Shown here: positions 1-64,000 of the stretch, in pieces
How positions within the stretch are numbered: position 1 is the stretch's first letter
How the letters are laid out: each line of letters starts with the position of its first letter
Origin: Deltaproteobacteria bacterium
Lineage (GTDB): Bacteria > Myxococcota_A > Polyangia > Fen-1088
Direction: 5' to 3'
NCBI GenBank assembly: GCA_033763315.1
Contig: JANRKS010000035.1
Coordinates: 32,001-96,000 of the forward strand
Length of the DNA stretch: 64,000 nucleotides
Program-made: the position numbers and the translations under genes
The notes under the pieces: generated by a model
Told to the model about the DNA's origin: nothing
The model's input: only the letters and a program-made list of their open reading frames with translations
Databases searched by the model: none

Positions 1-93
1 GAAGCTTCGCTGGCAAACGGCGCCTGCCCGCTGTGCGATCAGCCGGGGCCGCTGCGCGAGCGGCCTTGATCGGCAGCTGGCGCGTCCGCGCTT

Positions 94-1008
94 TCATTTT
101 GCCAGTTCAGCCATCTCTGCGCCTGACAGAGCGCGCTTGTAAAGGCGTAGTTCGTCGACCAGCCCGTTGAACGTTTCCGATAACGCACCACTGGCGTCGT
201 TCTGGTTGGCGCACACAACCACCGCAGAGGTGCTGGTGCCGAAGCTCCCGCTTGCGTTGCCGATGGCCACCTGGGTTCCGTTGACGTAAAAGCGCAGCAT
301 CGTGCCGTCGTATGTGGCGCCGAGGTGCGACCAAGTGCCCGTGGCCAAGGCCGAAGGTGATTGCAGCGATCCCACGTCTCCAATGAATCCAGGCACGGCG
401 TTCGTGAAACCAAGCCAGTAGTGCTCCGCCAATCCGGTGCCTTTTTGCCGCGAAAACACCACGGAATAACGGTTCGTCAGAGCAGCGGGCTTGACCCACG
501 CGGCAATGGTGATCGCATTTGTGACTTCATTGAAGCTCGTTGAATTGTTGGCCGTGAGCCCGCCTATGCCATCGCACTTCACAGCACCGGCGGATTTGCC
601 TGCCACCCAGGCGCTGCTGGGCTGCAGCGTCACAAGGGTTGCGTCGTTCGCTTTGCCCGAATCGTCTTTCGCCACAGTCGCTGTGCCAGTTTGATCAAAC
701 TTCCAATACCCGATCAGCCCTGCGGCCAGCGTTGATGCCCCACCCATGTTCATGGCGCCGCCCGTGTTCATCGCGCCACCCATGTTCATCGCGCCGCCGG
801 TGTTCATCGCGCCGCCGGTGTTCATTGCGCCGCCGGTGTTCATTGGTCGACCGCCCCCACCGCCGCTGCCTGCCGCACCTGAGGCGTCGCTTGCGACGCT
901 GCCATCGGTGAGATCGTCGACCCCCGAGGGACGGCCCTCAGGCGCGCACGCGATCAGAGCGAACAACAACGGCAGCGTTGGTGTCAGGCTTGGTAACCAC
1001 TTTGACAA
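94..1008 (-). CDS. LamG/concanavalin A-like domain lipoprotein with Gly-rich repeat linker
   Basis: Lipobox-like LFALIAC, (GGAMNT/M)x6 linker, then GYWKFD...DDSGKAN, TIAAWV, WSHLGATYDG..LRFYVNG, FNGLVDELRLYKRALS (laminin G-3 type motifs). Confidence 0.8.
   Translation of the reverse strand: MSKWLPSLTPTLPLLFALIACAPEGRPSGVDDLTDGSVASDASGAAGSGGGGGRPMNTGGAMNTGGAMNTGGAMNMGGAMNTGGAMNMGGASTLAAGLIGYWKFDQTGTATVAKDDSGKANDATLVTLQPSSAWVAGKSAGAVKCDGIGGLTANNSTSFNEVTNAITIAAWVKPAALTNRYSVVFSRQKGTGLAEHYWLGFTNAVPGFIGDVGSLQSPSALATGTWSHLGATYDGTMLRFYVNGTQVAIGNASGSFGTSTSAVVVCANQNDASGALSETFNGLVDELRLYKRALSGAEMAELAK
736..843. repeat. Six tandem 18-bp coding repeats (MN[T/M]GGA)
   Basis: Units such as cgcgccgccggtgttcat repeated six times in frame within the LamG lipoprotein. 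Confidence 0.9.
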
Positions 1009-1173
1009 GTCCGAACTCCTTGCAACGAGTCGTCAGCAGCGGCGAGCTTCTTTTTTGCTCAACGTCCCATCATATCACAATTTGTAACAGAGGTGTCGTA
1101 TCGAAGAGGCCTCCATGCCCAGTCCAGATCTTTACATTGGCGCACCGAGGGCAGCTCCGCCGTCGTAAAACGC

Positions 1174-1213
1174 AAAAACGCGGGCAAGCTCGCATGAGCC
1201 GCCCGCGCTTTTT
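1174..1213 (-). terminator. Intrinsic terminator after the Cys-rich lipoprotein gene
   Basis: Minus strand reads gcgcgggc-ggctc-atgc-gagct-t-gcccgcgt followed by TTTTGCGTTTT, 12 bp after the stop at 1225. Confidence 0.7.
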
Positions 1214-1224
1214 GAAACTGAGAC

Positions 1225-2013
1225 TTAGTTACCGACGGATGCGTCGGCGCCGCTGGCCGCGCCACCGCCGAACACGCTGCACTGGCTGGCAAGGTTAATC
1301 GTGCTTGAGCAAGCGCCGAGGAACGGATCGCACACGAGGCCGGCAGCACAGTCACCATCGCCGGTGCACTTGTCGCCCGTGGCCAATCGTTCTTTACACG
1401 CGCCTGCGACACAACGAAGGCTTTCCAAGCACGGCTTTGTTGCGTCGCAGGCGCTGTTCGACGCACCACGCGCGGTGCACTTATAAAAAGCATCCGCCTT
1501 GCCACAATACTGGCCCGCGCCACATTGCTCGCCAGGGTTCGAACAAAGCGCATCAATCCCAACCACCTTTGCGGGGCCACAAACGCCTTTGTCGCAAATG
1601 AGGCCCGCTTCGCAATCAAGTCCGATGTTGCAGGTGTCGCCCGCCTTGCCCACGCCTTCGAAGGTGCGGGAGCAGGTCTCTCGCAAGCTTTGCCAGTTTT
1701 GCGCCGTGATGATCGCGGTGAACAAGCGCTTGCTGTCCGAAATGCACTTGAGCCCTTTGGCCTCTCGGAACACGCGCGCGGGCGGCATCTTGAGGGCGTT
1801 GGCTTCTTGCACGCAGTTGCCTTTGCGTGTGGAGATGCAGGCGGTTTTCTGCGAATCGCTGAAAGCACAAGCAGCCAGGCCGTCACATTCGGCCGCAGCC
1901 CTTTGGTTACAGTAAACGTCTTCGGTGAACGGTTCGCCGCTGTCACCACCACCACATGAAGCAAGGCTCATAAGCCCCGCGATTGCTGAAAGCACGATCT
2001 TTGTTTTCGTCAT
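1225..2013 (-). CDS. Cys-rich lipoprotein (myxobacterial disulfide-rich type)
   Basis: ATG 2013 with GGGAG RBS, lipobox SLASC, many Cys in CxxxxDC..GLxC repeats. Confidence 0.7.
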   Translation of the reverse strand: MTKTKIVLSAIAGLMSLASCGGGDSGEPFTEDVYCNQRAAAECDGLAACAFSDSQKTACISTRKGNCVQEANALKMPPARVFREAKGLKCISDSKRLFTAIITAQNWQSLRETCSRTFEGVGKAGDTCNIGLDCEAGLICDKGVCGPAKVVGIDALCSNPGEQCGAGQYCGKADAFYKCTARGASNSACDATKPCLESLRCVAGACKERLATGDKCTGDGDCAAGLVCDPFLGACSSTINLASQCSVFGGGAASGADASVGN

Positions 2014-2130
2014 GATAACTCCCAATGATTAGAGGGGTCGATTTGACCCCAAAGGGCATCCAAAGGCAAGGCGGCCCCAAAAGCAAGCCTTGCCCTGCAT
2101 GCGTGTTCCACTGCGTTTTTTGTAAGTCGT

Positions 2131-3690
2131 TTATTTTGCGTAGTCCGTGGCGCGCGTTTCGCGCACAACAGCCACTTTGATTTGACCGGGAAACGACAGC
2201 TCTGATTCAACCTTGCGGGCGATGTCTTTGGACAGCAGCCGGGCCTGATCGTCACTGATCCGGCTGTTTTCAACCAAAACGCGCACTTCGCGGCCCGATT
2301 GAATCGCGTAAGCCTTCGATACCCCGGGGAAACTGGTTGCGATGTGTTCAAGATCGCCCAAGCGCTGAACGTACGATTCCAACATCTCGCGCCGCGCCCC
2401 CGGCCGCTGACCAGACAACACATTCGCCGCATCAACAAGATGGTCAAACACATCAGTGGCCGCCACATCTTGGTGATGGGCTTCAATCGCATGGCAAACC
2501 ACGGGTGGCTCGCCAAACTTTCGGGCCACAGCGGCGCCCACCTGCGCGTGCCCACCTTCCATCTCCTGCTCCACAGCTTTGCCCACGTCGTGCAAAAGGC
2601 CCGCGCGGCGAGCCAACTTCACATTAAGGCCCAGCTCACCCGCCATGGTGCCAGCGAGGTAGGCCACTTCGATCGAGTGCTGCAAAAGGTTCTGCGCGTT
2701 ACTTGATCGGAACTTCAAGCCCCCCAGCAAATTCAAAAGCTCGGGATGCATTTTTCCCAAGCCCAGATCAAACAGCGCTTGTTCAGCGGCGTCGCGACAT
2801 TGCTGCGCGACTTCTTCTTCCGCTTTGAGCACCATCTCTTCGATGCGCGACGGGTGGATGCGCCCGTCAGCGATCAGCCGTGTCAAAGCAATGCGTGCGA
2901 TCTCTCGGCGCACGGGATTGAAGCACGAAATGACAACGGCCTCAGGCGTATCATCGATGATGAGATCGATGCCCGTGGCCGCTTCAAGCGCGCGAATGTT
3001 GCGACCTTCGCGACCAATGATCCGCCCCTTCATATCATCCGAAGGCAGCGGCACCGTTGATACCGTGCGCTCGGTGACGTACTCGCTCGCGTACCGTTGA
3101 ATGGCGGCGCCCAGCACCATGCGCGACTTCTCTTCAGCTTCCTTGCGCGCGCTATCTTCAATGCGCCGCACGTCGGCGGCCGCCGCCAGACGTGCTTGTT
3201 CACGTTCTGCTTCTTCCAAGGCGGCGCGCGCTTCTTCGGCGTTCATACCGGCCACACGTTCAAGCTTCGCGCGTGCTTCGGCCGATAAAGCGGCGGCATT
3301 TTTCGACACCGCTTGTGCGGCTTCTTCTCGCGCTTCTAGATCTTTGAGCTTGCGACGCAGGCTTTCTGATTCGGACTCGACCTCTTTTTCGCGTCGGTCC
3401 AAAGCGTCGGCCTTGGCTTGTGCTTCGCCTAGTTGACGTTGCACCTCGGCTTGTTGCGTACGCAGTGACTCCTCGAGTGAAGCACGCGTTTTTCTCGCGG
3501 CTTCCTGCGCGTCGAGTTCCGCTTGTTTGCGGATCGTCTGCGCCTCGGCGTGAGCCGCCTCAAGCAGACGGCGTTTTTCTTCTTCGCCTTGGGGCATGGG
3601 CTTTGGCTTGCCTGCACGGCCAGCCACGAAGGCCACGAGGCCCGCGAACATGGCTGCCACGGCAGCCACCAGGAATGTGAATGCGGTCAT
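2131..3690 (-). CDS. rny: Ribonuclease Y
   Basis: N-terminal TM, coiled coil, KH motif MKGRIIGREGRNIR, HD domain (HSIEVA...GLLHDVGK), C-terminal AIQSGREVRV...FPGQIKV. Confidence 0.97.
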   Translation of the reverse strand: MTAFTFLVAAVAAMFAGLVAFVAGRAGKPKPMPQGEEEKRRLLEAAHAEAQTIRKQAELDAQEAARKTRASLEESLRTQQAEVQRQLGEAQAKADALDRREKEVESESESLRRKLKDLEAREEAAQAVSKNAAALSAEARAKLERVAGMNAEEARAALEEAEREQARLAAAADVRRIEDSARKEAEEKSRMVLGAAIQRYASEYVTERTVSTVPLPSDDMKGRIIGREGRNIRALEAATGIDLIIDDTPEAVVISCFNPVRREIARIALTRLIADGRIHPSRIEEMVLKAEEEVAQQCRDAAEQALFDLGLGKMHPELLNLLGGLKFRSSNAQNLLQHSIEVAYLAGTMAGELGLNVKLARRAGLLHDVGKAVEQEMEGGHAQVGAAVARKFGEPPVVCHAIEAHHQDVAATDVFDHLVDAANVLSGQRPGARREMLESYVQRLGDLEHIATSFPGVSKAYAIQSGREVRVLVENSRISDDQARLLSKDIARKVESELSFPGQIKVAVVRETRATDYAK

Positions 3691-4352
3691 GATGATCGTT
3701 CAGTTAATGGTTTTGAGTTGGCGCACCGGATGACCTGTTGGTCTGTGACAACCCAATCAACAAATACATCCAACGGTTCAACGGGGCAGCGCGCGACAAT
3801 CTGAAAATCGAACCCGACGCCCAAAAGCAGCGGCCTAGCCAGGGGTGGCAAGCGCCCTAAGGCTTCGTCATAGAAGCCTCCGCCCCATCCCAACCGGGCC
3901 CCGGTTCGATCGAAAGCGAGCCCAGGAACCAAAATGGCGTTCAACGACTCAATCGGCACCACAGGGGCTGAGGCCACGGGCTCGCGTAGACCGAACGGTC
4001 CTTGCGTCCAATCGCGGGGCCGACACGTTCGGTGAAACATCAAGCGCGGGCGCGATGCCGCCACGCGAGGCCAAGCCAATACGGCGCCAGTGCGTTGACG
4101 TTGCAACAGCGCTGGGTCTGGATCGATCTCGCGACGGATGGCCTGAAACCCAGCCAAAGTGCCTGCGTTCTTGAAAGCCGCAATCGTTAACAAATTTTGT
4201 GCAAGCGCCGCCGACGCCGTTTGCACAAAGGCCGACGTGCACGCCTGCCGTCGCAGAGACATTTCATCTCGCAGGCGACGTTTCAGTTCGGCAACAGGAT
4301 CGACCAAACGGGTCGTGCCGACAGGCGTAGAAGAAGCGGGAGGAAGGGGCAT
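3687..4352 (-). CDS. ygfA: 5-formyltetrahydrofolate cyclo-ligase
   Basis: K..LR start, LVPGLAFDRTGARLGWGGGFYD motif; zapA-ygfA-rny order. Confidence 0.92.
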   Translation of the reverse strand: MPLPPASSTPVGTTRLVDPVAELKRRLRDEMSLRRQACTSAFVQTASAALAQNLLTIAAFKNAGTLAGFQAIRREIDPDPALLQRQRTGAVLAWPRVAASRPRLMFHRTCRPRDWTQGPFGLREPVASAPVVPIESLNAILVPGLAFDRTGARLGWGGGFYDEALGRLPPLARPLLLGVGFDFQIVARCPVEPLDVFVDWVVTDQQVIRCANSKPLTERSS

Positions 4353-4498
4353 GGTGGTATCGGGTCAGTGGGAGGGAAACCCCACGGACGGCCCACTTTA
4401 GCCTCGAACCCCCGGAAAACAGAACACAAATTCGAGCAAAGGTGCGCCAACATAAAGTGCTTTTGGGCACACTGCCAACCGCAACAAACGTGTGGCGG

Positions 4499-4783
4499 CT
4501 AAACAACGGCGTTGCGTTCGATGAGCTTGAGTAACGCGTCTCCTTTGGCCCGTACCTTCGCCTTGAGCTCGGCCAGAGCCTGCCGTTCGCGGTCGAGCTC
4601 CTCGGCCAGTTGCAACGCCACCAGTATCGCCACCTGCTGGGTGTCGACGCCGCGCCCCCCCTTTTGCACGGCTTTGAACCTCGCGTCCACGCCGGCCGCG
4701 ATCTTGCGCACCTGCTTTTCTTCGCTGTCCGTTCGCAGGCCTATCCGCTGGCCCGCAATTTCCACTGTCAGCGATCGTTTCAT
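4499..4783 (-). CDS. zapA: Cell division protein ZapA
   Basis: VEIAGQRI...AAGVDARF...AILVALQLAEEL plus C-terminal coiled coil; synteny with ygfA. Confidence 0.9.
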   Translation of the reverse strand: MKRSLTVEIAGQRIGLRTDSEEKQVRKIAAGVDARFKAVQKGGRGVDTQQVAILVALQLAEELDRERQALAELKAKVRAKGDALLKLIERNAVV

Positions 4784-4831
4784 GGCGCGCCGAACACTAA
4801 CACCGGCCGAAGAGCCGCGAAATGTGGATGT

Positions 4832-5206
4832 TTAAGCGTTTCCGAGCGGCTTTGCCGAGACGTTTGTGGCTTCAGGCAAATTGGGCAAACTCGCCAGCAG
4901 CACACGCTCGGCCAAGCTAACGTCCATGAGGCGAATGCCCATGCCCGCGCCCATCGGCGAATCGTTAACCCAACGAACCTCGCCGCGCAGCTCGAGCGGC
5001 TCGGCTTGCGTGGGTAGATAAACCCATAGTCGTGCCATTTCGCCCTGCGAATCAAGGTATTCACTTGAAAAGAACAGGCCTTCGGCACTGACGTCTGTCA
5101 CCGAGCCTTCAAGCGTGAGATTGGAGCTCACGTAGCGAGCGGTCACCGAAACACGACCGCGGCTGACCCTGCGTTTATCGGCGGATCGAGAAAAGGTGGG
5201 GTACAT
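4832..5206 (-). CDS. PilZ domain protein (putative c-di-GMP receptor)
   Basis: RxxxR (KRRVSR) and DxSxxG (DVSAEG) motifs, GEVRW, GMGIRL; start placed at ATG 5206. Confidence 0.82.
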   Translation of the reverse strand: MYPTFSRSADKRRVSRGRVSVTARYVSSNLTLEGSVTDVSAEGLFFSSEYLDSQGEMARLWVYLPTQAEPLELRGEVRWVNDSPMGAGMGIRLMDVSLAERVLLASLPNLPEATNVSAKPLGNA

Positions 5207-5517
5207 GCGGCTCCGGTGGCGTGTGGCCATTGTGACCAGAGGCATCTGTGCGTTCAAGTGGAATGTTTGGGCACCAGTACCCCACCTACGACACCGGCCC
5301 GGCAGGAGTTGCCCAGCCAGAGCCTCTCTCGACGCCGTCCAAAGGCGCGGTACGCGGGGCCGCCGGCCGAGTGGAACGCTATTACGCGCAGCGCTAGGCA
5401 AAAACTTCCCACCCCTAGCAAACATCGCTTATAATAGTAAGGACGATTTCTTTCAGCTCGGTCGTTTTTTCCTAGCAGCGGACGAGGCGAAAGCGAAACG
5501 CCACTCGGGTACAGGTC

Positions 5518-7320
5518 TTGAGTTTCACCATCACATACGGAGCGGAACGGTACGCAACCACGTTGCCTACCGCGGCGTCTGCGCAAGCGGTGGGAGCCTT
5601 GTTGCCGGTGGCCGCACTCAAAGGCATTCGCGAACTGGCAGATCCCCGCGGCGAAGGCACCAACGGGGTGGCGCACCAAGTGTTTGGTCGCAAGCGCGCC
5701 GCGGATCTCGTCGCGCGCAGCCGTGCCGCGGATCTACAAGCCACAGCCGTGGCCACGAGTGACGCTTCGGATCGCGTGATCACCGTGCACCAAACCGCCA
5801 AAGCGGCCGCCAGTCTCTCTGCGGGGTTTGCACAAGGCGAAAGTCTGCAAGCCGGATCGCTGTCGTTTGCGATAGACGGCCGCGACTATTCTGTGGGCAT
5901 CGCACGCGGTGCTTCCTTGGGCGACGTGGCAGAGGCGATTCGCGGCACCGGCGCCGACGTCGATGCATCGGTGTCAGTGGAAGATGGCCAGCAACGCTTG
6001 TCGTTGGTTCGCCGGTCCACTGGATACCTCACAAGCCTCGGCGCCGAAAGCGCCTTGAGCATTCGTGAATCCTTTGACGGCGGCGAAGGGCGAACGCTGG
6101 ATCTCGCTCCCGTTCAAACAGCGCAGAACGCACGGGTCACCGTTGATCAACAAACCATCGAGCGCCGATCAAACACAATAAGCGACGCTGTGCCCGGCAC
6201 AACGTTGCGGATCGATGAGAACACGGGGCGCTCGCAAGTGCTTGAGGGGCGCGACGCCGCCACGTTGTCCCGCGGGGGCAGCGTGAGCGCGTTCACGGTG
6301 AGCGTGCAACAGATCGCGGCGGCCGCTGAGGCGCGCTCAACAGAGTTCGCGTCGCCGTACGATCAGGTGCAAGGGGGCAACGTTCTCATCAAGGTCGATG
6401 GTGGCCAGTATTGGATCCCCGTCAATGAAGGCGCCAGTCTTATGCAGACCGCCGCAAGCATCAACGCTTCTGGCGCGCCCGTACAAGCAAGTCTGCAACG
6501 GCAGGACACCGGGGTGTCCTTGGCCATCACGGCAAAGCAAACGGGCTTTGAACCGGGCACCAACCCGGGCGATGCCTTGCAAGTGTCATTCGAGGCGACG
6601 GGCAGCGCGGGCAAGAGTTTGACCTTCGCTGTGGTACGGCAGGCACAAAACGCACAAGTGTCTCTGAACGGCCAGGCCATCGAAAGCCGCTCAAACGAAT
6701 TGGCGAGCGCCGCGGGCATTCCTCGCTTGTCATTGAAAGAACCCACCAGCGCGCCTCAAACGCAAGGGGCCGCGCCCGACCCGACGAAGCTGAGTGAACG
6801 GCCGACCGCCGCAGCTCAAGTCGCGCGCCTGCTGCAGGAACAAGTCGTGGCGCTTGTTGCACAACCCGTCGAGGCTGGGGTTGCGGCGGCACAAGCGAAA
6901 AAGCTTTACGCGGCCGTTGACGACAAGACCGCGGGCCCGGCCAGCAAAGCCACGGCAAAGCTCAAGCCGCAGGACAAGCCCACGGATGCGAACGCTTCAC
7001 GGTCTGCTTCGCCGACAAATGCCGACGGTGCCAACAGTGTGTTGGCAAGTGCTTTGGCCGAGTCCGCCAACGAGGCACCCGTCGAGGCCGTGGCGCCCGT
7101 TGGCGCTGAGGACACCCAACCCCAAAAGGGCGCTCTAGGCGCCCTTCTTGAGCAACTCAAGAACGGACCGCCTAAAGCTGAACGCAGCAAGCCGTCGCCT
7201 TACGCACCACCCAATGAGGAAACCAAAGCGGGCGGGTTCAGCAAAGAATCTCTTTATGCCAGCCACAGGCACGCGCTTGGCCGCAAAGCCAAACACGCCT
7301 ACGCGCAACACGCGGCATAA
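5518..7320 (+). CDS. FliD/HAP2-like protein with duplicated cap module and low-complexity tail
   Basis: Two copies of the hook IN-motif region (SLGDVAEAIRGTGADVDASV / SLMQTAASINASGAPVQASL), each followed by AQNA.V...G..IE..SN as in FliD. Confidence 0.65.
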   Translation: MSFTITYGAERYATTLPTAASAQAVGALLPVAALKGIRELADPRGEGTNGVAHQVFGRKRAADLVARSRAADLQATAVATSDASDRVITVHQTAKAAASLSAGFAQGESLQAGSLSFAIDGRDYSVGIARGASLGDVAEAIRGTGADVDASVSVEDGQQRLSLVRRSTGYLTSLGAESALSIRESFDGGEGRTLDLAPVQTAQNARVTVDQQTIERRSNTISDAVPGTTLRIDENTGRSQVLEGRDAATLSRGGSVSAFTVSVQQIAAAAEARSTEFASPYDQVQGGNVLIKVDGGQYWIPVNEGASLMQTAASINASGAPVQASLQRQDTGVSLAITAKQTGFEPGTNPGDALQVSFEATGSAGKSLTFAVVRQAQNAQVSLNGQAIESRSNELASAAGIPRLSLKEPTSAPQTQGAAPDPTKLSERPTAAAQVARLLQEQVVALVAQPVEAGVAAAQAKKLYAAVDDKTAGPASKATAKLKPQDKPTDANASRSASPTNADGANSVLASALAESANEAPVEAVAPVGAEDTQPQKGALGALLEQLKNGPPKAERSKPSPYAPPNEETKAGGFSKESLYASHRHALGRKAKHAYAQHAA

Positions 7321-7368
7321 GTTGCGTGCTTTGCACCCTAACCAGCCAGCCGCTACGCTGGCTGAACG

Positions 7369-8157
7369 ATGACCCCACCACGCACGCGTTCGCGAATCTG
7401 GCTGACCCTAGCGGCGCTAGCGTCTTTCACGGTGGGTGCCGCTGTGATCGACAGATGGACGGTGCAGGCGAGCAGCATCGTTCCCAAGTTAACTTGGTTC
7501 GGCCAAGCGTGCTTTTTGATGGAGACGCCTCAGGGCACCCGCGTGTTGATGGATCCCACCTCGACAGCCGCCACGCAACCCTTGCCCGAAAGCATCGCCG
7601 CGGACCTCGTGACAGTGAGTCACGAACACGGGGATCACAACAACATCAAACTGGCCTTCGGCACACCCAAAGTGCTGCGTGGCCTCACGCCCGACAAGAA
7701 GGGGTGGATGAAGATCAACGAGAAATATCGTGATCTCTCTGTGCGCACCATTGGCGTGTACCACGACGATGAGCTTGGGCGCGAGCGCGGGTTGAACTCG
7801 ATCTTTGTCTTCGAGGTGGCGGGCATGCGTATCGCGCATTTGGGGGATTTGGGGCACACCCTCACCGATCGCCAACTTTCTGATCTGGGGCAGGTCGATG
7901 TGGTCCTGGTGCCTGTGGGCGGCACGTTTACGATCGACGCAGAGCGTGCCGCGCGCGTGGTGGATCAGATCCGCCCGCGGCTCATTGTTGTGCCCATGCA
8001 CTACGCCACCAAAGGCAGCACCAACAAAGACCTGGCCTCGGTCGATGCGTTCATCGCAGGCCGCCCTCACGTCCGGCGCGTGGACAGCAATACGTTGGTT
8101 CTCAATGCCATCAAGAAGCGCCCCGGCGCCGAAGTGGTGGTGATGAACTACAATTGA
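7369..8157 (+). CDS. MBL-fold metallo-hydrolase with N-terminal membrane/signal segment
   Basis: WFGQACF, SHEHGDHN, HLGDLGH, VPVGGTFT, PMHY motifs. Confidence 0.88.
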   Translation: MTPPRTRSRIWLTLAALASFTVGAAVIDRWTVQASSIVPKLTWFGQACFLMETPQGTRVLMDPTSTAATQPLPESIAADLVTVSHEHGDHNNIKLAFGTPKVLRGLTPDKKGWMKINEKYRDLSVRTIGVYHDDELGRERGLNSIFVFEVAGMRIAHLGDLGHTLTDRQLSDLGQVDVVLVPVGGTFTIDAERAARVVDQIRPRLIVVPMHYATKGSTNKDLASVDAFIAGRPHVRRVDSNTLVLNAIKKRPGAEVVVMNYN

Positions 8158-8236
8158 GCCGGCCGCGCGCAGCCGGTTTGCGAGCGACGACTTGACGTAC
8201 TGGCGCACAATGCCCAAGCTGGCTGGTTGAGGCCCC

Positions 8237-9049
8237 GTGACCTTCCCCACAATCGACTTCATAACAGCGGCCCGAACCAGAACCTCGGTGGCAGCCGCCT
8301 TGGCCCTGGCTTGCTGCGTGTCAGGCACATTCGCAAACGCTCAGTCAGAAGCGATCTCGTCGACCGCACAGGGTTACCGTTCGCCAAAGCACTGGGCGAT
8401 GGAGCTTCGGATGGGGCCCTACCGCCCTGACATCGACAGTGAGTTTGGTGACGTACCCGAGGCCCAGCGGCCGCACCAACTCTACTTTGGCAACAAACGT
8501 CGCCTGCTCAGCCAAATTGAACTCGACTATCAAATTTGGAACGGTTTCGGCTCCCTCGGCATCGGCGCGCAGGTTGGTTATTTTCGCGAAACCGCCAAAG
8601 CGTTCGTCGCGCCCACTGACGGCAGCGTGCCAAGCGTACGTTCGGGCGATGACACGCGGTTGATGCTTGTGCCCACGTCGTTGTCGCTGGTGTATCGCCT
8701 TGACGTGGCGGCCGTGCGGCTTGGAATTCCGCTTGTGCCCTACGCGAAGGCCGGCATCGATTGGGTGTATTGGTCGGTGGCCAACGGCAACGGCGGTGTG
8801 GCGGCGGACAAATCGACCAACAGCAAAGGCCGAGGCGATGCCACCGGTTATCACGGCGCCGTTGGGTTGTCGCTTCTGCTCGACATCTTTGATCCAGGCG
8901 CTTCGCAAGAATTCGATGCCGAAACAGGCGTGAACCACACGTACCTGTTCTTCGAGCTGGCTCGTTATGAGATCAACGGGCTCGGCTCAAAAGCTCAACC
9001 CCGTTTGGGCGACACAACGTGGTCTGCCGGCTTTATGTTCGAGTTCTAG
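8237..9049 (+). CDS. Outer-membrane beta-barrel protein (MXAN_2562-like)
   Basis: Signal peptide, SP..WAMELRMGPYRPDIDSEF, GVNHTYLFFE, C-terminal aromatic FMFEF Bam signal. Confidence 0.75.
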   Translation: MTFPTIDFITAARTRTSVAAALALACCVSGTFANAQSEAISSTAQGYRSPKHWAMELRMGPYRPDIDSEFGDVPEAQRPHQLYFGNKRRLLSQIELDYQIWNGFGSLGIGAQVGYFRETAKAFVAPTDGSVPSVRSGDDTRLMLVPTSLSLVYRLDVAAVRLGIPLVPYAKAGIDWVYWSVANGNGGVAADKSTNSKGRGDATGYHGAVGLSLLLDIFDPGASQEFDAETGVNHTYLFFELARYEINGLGSKAQPRLGDTTWSAGFMFEF

Positions 9050-9805
9050 ATGGAGGAAAAGCGCGTCCTTCACAGAACGCTTCGCTTGGTGGTGGAGTAC
9101 GATGGGACTGATTTTTGCGGGTGGCAACGGCAAGACAACGGGCGCACCGTTCAACAGACGTTGGAAGAAGCGTTCGAGATCATACTGAAGCATCCTGTGA
9201 CCGTGCGCGGGGCTGGTCGCACGGACGCGGGCGTGCACGCCTACGGGCAAGTCGCGGCGGTTGACATCGACGAGACGATCCCTGCCTATGGTTTCTTGCG
9301 CGGCCTCAACGCCCATTTGCCAGAAGACGTGGCCATCGTTGAGTTGGCCGATGCCACACCGGGGTTCGATCCGCGGCGCGCGGCGCGCGGCAAGATCTAC
9401 CGCTATTCGATCTGGAATCACCCCTTACGCTCGGCGATGAACCGCCGGACCGCGTGGCACGTCAAACCGACGTTAGATCTGGAAAAGATGCACGTAGCCG
9501 CAGCGAAGATCGAAGGCGAACACGATTTCAAAGCGTTTCGCGCCGCCGACTGCGAACGACCGTCCACGCGGCGGCTGATGCGCCGGGTGAGCGTGCGCCG
9601 ACAAGGCGCTCTCATCACGATCGAAGTGGAAGGCACCGCCTTTCTCAAGAACATGGTGCGCATCATCGCTGGCACATTGGTGGGCGCCGGGCTCGGTAAG
9701 ATCGCGGCAGAGCGCATCGATGAGGCGCTGGTCACAGGCGAACGCACTTTGGCGGGCGTCACGGCGCCACCACAGGGGTTAGCCCTTGTTCACGTGCTCT
9801 ATTAG
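9050..9805 (+). CDS. truA: tRNA pseudouridine(38-40) synthase
   Basis: EYDGTDFCGWQRQ, GAGRTDAGVHA, GEHDFKAF, FLKNMVRII, TAPPQGL. Confidence 0.97.
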   Translation: MEEKRVLHRTLRLVVEYDGTDFCGWQRQDNGRTVQQTLEEAFEIILKHPVTVRGAGRTDAGVHAYGQVAAVDIDETIPAYGFLRGLNAHLPEDVAIVELADATPGFDPRRAARGKIYRYSIWNHPLRSAMNRRTAWHVKPTLDLEKMHVAAAKIEGEHDFKAFRAADCERPSTRRLMRRVSVRRQGALITIEVEGTAFLKNMVRIIAGTLVGAGLGKIAAERIDEALVTGERTLAGVTAPPQGLALVHVLY

Positions 9806-10563
9806 ACAGCGAGCTCGGTGACCGCAGCAGGCGACTGGCGCAAAGACGCGTTCCTATCCGGCCCAAGGCGCTTGGCGATTTCGGCATGAACGCGCTCAAG
9901 CACCTCTTCCCGATCGGCGCCTGTGAGTCCTGCGGTGGAAATCGGCGGCGCCAAAACCACCTCGACGCGCCCCGGACGAATGCGCATGGTTTTGGCCGGG
10001 ATGAGATCGAAGGTGCCACGCACCACCACGGGGACGATCGGCACCCCCGCGGTCAACGCGAGGTGAAAGCCGCCCTTTTTGAACTCTTTGAGACGGCCGT
10101 CGCGGGCCCGCGTTCCTTCTGGGAACACCAACACTGACACGCCTTCACGAATGCGGCGCGCGGCTTCGTCAATGCTGCGCCGAGCGGCGTGCGGGTTTTG
10201 ACGATCGATGAACACAAAACGACCACAGCGCAGAGCCCAACCGAAAAACGGAATGGAGCCGAGCTGTTTTTTCGCAATCATCCGCACGCGCATGGGCAGA
10301 ACCGAAAACAAAGCCCAGATGTCCGCTGACGAGACGTGGTTCGACATAAAGACATAGGGCTGGTTCAGATCAAGCTCTTGCTCGACCGTCATGTGAACCT
10401 TCATGCCTGTCACGAAGGCCAAGGTTTTTCCCCAAGCGCGCGCAAGGTCGATCACCTTATCGCCAGATTTATCGATCAGCCGCGCGCCGTACGCCAAGAA
10501 GCAAAAGACGAACGTGCAGACCGCAACAAGGCAAGTGTTAAGAACGCTTCTAATGAACCCCAA
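9802..10563 (-). CDS. plsC: 1-acyl-sn-glycerol-3-phosphate acyltransferase family protein
   Basis: NHxSxxD (SNHVSSAD), FIDR, FPEGTR, FKKGGF motifs. Confidence 0.88.
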   Translation of the reverse strand: MGFIRSVLNTCLVAVCTFVFCFLAYGARLIDKSGDKVIDLARAWGKTLAFVTGMKVHMTVEQELDLNQPYVFMSNHVSSADIWALFSVLPMRVRMIAKKQLGSIPFFGWALRCGRFVFIDRQNPHAARRSIDEAARRIREGVSVLVFPEGTRARDGRLKEFKKGGFHLALTAGVPIVPVVVRGTFDLIPAKTMRIRPGRVEVVLAPPISTAGLTGADREEVLERVHAEIAKRLGPDRNASLRQSPAAVTELAV

Positions 10564-10613
10564 AACGCCGTAATGCTAGCACCTGGGCGTTCCGGGTGAA
10601 GCCGGCAAATGCG

Positions 10614-11888
10614 CTAAAAACGCGGGTTTCGCAGCCGTTTGACGTCCACGCCGTCCAACATGCCGCGGACAGTAACAAGCAGATCTTGTGGCGAAAATGG
10701 CTTGTGCACGAAGGTGTCGTTGTCGCCCATTTCGTTGGGATCAAAAATACGGCTGTCGGAGTAGCCAGACATGAACACCGCGCGCAAACCGGGCTGCCGC
10801 AGCCGCAGACGGTTGACGAGATCGCGCCCGCCGAGCCCGGGCATAACCACGTCGGTCAAGACCAGGTTTACGGTGCCAGCCTGTTGCAGCAATTCGTCCG
10901 CCTCAGCGCCGTTGCGGGCTTCAAGCACCTGGTAACCCTGCTGCAAAAGCAGCCGCTTGGCCAGCTCACGAACCAGGGCTTCATCCTCCACAAGCAGCAC
11001 CGTTTCCGTGCCGATCGGCAGCGATGCAAAGGGTGGTGACAGGGCGCTGGCCTCCGCGCGCGGCGCGCTTTGTTGACCCACAAAATGCTGCTGCAAAAGG
11101 CGCCGCTCGGTTGAATCGATGCCCATGCCGGCGAGCAACGCCGGTCCCTCGCCATCCTTCAACGGAAACTTCAACGTGAAGAAGACACGCGGTCCTTGCG
11201 GCGTGGGCACCACCTCTTCAACAGCTTTGGGCAAGCCCGTGGTGAGGACTTCTAAGTCGCTCGCGCGAATGGGCACTGAAAATTCGAGCGGCCACAAATC
11301 CGCATCCGTTTTGCCGTGCCATTGCCCCGGCGCCAAACCAACCCGCTGCATGAACGCCGGGTTCACGTAAACGAAACGGCCCTCTTCGTCCTTGAGAAAA
11401 GCGATCGCAGGGCTGTTCTTCATGAACGCCTCGAACCGCGCTTCACTGGCTGCAAGCGCGGCCTCTGCGGTTTTGCGGCGGGTGATGTCGATGCAATAAC
11501 CTGTGCATTCGAAAGGCTCGCGCATCGGATCCATATCGGGCAGCAAGCGCACTTCGTTTTGCAACCAGCGGTAAGAGCCATCGCGGTGGCGAATGCGGTA
11601 CTCCCACAAACGGGCGCCTTCGGCGAGCAGACTCACGGCGGCGCGTTCAGGAAGGGCACCGCGATCTTCAGGATGCACGCGTGACAACCAAAAGGAGGCG
11701 TCACCAAGCACCTCGGAAGCCTCGAAGCCCAAAATGCTGCGGACGTTGGGGCTTAGGTATGAAAAGGTCCACAAGCGACCCAACGTGCACGTGTAGACGA
11801 TGGCCGGGTTGTGCTCCAACAAACGGTCGAGCAGTTGGCTGCTTACGCTGCCTCGGCTCCCCGCACCCCACCCTCCGCCCTCAGACAT
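10614..11888 (-). CDS. PAS-PAS-receiver protein (no HisKA/HATPase)
   Basis: PAS1 (VHPEDR...YRIRHRDGSYRW...DITRRK), PAS2 (KDEEGRFVYVN), REC (VLLVEDE...LTDVVMPG...MSGY...KPF). Confidence 0.85.
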   Translation of the reverse strand: MSEGGGWGAGSRGSVSSQLLDRLLEHNPAIVYTCTLGRLWTFSYLSPNVRSILGFEASEVLGDASFWLSRVHPEDRGALPERAAVSLLAEGARLWEYRIRHRDGSYRWLQNEVRLLPDMDPMREPFECTGYCIDITRRKTAEAALAASEARFEAFMKNSPAIAFLKDEEGRFVYVNPAFMQRVGLAPGQWHGKTDADLWPLEFSVPIRASDLEVLTTGLPKAVEEVVPTPQGPRVFFTLKFPLKDGEGPALLAGMGIDSTERRLLQQHFVGQQSAPRAEASALSPPFASLPIGTETVLLVEDEALVRELAKRLLLQQGYQVLEARNGAEADELLQQAGTVNLVLTDVVMPGLGGRDLVNRLRLRQPGLRAVFMSGYSDSRIFDPNEMGDNDTFVHKPFSPQDLLVTVRGMLDGVDVKRLRNPRF

Positions 11889-11891
11889 CGA

Positions 11892-12305
11892 TCACTTGCC
11901 TTTTGTCGCGGGAGCCGCAGCTGTTGAACCGCCATCGTCAAGCTCAACGAGGACACCGTAGATGATGCCCACCAAGGCGCCAAAGACAAACGGGATCTGA
12001 ACCAACGGCAGGCCTTGCACACCCAAAGAAGCGGGCAACGGCGCCGTGACCCGCCCCAAAAGCTTTTGGCCACCAAAGTACAACAGGCTGCTGAGCGCCG
12101 CGCCCACCAGGCCTTTGACCACGGGGGTCCACAATGTCTCTTGCCGCCACAGCGGTTTGCCGCAAACAACGCCCGCCAGAAAACCGATTACGGCGTAAAC
12201 GAGATACCCCATGGCTCCCTGCCCCAGGCCAAGGCGAAACGCGCCGTAGCCTACGCCCGCACCAACGATGCCGCCCTTGAGTAAGCCAGTGATGATTCGG
12301 AACAT
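11892..12305 (-). CDS. Hypothetical multi-pass membrane protein
   Basis: About four hydrophobic Gly-rich helices; fills the gap in a minus-strand run. Confidence 0.7.
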   Translation of the reverse strand: MFRIITGLLKGGIVGAGVGYGAFRLGLGQGAMGYLVYAVIGFLAGVVCGKPLWRQETLWTPVVKGLVGAALSSLLYFGGQKLLGRVTAPLPASLGVQGLPLVQIPFVFGALVGIIYGVLVELDDGGSTAAAPATKGK

Positions 12306-12360
12306 GGGGAACCGAGTATAGCGCCGAAAGCCTGCAGTCGCCTCGCGTCGCTACTAAACG

Positions 12361-13851
12361 TTAAAGCGGCGGCTGGACTGGCGCCGACGCGACGTTCTTC
12401 TCGTCGCCGGCGGATGAGTTGTGCGCGAGTTTGGCGTCCAGGGCATCCAAGGCACGCACCTCACTGGCAATGGCTTCACGATAAGCTTTGGGTCGACCCA
12501 CAGGGTTGTCCCGCATGCCTTTGACCTTCATCGGATCTACGTAGCCACCGTTTAAGGTCAGGCCAAAGTGCAGATGCGGGCCTGTGGACAGCCCCGTGGT
12601 TCCCACATAGCCGATCACCTGCTTTTGTTGAACGCGCGCTCCCGCCACGACGCCCTTGGCGAATTTGCTGAGATGATAATACCGCGACTGGTATCCGCTC
12701 TCGTGACGTATCACCACCGTATTGCCCGAGCCGCGCTTCATCGACGCTTCAACCACTTTGCCATTCGCTGCGGCCCAAACGGGTGTGCCGGTGGGAGCCG
12801 CATAATCGATGCCCAGGTGAGCACGCGTCATGTGCAACACGGGGTGAAACCGCTTCAGATCGAATTTCGAGCTCACGCGAACGTAGCGCAGCGGGGTCTT
12901 GAGAAAGCTTTTTGCAATGGCCTGGCCCTTTTCATCAAAATAACCTTCGCGTTTTCCCTCCACGTACCGAAAGGCTCTAAAGCGACCCACTTTGCCGCCG
13001 TATTCGGCCGCCAGAACGTGCCCGTAACCCTGAAAGCGCCCTTCAAGATAGCGCTTCTCGATCACGACCTTCCAGTGATCGCCCGGGTGTTGGTCGGTAT
13101 AGAAGTTGATGTCCCAGGCGAACAAATCCACCAGCATGGCGACCAATGCGGGTGACTCGCCCGCGTTCTGAACAGAGCCGTACAGCGAAGAGTCGATGCG
13201 GCCCACAACATTCTCGACACGCAATTCGACCGGCTTTTCATGCTTCGATGCCACCCATGTGCCATCCGCTTGCCGAGACACAACCACCGTGACGACTTGG
13301 CTGGGTCGATACTCCATGCGTTCGGGTTGGCCGGATTCATCAAACGCCAGAACATATTTGTGGCCTGGCCAAATCGTTTTTGGATCTACGATTTTCGCCA
13401 GCGCCGCCGAGACAGTGAGCGCGACGTCACCAAAGCCTTCGCGTGCCAACACCGTGCTCAGGGAATCTTGTTTGCCAAACTCACCCTCGATCACGCGGCT
13501 TTGGTTGTCGCCCGCGGCAATGGCGCCGGCGGCGGCTTCTTTGCGCTCGGTGCCCGGGGTGGCGGCCAATTCACCCGCGTGGCTTAGATCTGCCAACCGT
13601 TCGGCTTTTTGGTCTACCAAAGACTGGCTGAGCGAGGTGGGCGCGACCGCGACGTCAGGTTTGCCTTTGCGAAAGTAAAAGACATAGACGTTAACAGCCG
13701 TAAGCCCCACGAGCAGCAGGACCAGCCGCGTAGATCCCCGCGACGCCAAGGGGCGACGACGGCGCTTTGCAGGAATGGGTGAGGCAGCCACGCCCCCAAG
13801 ACGAGCACGCAAGCGAACCGACGTCAACTTAGGGCGACGAGGCGAACGCAT
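12361..13851 (-). CDS. M23 family peptidoglycan DD-endopeptidase (MepM/Csd3-like)
   Basis: TM anchor, HLGIDYAAPTGTPV (HxxxD), YYHLS, GLSTGPHLHF (HxH). Confidence 0.9.
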   Translation of the reverse strand: MRSPRRPKLTSVRLRARLGGVAASPIPAKRRRRPLASRGSTRLVLLLVGLTAVNVYVFYFRKGKPDVAVAPTSLSQSLVDQKAERLADLSHAGELAATPGTERKEAAAGAIAAGDNQSRVIEGEFGKQDSLSTVLAREGFGDVALTVSAALAKIVDPKTIWPGHKYVLAFDESGQPERMEYRPSQVVTVVVSRQADGTWVASKHEKPVELRVENVVGRIDSSLYGSVQNAGESPALVAMLVDLFAWDINFYTDQHPGDHWKVVIEKRYLEGRFQGYGHVLAAEYGGKVGRFRAFRYVEGKREGYFDEKGQAIAKSFLKTPLRYVRVSSKFDLKRFHPVLHMTRAHLGIDYAAPTGTPVWAAANGKVVEASMKRGSGNTVVIRHESGYQSRYYHLSKFAKGVVAGARVQQKQVIGYVGTTGLSTGPHLHFGLTLNGGYVDPMKVKGMRDNPVGRPKAYREAIASEVRALDALDAKLAHNSSAGDEKNVASAPVQPPL

Positions 13852-13887
13852 GACCAAGCCAACGATGTGTAAGTGGGGTAACAAAGC

Positions 13888-15585
13888 CTACGCGCGGCGA
13901 CGCCCCTTGAGCTTTTCGCCTCGCGCGCGCCGCAACATCTGGCGTGCGTGCTCAGCCGCTTCGGGGGTGGGCTCAACACCGCCCAGCATGCGCGCCATTT
14001 CCTCCTCGCGCTCCGCTTCGTTCAACACGCGCACTTCGGCCACCGTGCGGCCATCGTGGACATGCTTTTCAACCTTGAGGTGCCGATCAGCGAAGGCAGC
14101 AATCTGGGCCAAATGCGTGACGGCAAACACCTGCCGCTTCGTTGCGATAGACCGGATCTTGAGACCGATGACCTCAGCCACCGCGCCGCCAACGCCGGAA
14201 TCCACCTCATCGAACACATACGTGGAGGTTTGATCGGCCTGGGCCAAAGCTTGTTTGACTGCCAACATGATGCGCGACAATTCACCGCCCGAAGCAATTT
14301 TTGCAAGCGGTCGCGGCGGCTCCCCTGCGTTCGGCGCAAACTGGAACGTCACACGATCGCGGCCCGTAGGGCCAAGGCCGTCACTGCCCCGATCTTCAAC
14401 CTCAACCGCCACACGCGCACCCTTGAGGCCAAGCTCCGAAAGCGTGGCGTCGATGGATTTGCTTAGGCTTCGCGACGCTTGCCGACGTCGCGCCGCGAGC
14501 TCCTGCGCCAGAACGTTCGCGCGATCCCGTGCCACGCCCAAGGCTTGGCGTCGTTCAGATAAAGAATCTTCGTAGCTGCCAAGCTCCGCCAAGGCCTTGG
14601 TCAGCTGATCGCGGTTCGCAATGGCCGTCTCAAGCGAGCCGCCATGTTTCCGCGTGAGCCTGCCGATCAAATAGAGCCGCTCTTCAATCTGCTCCAGCCG
14701 TTGTGGATCGAAGCGAACCGTCGAAGCGTAGCGACCCAGATCGCGGGCCACATCTTCGACCAACGCTTGCGCTTCAGCCAAACGTTCTGCAGAGGCGCCG
14801 AAATCAGCATCCAAACGGGCCAGAGCCTCGAGTTCGCGCACCACACCACCAATTAAGCCCACCGCCGCCACCTCAGCCGAATACAACACCTGTTCGCCAC
14901 GAGCAGCGGCAGCCAAGAATTTCTCCGCGCCTTTTACGCGTTCACGTTCGAGCCGCAGCGATTCATCTTCGCCGGGAACGAGGTTGGCTTCTTCAAGCTC
15001 ACGCACTTGAAAGCGCAAGAAATCTTCGCGCTCAGCCCGCGTGCGCGCATCGGCCTCGAACGCGGCCACCTCAGCGGCGGCCTTCGATAAGTGAGCATGC
15101 GCCTCAGCCATTTGATCGAGAAGATCGTGATTGTCGGCGTAGCTATCGACGATGGCCATTTGGCTTTCGGGATCCATCAACGACTGCTGATCGTGCTGTG
15201 ACGTAATGTCGATCAGGCTGCCCACCACTTGCGACAATTCACCCGCGGTGGCCAATCCGCCCCCGAGGTAGACGCGCCCCTTGCCCGTCTTCGACAAAAT
15301 TCGACGCACGAGAAGGCCGTCATCGACCTGCCGGCCTTGCGCCGCCAGAGCCTCTAGACGGGAATCGCCCTGCCGCAGCGAAAACACGGCCTCGACCTGT
15401 GCCTCGTTGCTGCCCGACCGCACAAGCTCGGTTCGCGCGCGCCCCCCTCGCAGCAAACCAAGCGCATCGACCAAAATGCTTTTGCCTGCACCGGTTTCGC
15501 CGGTGATGACGGTGAAGCCTGGCCCCAACGACAATTCGAGCTCATCAATGAGGGCCAACCCTGAGACGCGGAGAAATGAAAGCAT
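13888..15585 (-). CDS. recN: DNA repair protein RecN
   Basis: MLSFLRVSGLALID, Walker A TGETGAGKS, ASGGELSR, FDEVDSG, VTHLAQIA; start ATG 15585. Confidence 0.96.
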   Translation of the reverse strand: MLSFLRVSGLALIDELELSLGPGFTVITGETGAGKSILVDALGLLRGGRARTELVRSGSNEAQVEAVFSLRQGDSRLEALAAQGRQVDDGLLVRRILSKTGKGRVYLGGGLATAGELSQVVGSLIDITSQHDQQSLMDPESQMAIVDSYADNHDLLDQMAEAHAHLSKAAAEVAAFEADARTRAEREDFLRFQVRELEEANLVPGEDESLRLERERVKGAEKFLAAAARGEQVLYSAEVAAVGLIGGVVRELEALARLDADFGASAERLAEAQALVEDVARDLGRYASTVRFDPQRLEQIEERLYLIGRLTRKHGGSLETAIANRDQLTKALAELGSYEDSLSERRQALGVARDRANVLAQELAARRRQASRSLSKSIDATLSELGLKGARVAVEVEDRGSDGLGPTGRDRVTFQFAPNAGEPPRPLAKIASGGELSRIMLAVKQALAQADQTSTYVFDEVDSGVGGAVAEVIGLKIRSIATKRQVFAVTHLAQIAAFADRHLKVEKHVHDGRTVAEVRVLNEAEREEEMARMLGGVEPTPEAAEHARQMLRRARGEKLKGRRRA

Positions 15586-15718
15586 ACTGATTACCCGTTC
15601 ACTGTTTTTCTGTTCAGTATTATCGGGCAAACCTTGCCAAAAGTTGCTGTTTTTTTTTCGATCGCCGGTAACGCCTGAAGAACACTGCGCATTTTCAGGC
15701 GGCGGCGGCCGGGATGGA

Positions 15719-16570
15719 TTAGCCCTGGCGTTCCCCCCACCGCAATTTTTGGCGAAGGATCGCAAAAAATGGGTTACTTGGGCGGTAGAGCCGCAGCGGC
15801 TGAGCCGCCTTGGAGATCTCAACGTGGGCGCCCGGCGGCATCTCGCGCGCCCACTGCCCATCGACCGTCAAGGTCACATGGTAGGGCGAGACATTGCGAA
15901 CGGTCAGACGCCGGTCGGCGCGCATCACCACCGGCCGATAGGTCAGCGTGTGCGGGCACACGGGCGTCAGCACCATAGCCTCAAGCTGCGGCGTTAAGAT
16001 GGGACCACCTGCCGCCAGGCTATAGGCCGTGCTTCCCGTGGGCGACGCGATGATGAGGCCGTCGGCCTTAAAGGTTGCGATGGGCGCCCCGTCAGATTCA
16101 GCGTCCAAGTCCAATAACCGAGCCACCGAGCGTTGGGTTAGAACCGCTTCATTCAAGGCGCTTCGTTCGGCAACGATTTGGCCACCTTCAACAAGCGCCA
16201 CCTGCAGGCGCATGCGCTCCTCAATCTCCAGCTGCCCCTGCGCGGCCGCGTTGACGACGCTAACGGCTTCGTTAAGTGTCCAGTGGGTCATGAAACCCAG
16301 CGAGCCCAAATTGATGCCCAACAGCGGCACCCCTTGATCCGAGACGAGCGAAGCGCCCACCAAGAAGGTGCCGTCGCCCCCCAAAACCAAAAGGCTGTCG
16401 ATCGACTTGCCCAGCTCCGCCTCAGGGACAGCGATTGTGCCGGGCAAAGACGGCTCACCCGGTTGGTGCACCGAAACGAAGTCGCATACGCCGGCAAGGG
16501 CAGCGATCAACCGCTCCGCCAGTTGCCAGGCCTCTGGCTTTCCCCGTTTGAGCAGCAATCCGAAGCGCAT
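15719..16570 (-). CDS. nadK: NAD+ kinase
   Basis: LGGDGTFL, GINLGSLGF, LNE, ADGLIIASPTGSTAYSLAAGG. Confidence 0.95.
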   Translation of the reverse strand: MRFGLLLKRGKPEAWQLAERLIAALAGVCDFVSVHQPGEPSLPGTIAVPEAELGKSIDSLLVLGGDGTFLVGASLVSDQGVPLLGINLGSLGFMTHWTLNEAVSVVNAAAQGQLEIEERMRLQVALVEGGQIVAERSALNEAVLTQRSVARLLDLDAESDGAPIATFKADGLIIASPTGSTAYSLAAGGPILTPQLEAMVLTPVCPHTLTYRPVVMRADRRLTVRNVSPYHVTLTVDGQWAREMPPGAHVEISKAAQPLRLYRPSNPFFAILRQKLRWGERQG

Positions 16571-16626
16571 AGAGGGGCATCATGTCATGCCGGGCGCCCG
16601 CGTCCCACTTCATGCTGCAAACGCAA

Positions 16627-16660
16627 CAAAACCCCGAACGCAAGCGCTACGGGGCTTTGA
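16627..16660 (-). terminator. Intrinsic terminator after the 58-aa gene
   Basis: Minus strand gccccg-tagcgcttgcgtt-cggggt followed by TTTGTT. Confidence 0.6.
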
Positions 16661-16671
16661 TTGCGGATTCT

Positions 16672-16848
16672 CTATTTCTCGTAGAACAAGGTGATGGTGA
16701 GACAGTGGAATTCGCTGTCCGAACTTTGAGTGACCACTTTGTTGGTCACTCGAACATCGGGGTTATCGCGCAGCCACCGGGTGACTGTTTCACCCAATTC
16801 GTCCCGCTCCCTCGCCTTGGTCGCTGTAAATACCTTGGCCCCCAACAT
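16672..16848 (-). CDS. Small 58-aa protein not in the ORF track
   Basis: AAGGAG RBS, ATG 16848, MLGAKVFTATKARERDELGETVTRWLRDNPDVRVTNKVVTQSSDSEFHCLTITLFYEK*, downstream terminator. Confidence 0.8.
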   Translation of the reverse strand: MLGAKVFTATKARERDELGETVTRWLRDNPDVRVTNKVVTQSSDSEFHCLTITLFYEK

Positions 16849-17264
16849 GTCGTGCTCCTTTTCTTACTCGCTGCCTCCGCCTGTGCGGTTCGCGGTACAT
16901 ACCGCAATCTCCCCCGTTGAGTAAAGAAATTTACGTTAGGGAAAATACATATGCCAGCACAAGAGAGGCTACTAGGTACGATTGCGTTTCCCCCCAGCCA
17001 ACCCAGGTCACCAACACCGACCCGACTGGGGGATACGCCACCTCTTGGACGTCCACTGACAGGACGCCCAAAGCCAGCGCACATGTAATGAGATGCTTTC
17101 CAGAGATTTTTCGGTGCTGTTTTCCGCTCACAAAAGACTGGATCGACCGCGTTGTAACGAAGGGACGGGCTGGCTGGGCTTGACCGCGTTTTGTGCAGGT
17201 GCTTTACTGCCGAGCTCACTCTTTCGCCCACCGCATTAACACTGCATTTGCCCGGAGTTCTTGT

Positions 17265-17480
17265 TTGGAGACACTTGTCGGAAAACCCCTCGAGGTCGAG
17301 GTACGGGATTCCATCGATAAGGCTGTGAAGATCTTGAAGCAACGTCTTTCTAAGGAAGGCGTCCTGCAAGAGCTGAAGCGTCGTCGGTATCACGAGAAGC
17401 CTTCTGTGAAGAAAAAACGCAAGATGCGCGAAGCACGCAAGCGTCGCCGTCGCGAAGCCAAGCGTAAAGTTGGGCGTTAA
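17265..17480 (+). CDS. rpsU: 30S ribosomal protein S21
   Basis: IDKAVKILK...KEGVLQELKRRRYHEKPSVKKKRK; GGAG RBS before TTG 17265. Confidence 0.93.
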   Translation: METLVGKPLEVEVRDSIDKAVKILKQRLSKEGVLQELKRRRYHEKPSVKKKRKMREARKRRRREAKRKVGR

Positions 17481-17497
17481 GGAACTGGGCCACCGTC

Positions 17498-18685
17498 ATG
17501 GATCAGGGCTCGTTCGCGGGCCTGTCCACGCTGGCGGTTGCGGCAGGCTCGCATGAAAATCGACAGGACGCGCTGGGACCGCACGGTGAGCGGCCCCATG
17601 TGCCTCCTGTTTTTTTGACGTCGAATTTCGAGTACACGGGCTCGCTGGGCGCGGACGCCGCGGCCGCTGGCGACGCCTACATTTACTCGCGGTACGCCAA
17701 TCCCACCGTGGAAGCGTTCGAGACGGCTGTGGCGCAGCTGGAGCGTGCCGAAGCCGCGTTCGCCTTTGCTTCTGGCATGGGTGCCATTTCGGCCACACTT
17801 TTGGCATATGGCGCGGGCGGCCCTGTTTTGGTGTCGAACGGCATCTATGGCGGCACCACCGAGTTTGTGAACGCGATCGGCGCGCCACTTGGGATGACGC
17901 CTTCGTTTGTGCCCGCCTGGGACACCGACGCCGTGGTCAGGGCGTTGGCCGCACGCCCCAAGGTGCTGCTGGTGGAGACGGTTTCGAATCCGCTGCTGCG
18001 CGTCGTTGATGTGCCCGCGTTGGCTGAGGCCTGCGCCAAGACCGGCACCGCGTTGGTTGTGGACGCCACCTTCTCCACGCCATGTTTAAGCCGGCCTTTA
18101 GAGCAAGGTGCCACGGTGGTGGTGCACAGCGCCTCAAAGTACTTGTCGGGCCACGGCGACGTCATCGCAGGCGTGGTGGCGGGCCGCCGAGCGTCGTTGG
18201 CAGGCGTGGCTCAACACCGCAAACTTATTGGCGCGAACCTGGGACCGTTCGAAGCGTTCTTGGCTTTGCGTGGGTTGCGGACGTTGGCTTTACGCATGGA
18301 GCGCCAATGCAGCAGCGCCAAGCAGCTGGCCGCATGGCTTGCGCAACACAAGGACGTGCGCGCCGTGCATTACCCTGGGCTGCCACGGCACGCTGATTTT
18401 GATCGTGCGCAACGCTTGCTCGCGAGCGGCGGGGCCATGGTGACTTTTGAACTTGCGAACCTGGAGGCCGCGCGAAGATTTTATGATCGTCTTCACGTGA
18501 TACGTCGTGCCGCGAGCCTGGGCGACGTGGCGTCTTTAGTGACGCATCCTGTTTCATTCTCTCACAAGGGTGTGCCCGAAGCCGTTCGTTTGGCCGCGGG
18601 AATCACAGACGGCCTGCTGCGTGTCTCGGTGGGGATCGAAGATGTGGCCGATCTTCTCGCGGACGTTGCACAAGCGTTGGCCTAA
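17498..18685 (+). CDS. PLP-dependent trans-sulfuration enzyme (cystathionine gamma-synthase/methionine gamma-lyase family)
   Basis: YSRYANPT, FASGMGAI, ETVSNP, VDATF, HSASKYLSGHGD, SLGDVASL, LLRVSVGIED. Confidence 0.92.
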   Translation: MDQGSFAGLSTLAVAAGSHENRQDALGPHGERPHVPPVFLTSNFEYTGSLGADAAAAGDAYIYSRYANPTVEAFETAVAQLERAEAAFAFASGMGAISATLLAYGAGGPVLVSNGIYGGTTEFVNAIGAPLGMTPSFVPAWDTDAVVRALAARPKVLLVETVSNPLLRVVDVPALAEACAKTGTALVVDATFSTPCLSRPLEQGATVVVHSASKYLSGHGDVIAGVVAGRRASLAGVAQHRKLIGANLGPFEAFLALRGLRTLALRMERQCSSAKQLAAWLAQHKDVRAVHYPGLPRHADFDRAQRLLASGGAMVTFELANLEAARRFYDRLHVIRRAASLGDVASLVTHPVSFSHKGVPEAVRLAAGITDGLLRVSVGIEDVADLLADVAQALA

Positions 18686-18693
18686 GGATTTTC

Positions 18694-19578
18694 ATGTGGA
18701 CTGAAGTGCAAATTGAAACGACTGAAGAGGGCGCAGATCTGGTGGCGGCCACTTTGGCTGAGCTCACTGGCGGCGTTGAGATCCGCGACGCTCAAACATT
18801 GATCGCGGCTCAACAAGGGCGCTCCGTGGTTGTGGCGTTGTGCGTGCCTGAGGCGCAAGACGAGGTGCTTGCGGCTGCAGAAGAAGTATTAGGCTTTGCG
18901 CGCGAGGCGGGGACGATGGTGGATCCCGTTGCCGTGCGTACGCGCTTGGCGCACGAAGAAGAGTGGCGCGACGTTTGGAAGCAGTTTTTCCGCTCCACGC
19001 GCATTGGCCAGCGTTTCGTGGTCCGGCCTTCGTGGGACCAAGGCAGCACCCTCGTGGGTGATCACATCATCGACCTCGATCCGGGCCGCGCGTTTGGCAC
19101 GGGCGCACATCCATCGACGCGACTGGTGATTGCTCTGTGTGAAGGGCTGGCCGATCGCGGATTCGCTCCACAGCGCGTTTTGGATCTCGGGTGTGGCTCG
19201 GGGATCTTGGCCATCGCGGCGGCGCGCTTGTGGCCTACCGCGCAGATCTTGGCCGTGGACAACGATCCAGAAGCCACGGCTTGTACTGAAGAGAACCTGG
19301 AGCGCAACCATGTGAACACCGTGGTCACGGAAACGGCGGTGCTCTCGCGTGGCATGGGCACCTTCGATGTGATTTTGGCCAACATCCAAGCCGATGTTTT
19401 GTGCCCTTTGGCGGAAGACTTTTGGGCGGCCACTGAACCGACCGGGCACGTACTGCTGTCAGGCATTTTGATCGAGCAGGCGAACGAAGTGGCGGCAGCC
19501 TTCGGTGCGGCAGGTTTCATCGTGGAAGAACGCCAAGATGAAGGTGAGTGGGCGGGCCTTCGCTGCGCCCGTCCGTGA
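18694..19578 (+). CDS. prmA: Ribosomal protein L11 methyltransferase
   Basis: EEWRDVWKQFF, LDPGRAFGTGAHPST, VLDLGCGSGIL, ANI, LSGIL. Confidence 0.95.
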   Translation: MWTEVQIETTEEGADLVAATLAELTGGVEIRDAQTLIAAQQGRSVVVALCVPEAQDEVLAAAEEVLGFAREAGTMVDPVAVRTRLAHEEEWRDVWKQFFRSTRIGQRFVVRPSWDQGSTLVGDHIIDLDPGRAFGTGAHPSTRLVIALCEGLADRGFAPQRVLDLGCGSGILAIAAARLWPTAQILAVDNDPEATACTEENLERNHVNTVVTETAVLSRGMGTFDVILANIQADVLCPLAEDFWAATEPTGHVLLSGILIEQANEVAAAFGAAGFIVEERQDEGEWAGLRCARP

Positions 19579-19593
19579 GGACAAGGCCGGGGC

Positions 19594-20364
19594 ATGTCGG
19601 CACGGCTTTTCGTCCCAGCGACCCGCGTGCCGCCCGGCACCACCAAAGTCACGATTGAGGGCGACGCCCACCGCTATGTGGGCCGGGTGCTGCGCATGCG
19701 CGTAGGCGAAGGGTTTGTGATTTTCGATGGCGAAGGTGCAGAGATCGACGCAACCTTGGAGTCGATCACCGCCACGGAAGCGCAGATCAGTTTAGGGCAA
19801 CGCCGCAAGCTTGACCCTCCCCACGCGCGGGTGACATTGCTGCAAGGGGTTCCCAAGGGTGAGCGCATGGATTGGGTGCTGCAAAAAACCACGGAGCTCG
19901 GCATTGCGTGCCTCGTGCCGGTGATGACAACGAGGGTGGTTGTGAAGCTGGATGCCGAAGCCGCTAAGGCGAAACAGCGACGGTGGCAAGCGATTGTTCA
20001 AGAGGCGGCCCGCCAGTGTGGGCGCGCCGATGTGCCGCAGGTGCAGGCGCCTTGTTCACTGGCGCAAGCCTTGGCCACGTTGCCCGCGGCAGAGCGCTTC
20101 GTGCTGTGGGAAGAGCCGGGGGGACAACCTTTTGTGCAAAGCCTCAGCGGCTTGGCGCGGGCGCGAACGGCGATGGACGCGCAAGAGCCGTTGCACGTGC
20201 AACTTCTCGTGGGTCCCGAAGGCGGCTTTGCGGCCGAAGAAGTGGCGCTGGCGCGCGCTCACGATTTTGTGCCTGTGACGCTCGGTCCGCGCGTTTTGCG
20301 CACCGAAACCGCGGCGGTGGTGGCAGTGACACTGGCACAAGCGGCCGTGGGTGGTTTCGCATGA
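19594..20364 (+). CDS. rsmE: 16S rRNA m3U1498 methyltransferase
   Basis: VLRMRVGE, QKTTELG, EAARQCGR, VGPEGGF, LGPRVLRTETA. Confidence 0.96.
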   Translation: MSARLFVPATRVPPGTTKVTIEGDAHRYVGRVLRMRVGEGFVIFDGEGAEIDATLESITATEAQISLGQRRKLDPPHARVTLLQGVPKGERMDWVLQKTTELGIACLVPVMTTRVVVKLDAEAAKAKQRRWQAIVQEAARQCGRADVPQVQAPCSLAQALATLPAAERFVLWEEPGGQPFVQSLSGLARARTAMDAQEPLHVQLLVGPEGGFAAEEVALARAHDFVPVTLGPRVLRTETAAVVAVTLAQAAVGGFA

Positions 20365-20457
20365 AAGGCGGTTCGAGGTGGGCGCGGCTGCCGACACATG
20401 CAATCTTTCGATGCGAATACTTGACCCGCAGGCACGATCGTCTTGAGAATCAATGAC

Positions 20458-20988
20458 ATGACCTCTCACGCCGCCACATTCGCGGCCCCCACGAGCCAAA
20501 CCGCCACGCAATCTGATCGCGTGCTGCGCGTGCGTGCAGCCGCGTTTCCCGCGCGCGCTGTGGCGGTGGCCATCGACGCGGCGCTGATCATCGGCGCCAC
20601 GATTGGCGTGCTGGCTGTGGCCGCTGTTGTCATGAAGCTGCCGTTGCCCAACCTCAAGGAGCTTGGCCCTGACTTACTGGTGGCGGGCGTCTTGGATCGA
20701 AACCCACTGGCTGTGGGCGCGCTGGGCGTGCTGCTGGGCTTGGGCGCGCTCTATCACGTATATCTTGCGGGCGTGACAGGGCAAACGGTGGGTTTGCGCT
20801 TGATGGGGCTGCGGATCATCTCGGTGCGGGGCACCCTGCCCGGCCCTGTGCGAGGCTTTGTTCGATACGTGGCGTTGGCTCTGGCGGTGTTGCCTGCAGG
20901 CCTCGGCTGGTTGTGGTGTTTGTTTGATCGTGAACGCCGCGCTTTGCACGATCATTTGGCCGGCACGTTCGTGATCGTCGACCAGTAG
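20458..20988 (+). CDS. RDD family membrane protein
   Basis: R..A..ID, GQTVG.RLMGLRI, RRALHDHLAGT motifs. Confidence 0.88.
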   Translation: MTSHAATFAAPTSQTATQSDRVLRVRAAAFPARAVAVAIDAALIIGATIGVLAVAAVVMKLPLPNLKELGPDLLVAGVLDRNPLAVGALGVLLGLGALYHVYLAGVTGQTVGLRLMGLRIISVRGTLPGPVRGFVRYVALALAVLPAGLGWLWCLFDRERRALHDHLAGTFVIVDQ

Positions 20989-20996
20989 GTAGAACA

Positions 20997-22688
20997 ATGG
21001 CCGGCAGAGGCCTTGAAGAACGGCTCGTTCAAAGCGGTGCGCTTCGCCGCGAAGCCGTTCACATGGCCAAGCGGCGGCAAAAGGTGTACGGGGGCGGCCT
21101 GGACACCGTGCTGCTTGAGATGGGGCTGGTGGACGAAGGCACGCTGTGGGCGCTGCTCGTCGAAGACACGGGGCTGGCCCCCTTGCCGCCTTCGCTGCTT
21201 GAAGGCCCGGTGATCGAGCCCGACGTTCTGATCGGCTACGCCGAGGCACGCCGCTTGGGGGCGTTTGCATTCGAGTCGGACCGCGCGGACACAGATGCCC
21301 CCCAGGCGATCGTGAGGCCCGGTTTCGACGCTGAAGCCTTGGCAGGTGTTTTGGGAGGGCGCCCGGCCGAAGTGTTTATTGTTCCGGAGGTGCGCTTCGA
21401 AGCTCTCTTGAGCGCGTTTTACGTGCAGGCCATTCCGCCGCGCTTCGTTTCGCTGCTGGGTCGGCTGATGGGCGCCGAACAACTGCGCCGCTGGGCCGCC
21501 ACACGAGCGCCACGCCATCGCTTGCCCACGCCCCCCGTTGACGTGGGGCCGAGGCTGATCGCGCACGAGGCGCCCGCTTTGCCGCCGCCTTCCCCGATAA
21601 TCGCTCTGCACACAACGCCCTTAACGGACGTCGCACCCGCATCGACGTTTAGCGACGGGGCCACGCTTGTTCCGCAGGACAACCCTCACACGGAAGCAGT
21701 TGAGCCCGTGGATCCGCCATTGGTGGAGGCTCCGTTCGCAGCGGTGCCACCCGCCCTCTCGGACGCAACAGAGGCCGCCCGCGCCCCGACCGCGACGATG
21801 TCACTCTTGGAATCGTTGCCTCACGACGGCGCCGATGGGCAGGACATGCTGTTGGCAGCGTTGGCGTGGCATGCCGAGTTGGAAGGGGGGCCGCGGGCGC
21901 ACGCGGTTGCGGCCGCGATAGCCACGCACTGGTCGGCAGCCGATATTTTCGATCGGTTGCCCACGCTGGCCAAACGAGGCGAACACGTGGCGCGCACGGC
22001 CTTGCCCTTGTTGGCGGTGCGAGCCAATGTGGACCTTCTTGGCGAGCGGTTGCGGTCGCCTGTGCCGCGGCACCGCGTTTGGGCGGCGCAGACCTTGGCG
22101 TTGTGCTTGCGCAACAGCGCGTTTGAAGCCGAGGCCTTCAAGCAAATCACAGCATGGCTCTGCCTTCGGATGGAGCAGGATCCCGAACCCGAGGTGCGAG
22201 CCGCCGCGGCGCAGGCCGTGCGCGGGATGGCGGCGCAGCCCCTCTTGCAAGCGTTGCTTTCACGAATCAGCGCGTTGGTCGCCGACGCCAGCGCATTGGA
22301 CCCAGCGCGCGTCGGAGCGGCCCTGCTTCTGGGGGAGATGCGGGCCGACGTGGATGTTGCAATACAGGCGCTGATCGCGGGCGCGGGCGCCAAGAATCAA
22401 CCCGTGGCGGACACGTGCCACGCAGCGCTGGTGCGCATTACGGGCCACGAGCCCGGCCGTGGCCGCGCGGCTTGGCGGCGCTGGTGGAAAAAACGTGGCA
22501 ACGCGGGGAGGCCCGCGTGGCTTGTGGCCGCGTTGGAGGCGCGGCGGCCTGATCTAAGGCTGGCAGCGGCGAACGAACTGGCGGAATTGACGGGACAAAC
22601 GTTTGGCTACCACTTCGATCTCACGCCCGGGCAGCGAGAGGCGGCGGTGGCGCGGTGGAAGGCGTGGCTTATGCAACAGACTTCGTAG
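20997..22688 (+). CDS. GspE/MshEN-like N-terminal domain plus HEAT-repeat protein
   Basis: LVQSGAL...RRQKVYGGGLDTVLLEMGLVDE N-terminus, Pro-rich linker, DPEPEVRAAAAQA HEAT-like repeats, W..WW motifs. Confidence 0.6.
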   Translation: MAGRGLEERLVQSGALRREAVHMAKRRQKVYGGGLDTVLLEMGLVDEGTLWALLVEDTGLAPLPPSLLEGPVIEPDVLIGYAEARRLGAFAFESDRADTDAPQAIVRPGFDAEALAGVLGGRPAEVFIVPEVRFEALLSAFYVQAIPPRFVSLLGRLMGAEQLRRWAATRAPRHRLPTPPVDVGPRLIAHEAPALPPPSPIIALHTTPLTDVAPASTFSDGATLVPQDNPHTEAVEPVDPPLVEAPFAAVPPALSDATEAARAPTATMSLLESLPHDGADGQDMLLAALAWHAELEGGPRAHAVAAAIATHWSAADIFDRLPTLAKRGEHVARTALPLLAVRANVDLLGERLRSPVPRHRVWAAQTLALCLRNSAFEAEAFKQITAWLCLRMEQDPEPEVRAAAAQAVRGMAAQPLLQALLSRISALVADASALDPARVGAALLLGEMRADVDVAIQALIAGAGAKNQPVADTCHAALVRITGHEPGRGRAAWRRWWKKRGNAGRPAWLVAALEARRPDLRLAAANELAELTGQTFGYHFDLTPGQREAAVARWKAWLMQQTS

Positions 22689-22755
22689 GTGGATGCGGGT
22701 GTGACGCGCCGCCAGGCCGCAAACACCTACACGCTGTGGTACAGTTCCCGCCCCA

Positions 22756-24369
22756 ATGTTTGAGACGCTTACAAAAGGCTTTCGCTCCGCACGTCAACGC
22801 TTTGCTGGCTTGGCTGAACTTGACGAAGCCACGGTTGATGAGGCTCTAAAAGACGTTCGCACCGCTTTGCTTGAAGCGGACGTCGGTTACGACGTCGTTC
22901 AGGACTTCTGTAAGCGCGTAAAGGAAAAAGCGGTCGGCGTCATCGTTAAGGTGAAGGCCTCTTCCAAGGAGAAAGTGCGGCGGGTGAGCCCGGTCGACCA
23001 CTTCATCAAACTTTGCAATGACGAGCTCGTTGAGTTGATGGGGCCCGTCAACAGCGACATCCAGTTCGCGAAGAAGGGCCCCACGGGCATCATGATGGTG
23101 GGCTTGCAAGGGTCGGGCAAAACCACGACGGTGGGCAAGCTGGCCATGCTTCTGAAAAAGAAGCACAAGCGCCCCCTACTGGTCGCGGCTGATATCTATC
23201 GCCCCGCCGCCATCGAGCAACTCAAGGTGCTGGGCCGCAACCTGGACGTGCCGGTCTATTCAGAGCCGGGCGCCAGCCCCCCCGACATCTGCGAACACGC
23301 GATGAAGTTTGCCGCGCAAAATGGGCGCGACGTCATCATTTTCGACACCGCCGGCCGCTTGGCAATCGACGAGCCTTTGATGACCGAGCTTTCGGAGATC
23401 AAGCGCCGCTGCAACCCAGCCAACATCTTCTTCGTCGTGGACGCGATGATCGGTCAAGACGCCGTGGCCACGGCCAAGACGTTCAACGATCGATTGGATT
23501 ACGACGGCGTTGTGCTCACGAAGCTGGACGGCGATGCGCGCGGTGGTGCGGCGCTCTCCGTGCGCGCCGTAACGGGCAAGCCGATCAAGTTTGTGGGTAT
23601 GGGCGAGTCGTCCGAGCGGCTCGAAGAGTTCCGCCCTGATGGCATGGCCAGCCGCATCTTGGGCCAAGGCGACGTGGTTGGCCTGATTCAACAATTCGAA
23701 GAAGTTGTTGATCAAGAAAAGGCCGAGCAAGACGCCATGCGCATGCTCAAAGGGAAGTTCGACATGAACGACTTCCTCGATCAGATCGGCGTGCTGCAGA
23801 AGATGGGATCGTTGCGGGACATGGTGGACATGATCCCGGGCATTGCCGACCACATCCCAAAGGACGCTCAGATCGACGACAAAGAGCTGGTGAAGATCAA
23901 GTCTGTGATCTCATCAATGACCGAAGACGAACGGCGTTTCCCTGAGCGTTTCATCGTCAGCAGCTGGGAAGAAGTGATCGAAGGCGACCGGCGCAAAAAG
24001 AAGCGCAGCGCGTTTTACGATCAGCGGCGATTGCGACGCGTGGCCAAGGGTTCGGGCCGTCGTGAAAACGATGTGGCCGACATCCTGAACCGCTTCGCGA
24101 TGATGCGGCAGATGATGATGCAGCTGGGGCAATCGACCGGCTTGCTGGGCAAGATCCCAGGCTTTAAGCAACTGGGGCAATTGCGGCAGATGCAGCAAAT
24201 GGCGAAGTCTGGCGGTTTGGATCTGGGCCAGCTAGCCAACATGATGTCGGTGCCTTCGGCGGAACGAGGCACCTTCTCGGCGCCCAAGCGCAACCACGAC
24301 AAAGTGAAGATGAAAAAGAAGCGCCTTGATCAGAAGAAGGCGCGCAAGAAGAACGCCAAGAATCGCTGA
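22756..24369 (+). CDS. ffh: Signal recognition particle protein
   Basis: ALLEADV, GLQGSGKTTT, DIYRPAA, DTAGR, TKLDGDARGG, M domain SMT..ER...RVAKGSG. Confidence 0.96.
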   Translation: MFETLTKGFRSARQRFAGLAELDEATVDEALKDVRTALLEADVGYDVVQDFCKRVKEKAVGVIVKVKASSKEKVRRVSPVDHFIKLCNDELVELMGPVNSDIQFAKKGPTGIMMVGLQGSGKTTTVGKLAMLLKKKHKRPLLVAADIYRPAAIEQLKVLGRNLDVPVYSEPGASPPDICEHAMKFAAQNGRDVIIFDTAGRLAIDEPLMTELSEIKRRCNPANIFFVVDAMIGQDAVATAKTFNDRLDYDGVVLTKLDGDARGGAALSVRAVTGKPIKFVGMGESSERLEEFRPDGMASRILGQGDVVGLIQQFEEVVDQEKAEQDAMRMLKGKFDMNDFLDQIGVLQKMGSLRDMVDMIPGIADHIPKDAQIDDKELVKIKSVISSMTEDERRFPERFIVSSWEEVIEGDRRKKKRSAFYDQRRLRRVAKGSGRRENDVADILNRFAMMRQMMMQLGQSTGLLGKIPGFKQLGQLRQMQQMAKSGGLDLGQLANMMSVPSAERGTFSAPKRNHDKVKMKKKRLDQKKARKKNAKNR

Positions 24370-24393
24370 GGGGTGGCTGGCCGCAAACGTGGC

Positions 24394-26202
24394 TCAGCGA
24401 TCCCAAGGTGGCCCGAGCGTGGCCGTGCGAATCCGATCGAGTGGCACCTTCGGGCGGCGATCCGCATAAAGCAACCCGTTCGCCTCTTGGTACGTGTCGG
24501 CAAATTGCGTGTAGCAAAACCCTGTGAGCATCCCAAGCGAGCGGACAACGCTGAGCAGTTGTGCGTATTGCCGCTCAAGCTCGCTGGCGCTGCGTGTAGA
24601 CGAGTAACCCCAGCTTTTGGGATCGTCTGAAAACGCCATGCCGCCGAATTCGGAAAGCACCACCGGGTGATCCGCGTTCTGCTCCTCGCCCACAACCAAA
24701 CGGCGGCCCCCGGGTCGTTCCTTTTTGAGGAGATGCGGCAGCAACCGATCGGCCTTATACCGATGCGCCAATCGTTCAGCCGCGGCCTCATAATCGTGAA
24801 TGCCGATGATATCGGTGGCCACGCTTTCCCAACCGTCGTTGCCCACCACGGGGCGGGTGCCATCCACGGTCTTCGTCAGATGGTAAAGCCCCTCCACGTA
24901 ATGACGTTCGATGACGTTGTCGGGCAGGTTTGGCACGCCCCAAGATTCATTGATCGGCACCCACGCAACGATGCACGGATGTGAGTAATCGCGCCGGATG
25001 GCCTCAATCCACTCGCGCGTCACGCGCTCGACCGCCGTTTCGGTGAAGCGATACGCCGAAGGCATTTCGCCCCACACCAGCAGACCCATGCGATCCGCCC
25101 AATAGAGGTAACGAGGATCTTCGAGCTTCTGGTGCTTGCGCACACCATTGAACCCCATCGCCTTTGTAAGCTCGATGTCTTGCTTGAATGATTCGTCGTC
25201 GGGCGCCGTCATTCCGCCGTCGGGCCAGTAACCTTGATCCAAAACCAACCGCAGCGTGTAAGGGCGGCCATTGAGGATGAAGCGATCGCCTTCGATGCCG
25301 ATCGATCGCAAGGCTGTGTACGTGCCGACTTCATCGAGCACATTGCCGGCGGCGTCGAGCAGCCGCACCTCGCCTTCGATCAACTTGGGCGACTCGGGCG
25401 ACCACAACAATTCGTTGCGAAAATCGTCGATGCCAGGATCGGAGAGCGCCACGCGCCTGTGCACTTCATCCGCAACCACCGTGTACACGTCTTTGGCCAA
25501 CAAGCGCTTGCCACAGTGTAACGTCAGCTCAACACGCAGATCCTGGTTGCCGCTGCCGGTAACCCAGACGCCAAAATTCAAAGCCCAAGACAACAAGCTG
25601 GGTGTCCACGTGATGCGTTCGATGCGCGTGGCTGGCACAACTTCCAACCACACCGTTTGCCAGATCCCCGTGGTGCGTGGGTACCAGATCGAATGCGGCT
25701 CAAGCTGCCAGTCTTGCTTGCCACGTGGTTTGGCCAAATCGTGCGGATCGTCGAAGGCGCGCACCACCACGGTCTGTTCACCTTGGGGCAGCAGAAAGTC
25801 TGTGACATCGAATGAAAAAGGTGTGTAGCCGCCTTGGTGGATGCCGGCAAACATGCCGTTGACCCACACGGTGGCGTGGTAGTCGACCGCGCCGAAGCGG
25901 ATGAAAACCCGCTGGGCTTCGGTGCGCGGCGCGATCTGAAACCGACGCCGGTACCAGCACGCACTGTAGAAACTGGTGTCGCGCACACCGCTTAATTTCG
26001 TTTCGGGAGCGAACGGCACGGTGATGGGAATGCATTGACTCCAATCGACGTCTGTGGGACGGGAGATCAACGCGTCCTTGTCTTTGACAAATTCCCAGGT
26101 GCCGTTGAGTGGCTGCCACTGCGGGCGCGTCATCTGCGGCCGGGGGTAACCTCGCTGCAAGGGTTCGGCGGAGACATCGCCTTGTGGCTCGGTTGCGGTC
26201 AT
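24394..26202 (-). CDS. Glycoside hydrolase family 2
   Basis: YPRPQM, FGAVDYHATVWVNG, GIWQTVWLE, LDQGYWP, GFNGVRKHQK, WVPINESWG, SEFGG; ATG overlaps the upstream stop (ATGA). Confidence 0.9.
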   Translation of the reverse strand: MTATEPQGDVSAEPLQRGYPRPQMTRPQWQPLNGTWEFVKDKDALISRPTDVDWSQCIPITVPFAPETKLSGVRDTSFYSACWYRRRFQIAPRTEAQRVFIRFGAVDYHATVWVNGMFAGIHQGGYTPFSFDVTDFLLPQGEQTVVVRAFDDPHDLAKPRGKQDWQLEPHSIWYPRTTGIWQTVWLEVVPATRIERITWTPSLLSWALNFGVWVTGSGNQDLRVELTLHCGKRLLAKDVYTVVADEVHRRVALSDPGIDDFRNELLWSPESPKLIEGEVRLLDAAGNVLDEVGTYTALRSIGIEGDRFILNGRPYTLRLVLDQGYWPDGGMTAPDDESFKQDIELTKAMGFNGVRKHQKLEDPRYLYWADRMGLLVWGEMPSAYRFTETAVERVTREWIEAIRRDYSHPCIVAWVPINESWGVPNLPDNVIERHYVEGLYHLTKTVDGTRPVVGNDGWESVATDIIGIHDYEAAAERLAHRYKADRLLPHLLKKERPGGRRLVVGEEQNADHPVVLSEFGGMAFSDDPKSWGYSSTRSASELERQYAQLLSVVRSLGMLTGFCYTQFADTYQEANGLLYADRRPKVPLDRIRTATLGPPWDR

Positions 26203-28403
26203 GACGAACGTGCCTTTCGTTGTGACAAAATAGCGGCGGGTTCTGCCACCTCGCGGGCGTGACGCGCAAATGCACTTTGCAACGAGGGAAGAACGTGTCC
26301 GTGTTTGCTCGTGAGAGCAGAGCCAACGTGCAACGCGGCAAAGGAATAGGCCTTGGTGCCCACGGCCGCACGCACCAAACTGTCGTCCACGCCGTGAAGC
26401 GCGGCCCACATCTGCATAACCTGCAGCCATGACACCGGATCCTGATGCGTGAAGTGCCACACGCCCTGTTCCTCATCAATGAGCAAGTCTAAAGCGACGT
26501 GGGCCACGTCGAGGGTGAAAGCGGGGGCAACGAACACATCGTCTGGTGCCACAACCACCGTGCTTTGCTTCCAAAGCGACAGCGCTTGCGCAAAAGCATT
26601 CTCCTGTGTGGTCGCACCAAACAACGGGCCTGAGCGAACCAGCAACGCGTGCGGGCACACCTGCTGCACCAATGCCTCTTCGCCAAGCTTCGCCACCGTC
26701 GCCTCGTCTGAAAACGCAAAGAGGTGCGATTCATCAAAGCTCAAGTGCGGCTCACCCTGGGTGACCAGATCCGTGAAGAACGTTAAGAAGGGAAGGTTGT
26801 GGGCCGTGGCAAACGCGGCAGTGGCACTTGCCTGTGCGTGAGCGGCATGCACAACGGCCCACGGCCGCATGCCGCTGGTGAGGCGAATGTTGAGCTCTTG
26901 GCTGATGCGCTGCAGTTCGCCAGGCGAAGACAGTGAATGCTCCAGTTCGCGATCCTCGCAGGCACGGATCAAGCTGCGAGAGAGTGGCCCACCATCGGAC
27001 ACGATCAATAGCAGCTGCTGCGCGGCCAAAGGATCTTCGTTCAGCAGATGCAGGAATCGTTTGGGCGCAGCTTCGAAGCAACCCGAACGCCCCTGGTTGC
27101 CCGACTCGTTCAAAATCCTCGTTTTGGTGCGCCTCCACCAGCCCTGGCCTCGCATGGTGGGGTGCGAAAAAGTGCCGGTGTCACTTAAAGACTCAATGGC
27201 GCGAGCCACTGCTGTGGGCCGTGGCTGACCACTTCGCACATCAAACGGGCCCGACTCGTAGTGCTTCTCATCTTTTGTGCACAGTGAGTTCCAGTCATAC
27301 GCGCCCAACAATGACCACACGGTCACGGCTTCAACGGTGGCGCCCTCGGATTTCACGAGGTTGGCCGCTTGCCACGCCTCGTCCAGCCAGCGAAGCTGCT
27401 CTTCGCGATGGCAATCCAAGTGCACCTCTGTGATGGCGAGGGGCAACCGATAACGTTGCCACGTGGCACGAAGTTGATTCGCGTGGCCGTTGATGCCCGT
27501 TGGCGTGCGCACCGCCTCAATATCAACGTACGCATCGCGCCCATTGCCTCCATGCATCGATGCAGGGTAAGCCCCAAGATTGTGATCTAAGAAGCGATCG
27601 CTGGTCACGTAGTAGTTCACGCCGATGACATCGGGCGGACACGGGTTTTCGCAAAAGAATGCGAGCTCAGCCTCCGAAGCGCCCTTGCACATAAAATCAT
27701 AAAGGGGGTGGTCGGGGTCCACGCGGCCGCACAGCAGATCGAGGCTTAACCATCGCCTTTCATTCTCGAAGGCCGCTTGGTAGGACAGGCGACGCGCGCT
27801 GGTCACGGTGCCCACGTCCTCGGTTTGAATCAAACGTGCTCGTGGGTTGACCGCTCGGATCTCCTTCATCGCCAACACTGTGGCGCGGGTTTCATTCACC
27901 AAAGCCCGCACGAAGCTGGCAGAACTGCGGTGATGGGGATACCAAATGCCGTAGAGGCCACTGAAACGCGCGGTTGTGAGCGGTTCGTTGATGGGTGTGT
28001 AGTCGGTGATCCACGGGTACCGTTCTGCACAGGCGCGCGCGAAGCTGGCCAGGCCCGGCGCAAACGACGAATCCAACAGGCTGGTGTGTGACGGGCCGCT
28101 GCCATGATGAACAAGACCCGCGATTGGCTCCAAGTTAAGTTCACGCAGGCGGCCAAATCGTTCATCGGCCCACGTCCAATCGGCGTCCTGAACGCCGTTG
28201 GGCGCGTTGGTTTCCCAAAGCAACGGGTACCGTATTTTTCGAAGGCCAAGTTGGGCGAAGCGGTTCAAGTCGGCCACGCGGTCGATGTGGCCTGACTTGA
28301 GGAGCTGCTGGCAATACCGATCTTGAACACGGTTAACCGTACACTCCACCCCACCCCACAGCTGCACCACCGCGGTTTCCGTTGATTTCTCCATGGCCGT
28401 CAC
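26199..28403 (-). CDS. GH1-like glycoside hydrolase fused to a degenerate RmlD-like domain
   Basis: LWGGVECTVNRV, HHGSGP, TPINEP (acid/base), GVNYY, AITE (nucleophile); C-terminal reductase-like remnant (FTDLV, LLVRSG, ALDLLIDEEQGVWH). Confidence 0.82.
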   Translation of the reverse strand: MTAMEKSTETAVVQLWGGVECTVNRVQDRYCQQLLKSGHIDRVADLNRFAQLGLRKIRYPLLWETNAPNGVQDADWTWADERFGRLRELNLEPIAGLVHHGSGPSHTSLLDSSFAPGLASFARACAERYPWITDYTPINEPLTTARFSGLYGIWYPHHRSSASFVRALVNETRATVLAMKEIRAVNPRARLIQTEDVGTVTSARRLSYQAAFENERRWLSLDLLCGRVDPDHPLYDFMCKGASEAELAFFCENPCPPDVIGVNYYVTSDRFLDHNLGAYPASMHGGNGRDAYVDIEAVRTPTGINGHANQLRATWQRYRLPLAITEVHLDCHREEQLRWLDEAWQAANLVKSEGATVEAVTVWSLLGAYDWNSLCTKDEKHYESGPFDVRSGQPRPTAVARAIESLSDTGTFSHPTMRGQGWWRRTKTRILNESGNQGRSGCFEAAPKRFLHLLNEDPLAAQQLLLIVSDGGPLSRSLIRACEDRELEHSLSSPGELQRISQELNIRLTSGMRPWAVVHAAHAQASATAAFATAHNLPFLTFFTDLVTQGEPHLSFDESHLFAFSDEATVAKLGEEALVQQVCPHALLVRSGPLFGATTQENAFAQALSLWKQSTVVVAPDDVFVAPAFTLDVAHVALDLLIDEEQGVWHFTHQDPVSWLQVMQMWAALHGVDDSLVRAAVGTKAYSFAALHVGSALTSKHGHVLPSLQSAFARHAREVAEPAAILSQRKARSS

Positions 28404-29527
28404 ACGCTACGTGCCAAAAGCTCCTTCTTGCCAGCGAACCCGGCAAGCCGGGACGCCGAGGTGAGCGCTTGGGCCACCACCTGATCCATGTTGTAGTAAC
28501 GATACGTGGCAAGACGACCGACGAAATGTACGTTCTTCATTTGTTCAGCCAGGTTTTGATACTTGCGGTATAGCTCTGCATTTTCGGGACGCGGCACCGG
28601 GTAGTACGGGTCACCTTCGGCGCGCGGATATTCATAAACCACGCTTGTTTTTGCGTGTTTTTGCCCCGTGAATTGTTTGAACTCACTCACGCGCGTGTAT
28701 TCGTGGTCGTTCGGGTAGTTCACCACCGGCGCGTCTTGAAAGCGTTCCTTGCCGTGCGTTTCAAAACGAAAATCGAGCGAACGATAAGGCAGTTTTCCGT
28801 ACCTGAAGTCGAAGAACGCATCCACGGGACCGGTGTAGATGATCTGCGCCGCCGAATAGCGTGCCAGAAGGTCTTTATAGTCGGTTCCTAGCGCAAGTGT
28901 AATGTTGGGATGATCAACCATGCGCTCAAACATTTTGGTGTACCCGTGTTTCGGCATGGCCTGGTACGTGTCACCAAAATACCTGTCGTCGTGGTTGGTG
29001 CGCACTGGCACGCGTGCGATCACAGAAGAATCCAACTCCGAAGGATCAAGGCCCCACTGCTTGCGCGTGTAGAACTTGAAGAACTTCTCGTAGAGATCCT
29101 TGCCAACCTTGCTCACGATCACGTCTTCCGACGTGCGTATGTGCTCACGAGGCTCAGCGACCTTTGCAAAGTAGCTGGTGAGTTCGTCCGATGTGAGGCT
29201 CCAACCATAAAGGCGGTTCACTGTATCCAGATTGATCGGAATGGGCAAGAGCTGGCCCTCTACGAAAGCTTTGACCCTATGTTCGTACTCCCACCACTCG
29301 GTGAAGCGAGACAGGTAATCAAACACATCCTTAGAATTCGTGTGAAAGATGTGGGGGCCATACTGATGAATCAAAATGCCACTGCTGTCGAGGCAGTCGT
29401 ACGCGTTCCCACCGATGTGCGCTCGTTTGTCGCACAGCAAAACGGTTTTGCCAGCCACAGATGCCAATTGCTCGGCCATCACGCTGCCGGCAAAGCCAGC
29501 GCCAACAACTAGAAAGTCGTATGCCAT
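28400..29527 (-). CDS. glf: UDP-galactopyranose mutase
   Basis: VGAGFAG, HIGGNAYD, YGPHIFHTN, YTRKQWG, PYYPVP, GRLATYRYYNMDQ. Confidence 0.97.
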   Translation of the reverse strand: MAYDFLVVGAGFAGSVMAEQLASVAGKTVLLCDKRAHIGGNAYDCLDSSGILIHQYGPHIFHTNSKDVFDYLSRFTEWWEYEHRVKAFVEGQLLPIPINLDTVNRLYGWSLTSDELTSYFAKVAEPREHIRTSEDVIVSKVGKDLYEKFFKFYTRKQWGLDPSELDSSVIARVPVRTNHDDRYFGDTYQAMPKHGYTKMFERMVDHPNITLALGTDYKDLLARYSAAQIIYTGPVDAFFDFRYGKLPYRSLDFRFETHGKERFQDAPVVNYPNDHEYTRVSEFKQFTGQKHAKTSVVYEYPRAEGDPYYPVPRPENAELYRKYQNLAEQMKNVHFVGRLATYRYYNMDQVVAQALTSASRLAGFAGKKELLARSV

Positions 29528-29557
29528 AAGAGCTTGGTTCCTCCCCTTCGCTTCGAG

Positions 29558-30730
29558 CTAACCAACCTGCTTCATGGCGCCGGATTGCCGTTGAGCCACA
29601 GCTTCAACAAGCTCATACATCTGCTGCCAGGTGCGATCCCACGACATGTTGGACAAGAAGCGATCCACCTTGAGCAACCAGGCGTCGTTGCATCCAGCTA
29701 AACAAGCCTCCACTGCTTTGACGAAGGTTTGTGGTGTGTTTGCAATGCGGACCAAGCCTTGCTCACCGTAGGGCTTGACCACATCGTGGATAGGCGTTGA
29801 AACAACGCCTTTGCCACCCGCGAGGTATTCTGGCGTCTTGGTGGGGCTGATGTACCGCGTGGCTTCGTTCAAGGCGAACGGCAACATCGTGGCGTCCCAT
29901 CCCCCCAGATAAGCGGGCAATTGATCGTATGACTTGCTGCCCAGGTAATGGATGTTGGCGTTGCGTGGCAGCAGGGCCTCATCGATCTTCACCACCGGGC
30001 CAAGCACCACGAAGTGCCAGTCGGGCCTCAGCTCAGCGATCCCGCGCAGGAGATCAAGGTCCATACGCTCGTCGATCACGCCGTGAAAGCCGATCCGCGG
30101 ATGTGGGATGTTGGCCTGATCATCCGGTTCGTTGCGAATGACGCGCGCCTTGGCGAAGTGAGGCACATCAACGCTGCTCGGGAACGCATGCACGTTGCGA
30201 TGCAATTTGCGTTTGTTCTCAAACAGGCTTTGCCCACCGGTGAACATCACATGCGCGTGTGACATCAGTTCGCGCTCGAGCAACCGCAGCTCAGGCGGAC
30301 AACCGAGGAACCCGGAGAGCTCATCCATGCAGTCGTAAACCACCGCAGAGGCTTCAAGATGCCGCGAAAACGGCAAAGCCATAGGCGTGTAGTACCAGAG
30401 CACGGGCGCGGTGAGCCCAAATCCCTTCACAACTTCATCCACCAGCGCCCGCTGTGCGGTCACACGCTCTTCATGAGAGAGTTCTTTCGGCAGCAGGGGC
30501 GTTACCACCACAACACCACATGGATCGACCTTGATGTGTGAGCCCGTGTTTGGCGCGTCTATCGGTTCTTCGAAGAAAAACACACGGCGGTTCTGTGCCC
30601 ACCGAAGCATTAGATGTTGGGGGCGTTGGAAAACGAAATTCCAACGGAGATGCGAAAAACAAATCAAATCAACGTTGTCGACCGAAACCTCATTCCCCGT
30701 GTTGGAGCGTACGTCTTGCATTTTTACCAT
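29558..30730 (-). CDS. GT-B glycosyltransferase (GT4-like)
   Basis: FSHLRWNFVFQRPQHL, VYDCMDELS, GVIDERMD, SPTKTPEYLAGG; start ATG 30730 or 30721, downstream of the sigma54 site. Confidence 0.9.
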   Translation of the reverse strand: MVKMQDVRSNTGNEVSVDNVDLICFSHLRWNFVFQRPQHLMLRWAQNRRVFFFEEPIDAPNTGSHIKVDPCGVVVVTPLLPKELSHEERVTAQRALVDEVVKGFGLTAPVLWYYTPMALPFSRHLEASAVVYDCMDELSGFLGCPPELRLLERELMSHAHVMFTGGQSLFENKRKLHRNVHAFPSSVDVPHFAKARVIRNEPDDQANIPHPRIGFHGVIDERMDLDLLRGIAELRPDWHFVVLGPVVKIDEALLPRNANIHYLGSKSYDQLPAYLGGWDATMLPFALNEATRYISPTKTPEYLAGGKGVVSTPIHDVVKPYGEQGLVRIANTPQTFVKAVEACLAGCNDAWLLKVDRFLSNMSWDRTWQQMYELVEAVAQRQSGAMKQVG

Positions 30731-30754
30731 CCCGCTTGTTTGAAGAGAGCGGGC

Positions 30755-30770
30755 TGCAAGCACCGGGCCA
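30755..30770 (-). promoter_or_regulatory. sigma54-type -24/-12 promoter of the GT-glf-GH1-GH2 operon
   Basis: TGGCCCG-GTGC-TTGCA versus consensus TGGCACG-N4-TTGCW. Confidence 0.7.
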
Positions 30771-30869
30771 GCGCATCGCGTGGCTACACACAAGGTAGGG
30801 CAACGCCGCCTGGGGCAGCTCTGTAACCAATATGAAAAGTCCGTAACATTCTCTCCAGCATGTGGCTTC

Positions 30870-32714
30870 TTACCCGCGCGACCGCGTCCGCTCCTCGGCA
30901 GCCACAGGAATCATCTGCAAGGTTGGCCACTTCGCGGACAACACAAGCGCCGTGCCGGGCGCTAGGTATTCGATCGGCGTTGAGTGTGGCGTGACATCGA
31001 CTTCGCTGCTGACCACTTCCTGCCAGACGTTCGAGAGCGACTGACCCACGATGTCTTCGACGGACTGACGAGAACCGCCGAAGTTGACCAGCAACAAGCG
31101 CTGCTCCGGTCCCCTCCAACGATGGACCCGCAGAACGTCTCCGCGAGCGTCGGCCAGAAGCTGCTCACGTCGTGATTGCGTGAGCACCGGATCGGTCCTG
31201 CGCAACTGCAGCAGCCGTTTGTAGAGTTGGAGCACACGTTTGTGACCTGGTCGCTCACGTTCTTCCCAGTTGAGTTTTGAACGGACGAAGGTCTCCTGCA
31301 GCTGCGGATTGGGAATGCGTTCTTGGGCGCTCGCGTCCGCAAAAGCAGTCATGTGCTGGAACTCCTGGCGGCGGCCCCGCTCAATGGCCTCGCCGAGTTC
31401 TGCGTCGTGATCGGTGAAGTACAAAAACGGCGAAGACGCAGCCCACTCCTGCCCCATGAAGATGAGCGGTGTCATGGGCAAGAAAAGCAACAGCGTTGAC
31501 GCCGCACAAAATTGATCAAGCGACACCGTATGCGTGAGACGATCGCCTAGCGGCCGATTTCCGACCTGGTCGTGGTTCTGAATGAAGTAGATGAACCGCT
31601 CGGCGGGCAAACAGTCGGCGGACTCGCCTCGCGGCTCACCTTCGCTGCCGTAGCCCTGGCCTTCGTAGAACCAACCCCGATTGATCGTTTGCGCCAAACC
31701 CGCCACACCCGGCGCATAAGCCGCATAATAGCCGTCCTGTTCCCCGGTTAAAGTGACGCGGACTTGGTGGTGAAAGTCGTCGGTCCACAAAGCGGACAGG
31801 CCCGCATCCGTGACGATCTTCGGGTCATTGCGGTTGTCCTCCGCGAACAGAACGCGCGCCGGGCTATAAGCGTTCGCCAGGCTGGCGATCTCAGCCAATA
31901 TGTGGCGTTCAGAGGGATCGACGATGGCGTGGGTGGCGTCCAAGCGCAGACCGTCGAAATGAAACTCTTCCAGCCAATATTTCACGTTCTGGATAACAAG
32001 GTTGCGCATAGGCGCGTTGCCGAAGTCGGGCGCGTCACCCCACAATGTCTTCGTCTCCGCTGTGAAGTATTCGCCGGAGAATTTCGGCAGATAGTTGCCT
32101 GCTGGGCCGAGGTGGTTGTAGACGACGTCGAGGATCACGGCCATGCCAAGACCGTGCGCGCGGTCGATGAAGGCACGGAGTTCGTCGGGTGCGCCATACG
32201 CAGCGAATGGCGCAAATAGCGCTACGCCGTCGTAGCCCCACCCCCGCTGCCCTGCAGGCGCGGCCAGAGGCATGAGTTCGATCGCTGTGATGCCAAGCTT
32301 GGCGAGCTCCTCTAGATGGTCGGCAGCCGCGCTGTATGAGCCTTGGGCCGTGAAGGTTCCCACGTGAAGCTCGTAAAGCACGTAGGCATCCATTGGCATA
32401 TGGACGCCCGCGTGATGCCACGTGAAGCCGGATGTGTACACTGAGGACGGCGCATGAACCCCCTCAGGTTGCCAACGAGAAAAGGGGTCGGGATACACAT
32501 CTGCTGCGAGCTCATATTGATAGCGCTGGCCATGGCGGACGCCAGGCACATAAAGCTCAAACACACCGTCTCCCAGGGCCGTAAGCGCCAGCGAATCGTG
32601 AGTGCCATCGTCATGAAGCAAGCGCAAGCGACAAGGCGAAACGCTCGTCACATACACCCGGAACAGCACGCCCCCTGCGTCTGCAAATGCGCCTAAAGAA
32701 GGAAGTTCGCTCAT
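30870..32714 (-). CDS. treZ: Malto-oligosyltrehalose trehalohydrolase (GH13)
   Basis: YELHVGTFT, WGYDGV, DVVYNHLGP, LRLDATH, QNHDQVGNR, FMGQEW; start ATG 32714. Confidence 0.93.
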   Translation of the reverse strand: MSELPSLGAFADAGGVLFRVYVTSVSPCRLRLLHDDGTHDSLALTALGDGVFELYVPGVRHGQRYQYELAADVYPDPFSRWQPEGVHAPSSVYTSGFTWHHAGVHMPMDAYVLYELHVGTFTAQGSYSAAADHLEELAKLGITAIELMPLAAPAGQRGWGYDGVALFAPFAAYGAPDELRAFIDRAHGLGMAVILDVVYNHLGPAGNYLPKFSGEYFTAETKTLWGDAPDFGNAPMRNLVIQNVKYWLEEFHFDGLRLDATHAIVDPSERHILAEIASLANAYSPARVLFAEDNRNDPKIVTDAGLSALWTDDFHHQVRVTLTGEQDGYYAAYAPGVAGLAQTINRGWFYEGQGYGSEGEPRGESADCLPAERFIYFIQNHDQVGNRPLGDRLTHTVSLDQFCAASTLLLFLPMTPLIFMGQEWAASSPFLYFTDHDAELGEAIERGRRQEFQHMTAFADASAQERIPNPQLQETFVRSKLNWEERERPGHKRVLQLYKRLLQLRRTDPVLTQSRREQLLADARGDVLRVHRWRGPEQRLLLVNFGGSRQSVEDIVGQSLSNVWQEVVSSEVDVTPHSTPIEYLAPGTALVLSAKWPTLQMIPVAAEERTRSRG

Positions 32715-32730
32715 TGGGAGTGAGCGGCCT

Positions 32731-32746
32731 TTCAATAACCTTGCCA
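32731..32746 (-). promoter_or_regulatory. sigma54-type promoter of treZ
   Basis: TGGCAAG-GTTA-TTGAA, correct spacing, 17 bp from the ATG. Confidence 0.6.
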
Positions 32747-32862
32747 AGCGAAGCGGAACTTTGTTCACGTCCCACTCCTTTGGTTGGTAACACAAATCGC
32801 ACCCGCGTTACCCCGACCACCCAAGGGCGACGTGCACCGGGGGCGCGGCCACGCGCAGAAGG

Positions 32863-32878
32863 TGGAACGAACGTTGCA
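32863..32878 (+). promoter_or_regulatory. sigma54-type promoter of the FAD-Rieske gene
   Basis: TGGAACG-AACG-TTGCA, 17 bp from ATG 32895. Confidence 0.7.
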
Positions 32879-32894
32879 CCCCTGCGCGGCCATC

Positions 32895-34466
32895 ATGGCA
32901 CAGCAAGAGAGCGGGTCGGTGTGGAGGATGAGCGAGCAGCAGGCGACGGCGCTGCCACGTGAAGCGACGCAAAGTTTTGACTGCGTGGTCATCGGCGCCG
33001 GCATCACAGGGTTGACGACCGCGCTGTTGTTGGCGCAACGGGGTTTGCGTGTGGCGGTGCTGGACGATTCGGGCGTGGGTTTGGGCGAGACGCTCCGAAC
33101 CACAGCCCATGCCACTTACGTTTTGGACACACGCTTCGAGGAGTTGATCAAGCGGCTTGGTCGCACGGACGCACAAGTCGTGGTGGCCGCGCATGCCCGC
33201 GCCATCACATTCATGCACAGCTTGGCCACCGATGGCGGCGACCCGGATTGCGTGCTCAAGATGGACGGTTTGCTGGTGGCACGTGACGAAGCGCAGGCCG
33301 AGCAATTGGAGAAGGAGTACGAAGCGGCCCGCACCCTGAACGTGAACGCGCAAAAGGCGGAAGGAACCTTGCCACTCGGCGCGCGTGCAGGCCTGCGCTT
33401 TTCCGACCAGGCCGCCGTGGATGCAGGCCGTTATATGACGGTGCTGTTGAAACTTGCCACGGAGCAGGGGGCCCAGATCTTCACGGACACCCGCGTGGAG
33501 AAGGTTGAGGAAGCGGGCGGCACCTGCGTGGTGCACACGAACCGCGGCGAAGTGAAAGCCCAGCATGTCGTCGCGGCAACGCACACATCAATGGTCAATA
33601 CCTTCGCTTTGCACACGCGCATCATTCCCGATCGCACGTATGTGATAGCGGTGCCGAAGCCGGCGGCCTTCCCTCACGCTTTGGTGTGGGACATGGACGA
33701 TCCTTACCACTATGTTCGTCCCGTGACGGTGGATAACGAGGAGCTGCTTATCGTGGGAGGGGAGGATCACCGCGTGGGCGAAGATCCTCACCCCGATGAC
33801 CGCTATGTCCACCTGAAGGATTTCGCGCAAGCGTACCTTGGCACGCACGAAACGAAGTACCAATGGTCCGGCCAGATCCTTGAGCCCGTGGACAGCCTGC
33901 CATTCATCGGCACGGCCCCCGGTTACGCAAAGGTCTATGTGGCTGCGGCGTTCTCCGGCAATGGCACCACGTGGGGCACCATCGCGGCACAGTTGATATC
34001 CGAGTCGATCGCGGGCAAACAACAGGCCCTGCACAACATTGTTCGCCCGTCCCGCGGCCTTCCCGTTCGGGCCGTGGGAGAATACGCGCATCACAATTTA
34101 GACGCCGCCGTTCATGCCATCAAGGATCGCTTCGGGCTACAGACAGGCCTGCAGGCAATCGCCCTGAACGCGGGTGTCCTCGTCGAGCGTAAGGGCAAGA
34201 AGTTGGCGGTGTACCGCGATGAGACGGGAAGCCTCAAGGCTGTCTCGGCCGTATGCACACATCTTGGTTGTTTGGTGGCCTGGAACCAAGCCGAATCCTC
34301 GTGGGACTGCCCGTGTCACGGCAGCCGGTTCGATTGCGATGGACAGGTGGTGAATGGCCCAGCGACCATCAACTTGGCACGTGTTGATCTGAACGACCTG
34401 AACGAGGACGATGACAACCAGCAAGAAGAACCCGTGCGAGGAACTGACTACGCCAACGCATTCTAA
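32895..34466 (+). CDS. FAD-dependent oxidoreductase with C-terminal Rieske [2Fe-2S] domain (YhfW-like)
   Basis: VIGAGITGLTTA, WSGQ...DSLPFIG, Rieske motifs CTHLGC and CPCHGS. Confidence 0.9.
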   Translation: MAQQESGSVWRMSEQQATALPREATQSFDCVVIGAGITGLTTALLLAQRGLRVAVLDDSGVGLGETLRTTAHATYVLDTRFEELIKRLGRTDAQVVVAAHARAITFMHSLATDGGDPDCVLKMDGLLVARDEAQAEQLEKEYEAARTLNVNAQKAEGTLPLGARAGLRFSDQAAVDAGRYMTVLLKLATEQGAQIFTDTRVEKVEEAGGTCVVHTNRGEVKAQHVVAATHTSMVNTFALHTRIIPDRTYVIAVPKPAAFPHALVWDMDDPYHYVRPVTVDNEELLIVGGEDHRVGEDPHPDDRYVHLKDFAQAYLGTHETKYQWSGQILEPVDSLPFIGTAPGYAKVYVAAAFSGNGTTWGTIAAQLISESIAGKQQALHNIVRPSRGLPVRAVGEYAHHNLDAAVHAIKDRFGLQTGLQAIALNAGVLVERKGKKLAVYRDETGSLKAVSAVCTHLGCLVAWNQAESSWDCPCHGSRFDCDGQVVNGPATINLARVDLNDLNEDDDNQQEEPVRGTDYANAF

Positions 34467-34543
34467 AACAATGGCTCAAACGCGAACTCACGCGCGCTAG
34501 GATCCCGTGCGTTGACGCCCTGGATCGTGTCCGGGGCGCGTGA

Positions 34544-36340
34544 TCAGATCCCCAGGTCAGACCACGGGGGGGAGGCCGCAAAAGCGGCATGGATGAGACC
34601 AACGTGAGAATAGGCTTGCGGGAAGTTGCCCCACATCACGTTTGACACGGGGTCGATGTCTTCCGAGATGAGCCCCAGCGGGGTCATTGTGGCTCGTATC
34701 CGCTCCATAATCTCTCGCGCGTCCTTCAGCCGCCCCAGCCGCCCCAGGGCTTCGACCAACCAGAACGTACATAGGGAAAACGCCACGTTGTGCGTACCGA
34801 ACCCGTCGTCCATGCGATAGCGCTTGAGCCAACCGTGGTATTCGAGATCCGCACGGATGGCGTCCACCGTTTGATGCATGCGCGGATCCGAAGGCGGCAA
34901 TAAGCGCAACGTCACCGCCTGGAGCAGCGCCGCATCCACCTCCTTGCCACCGTAATCTGCCACCAAGCAGCCTCGCTGTGCATCGATCGCGTTGTCTAAC
35001 ATCTCCGCGCGAATGCGTTCAGCCGCCTGAGCGAACTCGAATACGTCGTTTGGTCGGTGCAGCTTTGCAATGCGGCTCATTCGATCAGCGGCGGCCCAAC
35101 ACATCAATGAGCTGAACGCTTGGGGCCGCCATTCTGAACGAAATTCCCAGATGCCCGCGTCGGGCTTTCCTGCCACCGCAACCGCTTGCCGCGCCAATCG
35201 GGTGACCAGATCTAGTGTTGACGACGAGGTCTGCTCGCGAAAGCGTGCGTCGAGGAACAGCGGCGTCAACGCCAACACCATTTCGCCAAACACATCGTAC
35301 TGCTTGTGTGAAGCGGCACCATTGCCGATGCGCACGGGCCCTTCGCCCAAAAAACCGGGCCAATCGGTGAGGATCTGCTCCTCCAGATCACTTTTTCCGT
35401 CAATCCGATAAAGCGGAGCCAAATCCAGATCTGGCGACGACGCGGCGATGTTCAACAAGAAAGAGAGGAACTGCTCACGCTCTTCAAAGTGACCCAACAA
35501 TCTAAATGCACCCAGCGTGTAAAAGGCGTCTCGCAACCAACAATACCGATAATCCCAATTGCGACCAGCGCCAGGCGCTTCGGGCAACGAGGTTGTTAAG
35601 GCGGCCACGATGGCGCCCGTATCCTCGAAGCAATGAAGCTTGAGTGCCAACGCCGAACGGATCACTTCTTCCTGATAAAAAGCCGGGATGTCACAGTGCT
35701 TGACCCACGTTTGCCAATATTTCGTGGTTTCAGACAAGAATCGATCGCAAAGGGCCGCCAACGGCTCGTCCACAGCGCTGCCCCACGTCAGCACGAAGCG
35801 CTTCGTTTCCTGCAGCGCAAAGCTTTGACCATCTAGGTACGATAGGCTGGCGTCGGTTGTCAGGCGCAGCTCAGAATCGTAGCCCATGTACGAAATGTGG
35901 TGCGATCCAATTTCGCGCCGCGGGCGCTCCCCCGACCAACCCAAAATGGGATCGCAAACCACGCGGACCACAGGCGTTCCCGCCAACGGCTCGACGATGC
36001 GTATCAACGTGACCGGACGAAAGCTGCGATCGTTTTGTAGAAACCGCGGCGCAAAATCCAGCACGCGAAACGCACCGTCAGGGGTTGTAAAGCGCGTCTC
36101 CAAGATGTTTGTGTTGGAAAGATACCGCTGCTGACCCACGCCCTGGCCGGCCGGGCCGATGATGAAGTGCCCCCCGTCGGCTTCGCGCAACAGCGCACCA
36201 AAGACGGGCGGCGAATCGAACCGGGGCATGCAGGACCACACCACATCTCCGTCGTTGCGAATGTGCGCGGCAATTTGGCAGTTGCCCACGAGACCGATCG
36301 CGCCCAACGCCCCGCCCGGGCCGCCATCACGATGAGTCAT
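34544..36340 (-). CDS. Glycoside hydrolase family 15 (glucoamylase/trehalase-like)
   Basis: GAIVAALTTSLPE, RNWDYRYCWLRD, GIWEFR, GNFPQAYSH; GAGGAG RBS before ATG 36340. Confidence 0.93.
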   Translation of the reverse strand: MTHRDGGPGGALGAIGLVGNCQIAAHIRNDGDVVWSCMPRFDSPPVFGALLREADGGHFIIGPAGQGVGQQRYLSNTNILETRFTTPDGAFRVLDFAPRFLQNDRSFRPVTLIRIVEPLAGTPVVRVVCDPILGWSGERPRREIGSHHISYMGYDSELRLTTDASLSYLDGQSFALQETKRFVLTWGSAVDEPLAALCDRFLSETTKYWQTWVKHCDIPAFYQEEVIRSALALKLHCFEDTGAIVAALTTSLPEAPGAGRNWDYRYCWLRDAFYTLGAFRLLGHFEEREQFLSFLLNIAASSPDLDLAPLYRIDGKSDLEEQILTDWPGFLGEGPVRIGNGAASHKQYDVFGEMVLALTPLFLDARFREQTSSSTLDLVTRLARQAVAVAGKPDAGIWEFRSEWRPQAFSSLMCWAAADRMSRIAKLHRPNDVFEFAQAAERIRAEMLDNAIDAQRGCLVADYGGKEVDAALLQAVTLRLLPPSDPRMHQTVDAIRADLEYHGWLKRYRMDDGFGTHNVAFSLCTFWLVEALGRLGRLKDAREIMERIRATMTPLGLISEDIDPVSNVMWGNFPQAYSHVGLIHAAFAASPPWSDLGI

Positions 36341-36418
36341 CGCGAGCACTCCTCGAGCCCTGCCATCGCAAACCGACTGCTGTTGTTAGATACGTTCGCC
36401 ATTTTGCCCGGGAACCAA

Positions 36419-36434
36419 AGCAACAAGCGTTCCA
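36419..36434 (-). promoter_or_regulatory. sigma54-type promoter of the GH15 gene
   Basis: TGGAACG-CTTG-TTGCT. Confidence 0.68.
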
Positions 36435-36548
36435 GGACGTTACTGGCCGCAACGTTCGTGGAACGCACCATTGTGTTACGCGCCCCGCCCTTCGTTACCA
36501 CACCTGCCCATAGAAGGCTCCGTTAAGCATGCAGCCAGTCACAAAGGC

Positions 36549-36564
36549 TGGCAAGGCGTTTGCA
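36549..36564 (+). promoter_or_regulatory. sigma54-type promoter of the ATP-grasp gene
   Basis: TGGCAAG-GCGT-TTGCA, 22 bp from ATG 36586. Confidence 0.72.
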
Positions 36565-36585
36565 CCGATTGGCAACGTTCCACAT

Positions 36586-37554
36586 ATGCACATCACCGTC
36601 CTTACGTATCTTGAGGAATCAAACGCCGCACCCGATGCGGTTGTGGAGCAAGTGGCCAGCGCCTTAAGGCGCAAGGGCAACACCGTCTCCGTGCTTGGGG
36701 TACACTCGGATCTCGATCAGCTGCAGCAAGGGCTAAAGGCGTTAAAGCCTGATCTGGTGTTCAACATGGTGGAGATGTTCGCGGACGACGCAACAGCTGA
36801 CTATCCCGTGGCGGCGCTGCTTGATCTTCTACGATTTCGCTACACAGGCTCCGGGCCCGGGGAACTGTATCTGACCCAAGACAAGGTATTGGCGAAGAAA
36901 GTCTTGGCGTTCGATGACATTAAGTTTCCGCGCTTTGCGGTTTTCTCGCAGGCGTCAACCTTGGAGACGGGTGGCAACCTGCGAATGCCTCTTTTCGTGA
37001 AGCCGTGCCGGATGGACGCGTCCATTGGCATCGGCAAGCAGTCGTTGGTGCACGATACGATCGCGTTGATGAAGCGCGTGGTGGCGATTCACGAAGAGGT
37101 GGGCGACGCCGCCTTGGCTGAGGAATACATTGAAGGGCGCGAGTTCTATGTTGGTGTGCTGGGTAACGCAGACGCCGTGGCTTTGCCCCCCATCGAGATG
37201 GATTTTTCTCGCTTGCCGAAGGGGGCACCGCACGTCGCCGACGCAGCAGCGAAATGGAACGCCGGTTCAACCGAGTTCGAGGGAACCAATTCTGTACTGG
37301 CACAGATCCCCGACGAACTCCGAGCGCGTTTGCAAAAGGTGTCATTGGACGCCTACCGTGCCCTGCGCGTGAAAGATTATGGTCGCGTGGATCTGCGCCT
37401 GACGGACACAGGCGAAATCTATGTGCTTGAAGTGAACGCCAGCTGCTATCTGGAAAGTGCTTCTGAATTCGCCACAGCCGCGCTGGCCGCCGGCTTCGCC
37501 TACGATGATCTGATCGCTCACATCGTTGATTTGGCAATCGCTCGCTACTCATAA
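36586..37554 (+). CDS. D-Ala-D-Ala ligase-like ATP-grasp protein
   Basis: DLVFN, YTGSG, DKVLAK, PLFVKP...DASIGI, EEYIEGRE, YGRVDLR, LEVNASCYL. Confidence 0.85.
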   Translation: MHITVLTYLEESNAAPDAVVEQVASALRRKGNTVSVLGVHSDLDQLQQGLKALKPDLVFNMVEMFADDATADYPVAALLDLLRFRYTGSGPGELYLTQDKVLAKKVLAFDDIKFPRFAVFSQASTLETGGNLRMPLFVKPCRMDASIGIGKQSLVHDTIALMKRVVAIHEEVGDAALAEEYIEGREFYVGVLGNADAVALPPIEMDFSRLPKGAPHVADAAAKWNAGSTEFEGTNSVLAQIPDELRARLQKVSLDAYRALRVKDYGRVDLRLTDTGEIYVLEVNASCYLESASEFATAALAAGFAYDDLIAHIVDLAIARYS

Positions 37555-38573
37555 TAAGATCCCTGCACGACGTGGTTCATCGCCAAGGCGCAGATCAGCG
37601 TGGTGAGACCAACAATTGCCGCTGGCTCGTCGTCTTTCGCATACCGCAGCGACAGTGACTGGGCATGAGACGCCATTTGTCGGACGAGCGCCCGTGTGCG
37701 CTCCGGGAAATGGCCGGTCCAGATAAACACCTGATCGAGTAACGCGGTCTCCAGGCTCAAGATCAGGGCTGCAGCTTCTCGGCTGGGCTCTGCCGCCTGC
37801 GGTGGGGGAAAGACCGAGCCCAGCAGGCCATCTAGATCGGCCGGGACGGCCTCAATGTTATCCGTCAACGCTTCGTAGTATTGCTCCACGGAGTAAGGCA
37901 GGTTCGTGACGGGCTCGTCGAGATCGTCGCTCAGCGTCTCGGGCTCCTTTGCCTTGATGTGCTCCACCAGGCTTCCGACGTATTCCAACTTCTCCAGGGC
38001 CCGCGGCCAGGCCTTATATTGCGTGCGCCAATCAATTCCCGGCGTCATCCAAACCGCGAACGATTCCGCCCAATCTTCATCCGGATGCTTCTGGGCATAC
38101 CATCCCGGCAGGTGGCGCACATAGCTGCGGGAGAACGGCCTCGGATGATAGTCTTCCAGGTAGGGTTTGCTGATCGGGCCGAACCGCGTCGTCCAATCCT
38201 CACGTTGATACAGCTTGTAGGCGTAGTTCACGACGTGGCCCATCTCGTGCCGCAAGTAACGGAGGATGTCAGCGTCCGAAAACCCTTCCAAGTGCCCCAC
38301 CCTCTCCTTGTGGTACGCGGTCAGCTCTACATCCACCAAGTAGAACGGGATCGCAATGGCGGTGCTGCCCATCGCGACGCCCCACTCTGTAGATAGATAA
38401 ACACGCGGCTGCACACGTTCAAGGCCCACCTGCACCAACTCGGCGCGAAAGGCCGCCACGAGAGATTCCAGCCGTGTGCCCTCAATGCGCAGCCCCAAGT
38501 CCCGAATCGGCTGGTTGCGACGGGCTGATTCGCGGAACCTTGAGGCCACTGCCGGAGGTGATGCCATTGCCAT
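37545..38573 (-). CDS. Putative zinc-binding metallopeptidase (Peptidase_Mx-like)
   Basis: HEXXH in LRHEMGH and downstream YAQKHPDEDWAESFAVW. Confidence 0.82.
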   Translation of the reverse strand: MAMASPPAVASRFRESARRNQPIRDLGLRIEGTRLESLVAAFRAELVQVGLERVQPRVYLSTEWGVAMGSTAIAIPFYLVDVELTAYHKERVGHLEGFSDADILRYLRHEMGHVVNYAYKLYQREDWTTRFGPISKPYLEDYHPRPFSRSYVRHLPGWYAQKHPDEDWAESFAVWMTPGIDWRTQYKAWPRALEKLEYVGSLVEHIKAKEPETLSDDLDEPVTNLPYSVEQYYEALTDNIEAVPADLDGLLGSVFPPPQAAEPSREAAALILSLETALLDQVFIWTGHFPERTRALVRQMASHAQSLSLRYAKDDEPAAIVGLTTLICALAMNHVVQGSYYE

Positions 38574-38586
38574 CGTGCAGAAAGTG

Positions 38587-38602
38587 TTCAAGCCGTGTGC
38601 CA
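38587..38602 (-). promoter_or_regulatory. sigma54-type promoter of the metallopeptidase gene
   Basis: TGGCACA-CGGC-TTGAA. Confidence 0.65.
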
Positions 38603-38722
38603 GGCGAATGGCGGTTCATAGTCAAGTCGTATACGCGGCTAAGCCGTAACGCCCGGCTACAGCGGTGTGACGGCCGCTCGTCTCGCCACTGCCGACAGGC
38701 CTTTTTGCCCGCTTAACGCCGC

Positions 38723-38738
38723 TGGCACGCGGATTGAA
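38723..38738 (+). promoter_or_regulatory. sigma54-type promoter of the BON/stress protein unit
   Basis: TGGCACG-CGGA-TTGAA (perfect -24 box). Confidence 0.7.
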
Positions 38739-38812
38739 GAGAGCGGATTGAAGAGAATCGTCGCAAGTCGAATGGGCGAAGAGCTCGCAAACCACCACAC
38801 GAGGTTCGGCAC

Positions 38813-39211
38813 ATGGGTTTCTACGTAACAACATTTCTGATTGGCGGCTTGCTGATTGGCACGGGTGCCACACAGGCAAACGCAGGCGAAAAAAAGGCTG
38901 ACGCCAAACAGGTTCCTGCGGACAACACGAAACGGAACGAGGGCGATCGGAAAGCCGGGTTGCCCACCGCCGACGATCAAGGCAACGACAAGACAAGCGT
39001 TGAGATCACCGCGAAGATCCGGCGAGCCTTGCAGGATGCGGATGGTCTTTCAACGAACGCGCACAACGTGAAGATCATCACGAATAAGCAACGAGTGATC
39101 CTGCGTGGCCCTGTGGCCTCAGCAGATGAAAAACAACGCGTTTATAAGCTTGCCGCTGACGCGGCCGGCGCCCACACGGTGACGAACGAGCTTGAAGTGA
39201 TTTCTAAGTAA
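38813..39211 (+). CDS. Exported BON domain protein (OsmY-like)
   Basis: Signal peptide ending ANA, ITAKIRRAL...LSTNAHNVKIIT...LRGPVAS..EK...VTNELEV. Confidence 0.9.
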   Translation: MGFYVTTFLIGGLLIGTGATQANAGEKKADAKQVPADNTKRNEGDRKAGLPTADDQGNDKTSVEITAKIRRALQDADGLSTNAHNVKIITNKQRVILRGPVASADEKQRVYKLAADAAGAHTVTNELEVISK

Positions 39212-39262
39212 GCCCGCCAGTGCGGCGCGGTCTTCAAAAAACCAGATAACGGAGAACGATAA

Positions 39263-39808
39263 ATGGCGGGGAAAAATACAGCGGTGTTTGGGGTTTACAA
39301 CGGGCGCGCCGAAATCGAAGCGGCAGTCGACGTGCTGCGCACGGAAGGCTTTCGCGCCTCTGACATTTCAGTGATGTTGCCCTACAACGACGGCTTTAGG
39401 GAATTCGCACACGAGAAGCACACCAAAGCCCCCGAAGGCGCAGCCACGGGCGCAGGTTCAGGTCTTGTGGTGGGTGGCGTTCTGGGTTGGTTGGCAGGCA
39501 TTGGCATGCTGGCCATTCCAGGCATCGGACCCTTCATTGCTGCAGGGCCCATCATGGCTGCACTGGCCGGCGCCGGCGTGGGCGGTACCGTCGGCGGCGT
39601 AACGGGCGCGCTCGTAGGCACGGGCATTCCAGAGTACGAGGCCAAGCGCTACGAAGGTTTGCTGCGCGACGGCGGCATTTTGCTGTCGGTTCACGCCGAC
39701 AACAGCGAGTGGACCAGCAAGGCCAAAAAACTGCTCGAGGCCACGGGCGCACGCGATGTCTCATCCGCCTCCGAAGCGGGTGCTGACTTTAAGGCTGGGA
39801 CGCCTTAG
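39263..39808 (+). CDS. General stress membrane protein (Gly-zipper, YflT/DUF3341-like)
   Basis: AVDVLRTEGFRASDISV, Gly-zipper GALVGTGIPEYEAKRYE; GGAG RBS. Confidence 0.8.
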   Translation: MAGKNTAVFGVYNGRAEIEAAVDVLRTEGFRASDISVMLPYNDGFREFAHEKHTKAPEGAATGAGSGLVVGGVLGWLAGIGMLAIPGIGPFIAAGPIMAALAGAGVGGTVGGVTGALVGTGIPEYEAKRYEGLLRDGGILLSVHADNSEWTSKAKKLLEATGARDVSSASEAGADFKAGTP

Positions 39809-39858
39809 CAGAAGCCTCTCCTCAAAACCAACCAAAGGACCTGATAAGAGAGCGGCTG

Positions 39859-41007
39859 GTGAATTCATCGGTCGCTCTTTCTGCGGCTATGAAGCGCTTT
39901 ATCCTGTCCGCAAGCCCTGCGAAAGCCGCGGCGGCGGCCCACCTTCGTTACGTCGACGCCGGCTCCAAAGGCATTCGCCGCGAGAAGCGCAAAGACGCCT
40001 TTGTGTACATAAACGAGACGACGGAACGTTTGGTCAGAGACGCGGCCACTCTTGCTCGCATTCGCAGCTTGGCTATCCCACCAGCGTGGACCAACGTGTG
40101 GATTTGCGCGCAACCGAGCGGCCACATCCAAGCGCTGGGGCGGGATGCGAAGGGCCGCAAACAATACCGATACCACGCCCATTGGCGCCAAACGCGCGAT
40201 CAAACAAAGTTCGGGCGCATGATCGCTTTTGCGCAGGCCTTGCCGCACATTCGCAAGCGCGTGGCATTGGATCTGGGCCAGCAAGGTTTGCCCCGCGAAC
40301 GTGTGTTGGCCACGCTTGTGGCGTTGCTTGCCACCACGGGCATTCGCGTGGGCGGCGATGAGTACGCACGACAAAACAAACACTATGGCTTGACCACCTT
40401 GATGAACCGCCATGTGACGGTTAAAGGCGAAAAGCTGCGTTTTCGGTTTGTGGGCAAAAGTGGAAAAACACACGAAGTGGGTGTGCGTAACGCGCGCGTT
40501 GCGGGCGTCATACGCCGGTGCCTTGAGATTCCGGGCCAGCGTCTGTTTCAATACATTGACGAACAAGGCGATGCCCACACCGTGCATTCAGAGGACGTGA
40601 ACGAATACCTTCACGAACTTGCCGGCGAAGAATTTACGGCGAAAGACTTTCGTACGTGGGTGGGCACCGTCACGGCGGCTGCAAATTTGTTTGGCTGCGA
40701 CTGCCCGCAGACCCAAAAGGCCAAGCGCGAGAAGATTCTCGAAGCCATTGATGGTGCGGCGCTGCGCTTGGGCAACACGCGCTCGATCTGCCGCGCATCG
40801 TACATTCATCCGGCGATCCTCACCGCCTTCGAGGAAGGGCGCATGGGCAAGGCGGTTCCCCTCAAAACAACAGGAAGGCGCGGCCTTGATCCGATCGAAC
40901 GCGCCACGCTTCAGCTATTGCGCCTGGCGGCTCGTGCGGGTTCCGGCAAAAGAGCCAAGACGTCCGCAATCGTGTTGGCCTCTGCCGCGCGTTTGTCGGG
41001 CCGGTAG
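39859..41007 (+). CDS. Bacterial DNA topoisomerase IB
   Basis: IPPAWTNVWI, GRDAKGRKQYRYH, GIRVG, FVGKSGK, KDFRTW, LGNTRSICRASYIHP (catalytic Tyr). Confidence 0.93.
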   Translation: MNSSVALSAAMKRFILSASPAKAAAAAHLRYVDAGSKGIRREKRKDAFVYINETTERLVRDAATLARIRSLAIPPAWTNVWICAQPSGHIQALGRDAKGRKQYRYHAHWRQTRDQTKFGRMIAFAQALPHIRKRVALDLGQQGLPRERVLATLVALLATTGIRVGGDEYARQNKHYGLTTLMNRHVTVKGEKLRFRFVGKSGKTHEVGVRNARVAGVIRRCLEIPGQRLFQYIDEQGDAHTVHSEDVNEYLHELAGEEFTAKDFRTWVGTVTAAANLFGCDCPQTQKAKREKILEAIDGAALRLGNTRSICRASYIHPAILTAFEEGRMGKAVPLKTTGRRGLDPIERATLQLLRLAARAGSGKRAKTSAIVLASAARLSGR

Positions 41008-42461
41008 CGTTTGAGGCGTGCGAAGCGCAACGCCGCACCGCCGGGGTAATCGCTGGCCTGCACATCGTTGAACGCGATCTCCGCGACGATCTGAGGCTTG
41101 ACATGTACCACAGCGCCTTCACGTCCAATCTCAAGCTGCGAGAACGTCTCCGTTTGCCAGCGCAGAGTTTCGTCGGTCATGCCTTTGAACGTCTTGCCCA
41201 GCATCACGAATCCGCCGTTAACCGGATCGCGCGCGCCCAGATGCAAGTTGCTCAGCCACCCCTGGCGCCGGCCGCTGCCCCACTCTATGGCCAGCACCAC
41301 AAGATCCAGCGTGTGCGTAGGCTTAAGCTTAAGCCAACTTTGCCCGCGGCGGCCGGCGGCGTATGGCGAAAGCAGGGACTTGGCCATCACCCCTTCATGG
41401 CCGTCTTGCATCGCGCGTGACAAAAACGCGTCGGCCTCTTGCGACGACGACGTCACCAACCGCGGCACAACATGTTCACCCTGTGTGATTTCACGCAACA
41501 GATCCCAACGTCCTTGCAGCGTCTCATCGATCACAGTGCGGCCATCAACCTGCAGCACATCGAACAACTTCAGCGACAGGGGCAAGCTTTGCTGCATGAC
41601 CTCAACGTCAACCTTGCGGCCTAACCGTTTCATTGTGACCTGAAAGGGCAACGGTCGACCGTCAGCCGCGAAAGCCAACGCCTCGCCATCTAAGACCAGC
41701 CGCTCGGCCCCCAGGCCCCGCACCACTTGCACGATCTCAGGCACAGACGCCGTGACTTTGTTCAGCGCACGTGAATACACCTGCACTTCATTGCCATCTT
41801 TGTGCACCTGCACGCGCACGCCATCCATCTTGTAATCGAACGCAGCCTCGCCCAACCTTTCAATGGCGGCATCTACGTCGGCTGCCGTGTCTGCCAACAT
41901 CGGCTGCACTGGCTCAAAGAGCCTCAGGTCGAATGCAGAGAGGCCGCTTTCGCCTTGTTTTGCCAACGCGGCGGCCACCGGCGGCACACCACCAGCAAAC
42001 ATCACCGCCCGCCGCACCTTTTCGAATGGGATGCCAAACGCTTGTGCAACCGCTTCGACCACCAAAGCCTCAAGCGCGCCCTGCCCCAGTTCACCGATAA
42101 GCAAGCGCACCAAAAACGTTTGCTCCGGCGCCGTGGCGCGCCCCAACAAAGCGGACAGCAGTTCCTGCCGTCGTGTGCCCGAGCCGGCGCCGGCTTCTGC
42201 CTTTAGACGCTTTAGCGCCGCATCAACATCCGACAACAACAGTGTTGATGTTTGCGCGGCGGGCACACTCAATTTCTGCAACAGCACATACCCCACGCCC
42301 ACCTTGCCTTGTGGCACTTCGCCCGCAAGATAAGACGCGGCCACGGCCGTCAATTCGTGCGGCAGCGTCTTAAAGTAAGCCGAAAGACGCGCGGTCTTTT
42401 CACGACGGCTGCGCGTGCCCGCCACCTGTTGCGACACTTCCACGAGTTCATGCAACTTCAC
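40911..42461 (-). CDS. ATP-dependent DNA ligase (LigB-like)
   Basis: PMLA, YKMDGVRVQVHK (KxDG), LDGE, EGVMAK, WLKLKP, DLVVL, ALRFAR; start GTG 42461. Confidence 0.93.
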   Translation of the reverse strand: MKLHELVEVSQQVAGTRSRREKTARLSAYFKTLPHELTAVAASYLAGEVPQGKVGVGYVLLQKLSVPAAQTSTLLLSDVDAALKRLKAEAGAGSGTRRQELLSALLGRATAPEQTFLVRLLIGELGQGALEALVVEAVAQAFGIPFEKVRRAVMFAGGVPPVAAALAKQGESGLSAFDLRLFEPVQPMLADTAADVDAAIERLGEAAFDYKMDGVRVQVHKDGNEVQVYSRALNKVTASVPEIVQVVRGLGAERLVLDGEALAFAADGRPLPFQVTMKRLGRKVDVEVMQQSLPLSLKLFDVLQVDGRTVIDETLQGRWDLLREITQGEHVVPRLVTSSSQEADAFLSRAMQDGHEGVMAKSLLSPYAAGRRGQSWLKLKPTHTLDLVVLAIEWGSGRRQGWLSNLHLGARDPVNGGFVMLGKTFKGMTDETLRWQTETFSQLEIGREGAVVHVKPQIVAEIAFNDVQASDYPGGAALRFARLKRYRPDKRAAEANTIADVLALLPEPARAARRNS

Positions 42462-42525
42462 ACACGCAACTTTGTCAGAGTCCGCGAGGGCGTGCCATGC
42501 AAGGCCCAGTTCCAAGGAAGTGACG

Positions 42526-43539
42526 CTAGCGGCTGTTGCCTGCAAACTTAGGCTGCGCGTGCATCAACTTGAGGCCTGCCGTTGACGCTTGGGCGCGCCA
42601 GCCGCCCGCGCTTGCGGGGACCAGCACCGTTTGCATAGGCGAAAGCGCCACGGCTCCGCCTTGCGTGCGCAGCTCCCCGGCGCCACCTAAGCACGTGACA
42701 AGCGAGCACACCTTTTTGCCGTTTGGCGGGTGGGTCGTCACTTCACCCTCGACCAACAACCGCTCTTCCACCGTGAAGAACGCACAATCGGCCAGCGTGC
42801 GCACAAGCCCGCCGGCGGGGTGCGGGCCCACCTCGGCCCGCACGGCACCAAAGCCTGTGCGTGAGAAATCGATCGTCTCAAGCGATTCTTTCACGTGCAA
42901 CGGCCGCGGTTTGCCATCCAGCCCCACACGCCCCCAATCCCACACGCGAAACGTGATGTCGCTGCTCTGTTGCACTTCGTAAAGCAAACAGTTGTTTCCA
43001 AGCGCATGCACGGTCCGCGCCTGCAGGAAGAAGAAATCGCCATCATGCGTTTCGAAACGATTCAGGGTTTCCTCAACGCGCCCTTGCGCCAACGCGGCCT
43101 CGAAGGCCGCGCGATCAACATGAGGCTTCGTGCCTTGGTAAAGTTCGCCGCCGTCGCCGATCATCAGCCAGCATTCGGTCTTGCCGTTGCTGCCTAGATT
43201 CATGGCTTGAGCCAACTGATCATCGGGGTGCACCTGCACGCTCAAGCGCGCCGCCGCATCAATGAGCTTCACCAACAGTGGAAAACTGCCGCCCGGAAAA
43301 TCATCGCCCACAAGTTCTTTGCCGCGCGCCCTCGTCAAGTCGCGCAGGGTGGTTCCCTTCCAAGGGCCTTCCTGCACAACGCTCATGCCGCGATCTTGAT
43401 CGGCGAGATCCCACGACTCACCCACCGGGCCTTCAGGCAGATCTTGGCGATACGCCGCCATCTTGCGTCCACCCCACACCAGAACTTGATACGTGGGCGC
43501 AAACCGCAACGGCGACAACAGAGGCAAGACGTCAGACAT
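42526..43539 (-). CDS. manA: Mannose-6-phosphate isomerase, class I
   Basis: VWGG, GESW, FPLLVKLID, LSVQVHPDD, GKTECW, TVHA, EVQQSSDITFR. Confidence 0.9.
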   Translation of the reverse strand: MSDVLPLLSPLRFAPTYQVLVWGGRKMAAYRQDLPEGPVGESWDLADQDRGMSVVQEGPWKGTTLRDLTRARGKELVGDDFPGGSFPLLVKLIDAAARLSVQVHPDDQLAQAMNLGSNGKTECWLMIGDGGELYQGTKPHVDRAAFEAALAQGRVEETLNRFETHDGDFFFLQARTVHALGNNCLLYEVQQSSDITFRVWDWGRVGLDGKPRPLHVKESLETIDFSRTGFGAVRAEVGPHPAGGLVRTLADCAFFTVEERLLVEGEVTTHPPNGKKVCSLVTCLGGAGELRTQGGAVALSPMQTVLVPASAGGWRAQASTAGLKLMHAQPKFAGNSR

Positions 43540-43583
43540 CGCTGCAGAATAAGGGTTCGCGCGCACCCACGCAATCACGCGCC

Positions 43584-44567
43584 CTACAACACAAACACCA
43601 ACAACAGCCCCACCAACGCCACCAACACGCCCCCCGCGACGAGCGCCAACCACAGCGCCCCGCCGCCTCCACGCGACATCCGCACCGTGCTGCGACCTAC
43701 CGGCGTCAACACGGGATCTGTACGCCGCGTGACGCGTCGGCCTTGGCTGGGCGCGCGCGTGAAGGTTGTGGGCGCGGAGGCAGCCGGCGCGACCACATCA
43801 GACGGCGCTTCCATCAGCCTCAAGTAGCGGTCCTCCGGATCGTCCAAACGCACGCGCGTCGATCCGAAGCTGATTTCATCGCCATCGCCCACACGGGTGG
43901 GTGCTGTGATGCGTTTGCCCGCCACATGAACGCCGTTTTTCGAACCGAGATCTTGCACGAAGATGCCATCCCAACGTCGCTCGAAGCCCGTGTGTTCACG
44001 GGAGACATCGGCGTCCGTCAGGACCAAATCACACGTGCCACCGCGCCCCAAGCGATACATGCGTCCATTGTCGGGCAACGGCAAGCGCTGCCCCTCGTCG
44101 GGCCCACCCACCACTTCGACAACGGCCACTTCTGTTGGCCGGACGGCGCCAAATAGATCTGCCACCAAACGGCGAGCGATGGTGGTGGTGCCATGCACCT
44201 CCCCTTTGGCGCTCGTCAACAAATCAGCGCCATCAACCGCCACACCCGCGAACACCACTGTGATGTCGGCCAAACGCAGCTCATCGCCGGGACGCAGTGG
44301 CTCGGGGCGATTCGCGGAAATGCGCCGCGGCCCGATCCACGTGCCGTTCACGCTGCCCATGTCCTCCACCCACCACTGCTCATCCAGCGCAAAAATGCGG
44401 GCGTGCAGCGTGGATACGGTCGGGAACGGCAGGGTTAAATGTAAATCAGCGCCGCGGCCCAAGCGCACTTCGCCTTGGGCGGCCTCGGCCTCCACCATGC
44501 GCTCCGTTGAACGCGCGCCACCCGACAACGCCGGGGGTCGAAGAATGAGACGTACACGCTGGTTCAT
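43584..44567 (-). CDS. Double FHA-domain protein with C-terminal TM
   Basis: Two GR...S..H...D.GS.NG FHA signatures; hydrophobic C-terminus. Confidence 0.88.
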   Translation of the reverse strand: MNQRVRLILRPPALSGGARSTERMVEAEAAQGEVRLGRGADLHLTLPFPTVSTLHARIFALDEQWWVEDMGSVNGTWIGPRRISANRPEPLRPGDELRLADITVVFAGVAVDGADLLTSAKGEVHGTTTIARRLVADLFGAVRPTEVAVVEVVGGPDEGQRLPLPDNGRMYRLGRGGTCDLVLTDADVSREHTGFERRWDGIFVQDLGSKNGVHVAGKRITAPTRVGDGDEISFGSTRVRLDDPEDRYLRLMEAPSDVVAPAASAPTTFTRAPSQGRRVTRRTDPVLTPVGRSTVRMSRGGGGALWLALVAGGVLVALVGLLLVFVL

Positions 44568-44582
44568 GCGCGCAAATCGAAG

Positions 44583-45089
44583 TTACGGGTGCGGCCGGCG
44601 TTTGCCTGCCACCGGATCGATGGACCAGCGCCACTGCGCGTGGCTGCCCCCACCCTCAACGCCGCGTATGCGGATGCGCATCGCTTCGCCTTTCACAAGG
44701 CCGCGCCCCAACGAGCCGCCCAGCAGCAATCCAGCCAGACCTGACAAAATCGGCTCGTGCGCCACCAACGCCACACGCCGCAAGGGCGCGAGCTCTCGCA
44801 GCAGTTCCACCACAGCCAGGGGCGACGCTTCGGGCACGAGCCGCGGATCCACCACCACACGACCGGCGTGTTGTAGGCAGCTGATGACGATCTCGGCGGT
44901 TTGCACCGCGCGCACAAGCGGGCTCGACACCACCACATCAAAGCGGCTGCCGGTGCGCAATAAGGTGCGGGCCACACGTGCGATCTCTTGGCGGCCCCCG
45001 GGGGTGAGCGCGCGATCTTCATCGCGGCCCGCCTCACCGGCGGTGCCGTGCCGTATCAACGTCAGCGTCAAAGTTGCTGCGTCAGCCAC
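44583..45089 (-). CDS. sixA: Phosphohistidine phosphatase SixA-like
   Basis: LIRHG, DEDRALT..G, SSPLVRAVQTA, VAHEP. Confidence 0.85.
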   Translation of the reverse strand: MADAATLTLTLIRHGTAGEAGRDEDRALTPGGRQEIARVARTLLRTGSRFDVVVSSPLVRAVQTAEIVISCLQHAGRVVVDPRLVPEASPLAVVELLRELAPLRRVALVAHEPILSGLAGLLLGGSLGRGLVKGEAMRIRIRGVEGGGSHAQWRWSIDPVAGKRRPHP

Positions 45090-45099
45090 GCTCTTTCCC

Positions 45100-45636
45100 T
45101 TAGGCTTCGCCGGCCACGCCTGGGCTGGTGTTTACCGCTGGTAGTGCGATGCCAGATTCACTGGCAACGGCAGGCGGCTCGGGCAATGGACCTGGATCGA
45201 CGTTGTGTGCCTTAAGCGCGGCCAAGTAATGATCGCGTTCAAGCTGTGCCCGCACCAAGCGCGCACGCATCACATCGTTGTTCTTCTTGAGGCGATCGAT
45301 TTCGGCAATGTCGCGCATCCGCGTGGCGTCCATCTTGGAAGCGCGCGAGAAGGCTTTGATGAAATCAGCCATGTCCAAATCGTTGACCGGCGTGGCCTTG
45401 TAATGGCCCAATTCAACCTTCTCGATGGCGCCTTCTGCGGCCAATCCCAGGAGCGATCGCACCACCTGAACTTCAGCCGCGCCGATGGACAAAGCCACAT
45501 CAACGGGGGTGAACACAGCGCCAGTCTCTGCCCGCCTTTTCAGATCGTCAAACAAACGCTGACGATCAACCTTCGACCCTACTTCACCGCTCCCCAAAGA
45601 TGATCCCTTGGTTCCCGAGCCGCGTTTCATGCTCAT
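45100..45636 (-). CDS. Hypothetical protein, possible winged-helix plus coiled coil
   Basis: FTPVDVALSIG...VVRSLLGLAAEGAIEKVELGHY resembles a wHTH; EIDRLKKNNDVMRARL coiled coil; GGAGG RBS. Confidence 0.6.
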   Translation of the reverse strand: MSMKRGSGTKGSSLGSGEVGSKVDRQRLFDDLKRRAETGAVFTPVDVALSIGAAEVQVVRSLLGLAAEGAIEKVELGHYKATPVNDLDMADFIKAFSRASKMDATRMRDIAEIDRLKKNNDVMRARLVRAQLERDHYLAALKAHNVDPGPLPEPPAVASESGIALPAVNTSPGVAGEA

Positions 45637-45757
45637 GTGGCCTACCTCCCGTGGTCATTGGTTATACCAGGGGGATGGCAATGGCGGGCAGGAAGTTGTC
45701 GGCCGCTTGCGCGGGCATCGCGGGGGCGGCGCCCGAAGCGGTGATATAAAGCTGCAG

Positions 45758-48700
45758 GTGAGCTCGAACCTGCTACACGGCGAAGGGGCGCCTGAAACAG
45801 CGACGGAAAAGGGGGAGTTGCCCCGCGCGATCGGCGCGGCGTGGCCGCCTTTGCCGGGAGCCATCCTGCTTGATCGGTACCAACTGCAATCGGTGATCGG
45901 CGAGGGCGGGTGCGGAATGGTTTTCCGCGCCAAGGATACCCTCCTTGATCGCGAAGTTGCGGTCAAAACCACGCTGGAAACAAGCGATGCGGCGTGGCGC
46001 GAGTTTGATCGTGAGATTCGCTTGCTTGCACGGCTGCCACACCCGGCCATCGTCCAGTTGCTGGATCATGGGAGGGTGCCCTTGGGCGGCCCGGTTTTGG
46101 TGATGGAGTTGCTTTTCGGCCATACCTTGCGCGAAGAGCTGCAAAAAGGCGCCATGGCCGCGTCGCAAGCCTGCCGACTCGTTGCGCGTGTTCTTGGAGC
46201 GCTGGCGTTTGCGCACGATCTGGGCATCGTTCATCGTGACCTCAAGCCTTCGAACGTTTTCTTGGTGCAGGGCAGCGCGCATAATGCAACCTTGCTCGAT
46301 TTCGGCGTGGCCCACGAGAGAACGGGCTGGCAGCAGCCCTCGCGAAGCGGCGTGGGAACCCCGCTTTATATGGCGCCTGAACAAGCAAGTGGTGACGTCG
46401 ACATCGATGGACGTGCGGACGTGTTCGCCGCGGGATGTTTGTTGGTTGAATGCATTACGGGGCGCCCCCTGTTTCAGGGTCTGGGGCTTGCGCCCTTTGC
46501 AAAAGCAATGCTTTCCGAACGCGTGGTGACCGAAAGCGCTCTTGCACGGGTTCCTCCCCACCTCAGGAGCCTCGCCCACAGGATGTTGGCTAGCCGTCGA
46601 GACGAACGCCCCAGCAACGCCGCAGCGCTCGCGGCACAGTTGTTGAGCATCGCCGACGAACTCTCGGACGCACCCGTGGCCGACGTAGGCACATGGGTAG
46701 GTCCTCGCGAGGCCCGCTCGCTCGCCATTTTGCTTGTGCGCCTCCCCGGGCGGTTGGCACCTCGGCCGCGGATCGAGGACATGCAAGACGTCGTTGCACC
46801 ATGGGGAGGCACCATCTATGCCTTGCCGGGGGACGTGCTGCTGGGCACGTTCGGCGTCGCAGGCAATGCTGTGGATCAAACCACCCGTGCGGCCAACGCA
46901 GCGTTGGCACTGCGCGCGGTCTTGCCACACGCATCGATGGCGCTCAGTCTTGCCCGCGCCACCGTCGAACATCACGAACTCGTGGGGCCGGCGATTGATG
47001 AAAGTGTGCGTCTCCTCGAAGGCGCTGCTGTGGACGATGATGCAAGTGCCATCGAACTTGATGACAATGCCGCGGCCTTGCTGGCGGATCCTTTTGTTGT
47101 TGACCAACGCCAAGGCGGGGCGAAACCAACGTTTCGCTTGCTTCGAAAAGCAAGCAACCGCGGGACGTCACGCACGGTGTTGGGCAAAGCGGTTCCATTC
47201 GTGGGAAGGGAGCGTGAGCTTGCGTTGATCACGGCAAGCATCACCAAATCCTGGCAGCAGGAGCAGGCACACGTTGCGCTCATCACCGCTCCCGCCGGGG
47301 GCGGCAAATCGCGTCTGATGCGTGAGGTTGTGGATCAAGTTTCCAAGGCCAACCGTCCGGTGCTTGTATTGTCGGGTCACGCCGATGACCTTCGATCGGG
47401 CGCGCCCTACGGCCTCATCACATCTGCACTCGCATCCGCCACAGAGATCACAGCCGAAGACACCCCGCCCGCGAGACAACGTAAGTTGAACATGTTTGTT
47501 GGATCTGTGGCGCAAACAAACGCTGCGAGCGACGAATTCACGTCACGCGTTGCCTCTGTGCTCGGCGAACTTTTAGGCGCCCGGTTTCCTGACCACGTTT
47601 CAACCCAGCTGCGCGCCATTCGGCAAGAGCCACGGCTGCTGGCAGATCAGGTCCACTTGGCGTGGATCGATTTGTTAGCGGCCGCCTCCACAAAACACGC
47701 GCTGATTCTTGTCGCTGAGGATCTGCATTGGGGCGATGCACCTAGCCTTCATCTTTTAGAATCATCAGTTCGTACACACGCCGATCGAGCGCTGTTTGTG
47801 TTGGCGACGGCTCGTCCCGAAGTCGAACAGCGGTTTCCGGATCTGTGGTCAAAGCTTTCGCGGGTCACACGCTTCGCAGTGCCCCAGCTCGACCAGGCCG
47901 CCTGTGTGAAATTGGCCTCGGGCGTGTTTCCCGCGATGCCCGAGGAACAAGTGCAATTGCTGGCCGATCGCTGTCAGGGGAATCCCTTCTTTCTTGAAGA
48001 GCTCCTGCGCGCCGCGGCCTCACAAACCATGACGGACGCCCCTGCACCACGCACCATCTTGGCGGCGCTGCAAGCCCGCTTGGATGCGGTTGGCGAAGAT
48101 GGTAAACAAGTGCTGCGCGCGGCCAGCGTGTTCGGCGAACGTTTTCGCAAAGCGGCCGTAGAGGCCCTTCTTGATCCTCGGTTGCGCATAGACGTGCCAA
48201 CGTGGCTTGAGCTTTTGGAAGCGCGCGAAATCTTGATGCGTGAAAACGAACAGCGAGAACGTTGGGCTTTCCGGCACGCTTTGGTCCGCGACGCGGCGTA
48301 TGACGCCTTGACAGACATCGATCGCAGAACCGCCCACCAAGGTGCCGCGGTGGTTTTGCAGGATCTGGGTGAACAAGACGCCGGCGTGATCGCCGAGCAT
48401 TGGGAACGCGGTGGGAAACGCGAGAACGCGGGCAACCATTGGCGCATCGCTGCGGAGCAAGCGCTTGCCGCGCACGACGTCACAAACGCTTTGCAAAAGT
48501 GCGATCGTGCGGATGCCGCCGGCCTGACAAACAGCGCTCGAGGGCTTGTTCTGATTACCCGCGCCAAGATCGCCGACTGGAAAGGACAGTGGTTGGATGT
48601 TGAACAAGCGGCCGCACAGGCGTTGGACCTGGTTGATGAAGAAGCTTGCATCGAAGCGTTGTGTGAGCGGCTGATCGCGCTGGGGCAGCTAGCGCGCTGG

Positions 48701-49708
48701 GATGAACTTAAGTTGAGGTATGCAGAACTGCGTGCGCGACGAACCACACCTCCCACGCGGAAGTGGATGATTGCCGCGCTTCGTTCACTCGGATCGTTGA
48801 CCTTTTCTGGCGACGACCAGCTGGTGCGAGAGCTGTTGCTTGAGTTATTTGCTTTGAGTTCAAGCGAAGACAAGATGCTCAACGGCCTTTGGTGGTCGCT
48901 TCATTCGTTGCTGGCGATGCCCCTTCCCGAGGTCGGCATCGACAAGGTGACGGGAACCACGCGGGCTGTGCAAGCGTTGTTGGCGGCCGGCGATTTAAAC
49001 AACGCCTGTATCAACCTCAACAACTTGACTACCTTTTTGCTGGAAGCCGGGCGGGCAACCGAGGCCGAACAAAAAGCCAACGAACTGCTCGCGCTTTGCC
49101 GCCGGGTTGAGCATCGCTTTATACTTCCGTTTGCCCACCTAAACCTGGCGCAGGCGCTTTTGTCGCAGGGACGTCAAGACGCGGCGCGGCCACACGCGGA
49201 AGAAGCCGCTGAGCTTGGCAGGATCCAAGGCGATCCGCGAATTGAAAGTTTCGCCCGCTTCCTCATCGCTCAAGCGGCGATGGAAAAAGGCGATGTGGTT
49301 GGCGCGGAGGACTACGCACGCGCAGCGTTGGAGCTCGCGCAAGGTGTTGCGGACGTTTCAGTGTTGGCGCGGGCGGTCCTTCTGCGCGTGCTGATGCCCG
49401 AACATCCCGAGCTCGGTCAATTGTGCACTGAGGTCAGAGCGTATTTGCAGACCAGCCCCGTGCCACCCACGTGCCCTTGGTTCATATGGGTTTCGCTGAT
49501 GGATGGTCTAAAGAAAATTGGCCAACAAGATGCGTTGACCAAGCTTATGAATACGGCGCTTGAAGAACTTGATCGCTGGCTAAAAATGTTACCCAGCGCC
49601 GAACACCGACGCTGGGCTCTGGATGGTTCTCCTGACATCGGGCAGCTGGTTCGCTTGGGCCGCGAACTCCAAGCGCCGACCTCCATTGAACAAGCCTGGC
49701 CTAGATGA
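45758..49708 (+). CDS. Ser/Thr protein kinase - degenerate cyclase-like - STAND (AAA_16-type) NTPase - TPR protein
   Basis: IGEGGCG, VAVK, HRDLKPSN, DFG, GTPLYMAPEQ; FVGRERE, Walker A APAGGGKS, Walker B AEDLHW, GNPFFLEEL, FRHALVRDAAY; helical repeats. Start uncertain (ORF open from 45608). Confidence 0.9.
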   Translation: MSSNLLHGEGAPETATEKGELPRAIGAAWPPLPGAILLDRYQLQSVIGEGGCGMVFRAKDTLLDREVAVKTTLETSDAAWREFDREIRLLARLPHPAIVQLLDHGRVPLGGPVLVMELLFGHTLREELQKGAMAASQACRLVARVLGALAFAHDLGIVHRDLKPSNVFLVQGSAHNATLLDFGVAHERTGWQQPSRSGVGTPLYMAPEQASGDVDIDGRADVFAAGCLLVECITGRPLFQGLGLAPFAKAMLSERVVTESALARVPPHLRSLAHRMLASRRDERPSNAAALAAQLLSIADELSDAPVADVGTWVGPREARSLAILLVRLPGRLAPRPRIEDMQDVVAPWGGTIYALPGDVLLGTFGVAGNAVDQTTRAANAALALRAVLPHASMALSLARATVEHHELVGPAIDESVRLLEGAAVDDDASAIELDDNAAALLADPFVVDQRQGGAKPTFRLLRKASNRGTSRTVLGKAVPFVGRERELALITASITKSWQQEQAHVALITAPAGGGKSRLMREVVDQVSKANRPVLVLSGHADDLRSGAPYGLITSALASATEITAEDTPPARQRKLNMFVGSVAQTNAASDEFTSRVASVLGELLGARFPDHVSTQLRAIRQEPRLLADQVHLAWIDLLAAASTKHALILVAEDLHWGDAPSLHLLESSVRTHADRALFVLATARPEVEQRFPDLWSKLSRVTRFAVPQLDQAACVKLASGVFPAMPEEQVQLLADRCQGNPFFLEELLRAAASQTMTDAPAPRTILAALQARLDAVGEDGKQVLRAASVFGERFRKAAVEALLDPRLRIDVPTWLELLEAREILMRENEQRERWAFRHALVRDAAYDALTDIDRRTAHQGAAVVLQDLGEQDAGVIAEHWERGGKRENAGNHWRIAAEQALAAHDVTNALQKCDRADAAGLTNSARGLVLITRAKIADWKGQWLDVEQAAAQALDLVDEEACIEALCERLIALGQLARWDELKLRYAELRARRTTPPTRKWMIAALRSLGSLTFSGDDQLVRELLLELFALSSSEDKMLNGLWWSLHSLLAMPLPEVGIDKVTGTTRAVQALLAAGDLNNACINLNNLTTFLLEAGRATEAEQKANELLALCRRVEHRFILPFAHLNLAQALLSQGRQDAARPHAEEAAELGRIQGDPRIESFARFLIAQAAMEKGDVVGAEDYARAALELAQGVADVSVLARAVLLRVLMPEHPELGQLCTEVRAYLQTSPVPPTCPWFIWVSLMDGLKKIGQQDALTKLMNTALEELDRWLKMLPSAEHRRWALDGSPDIGQLVRLGRELQAPTSIEQAWPR

Positions 49709-50048
49709 GCCCGCGGCTGTGGTTGTACTTGAATCCACCTGCCTTCACGCCGCTCTTCACGAGCACGCGGTTGTGGTTGTAGCGGAATCCGCCGGCCTTA
49801 ACGCCGCTCTTCACGAGCACGCGGTTGTGGTTTACCTTGAACCCACCTGCCTTGACGCCGCTCCTCACGAGCACGCGGTTGTGGTTGGTTCGGAACCCGC
49901 CAGCCTTCACCCCGCTCTTCACGAGCACGCGGTTGTGGTTGGTTCGGAACCCACCTGCCTTCACCCCGCTCTTCACGAGCACGCGGTTGTGGTTGATCTT
50001 GAAACCGCCAGCTTTAAGGCCCGACTTGGTACGGATGACGCTCTTCAT
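49701..50048 (-). CDS. 115-aa cationic protein of six 18-aa KSGVKAGGFxxNHNRVLV repeats
   Basis: AAGGAAG RBS, ATG 50048; repeat units differ mainly at synonymous third positions in this frame. Confidence 0.85.
   Translation of the reverse strand: MKSVIRTKSGLKAGGFKINHNRVLVKSGVKAGGFRTNHNRVLVKSGVKAGGFRTNHNRVLVRSGVKAGGFKVNHNRVLVKSGVKAGGFRYNHNRVLVKSGVKAGGFKYNHSRGLI
49704..50027. repeat. Six tandem 54-bp coding repeats
   Basis: Near-invariant core ccgctcttcacgagcacgcggttgtggtt recurring every 54 bp. Confidence 0.92.
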
Positions 50049-50115
50049 GGTTTTCTTCCTTTGGTTGAGTTCCCGGTTGTGAACGACAGGACCAATTCCC
50101 GTCGAGGTTGCCTAC

Positions 50116-50131
50116 TTCACAACGCATGCCA
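50116..50131 (-). promoter_or_regulatory. sigma54-type promoter of the repeat-protein gene
   Basis: TGGCATG-CGTT-GTGAA, 68 bp upstream of the ATG, next to a divergent activator gene. Confidence 0.55.
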
Positions 50132-50212
50132 ACCCACCACAGTCCCGTAAACCATTGTAATGATTACACATTAGGAGAATCCTCCGGCGCCAATCCGTCC
50201 TGCTCTTCGCCC

Positions 50213-50252
50213 AGCCCCGGTGGGAGCCCCGGTCCAGCCCCACACGAGCCCC
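50213..50252. promoter_or_regulatory. Phased AGCCCC direct repeats, candidate activator binding sites
   Basis: AGCCCC at 50213, 50225, 50236 and 50247 (spacing 12, 11, 11). Confidence 0.45.
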
Positions 50253-50308
50253 ACCGGGGTTGAGCACTCATTGTGATTGCCGTTCCCGCAGCTATCTTTG
50301 CCCGTCGC

Positions 50309-51760
50309 ATGAGTTCGATTGCTGATGCCTCCGCACACTTGACCGTCACGGCGAACCAACCCACGGCAGTGGGCTCGCCAGATGCACGTTCGCCCACGCA
50401 GGCGAAGCCGTTTCTCATTGTCATCGGTGATGCAGCACGACGGGGGGAGCCCCCTCCCCCAGCCAGCAGACTAATACCTATCGGGGACCTTCTCCCCATC
50501 GGCCGCGCGGTCAAGGGAAACGGTTGGACCCTTTCCCACCGCCGCGCCTCTTCCAGGCATGCGGTGATTCGTAAGGAAGCCACCGGCTACGTCGTTTCCG
50601 ACACCGCCAGCACCAACGGCAGCTTCAAGAATGGCCACCTCGTGGAGGCCGACGCGCCTTTGTCGAATGGCGATTTGCTGTTCTTTGGTGGACACGCCGC
50701 CGTGTTTCGCCTGCTCACCCCCGAAGACGCCGAAGACATTGGGCACGGTTTGCAATCGCCGTTTACGCAGGTGGCATCCGCCAGTCTGGCGGTGGCCCGG
50801 TTAGAAGCAAAGCTGCGCGTTCTTGCGCCCACATCCAGCGAGGTTCTGCTGGTGGGCGAAACGGGTGTGGGCAAGGAAGTGTATGCCGCCGCGATCCACG
50901 CCGCCAGTGGCCGCAAAGGCGCCTTTGTGCCGGTCAACTGCGCCGCCATCCCGCGGGATCTCGTTGAAAGCGAGTTGTTTGGCTACGCCAAAGGCGCGCA
51001 TTCGCAAGCCATTCAACCCAAAGCAGGCTTGGTTGATGCAGCGGTGGGCGGCACCTTGTTTCTCGACGAATTGGGGGACATGCCACACAGCGCACAAGCC
51101 AAGTTGCTTCGCTTTTTGCAAACGCGTGAAGTGATGCCGCTCGGTGCCACGCGCGCCAAACAGCTTGACGTCCGCGTCGTGGCCGCAACCAGCCGCATGG
51201 AGCCCGAAGCGGATTCACCTGGCTTACGTGCGGACTTGGTGGGGCGAATGGGCGCCGCCGCCATCACTTTGCCTGCCCTGCGCGAACGGCGTGAAGACAT
51301 AGGCGCGTTCATTGATCACCAAGTCGCCGCAAGCCGGACAACGGATACGCCGTTTGAGATCGATCCGTCTTTGTTCTTCGCGCTCTGCCTTTACCGCTGG
51401 CCGCGCAACATCCGGGAGCTTACGAACGTGGTTCACACAGCCACCCTCTTTGCGGGTGTCGCCACGACGATGACGTTCAGGCACGTGCCAGAGTCGCTGC
51501 TCACCATTCTTGATCCGCAAACAAGCTCGGCCGAACCGCCCAGAAAAGCGGACGGCGACACTTCACGTCGCCCCGCCAACACCCGCCGACCGCCTCGCGA
51601 ACTGCCAACGCGGGCAGAGCTGGAACGAGAACTCTCCACTCACCAAGGCAACGTAATGAGGGTGGCGCGCGCGCTTGATCGGCACCCCAAAGTGATCCGC
51701 CGCGCCTTGCAGCAGCACCAGATCGAGGCCAATGCCTTTCGAGTTCCAAAGCGCCCCTAA
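50309..51760 (+). CDS. FHA-domain sigma54-type enhancer-binding protein
   Basis: FHA (IGR...SSRHA...DTASTNG), GETGVGKE, VNCAAI, ESELFG, LFLDELG, WPRNIREL, Fis-type HTH; GAFTGA replaced by GAHSQA. Confidence 0.9.
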   Translation: MSSIADASAHLTVTANQPTAVGSPDARSPTQAKPFLIVIGDAARRGEPPPPASRLIPIGDLLPIGRAVKGNGWTLSHRRASSRHAVIRKEATGYVVSDTASTNGSFKNGHLVEADAPLSNGDLLFFGGHAAVFRLLTPEDAEDIGHGLQSPFTQVASASLAVARLEAKLRVLAPTSSEVLLVGETGVGKEVYAAAIHAASGRKGAFVPVNCAAIPRDLVESELFGYAKGAHSQAIQPKAGLVDAAVGGTLFLDELGDMPHSAQAKLLRFLQTREVMPLGATRAKQLDVRVVAATSRMEPEADSPGLRADLVGRMGAAAITLPALRERREDIGAFIDHQVAASRTTDTPFEIDPSLFFALCLYRWPRNIRELTNVVHTATLFAGVATTMTFRHVPESLLTILDPQTSSAEPPRKADGDTSRRPANTRRPPRELPTRAELERELSTHQGNVMRVARALDRHPKVIRRALQQHQIEANAFRVPKRP

Positions 51761-51812
51761 GTTAGGACGTAACCCTTCACAGGTGCCGTTAGATGAGGAA
51801 CGCGTCCGCCCA

Positions 51813-52856
51813 TTAATGTGCGGCAGATGATCCGGCACGGGCCGCAGGCCTTTGCCAGTAGCGTCGAGACTCGGGATCGCGCTTGTGTTGTTGATAGAGC
51901 CACACGGCCAATCCAAGCCCTAGCACCACCGACACAACGCCGATGAACTGCGACGTTGAAAGCGGGCCCACGTTGCCTCGTTGATCGTCATCGCGCAGCA
52001 GCTCAAGCAACGGGCGCAAGGTGCCATAGCCCAGCACCCATCCCAGAAACACTTGCCCCGAAAACGTGCGCCGTTTGCGCAACCACATGAGCAATCCGAA
52101 CAGCGCGAACCCCACCAACGACTCGTAGATCTGCGTCGGATGAACCGGCAAGGAGGCTGCCGCATCCGGTGTGATCAGGCCCAAGCGAATGTGCCGATCC
52201 CACGCCGCGCTGCCATTCGGAAAGGCCAACGCCCACGGTACGTCGCTAGGTCGCCCGAAATCGCAGCCATACAGCAAGCAACCCAAGCGCGTGATGCCTG
52301 TTCCCAACACCACGGCGGGCGCCGAGACATCGGCCCACTGCAAAAGTGGAATGCGCCGCCGGCGGCATCCGTACCAACTGGCACAGAAGCCCCCAATCAT
52401 GCCGCCGTAGGCCACCATGCCGCCTTTGTGCAGGCTAAGCGCGTCCGCAAGGCCGGTAAAGTCGTTGAGGTTCGTCAGCACATAGAGAATCCGCGCGCCC
52501 ACCATGGCCCAAATGGCGGTCCACATGTAGATGGCGCCCGCTTGGTCCGCTGTGATGCCGTCTTGTTTGGCCAGCTTCATCACCAAGTACCAGCCCACCA
52601 CCAGCGACGTGCCCAGCATCACGCCGTAAGAAAAGATCGGCAACGCCACCCATTCCTCTTTAAACACGGCCGCCGAAGGCACCCAGCTGCCGCCACGCAA
52701 GCCCATCAGCGCCCACGCCGCCGCAACCAGCCAAAGCGGCGTTGAAATGCGTCCGCGGCGCTTTTTCCAAAGGTTCCACGCAAGCACGGCCAGCGCCATC
52801 ACAAGCGCGAAAACGGCCAGGCCTTTTGACGGCAGCTCAATGAGAATGGGGCGCAT
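51813..52856 (-). CDS. lgt: Prolipoprotein diacylglyceryl transferase
   Basis: SYGVM, VGARILYV, GGMVAYGG, RLGC..YGCDFG, HPTQIYES, LELLRDD. Confidence 0.88.
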   Translation of the reverse strand: MRPILIELPSKGLAVFALVMALAVLAWNLWKKRRGRISTPLWLVAAAWALMGLRGGSWVPSAAVFKEEWVALPIFSYGVMLGTSLVVGWYLVMKLAKQDGITADQAGAIYMWTAIWAMVGARILYVLTNLNDFTGLADALSLHKGGMVAYGGMIGGFCASWYGCRRRRIPLLQWADVSAPAVVLGTGITRLGCLLYGCDFGRPSDVPWALAFPNGSAAWDRHIRLGLITPDAAASLPVHPTQIYESLVGFALFGLLMWLRKRRTFSGQVFLGWVLGYGTLRPLLELLRDDDQRGNVGPLSTSQFIGVVSVVLGLGLAVWLYQQHKRDPESRRYWQRPAARAGSSAAH

Positions 52857-52882
52857 GCGTGGGCCCATGGTAGCAGCCGCGC

Positions 52883-52928
52883 AAAAGAAAGGCCCCAGCG
52901 TTTCGTCTCGCAACGAAAGGCCAGGGCC
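52883..52928 (-). terminator. Intrinsic terminator after dnaK
   Basis: Minus strand ggccctggc-ctttcgt...acgaaac-gctggggcc followed by TTTCTTTT. Confidence 0.55.
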
Positions 52929-52947
52929 CGGACTTCACATCAACCGA

Positions 52948-54858
52948 CTAGCTCTTTGGCGAATCTGTGAATTCAGCGTCGATCACGCCGTCATCTGATT
53001 GCCCACCCGGAGCCGCACCCGCCGCAGCTGCGCCCTCGCCGCCCTGACCTGCGTTCTTGTAAAGGGACTCCGCCATCTTGTGAGAGGCCTTCTGCAAGCG
53101 CTCAAACGCACCTTCAAACACAGAGGCTTCTTTGGGCGTCTTGTTGTTTTCCAACACGTCTTTGCCGTCTTTGAGCGCCGCTTCAAGCTCGCCACGTTCG
53201 GTGGCGGGGATCTTGTCGCGGTTCTCTTCGAGGTGCTTCTCGACGCTGAACACCAAGCCTTCAAGGTTGTTGCGCTTCTCGATCGCTTCGCGGCGTGCTT
53301 TGTCGTCCGCTTCGTGATCTTGCGCTTCTTTGACCATGCGCTCGATGTCGCTTTCCGAAAGGCCCGAAGACGCCGTGATGGTGATCTTCTGCTCTTTGTT
53401 GCTGGCCTTGTCTTTCGCCGAAACGTTCACGATGCCGTTGGCGTCGATGTCGAACGTGACTTCGATTTGAGGCACGCCACGCGGAGCCGAAGGAATGCCT
53501 TCCAAGCCGAACTTGCCAAGCAAGCGGTTGTCGTTCGCCATAGGGCGCTCGCCTTGGAACACCTTCACTTCAACCGACGTTTGGTTGTCAGCCGCCGTGG
53601 AGAAAGTCTCCGACTTCTTCGTGGGGATTGTGGTGTTGCGTGGGATGAGCGTGGTCATCACGCCGCCCAGGGTCTCGATGCCCAAGGACAGCGGGGTGAC
53701 GTCGAGCAGCAACATATCCTTCACGTCGCCCGAGAGCACGCCCGCTTGCACGGCTGCACCCAAGGCCACAACCTCGTCAGGGTTCACACCCCGGTGAGGC
53801 TCTTTGCCAAAGAATTCCTGAACGGCTTTTTGCACCATCGGAATGCGGGTTGAACCACCCACCAACACAACTTCGTGAATGTCAGACGCCTTCTTGCCTG
53901 CGTCGGACAAAGCCTTCTTCACAGGCTCAATCGTGCGCTTGACCAAGTCGTCGATCAATTGCTCAAACTTCGCACGCGACAGCTTGATTTGCAGATGCTT
54001 TGGACCCGACGCATCGGCCGTGAGGAACGGCAAGTTGATTTCTGTCTCCATCACTGAAGACAATTCAATCTTCGCCTTTTCAGCGGCTTCACGCAGACGC
54101 TGCAGCACCATCTTGTCTTTCGAGACGTCGATGCCTTGGTCTTTCTTGAACTCGTCAATCAGCCATTGCATCACGCGAGCATCAACGTCATCGCCACCCA
54201 GGTGGGTGTCGCCGTTCGTGGACACAACTTCAACCACGTTCTCGCCCACTTCAAGCACCGAGATGTCGAACGTACCGCCACCGAAGTCGTAAACAACGAT
54301 GAGTTCGTCCTTCTTCTTATCCAAGCCGTAAGCCAACGCGGCGGCTGTAGGCTCGTTGACGATTCGCTTAACCTCAAGGCCGGCGATCTTGCCCGCGTCT
54401 TTGGTGGCTTGGCGTTGCGCATCGTTGAAGTACGCAGGAACCGTGATGACGGCCTCCGTGACGGACTCGCCCAAGTACTGCTCAGCGGCGCGCTTGAGCT
54501 TGCCCAACACCTTGGCGGACACCTCCGGGGGCGACATCTTCTTGCCGCGCACCTCGATCATGGCCTCGCCGTTGCCGCCCTTTACAACCTTGTAAGGGAT
54601 GCGCTGCGCTTCGCTTTGCACCTCGTCGGCGCGGCGGCCGATGAAGCGCTTGGCGGAGTAAATCGTGTTTTCGGGGTTGGTGATCGACTGCCGCTTGGCA
54701 ATCTGGCCCACCAAAATCTCGCCCTTGTCATCCCAGGCCACGACGGACGGCGTCAAACGGCTGCCCTCTTCGTTCGGGATGACCTTTGGCTCCTTGCCAT
54801 CCATGATGGCCACCACGCTGTTCGTGGTCCCGAGGTCAATACCAATGATCTTTCCCAT
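52948..54858 (-). CDS. dnaK: Chaperone DnaK
   Basis: [49 protein letters not shown]-terminal VIDAEF; start ATG 54858. Confidence 0.98.
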
Positions 54859-55021
54859 AGTTAGTCGTCCTTTCGAGTGCGCGAGGAATACATCTGCGTT
54901 TCGAGGTGCAACGTAAGCACCGCGCGTAAGAGCGTCAAGGCAGCACGTGGGATGATGGGGCGTAATCGCACAAATGGGTACGCCCCCGCTTGTGTCGGCA
55001 CCCCACATGGTCGCGTCGCAT

Positions 55022-55058
55022 GTGATGCACAGATCATCACGTCTTGCATCTTGATGCA
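55022..55058. promoter_or_regulatory. Paired inverted repeats, probable vapBC operator
   Basis: GTGATG-N7-CATCAC (55022-55040) and TGCATC-TT-GATGCA (55045-55058) just upstream of the antitoxin start. Confidence 0.55.
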
Positions 55059-55078
55059 CGCCCTGGCAGCCTTGGGGG

Positions 55079-55351
55079 GTGCGTACGACTGTGGACATCG
55101 ATCCGGTGGCGCTTGAGCGCGCAAAGGCGCTTGCTCAAAAACAGAACAGGACACTGGGATCCGTGATCTCAGAGGCACTCACGGCGTACGCCACGCGGGT
55201 GCCGGCGGTTCAGGCAGAACCACCGTTTGAACTCATCGTTCGCGGGCGGCCCGGGGCCCGGTTTCCCACGGGGGCGCAGATATCCCAGGCGGAAGAAGAC
55301 GAGGACGTCGAATCGTTGCGCATACCCGGATCGCGCCGTGCTGATTCCTGA
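55079..55351 (+). CDS. vapB: VapB-type ribbon-helix-helix antitoxin
   Basis: [19 protein letters not shown]...[10 protein letters not shown]; overlaps the downstream PIN gene. Confidence 0.82.
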
Positions 55352-55769
55352 CGTCAACGTACTCATCTACGCGCATCGCGCGGAGTCACCCGAACACGAT
55401 CGATATGCCGACTGGCTAAGGCGCCTTGCCCTAGGGCCAGAGCCGTTTGCCCTATCGGACCTCGGTGCCAGCGGGTTTGTGAGGATCGTGACCAATCCAA
55501 AGATCTGGGACGTTCCAACGAACACTTTGGACGCGATTGCCTTCATCGACCGCTTGCGCTCACGCTTTCACGCGCGCCCCCTTCATCACGGACCAGCGAG
55601 CTGGAAGATCTTTTCCGACCTCTGCGTTGAAGCCAAGGCGCGCGGCAAACTGGTTGCCGATGCCTACCACGCAGCGCTTGCCATCGAGCATGGCTGCGAA
55701 CTCGTGACCTGCGATGGCGATTTCGCAAGATTCGCAGGGTTACGGCATCGCCATCCCTTGGCCAGTTAG
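55338..55769 (+). CDS. vapC: VapC PIN-domain ribonuclease toxin
   Basis: [44 protein letters not shown]; start GTG 55338. Confidence 0.9.
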   Translation: MLIPDVNVLIYAHRAESPEHDRYADWLRRLALGPEPFALSDLGASGFVRIVTNPKIWDVPTNTLDAIAFIDRLRSRFHARPLHHGPASWKIFSDLCVEAKARGKLVADAYHAALAIEHGCELVTCDGDFARFAGLRHRHPLAS

Positions 55770-55826
55770 CTTCATTCGGCCGCGGACATCTTGAGATTGC
55801 GCGCGCAGCCATTTATTATCAGTCAC

Positions 55827-56789
55827 ATGATAAAAAATGGACTCTTGGGATTGCTCGTCGGGGGGCTCGTCGGCGGCTGCCAAGGCGCGCCCCCCGCCCC
55901 CGCGGGCTACCAGGGCGTTGTGGAGTACGAGGCGCGGTCGCTGTCGTTTGAGGTGCCGGGCAAGCTCACCAAGGTCGCGGCCGCCCGGGGCGACATCGTG
56001 CACGCCGGCGCTGAATTGGCGGCGCTTGACGACGAGCTGGCCCGCCTCACGGTGGAAGCGTCGCAGGAGGATGCGGCCGCGGCGCAATCGCAAACCAAGG
56101 TGGTGAAGCAAGGCGCCCGCCCTGAAGAGATCCGAGCGATGACCAGCCAAGTGGCGGCGGCCAAAGCACTTGAAGATCAAGTGGCAAACAATCTGGCGCG
56201 CACCGAGCGTTTGGTGGCAGGTGGCGCGCGCCCCCCAAGCGCGGCGGATGATCTGCGATCGGAATTTGAACGCGCCAAGCAAACGCGCATGGCGCTTGAA
56301 CAACAGTTGGCAGCGCTGCGCAGCGGCGCGCGTGCGCCGGAAGTTGCCACGGCCCAAGCGCGTGCGGCGGCAGCGGCTGCGGCAGCGCGTTTGGCGCAGA
56401 CACGCTTGAGCAAATACAAACTGGTGGCGGATGCGGATGCCTACGTGCTTGAAGCGCCGGTGAAAGTGGGCGAAGTGGTGGGCGCGGGCGCGGCCATCTT
56501 CACCGTGGCCGACACCACAAAACCTTACGCGGATGTGTTCGTGCCCATGACAGCCATCGGCTCGTTTCGCGTGGGCGCCAAAGCGCAACTGCGGGTGGAC
56601 ACGCAAGCCGTGCCGTTTTCGGCGCACGTTGAACAGATCGGCCAACAAACCGAGTTCACGCCGCGCTTCGTGTTCAGCGAACGCGAACGAGCGAACCTGA
56701 TGTACCGCGTGCGTGTGCGCATTGATGATCCCGAACGGCAGCTGCACGCGGGCCTGCCTGCGTTCATGACGTTGGCGGCGGGCCAATGA
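55827..56789 (+). CDS. HlyD-family periplasmic adaptor (YbhG-like)
   Basis: Lipobox LVGGC, YQGVVE, GARPEEI coiled coil, EFTPRF, YRVRV, LHAGLP. Confidence 0.88.
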   Translation: MIKNGLLGLLVGGLVGGCQGAPPAPAGYQGVVEYEARSLSFEVPGKLTKVAAARGDIVHAGAELAALDDELARLTVEASQEDAAAAQSQTKVVKQGARPEEIRAMTSQVAAAKALEDQVANNLARTERLVAGGARPPSAADDLRSEFERAKQTRMALEQQLAALRSGARAPEVATAQARAAAAAAAARLAQTRLSKYKLVADADAYVLEAPVKVGEVVGAGAAIFTVADTTKPYADVFVPMTAIGSFRVGAKAQLRVDTQAVPFSAHVEQIGQQTEFTPRFVFSERERANLMYRVRVRIDDPERQLHAGLPAFMTLAAGQ

Positions 56790-57754
56790 CCAGGGCAAGC
56801 ACCGAGCCCATCATCGAAACGCGAGCCCTCAGCCGCAAGTTCGGCAGCTTGGTGGCCGTTCGCGATCTCAACCTACGCGTGAACAAAGGCGAGATCTTCG
56901 GCGTATTGGGACCCAACGGCGCGGGCAAATCAACCACCATCCGCATGTTGTGCGGCATCTTGGATCCCACGGGCGGCACAGGGAAAGTGGTGGGCTTCGA
57001 TGTAGCGACGCAACCCGAGCGCATCAAGGCGCACATCGGGTACATGACCCAACGCTTCAGCCTCTATGAAGATCTCACCGTGCAAGAGAACCTAACGTTC
57101 TATGCCGGGCTGTATGGCGTACCGTTCGCAAAGAAGCGCGCGCTTGTGAATGAGGTTATGGAACGCACGGAGCTTGCTGGCCGCCGCAAACAGTTGGCAG
57201 GCACGCTGTCCGGTGGTTGGAAGCAGCGTGTGGCCTTGGCCAGTGCCACCATTCACGATCCGCCGCTGTTGTTTTTGGATGAGCCCACCGCAGGCGTGGA
57301 TCCCGTGAGCCGGCGTGATTTCTGGGAACAGATCCATCTGCTTTCCGCCAAGGGCACAACCGTTCTATTGACCACGCATTACATGGATGAAGCCGAGCGT
57401 TGCCACCGCTTGGCCTTCATCTTCCGCGGCACCGTGCTTGACGAAGGAACACCGGAGGACGTGGTGGCGCACCGTCATCTCAACGTGGCCGAGCTGCGCG
57501 TGGACGCTGCGGTGAAAGCGGCGGCGAAACTACGGGCAGAGCCCGATGTTGATGAAGTGGCGCACTATGGGCACACGTTGCGCGTGGCCACGCGTGGGGT
57601 TGATGCTTTGGCCTTGGCACAGCGGGTGTGCCAAGCGAACAACATCACGATCGAAGGCGCGCAGCCTTCGCGGCCCACGGTGGAAGATGCGTTCGTGTCG
57701 ATGGTGCGTGAAGACCGTCGCCAACAGGGCACGCCCCAGGAGCACGCGTCGTGA
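56786..57754 (+). CDS. ABC transporter ATP-binding protein (YbhF-like)
   Basis: GPNGAGKST, GYMTQRFSLY, LSGGWKQR, LDEPTAGVDP, TTHYMDEAE. Confidence 0.93.
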   Translation: MTRASTEPIIETRALSRKFGSLVAVRDLNLRVNKGEIFGVLGPNGAGKSTTIRMLCGILDPTGGTGKVVGFDVATQPERIKAHIGYMTQRFSLYEDLTVQENLTFYAGLYGVPFAKKRALVNEVMERTELAGRRKQLAGTLSGGWKQRVALASATIHDPPLLFLDEPTAGVDPVSRRDFWEQIHLLSAKGTTVLLTTHYMDEAERCHRLAFIFRGTVLDEGTPEDVVAHRHLNVAELRVDAAVKAAAKLRAEPDVDEVAHYGHTLRVATRGVDALALAQRVCQANNITIEGAQPSRPTVEDAFVSMVREDRRQQGTPQEHAS

Positions 57755-58881
57755 TATCGCGGCCCTTGGCCATCGCGTGGAAAGAGCTGCGCCAGCTGCG
57801 CCGCGATCGGCTGACGATGGCGATGATGGCGGTGCTGCCCGTGTTGCAACTGATGCTGTTCGGCTTCGCCATCAACACGGACGTGCGCCACCTGCCGATG
57901 GTGGTCTACGATCAAGCGCGTTCGGCCGAAAGCCGCGATCTCGCGCGCAGCCTCGTGGCCACGGGCTTCTATGACATGGTGGGCGACGTGCGCAGCTACG
58001 CCGAAGTGGAGCGCGCCATGCGGGCCGGCACCGCCAAAGTGGCTCTGGTGGTGCCCCCCGACTACACGCAAGCTTTGATGAGGCGAGATCGAACGGCCAA
58101 GCTGCAGTTGATCATTGATGGCTCCGATCCACAAACGGTAGGTAGCGCCTTGAACACAGCGTCGTCGCTGATTGCCGCGCGTTCCACCGGCCTCATGCTG
58201 GCCCGGGTCGCAGCCGTGGCCGGCACACGCACTGTGCTGCCAATCAACATTGAACCCAACACTTGGTACAACCCCGATCTGCGCACCGCCGTTTATATCG
58301 TACCGGGCCTGGTGGGCGTGATCTTAACCATGACGATGGTGATGCTCACGTCGATGGCGATCGCCCGCGAGCGAGAACGCGGCACGCTGGAACAATTGAT
58401 CGTGTCTCCCATCAACCGGCTTGAGATCGTGCTTGGCAAGATGTTGCCCTACATTGCGATCGGCTACATGCAGATGACGATGATTCTGCTCGCCGGGCGC
58501 ATCGTTTTCCGTGTGCCGATCGTGGGCTCGTTGACTTTGCTTTACGGCGTGGCGTTTTTGTTTATTGCGGCCAATTTGGCTTTGGGTTTGGTGTTTTCAA
58601 CGGTGGCCACCACGCAGCAGCAAGCCATGCAGATGTCATTCTTCTTTTTGCTACCCAACATCCTGCTCTCAGGCTTCATGTTTCCCTTCGAATCCATGCC
58701 AGCGCCCGCGCGCGCGCTTTCGCAATTGCTGCCACTCACCCATTTTTTGCGACTCGTGCGCGGCATCGTGCTTAAAGGCAGTGGATTCGCCGATCTGGCG
58801 CATGAGTTGCTGCCACTTTCGATCATTCTTGTGACCTTGGTGACGCTGGCAGCGTTGCGCTTCCGAAAGAAGTTAATCTAG
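57751..58881 (+). CDS. ABC-2 type permease (YbhS/YbhR-like)
   Basis: KELRQLRRDR, WYNPDL, AIARERERGTLEQL, LLSGFMFP. Confidence 0.92.
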   Translation: MISRPLAIAWKELRQLRRDRLTMAMMAVLPVLQLMLFGFAINTDVRHLPMVVYDQARSAESRDLARSLVATGFYDMVGDVRSYAEVERAMRAGTAKVALVVPPDYTQALMRRDRTAKLQLIIDGSDPQTVGSALNTASSLIAARSTGLMLARVAAVAGTRTVLPINIEPNTWYNPDLRTAVYIVPGLVGVILTMTMVMLTSMAIARERERGTLEQLIVSPINRLEIVLGKMLPYIAIGYMQMTMILLAGRIVFRVPIVGSLTLLYGVAFLFIAANLALGLVFSTVATTQQQAMQMSFFFLLPNILLSGFMFPFESMPAPARALSQLLPLTHFLRLVRGIVLKGSGFADLAHELLPLSIILVTLVTLAALRFRKKLI

Positions 58882-59498
58882 TGCCGCGCCCCAAGTCCAA
58901 CATCGACAAACGCATCCTTGCCGCCGCCAAAGGCTTGTTCTTACGCAGCGGGGTCGACAGCACGTCGCTGCGCCAGATCGCGCAGGACGCGGGCACCAAC
59001 ATCGGGATGGTGTATTACTACTTTCCGTCCAAAGACGAGATCTTCTTTGCGCTGGTGGATGACGTCTATGGCCGGCTTCTTGCCGATCTCGAGCGTGGCC
59101 TATCGCTTGCGGGCGTGGAAGGCACGCCCACGATCGAAAACCGCCTGCGGCAGCTGTTCTTGCGATTGGGCGCGGTCACCAACGACGAAGTGGACGTAAT
59201 TCATCTGGTCTTGCGCGAGGCGCTCAGCTCCACGGAGCGCCGCCAACGCCTCATCGAACGGTTCATGAAGGGGCACATACCGCTCGTGTTCAAACATCTT
59301 CTGCAAGGTCAAGCCGCAGGCGAACTAAGGACCACGTTACACCCCATGGTCTTGTTGTTCTCCACGTTCGCCCTGGCCGGGCCGCCCCAGATCATGCGCA
59401 GACGCGCGACGATGCCCGTAGCACTGGTCCCCGAAGGCAGCGGGCTTTCAGAGCAGCTTCTGGAGGTACTGCTGCACGGGATCTCGAAGAACCACTAG
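58881..59498 (+). CDS. TetR family transcriptional regulator
   Basis: ILAAAKGLF...TSLRQIAQDAG...MVYYYFPSKDEIF. Confidence 0.92.
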   Translation: MPRPKSNIDKRILAAAKGLFLRSGVDSTSLRQIAQDAGTNIGMVYYYFPSKDEIFFALVDDVYGRLLADLERGLSLAGVEGTPTIENRLRQLFLRLGAVTNDEVDVIHLVLREALSSTERRQRLIERFMKGHIPLVFKHLLQGQAAGELRTTLHPMVLLFSTFALAGPPQIMRRRATMPVALVPEGSGLSEQLLEVLLHGISKNH

Positions 59499-59594
59499 CC
59501 GAGCTCACCCCGCGAGCCATTTCCGGCAACCACGGCCAAGCTCGCGCGATCAAGTGGCTCGCGAAGACACACCTATTCGGATGTTTTGATCTGT

Positions 59595-62500
59595 TTATGG
59601 CAACTCCATCCAACCAGTTTGTTGAAATCGAAGTCCACCGTTGCGGGTTACATCGCTGATGGCACCACCCGCCAGGAAGGTTTGGTTCAGCTGATTCGTA
59701 ACGTCGTGAACTTTGCCTTGCGAGTCTGTGTAAACCACTTTCTTGTCCACGATTACGGCAGACGTTACCGCCTCGTTGACGAGGCCGAGGCCGGCCCGCT
59801 GCTTGAGCGCATAAGAGCCAACGTCCATCGTATGCAAGAGTAGGTAGGAGCGACCGAAACCGCACACCGTTGTGGGTGGGGCGTACCAAAGCGACATGAT
59901 GAGGAAGCCTGTGCCATCGGCCTTCAACACAGCCAAAGGCGTGCTGGTGGGCCGCGCGTTGGCTGGCAACACCTGCGTGCATGCCCCTGCGCCACTGTTG
60001 CCCGAGGGATCCCAAATGCCGCACATTGAAGACGTGCCCACCACAAACTCCAGCTGACCGCCCCCGGTCCATGTGAGATCTGGCGCAATGCCGCCGGCGC
60101 TTGAGGTGCGTGTTTCCTTTCGAATGATCATCTTCGAGGGGGCAAACGCCTCAGTTTCCGGGTCAAGAGCGCTATTGGTGACTTGAACGACGTACACATC
60201 GCCGGGGTGGTTCAAGGGATCGTCCCTATCCAACTGCACAATCGTGGGGGCAAAATGCAAAGGCTGATTGCAGCCAAATCCCTTCACAAGACTCAGGTTG
60301 CCTGTGGTGCCGGTGTTGTTGTTGGCTCCCACTTGACTCGGAACGTAGCGCCAAAGGTTGCCCCACGTGTCGCCAAAGAAGGCGCCCAACATTTGCTGCT
60401 GCTCGCGGAAATCAAAGTTGCGCGCAGCGGCCACGTCAGTGAGGGCCGTATGTTCGATAGAGCAGGCAGAGGCGGTTATGGTATCGGAGTCCAATAGCGC
60501 GCCATTGCGGGCGGATACGTTCAAAAGAGTGATACCTTGCGCCGATGATGTGGGTGGATTTGAGCGATAACCCGAGGCATACACAACGCGATAGTCATCC
60601 TTGGCATTGCCCTTGCCATAGTAGAAGGCGGGCACGGACACAGTGTCGCCTTGATACGCGTCGAACAGCGCCTTATCGGCAGGCGTGACTGTATCGGTGT
60701 GCCAAATGATGTTAATGGGCGGGCTGTTAAAGTTGTTGGACACAAACGGGGTTGTTACGTCCAGCATGAAAGATTCCTGACCACCCCATCCATCAGTCAT
60801 CACCAAGATGGATTTCCACACAGCGGTGGCATCGTCGTCGCAGTTTTGCCAACACACATTCTTCATTTTGGGCGAACTTGTCAGTCCAAACACGTGCTGC
60901 CGCGGATCAGCCTTCTGTCCCCCTTGCGTGTATAGATTGGTGACGGCTCTAAGCATGTCAGGCGGGATGTAAGCGAAGGCCTCTTCGCCGCCCTTAAAGG
61001 CACGCCCCCCAACGGTGGTATCGCGAGTGAAGAACGCGTGTAACAAACCATCGTCCCCCGCCGCATACACCAAGCTTATGCGGTTCTTCTGTTCGTCAAA
61101 GAATCGTTTGCCTCCGGGCAAGGCGCTTAAGCCCGCCGGGCCGACTTCAATCGGTGTCGAATTCACGAAGGCCCCTAATACAGCTTTGTTGCGCTGGCGT
61201 GGATCGCCCAACATCCACTGTGCGATACGCTCGGCTTCCACATCGGTGTTGCCTAGGCCCAACGCCAACAATTGATCCCGGTTGAGGATGGCGCCTGAAT
61301 TGGGTTCAATCTGGAACGGCACCATCACACCACCGGCTGACGTATAGACCAGCCGCTTTTTCCAAGCGGTCCAATTTTTGTATGTGAGAACATCATTGGG
61401 ATCGGGGAAATTGGCGGGGCTGCCTGCGTCCCACATCAGCTTTGGCTGCAAGGTCACCGGATCGATATCGGCCGTGTCGTACGCCAACAAGTGCCCACGC
61501 CAGCTCGGAAAGTCCACGCGCGCGTCGAACAAAATTCCGCCAGGTGTAACCTTCTTTTCGTCAACCTGCGTACCCGACGTGGCAGAAGCGGGCGTGGTGG
61601 AATACGAACCTTTGATGGCATCGAAAATCACCGCTTGAATGGCTTCCTGCAGTTCCGTTTCGTTGTTCGCCAAGAACATGCACTTATCGTTGGTGCCGCT
61701 TGGATCCAACGTGTTGTCGAACGGAGCCCGGCAGGTGCCACCCGCACGCGCAATGTTCTCGTTCACCGTGCCTGGTATCCCGATGTTTGAGTCGGGCGAG
61801 AACCCGATGACGTACGTCTTGACGTTGAGGCCGCCTTTGGCAACCGTTTGCCGCAGCTTAAGGGCGTTGATCACAGACTTGCACTGGCAGGTGGGGCCCA
61901 CGGAAGCGTTCGGATCGTCCCATTGCACACGGCAGTCAGGGTTGAAGCAAGTGGATGTGCCCGTCGCATCCACATCCCCTGGCCCGTTTGTTTCGCCATC
62001 TGTGATGAGCAGGATGAAGTCATCGCGGCAAGGAATGGGATCGGTCGCATTGACATCCTCAAGGTAGTTCCAGGCGGAATGTCGCTTCTTGTCCGCAGGG
62101 GCAGGCATAGCTCCGGCGGCAAAGTCATTGATCAGCGCACATCCCACGGGGCCACGCTCCCAGTGCATAAAGCCGCCGTCGCGCGCCTTTTCGAGCATCG
62201 GTAGCATCTTGACGACGTTGGCCTTGCTTGTGGCTGGAACATCAGAAGTATCAATCAATGGAATCAAGTTCGGATCCCAACTGCCACCGCACTCTGCCGA
62301 GCACTTGTCCGCGCATTGGGCGCCGCGAATCGGCGGACGGTTGGCGCCGGCCTGCGGGTTCCAGTAGTAGTCGTTGCGGGGTTTAAAGTAGATATAAGGC
62401 TCACCCGCGATTGTGGTTGAGCGACCCTGATAGGTTTTCAAAAACGTGGGCTGGTCCCAAAGATCATAGTCGCCGCTGCTAACTGGATAGGTGTAACGAG

Positions 62501-64000
62501 CACCGGCAAACCTGCCGGTGCCCCGGGCGTCCGTCTTGCGGTCATCGTTGTCGAAGTCGTCGTCATCCTCGTAGATCAACCAGCCCTGGCTGATCGAGCT
62601 GATCACACACTTGTCACCACAGAATGGCTGATCCACTTGAATGAACCCGCCGTGTTTGTAGACGGTGTAGCGTGCGTTGACGCCACTACGAAGCGTATAG
62701 GTTGTTGAGCCAACAACGCATGTGGCATCGGGCCCCGCCGCGTTCGAGTAGCAGCCTTGCTCTTCGAGCTCGTCGCGGGTGAAGTACCGATCCTGATAGT
62801 TGGTGCCACCACCGCCGGTCTTTATCTTGTAGTACGGGAAGTAGTAGTCATCGGGCCAGCTGTCTTTATCGCTGGTATTGATCACACCATCCTTATTCCG
62901 GTCCCACGTGGTTCCATCAGCGCTGCCTTGGCTAAAGGCCATCAAACCAAAGTTCATGATGTCAGAATTGTTGAGCAGCACGTTCTTAAGAACGCGTTTG
63001 GCCACAACCGATCGGCTGGTGGCAGGCACGCATTCGTCGCCGGGATAGGTGCTGCAATGGGAGTCAACGGCGCAGAAAGTTTGCTGCATTCGGCACATCT
63101 TGGCCGGGCCCTTGTTCGCTTGGTTGATCACGCAAACATCGCTGTTGTTGACGCCGATGCACTGATTGACCTGTCCGCCTTGGCACACGTTGAGGGCAAC
63201 GTTGCATGAGTTGTCTTGACCGTTACAGGTGTTCACCTTACAGAATGCGCCAGCGCCTTGCGGCAAGGTATTCGCGGCCAATGCCGTCACTTCCGTTGAC
63301 GTCAAGGCTTTGTTCCAGATGGCAAGCTCGGAAATGTACCCATCAAGGAATTCACCACCAACCGCTACGCCGTTGGCTCCTGCACCCACAATAATGGGAT
63401 TGGAATTTGCGGCGAAGACGAAGCCCGGTTGTGTGTTGGTATCAACAAGGGTACCGTTCTTGTAGAGCTTCATCGTCGTTCCGTCGTACGTACCTACGTA
63501 ATGAACCCACGTTCCTGTCCCTGCGGCAACTGTGTCAGACACTGACTCGTTAAAGCTTCCGTTGTTCAGCACGAACGTCGGCACTCCGCTAGGGAACCAG
63601 ATTCCAAACGCGTCGTCCGTAAAGTTACCAAGCTGCTGATGGATCACCCAACGTCCCGCGTTGTTCAAAAGTCTGTAGACCCATGCGCTTACGGTAATTT
63701 GGTTGGTCGCTTTCCCAGACAGTACAGACGCTGGTAGCTGCCCATAGGCCCAGTAGGGATAGTGCAGCGCCTTGTCGGTGCCAGCACCCGTGTGGCCGAC
63801 TTGCCAGTTAGGCAAGCCGTTTGAACAGCCCGCTCCTGTTTGGTTGGTATTTGTTCCTGCGTTCGAGCAATAGTTTTGAATGGGGTTGTTGTAAACCGAC
63901 TGATCAGCGACAACCACTCCTGATCCTTCGTCAAACTTCCAGTGGCCAAGCAAGTTGCTGTTGGTTTGCGCGCCGCTGGCGGGTTCCGTCGCTTTGTTGC
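59595..64000 (-). CDS. PilY1-like type IV pilus tip adhesin with inserted LamG domain (5' end beyond the window)
   Basis: Frame open to the window edge; LamG, Cys-rich segment, vWA-like elements (NFGLMAF, ILLITDG, TYVIGF, IARAGGT), PilC propeller motifs (WRGHLLAY, LGAFVNSTP, DDGLLHAF, EAFAYIP, GDTWGNLWR). Confidence 0.82.
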   Translation of the reverse strand, partial: NKATEPASGAQTNSNLLGHWKFDEGSGVVVADQSVYNNPIQNYCSNAGTNTNQTGAGCSNGLPNWQVGHTGAGTDKALHYPYWAYGQLPASVLSGKATNQITVSAWVYRLLNNAGRWVIHQQLGNFTDDAFGIWFPSGVPTFVLNNGSFNESVSDTVAAGTGTWVHYVGTYDGTTMKLYKNGTLVDTNTQPGFVFAANSNPIIVGAGANGVAVGGEFLDGYISELAIWNKALTSTEVTALAANTLPQGAGAFCKVNTCNGQDNSCNVALNVCQGGQVNQCIGVNNSDVCVINQANKGPAKMCRMQQTFCAVDSHCSTYPGDECVPATSRSVVAKRVLKNVLLNNSDIMNFGLMAFSQGSADGTTWDRNKDGVINTSDKDSWPDDYYFPYYKIKTGGGGTNYQDRYFTRDELEEQGCYSNAAGPDATCVVGSTTYTLRSGVNARYTVYKHGGFIQVDQPFCGDKCVISSISQGWLIYEDDDDFDNDDRKTDARGTGRFAGARYTYPVSSGDYDLWDQPTFLKTYQGRSTTIAGEPYIYFKPRNDYYWNPQAGANRPPIRGAQCADKCSAECGGSWDPNLIPLIDTSDVPATSKANVVKMLPMLEKARDGGFMHWERGPVGCALINDFAAGAMPAPADKKRHSAWNYLEDVNATDPIPCRDDFILLITDGETNGPGDVDATGTSTCFNPDCRVQWDDPNASVGPTCQCKSVINALKLRQTVAKGGLNVKTYVIGFSPDSNIGIPGTVNENIARAGGTCRAPFDNTLDPSGTNDKCMFLANNETELQEAIQAVIFDAIKGSYSTTPASATSGTQVDEKKVTPGGILFDARVDFPSWRGHLLAYDTADIDPVTLQPKLMWDAGSPANFPDPNDVLTYKNWTAWKKRLVYTSAGGVMVPFQIEPNSGAILNRDQLLALGLGNTDVEAERIAQWMLGDPRQRNKAVLGAFVNSTPIEVGPAGLSALPGGKRFFDEQKNRISLVYAAGDDGLLHAFFTRDTTVGGRAFKGGEEAFAYIPPDMLRAVTNLYTQGGQKADPRQHVFGLTSSPKMKNVCWQNCDDDATAVWKSILVMTDGWGGQESFMLDVTTPFVSNNFNSPPINIIWHTDTVTPADKALFDAYQGDTVSVPAFYYGKGNAKDDYRVVYASGYRSNPPTSSAQGITLLNVSARNGALLDSDTITASACSIEHTALTDVAAARNFDFREQQQMLGAFFGDTWGNLWRYVPSQVGANNNTGTTGNLSLVKGFGCNQPLHFAPTIVQLDRDDPLNHPGDVYVVQVTNSALDPETEAFAPSKMIIRKETRTSSAGGIAPDLTWTGGGQLEFVVGTSSMCGIWDPSGNSGAGACTQVLPANARPTSTPLAVLKADGTGFLIMSLWYAPPTTVCGFGRSYLLLHTMDVGSYALKQRAGLGLVNEAVTSAVIVDKKVVYTDSQGKVHDVTNQLNQTFLAGGAISDVTRNGGLRFQQTGWMELP

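What the first reader, a model, noticed from the sequence alone, without database searches (positions are those of the whole stretch)
45758..51760. Candidate undescribed signalling module: STAND kinase receptor, 6x18-aa KAGG/NHN repeat peptide and divergent FHA activator
Seen: a Ser/Thr kinase-STAND-TPR gene converges on, and overlaps by 8 bp, a small repeat-protein gene. That gene has a -24/-12-type promoter (50116-50131) and lies head-to-head with an FHA-AAA+-HTH activator. Established: FHA domains bind phosphothreonine made by Hanks-type kinases; STAND-TPR proteins are ligand-activated sensors (MalT/NLR class); enhancer-binding proteins often control a divergent neighbour. Inference: ligand binds TPR/STAND, the kinase phosphorylates a Thr, the FHA activator responds, and the repeat peptide is the output. 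The peptide might also be the TPR ligand, giving a feedback loop. I recall similar K.K..VKAGG...NHN hypothetical peptides in myxobacteria but know of no assigned function; this recollection is unverified.
Basis: partly seen in the sequence, partly recalled or inferred. Interest (0 to 1): 0.88.

Follow-up and report, generated by a model that had tools for sequence, protein, structure and literature searches.

The report
Kinase-linked repeat-peptide signalling cassette
A small gene for a six-fold repeated, positively charged peptide sits between a sensor kinase and a phosphorylation-responsive gene activator, and the same peptide-kinase pairing recurs in many soil bacteria, which points to an undescribed peptide signalling or secretion system.

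Summary
The window holds a Hanks kinase-STAND-TPR gene (45608..49708 +), a 115-aa peptide gene of six 18-aa units (49701..50048 -, 8-bp tail overlap), a -24/-12-like site (50117-50131 -) and a divergent FHA-sigma54 activator (50273..51760 +).

The trio is not a chance neighbourhood. The same genome carries it three times. A cultured Sorangium has it with a textbook sigma-54 promoter.

The peptide belongs to a large unnamed family: 2201 clusters at E<=1e-3, no Pfam or NCBIfam model.

Across 70 loci from Myxococcota and Acidobacteriota:
- A Ser/Thr kinase lies in the 8-kb block in 34, against about 12% of random blocks in this genome.
- Other recurrent partners are a ~370-aa TPR protein, a C39-peptidase ABC exporter with HlyD, DUF5916, and ECF sigma factors in Acidobacteriota.
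- No tailoring enzymes recur.

Best reading: a kinase-controlled, sigma-54-driven peptide that is probably exported and cut at Gly-Gly. Sensing of the peptide by the TPR domain is plausible but untested. No publication was found.

The parts
45608..49708 (+). Hanks-type Ser/Thr kinase fused to a STAND NTPase (AAA_16) and a C-terminal helical/TPR sensor. It is cytoplasmic, with no predicted membrane helix.
   Evidence: The catalytic K120, HRD 209-211, DFG 231-233, P257/E258 and Walker A G564-S568 are invariant across 5 paralogues and orthologues, whereas the part after about residue 950 is poorly conserved.
49701..50048 (-). Gene for a 115-aa repeat peptide with no acidic residues and about 25 Lys+Arg (P0001). 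It has six 18-aa KAGG...NHN units, no signal peptide and no Cys.
   Evidence: Relatives. No Pfam or NCBIfam family.
49707..49995 (.). Tandem DNA repeat underlying the peptide: 54-bp period, 5.4 copies.
50055..50061 (-). Shine-Dalgarno-like AAGGAAG, 7-13 nt upstream of the peptide ATG.
   Evidence: Read.
50117..50131 (-). -24/-12-type site TGGCATgcgttGTGA followed by AGTAG, 83 nt upstream of the ATG. The -12 dinucleotide is GA, not GC.
   Evidence: The paralogue has TGGCACgaaggTTGAAGTAG at 91 nt. Related loci have GGCACG-N4-CTGC at 51-81 nt.
50209..50265 (.). Inverted repeat GCCCAGCCCCGGTGGG / CCCACCGGGGTTGAGC, plus two AGCCCCGGT direct repeats, 80-135 bp upstream of the -24 element. This is a candidate activator binding site (inference).
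   Evidence: The paralogue has a different repeat set (3x GTTGGGACTCG plus an inverted arm) at about 80-145 bp upstream of its -24 element.
50273..51760 (+). FHA - AAA+ (sigma-54 interaction) - C-terminal HTH-like activator, divergent from the peptide gene. Walker A is GETGVGK. The L1 loop is GAHSQA instead of GAFTGA.

Best explanation
The region is one copy of a conserved regulatory cassette whose output is a small, highly basic tandem-repeat peptide.

Shown:
- The peptide gene is real and under protein-level selection.
- It is genetically coupled to a Ser/Thr kinase with a TPR-type sensor in two phyla.
- In the Polyangia-like lineages it carries a -24/-12 promoter, and in this genome it lies head-to-head with an FHA-AAA+ activator.

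Inferred mechanism:
1. The STAND/TPR kinase is switched on by a ligand.
2. It phosphorylates itself or a partner on Thr.
3. The activator's FHA domain reads that mark.
4. The AAA+ domain opens the sigma-54 promoter, and the peptide is made.
5. The peptide has no signal sequence. It is probably handed to a dedicated C39-peptidase ABC exporter with a HlyD adaptor. In this genome that exporter is encoded beside the paralogous cassette.
6. The peptide is cut after Gly-Gly. This would release several short units of the form x3-4-NHN-R/Q/E-xx, with or without the following spacer.

The variable 2-4 residues after GG would give each cassette its identity. The conserved KAGG and NHN would be processing and recognition sites.

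Least certain step: the released or unexported peptide is itself the ligand of the kinase's TPR sensor, giving autoinduction. That sensor is cytoplasmic here and periplasmic in most relatives.
For: Cassette recurrence:
- The own genome has three copies. C35 is the window. In C21 (L007), an FHA-EBP, a 134-aa six-unit peptide and a 1364-aa kinase-AAA_16-TPR lie in the same order and orientation. A TPR_12 protein, HlyD and a C39-ABC lie 1.7-9 kb from that peptide gene, on the activator's side. In C32 (L116), a 24-aa single-unit peptide MKIKSKSGVRAGG-LTSSNHNRTLL lies between a kinase-STAND and an FHA-EBP.
- Sorangium sp. So ce1000 (L058) has a kinase-AAA_16, an FHA-EBP, a TGGCACGGTCGCTGCA promoter, a seven-unit peptide and a TPR protein.

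Kinase link:
- A kinase gene lies in 34 of 70 peptide loci and is the nearest gene in 22 of 70. A kinase or kinase-like TPR lies in 43 of 70. Only 11.6% of 20000 random 8-kb blocks of this kinase-rich genome hold a kinase.
- In relatives, Pfam finds Pkinase+TPR neighbours in 4 of 10 neighbours tested, and Pkinase+FGE-sulfatase in a fifth.
- 30 of 38 partner kinases have a hydrophobic helix just after the kinase domain, which places the TPR domain outside the cytoplasm (crude Kyte-Doolittle scan).

Regulation:
- A -24/-12-like site is present in 19 of 33 Myxococcota or unclassified-proteobacterial loci and in 0 of 35 Acidobacteriota loci. About 0.03 per upstream region is expected by chance (my estimate).
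- rpoN is present in the genome.
- All 5 FHA-EBPs found with the P0003 FHA query in this genome have a kinase within 6 kb.

Export:
- The operon-like orders peptide-(TPR)-HlyD-C39-ABC occur in L080 and L083, peptide-peptide-ABC-C39-ABC in L105, and a C39-ABC with HlyD between two peptide genes in L074.
- The C39 domains keep the Q...C...H triad context (MDCGPA...THFVV) and are closely alike across both phyla.
- The exporter orthologue is found in 8 of 10 peptide-positive relatives against 8 of 31 others. Of 5 of those 8 retested with a profile, 3 turned out to carry the peptide.

Processing:
- The 24-aa member looks like a 13-aa GG-ended leader plus an 11-aa core.
- Within and between peptides, variation concentrates right after GG.

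No tailoring:
- Among 81 otherwise unlabelled near neighbours, only sigma-70 region 4 (5 members) and Fic (3 members) recur.
Against: - No exporter lies in the 64-kb window. The genome's only full C39-ABC is on another contig.
- The residues before GG (V-K-S-x-V-K-A-G-G) alternate like a beta-strand and put Lys at -4. They do not fit the amphipathic-helix double-glycine leader as I recall it.
- C39-ABC and HlyD are each seen in only 6 of 70 blocks. The blocks are short and arbitrarily cut.
- The window's kinase is cytoplasmic, so an exported peptide would have to return, or act before export.
- The window's -12 element is GTGA, not TTGC. The activator's L1 loop is GAHSQA, not GAFTGA. Sigma-54 dependence of this copy is therefore not secure.
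- The C32 copy lacks the -24 GG.
- In the same-genus genome G001, the peptide orthologue keeps its promoter but no activator or kinase homologue was detected within about 10 kb (tblastn with P0002/P0003).
- Enhancer-binding proteins are not enriched over all 70 loci: 4 of 70 against roughly 6% expected.
- The family is rare in an even sample of the phylum: 4 of 401 genomes including the window's.
- The loci are not independent. 10 of the 70 come from one Acidobacteriia MAG, and some named records may be the same genomes as the unnamed relatives.
Confidence: 0.5

Rival explanations
1. Cationic bacteriocin or antimicrobial peptide. The repeat peptide is a weapon exported by the C39-ABC/HlyD system. 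The kinase, ECF sigma factor or FHA activator only regulate its production, as in class II bacteriocin loci. The adjacent cytoplasmic TPR protein acts as chaperone or immunity factor. The peptide is not the kinase's ligand.
For: - The peptides are strongly basic: median net charge +0.155 per residue, and the window's peptide has no acidic residue.
- The exporter and adaptor sit in the same operons.
- The best NCBIfam match of the exporter is the NHLP bacteriocin export subunit, although far below its cut-off (168.7 against 853 bits).
- One MAG carries a large paralogue expansion, with 10 loci.
Against: - No recognisable immunity gene recurs.
- Each kinase tends to be paired with its own peptide gene (L060, L064, L070, L077, L111). 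This fits signal-receptor pairs better than weapon regulation.
- The single-unit core is only 11 aa.
Confidence: 0.2
2. Intracellular kinase substrate or modulator. The peptide stays in the cell and is phosphorylated on the conserved Ser/Thr of each unit, or acts as a pseudo-substrate or scaffold bound by the TPR domains. In this way it tunes kinase output.
For: - Ser or Thr precedes x-V-K-A-G-G in 300 of 315 units, preceded in turn by Lys or Arg in 293 of 315 (the units were selected by a motif regex).
- The peptide has no signal peptide.
- The window's kinase and the stand-alone TPR proteins are cytoplasmic.
- The window itself has no exporter.
Against: - 30 of 38 partner kinases place their TPR domain outside the cytoplasm.
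- Exporter genes sit in the same operons as the peptide.
- In the window all six units have Ser, not the Thr that FHA domains require. FHA specificity for pThr is recalled knowledge.
Confidence: 0.12
3. Secreted structural repeat protein. The units stack into a beta-solenoid or amyloid-like fibre, comparable to curli or Fap subunits, with Asn/His ladders and Gly turns. The fibre forms matrix or surface material under kinase control.
For: - AlphaFold2 predicts an all-beta model with 5- and 7-residue strands alternating once per unit.
- The ESM Atlas model's nearest structures are beta-helix or solenoid proteins: haemagglutinin repeat, autotransporter passenger, FapA.
- DUF5916/CBM9 neighbours occur in 7 of 70 loci.
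Against: - Both models are of low confidence (pLDDT 58).
- Members with one or two units, 24-50 aa long, exist.
- Unit length varies with 3-9-residue inserts.
- The high like-charge density argues against stacking.
Confidence: 0.08
4. Multi-core RiPP precursor whose tailoring enzymes are encoded elsewhere.
For: - The repeated core-like units resemble multi-core precursors.
- In one relative (L031), a 10-unit peptide lies next to a 1031-aa radical-SAM protein.
- The kinase resembles the TOMM-system kinase/cyclase model TIGR03903, but below its cut-off.
Against: - No tailoring family recurs among 81 unlabelled neighbours, and none is among the labelled ones.
- Only 18 of 83 peptides contain Cys.
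- Only 1 radical-SAM neighbour was seen in all loci examined.
Confidence: 0.05

Closest known systems
Double-glycine peptide pheromone and bacteriocin cassettes of Firmicutes (ComC/ComAB/ComDE, Blp). Recalled knowledge; for PMC7595303 I saw only the search listing and abstract.
   Same: A small unmodified peptide, a C39-peptidase ABC exporter with an accessory protein, and a sensor kinase and transcription regulator encoded together. Gly-Gly is the likely cleavage site.
   Different: - The sensor here is a Hanks Ser/Thr kinase with a TPR domain, not a histidine kinase.
- The regulator is an FHA-sigma54 activator or an ECF sigma factor, not a response regulator.
- The precursor is a tandem array with a GG in every unit and no classical helical leader.
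- The hosts are diderm Myxococcota and Acidobacteriota.
- Cleavage and sensing are unproven.
ECF43-type sigma factors paired with Hanks receptor kinases (PknS/EcfK in Xanthomonas, PknT/EcfP in Vibrio). Passages of PMC13147305 and PMC7826278 were read.
   Same: In the Acidobacteriota loci, an ECF sigma factor (PF07638; TIGR02999 above its cut-off) lies beside a one-pass receptor kinase with an extracytoplasmic sensor.
   Different: - Those papers name no peptide partner or ligand in the passages I read.
- I did not test whether these sigma factors belong to group ECF43.
- The window itself uses an FHA activator, not an ECF sigma factor.
FHA-domain enhancer-binding proteins of Myxococcus xanthus (Jelsbak, Givskov and Kaiser 2005). 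Recalled; the paper was not read, and only found papers matching my search phrases, which I did not open.
   Same: An FHA-AAA+-HTH architecture, proposed to link Ser/Thr kinases to sigma-54 promoters.
   Different: - Here the kinase and a target gene are adjacent.
- The L1 loop reads GAHSQA or GAHSTA in all 5 such proteins of this genome and in 2 relatives.
RRNPP quorum-sensing receptors (Rap, Rgg, NprR, PlcR, PrgX). Recalled.
   Same: A cytoplasmic TPR sensor that binds a short, genetically linked, self-made peptide. This is the best analogy for the window's cytoplasmic STAND-TPR kinase.
   Different: RRNPP receptors are TPR-HTH or phosphatase proteins of Firmicutes and need Opp import. They have no kinase, STAND module or sigma-54. 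There is no homology evidence.
NCBIfam TIGR03903, TOMM system kinase/cyclase fusion protein
   Same: A protein of about 1350 aa with an N-terminal kinase followed by further regions. It is the best NCBIfam match of P0002 (255.9 bits).
   Different: The score is far below the cut-off of 705.75, and no cyclodehydratase or TOMM precursor is nearby. That the model's members sit in bacteriocin-like clusters is recalled, not tested.
Multi-copy pheromone precursors such as yeast alpha-factor. Recalled.
   Same: A tandem array of near-identical short units separated by conserved processing spacers.
   Different: Eukaryotic secretory-pathway processing. This is an analogy only.

Membership tests
Hanks-type Ser/Thr protein kinase | Pkinase fold with the catalytic Lys, HRD, DFG and APE motifs | tested here: met
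   Pfam PF00069 E 6e-41. K120, H209-R210-D211, D231-F232-G233 and P257-E258 are invariant in 5 homologues. The motif names are recalled.
STAND NTPase with TPR sensor | P-loop NTPase module (AAA_16 type, Walker A/B) followed by repeat sensor | tested here: met
   AAA_16 63.6 bits against a cut-off of 32.6. Walker A G564-G566-K567-S568 and the D705-L-H-W-G-D710 block are invariant. TPR_12 is only just above its cut-off (30.9 against 30.1 bits).
TOMM system kinase/cyclase fusion (TIGR03903) | Score above the curated equivalog cut-off | tested here: not met
   255.9 bits against a cut-off of 705.75.
Bacterial enhancer-binding protein (sigma-54 activator) | AAA+ sigma-54 interaction domain | tested here: met
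   PF00158 166.4 bits; AAA_lid_14 48 bits.
Bacterial enhancer-binding protein (sigma-54 activator) | GAFTGA L1 loop that contacts sigma-54 (motif recalled) | tested here: not met
   The loop reads GAHSQA in P0003. It reads GAHSQA or GAHSTA in all 5 FHA-EBPs of the genome, whereas other EBPs of the same genome have GAFTGA-like loops.
Bacterial enhancer-binding protein (sigma-54 activator) | C-terminal DNA-binding HTH | tested here: inconclusive
   No Pfam HTH_8 hit for P0003. The C-terminal segment looks HTH-like by eye. The Sorangium orthologue has HTH_8.
FHA domain | FHA fold with the pThr-binding Arg, Ser-x-x-His and Asn-Gly (residues recalled) | tested here: met
   PF00498 42.4 bits against a cut-off of 20.7. 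G-R, S-S-R-H and T-N-G can be read in residues 76-118.
Sigma-54 (-24/-12) promoter | GG at -24 and GC at -12, spaced as in TGGCAC-N5-TTGC (consensus recalled) | tested here: inconclusive
   The window has TGGCAT-N5-GTGA: GG and spacing are met, but the -12 reads GA. The paralogue has TGGCAC-N5-TTGA. Sorangium and 17 other loci have GGCAC(G/A)-N4-(C/T/G)TGC. rpoN is present. No transcript data are available.
Double-glycine (C39 ABC exporter) substrate | Gly-Gly processing site | tested here: met
   K-A-G-G is exact in 278 of 315 units (units selected by a regex that allowed variants).
Double-glycine (C39 ABC exporter) substrate | N-terminal amphipathic leader with hydrophobic residues at -4, -7, -12, -15 (recalled) | tested here: not met
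   The residues before GG alternate V/K/S/x/V/K/A, with Lys at -4. No bacteriocin leader model hits the peptide.
Double-glycine (C39 ABC exporter) substrate | Cognate C39-peptidase ABC transporter with catalytic Cys and His encoded nearby | tested here: inconclusive
   None in the window. One lies 6.5 kb from the paralogue. It is in 6 of 70 blocks, sometimes in the same operon. The Cys/His context is conserved.
Double-glycine (C39 ABC exporter) substrate | Actual cleavage and export | not testable with these tools
   Needs peptidomics or an in vitro C39 assay.
RiPP precursor | Co-encoded tailoring enzyme | tested here: not met
   No tailoring family recurs among the 81 unlabelled neighbours. 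One radical-SAM neighbour was seen, in L031.
ECF43 sigma / Hanks kinase pair | ECF sigma factor next to the kinase | tested here: not met
   Not in the window. Present in 15 of 35 Acidobacteriota loci. Group ECF43 membership was not tested.

The most novel reading that the evidence does not exclude
This is a peptide-based cell-cell signalling or kin-discrimination system native to diderm soil bacteria (Myxococcota and Acidobacteriota). A leaderless tandem precursor is exported and cut at each Gly-Gly by a dedicated C39 ABC exporter into many copies of a short NHN-containing peptide. The variable residues after GG act as a 'pherotype' code. That code is read by the TPR sensor of the cognate Hanks kinase, which is periplasmic in most lineages and a cytoplasmic STAND sensor here. 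The signal is then relayed to an ECF sigma factor or an FHA-sigma54 activator, closing an autoinduction loop.
Probability: 0.25. Interest if true: 0.9.

Novelty: new variant of a known kind. Interest (0 to 1): 0.78.

Why it matters
Peptide pheromone circuits are textbook for Firmicutes, but I recall none built on Hanks kinases in Gram-negative bacteria, and the one search touching this listed none. The ligands of bacterial Hanks receptor kinases and of STAND/TPR sensors are mostly unknown.

This cassette offers a genetically linked candidate ligand for hundreds of such kinases. The peptide family is large and unnamed: 2201 clusters at E<=1e-3 and 478 at E<=1e-10. A cultured host, Sorangium sp. 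So ce1000, carries the full set.

If the peptide is the signal, this would open peptide quorum sensing or kin recognition in two dominant soil phyla. It would also give a direct handle on how Ser/Thr phosphorylation reaches sigma-54 and ECF-dependent transcription. Even if the peptide is a bacteriocin or matrix subunit, the family and its dedicated exporter are new annotation targets.

Tried and rejected
- Co-folding the kinase sensor (P0002 residues 900-1366, 5-row alignment) with the peptide (26-row alignment) gave the verdict 'no answer', score 0.00, and the controls were not run. I draw nothing from it.
- Sequencing runs: one DNA holder with a small share of words and no RNA holder listed.
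- Structure of the peptide: AlphaFold2 with 26 rows gave pLDDT 58.3 and pTM 0.45, and the ESM Atlas model has pLDDT 0.58. Both are too weak for a fold claim.
- Literature: searches found nothing on the motif or on such cassettes. The motif words mostly matched unrelated text. Searches gave the ECF43/kinase background. Searches did not yield the FHA-EBP paper itself.
- A genome-wide scan for the TGGC-N7-TGAAGT promoter variant gave 56 hits, mostly in coding-like contexts, and was uninformative.
- Upstream of the paralogue's exporter and TPR genes, one loose GG-N10 match (GGTTCCCCGAGCGC) and no TGGCA-type -24/-12 site was found.
- The chance-ORF explanation is rejected because of the synonymous-only variation in the motif codons and the size of the family.
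- An amyloid-signalling motif shared with the STAND N-terminus was considered. No KAGG/NHN-like stretch is visible in P0002 (by eye).

Full report
WHAT IS THERE

- ORF 45608..49708 (+) encodes a 1366-aa protein with a Hanks kinase domain (Pfam Pkinase, residues 91-343, E 6e-41). It also has an AAA_16 STAND NTPase module (530-731) and a weak TPR_12 match (1137-1203; 30.9 bits against a cut-off of 30.1).
- A crude hydropathy scan predicts no membrane helix in this protein.
- Its stop codon overlaps, tail to tail by 8 bp, the stop of a 115-aa ORF on the other strand, 49701..50048.
- That peptide is six 18-aa units, K/R-S-G-V-K-A-G-G-F-x-x-N-H-N-R-V-L-V, after a 7-residue N-terminus. It has no hydrophobic signal, no Cys and no acidic residue.
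- Tandem Repeats Finder sees the underlying 54-bp array: 5.4 copies, 87% matches.
- Upstream lie an AAGGAAG ribosome-binding site and, 83 nt from the ATG, TGGCATgcgttGTGA at 50131..50117 on the minus strand.
- Head-to-head lies 50273..51760 (+), an FHA - sigma-54 AAA+ protein.
- An inverted repeat at 50209-50265 sits 80-135 bp upstream of the -24 element, where an activator site would be expected (the function is inferred).

THE PEPTIDE GENE IS REAL

Among the six units, the codons of S-G-V-K-A-G-G differ only synonymously apart from L for V in unit 1 (TCG/AGC, GGC/GGG, GTG/GTC/GTT, GCT/GCA/GCC, GGC/GGT, GGT/GGG/GGA). The amino-acid changes sit at the two positions after G-G-F and in the last unit.

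There is no Pfam or NCBIfam model for the peptide. Even so:
- A word-indexed search found 87 relatives at E<=0.01.
- A profile of 26 members found 2201 cluster representatives at E<=1e-3, 478 at E<=1e-10 and 5 at E<=1e-30. Nearly all of the 150 listed are 62-240 aa.
- A degenerate DNA pattern for two consecutive units found 73 stretches among species-representative genomes. I could read 82 peptide ORFs in 70 of them (none in L066, L092, L101).
- By record titles these are Myxococcota (25 loci; Polyangia, Sorangium, Labilithrix, Nannocystales), 'uncultured proteobacterium' (8) and Acidobacteriota (35). One is a Singulisphaera MAG and one an Acidimicrobiia MAG.
- The pattern demands an AAG Lys codon and two units, so it favours GC-rich genomes and misses single-unit genes.

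Over 315 units of 83 peptides, the consensus is G-L-K-V-K/R-S/T-x-V-K-A-G-G-x(3-4)-N-H-N-Q/R/E-T/S-x. KAGG is exact in 278 units, NHN is exact in 281, and the spacer is 3-4 residues in 285. The units were picked by a motif regex, so these shares are partly built in. Unit number ranges from 2 to 13. Units are nearly identical within a protein but differ between proteins, mainly just after GG.

THE NEIGHBOURHOOD IS CONSERVED

Within the window's own genome:
- On contig C21 (L007), an FHA-sigma54 activator (7997..9718 -), a 134-aa six-unit peptide (9754..10158 +; P0091) and a 1364-aa kinase-AAA_16-TPR (10164..14258 -) lie in the same order and orientation.
- Its promoter is TGGCACgaaggTTGAAGTAG, 91 nt upstream. 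A different set of upstream repeats is present (3x GTTGGGACTCG plus an inverted arm).
- Further along on the activator's side of that locus lie a TPR_12 protein, a HlyD adaptor and a 910-aa C39-peptidase ABC transporter.
- On contig C32 (L116), a 24-aa single-unit member, MKIKSKSGVRAGGLTSSNHNRTLL, lies between a 1348-aa kinase-STAND and an FHA activator. A second kinase-STAND follows. This copy lacks the -24 GG and has a 148-aa ORF on the opposite strand between the peptide and the activator, so it may be decaying.

In Sorangium sp. So ce1000 (L058):
- A 1336-aa kinase-AAA_16, a 469-aa FHA-sigma54 activator with HTH_8, a textbook TGGCACGGTCGCTGCA site about 80 nt upstream, a seven-unit peptide and a TPR protein lie together.

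Across the 70 loci (8-kb blocks cut without regard to the gene, so all counts are lower bounds):
- A kinase-domain gene lies in the block in 34 and is the nearest gene in 22.
- A kinase or kinase-like TPR lies in 43.
- A ~370-aa cytoplasmic TPR_12 protein is the nearest gene in 17, usually 13-14 bp downstream of the peptide.
- C39 ABC lies in 6, HlyD in 6, other ABC in 11, and DUF5916 (with CBM9) in 7.
- An ECF sigma factor (PF07638; TIGR02999 above its cut-off) lies in 15 of 35 Acidobacteriota loci and in none elsewhere.
- An enhancer-binding protein lies in 4.

For comparison, the window's genome has 106 kinase places and 51 enhancer-binding-protein places. 11.6% of 20000 random 8-kb blocks hold a kinase. 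Kinases are therefore enriched about four-fold even against this kinase-rich background. Enhancer-binding proteins are not enriched overall.

The loci are not independent. Ten come from one Acidobacteriia MAG, and some may be the same genomes as the unnamed relatives. I therefore give no P values.

In 20-kb loci from relatives of the window's genome, Pfam confirmed Pkinase+TPR proteins beside the peptide in 4 of 10 neighbours tested. It found Pkinase+FGE-sulfatase in one, DUF5916+CBM9 in two and a 1031-aa radical-SAM protein in one.

TWO REGULATORY FLAVOURS

A -24/-12-like site (GGYAY-N5-NTGM) lies 40-140 nt upstream of the peptide start in 12 of 25 Myxococcota loci, in 7 of 8 unclassified-proteobacterial loci and in 0 of 35 Acidobacteriota loci. 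It is most often GGCACG-N4-CTGC at 51-81 nt. I estimate about 0.03 chance matches per upstream region. In Acidobacteriota the peptide and kinase sit with an ECF sigma factor instead. This is the pairing known for ECF43 sigma factors and Hanks kinases (PMC13147305 and PMC7826278, passages read). I did not test ECF43 membership.

Of the 38 kinase-labelled neighbours, 30 have a hydrophobic helix right after the kinase domain, so their TPR region would face the periplasm. The window's kinase, its paralogues and the Sorangium one are the cytoplasmic STAND variant.

EXPORT

Gene orders look like operons: peptide-peptide-TPR-HlyD-C39-ABC (L080), peptide-HlyD-C39-ABC (L083), peptide-peptide-ABC-C39-ABC (L105), and peptide-...-HlyD-C39-ABC-ABC-peptide (L074).

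The C39 domains are very alike across both phyla. They keep the Gln, Cys (MDCGPA) and His (THFVV) context of active peptidases (the motif meaning is recalled). NCBIfam places the transporter nearest the NHLP bacteriocin exporter, far below its cut-off.

Among 41 genomes related to the window's:
- The exporter's C39 domain orthologue is found in 16.
- That is 8 of the 10 genomes where P0001 found a peptide and 8 of the other 31.
- When 5 of those 8 were searched again with the family profile, 3 had the peptide.
- The window's genome has one full C39-ABC, the one on C21, and none in the window.

No tailoring enzyme recurs. Among 81 otherwise unlabelled near neighbours, only sigma-70 region 4 (5 members) and Fic (3 members) appear more than twice.

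HOW IT MOST LIKELY WORKS

Shown: the genetic coupling of peptide, kinase/TPR and a phosphorylation-linked transcription device; the promoter type; and the recurrent exporter.

Inferred:
- The kinase, once its sensor is engaged, creates a pThr mark read by the activator's FHA domain.
- The activator drives the peptide promoter.
- The peptide is exported by the C39 ABC/HlyD system and cut after GG.

The 24-aa member reads naturally as a 13-residue GG-ended leader plus an 11-residue core. In the arrays, each unit would be core plus the next leader-like spacer, giving several copies per precursor. The variable residues after GG would distinguish cassettes.

Several loci pair each kinase with its own peptide gene (L060, L064, L070, L077, L111). 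The sensor part of the kinase is the least conserved part among paralogues. Both facts fit a signal-receptor pair, but neither is proof.

Weak points:
- The sequence before GG is strand-like, with Lys at -4, unlike the helical double-glycine leaders I recall.
- The window has no exporter of its own.
- Its kinase is cytoplasmic.
- Its -12 element reads GTGA.
- Its activator carries GAHSQA where sigma-54 activators have GAFTGA.

That loop variant is shared by all five FHA activators of this genome and by those near the peptide in two relatives (GAHSTA). It is therefore a property of a clade, not a defect of one gene. Whether it still works with sigma-54 is open. rpoN is present.

RIVALS

- A cationic bacteriocin with kinase-based regulation.
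- An intracellular multi-site substrate or modulator of the kinase. Ser or Thr is conserved before x-V-K-A-G-G in 300 of 315 units.
- A beta-solenoid or amyloid-like secreted subunit. The low-confidence models are all-beta and solenoid-like.
- A RiPP precursor with unlinked enzymes.

Each is given with its test in the Rival explanations section.

DISTRIBUTION AND NOVELTY

The family is common in the window's taxonomic family. P0001 alone found it in 9 of 24 genomes of that family (10 of 41 related genomes counting the window's own), and the profile found more. It is rare in an even sample of the phylum: 4 of 401 genomes including the window's own. It is frequent in several Acidobacteriota orders. 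The ESM Atlas lists Myxococcota as the commonest phylum of the nearest clusters.

My literature searches found no description of the peptide motif or of such a cassette. Supplementary files and subscription papers were not visible.

I file it as a new variant of a known kind. It is built like a double-glycine peptide/exporter/sensor-kinase cassette, but with a Hanks/TPR (here STAND) kinase, FHA-sigma54 or ECF output, and a tandem multi-unit precursor in diderm soil bacteria.

Noticed in passing
window 50273-51760; G000 contigs C1, C2, C21, C32; L028; L034: All five FHA-sigma54 activators found in this genome have the L1 loop GAHSQA or GAHSTA instead of GAFTGA, and each has a Ser/Thr kinase within 6 kb. 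Two relatives' activators near the peptide have GAHSTA. Other activators of the same genome have GAFTGA-like loops.
   Followed up: partly
G000:C1:142123-145861: The same three-gene layout occurs around an unrelated 63-aa ORF: FHA activator, divergent small ORF, convergent kinase. Its promoter-like site TGGCCCggcttTTGAAGTGAG shares the TTGAAGT -12 region with the window and the C21 copy.
   Followed up: partly
L116 (G000:C32) 6527-17152: A third cassette has a 24-aa single-unit peptide (10794-10868), two kinase-STAND genes and an FHA activator. The -24 GG is missing, and a 148-aa ORF on the opposite strand lies between the peptide and the activator.
   Followed up: partly
L031 9526-13506: A relative has a 10 x 20-aa member (P0092) directly downstream of a 1031-aa protein with a radical-SAM domain. 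This is the only tailoring-type neighbour seen.
   Followed up: no
L026 and L027 (G001, same genus): The orthologue of the C21 peptide keeps the promoter and upstream repeats. It is flanked instead by an ECF-sigma/CarboxypepD_reg fusion and unnamed genes. About 24 kb away lie an 875-aa kinase-STAND fragment and a short peptide remnant with a stop.
   Followed up: partly
window 43584-45636: Upstream of the kinase, on the minus strand, lie a 327-aa protein with two FHA domains, a His_Phos_1 (phosphoglycerate-mutase-like) protein and a 178-aa ORF with no family. They are not present at the paralogous locus.
   Followed up: no
L046, L052, L053, L060, L064, L085, L094, L102, L106, L111: One Acidobacteriia MAG contributes ten loci with at least 13 peptide genes, most beside their own receptor kinase and often an ECF sigma factor. 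This is a large paralogue expansion.
   Followed up: no
L068, L088, L113: A 408-aa Fic/DOC-family protein lies near the peptide gene in three loci.
   Followed up: no
window 49701-49708: The peptide gene and the kinase gene converge with an 8-bp overlap (a 5-bp gap at the paralogue), which leaves no room for a terminator. Peptide transcription would run antisense into the kinase's 3' end.
   Followed up: no
L030 and L038 (relatives): Two partner kinases carry an N-terminal zf-HC2 anti-sigma-type zinc finger ahead of the kinase domain. This suggests a kinase/anti-sigma fusion.
   Followed up: no
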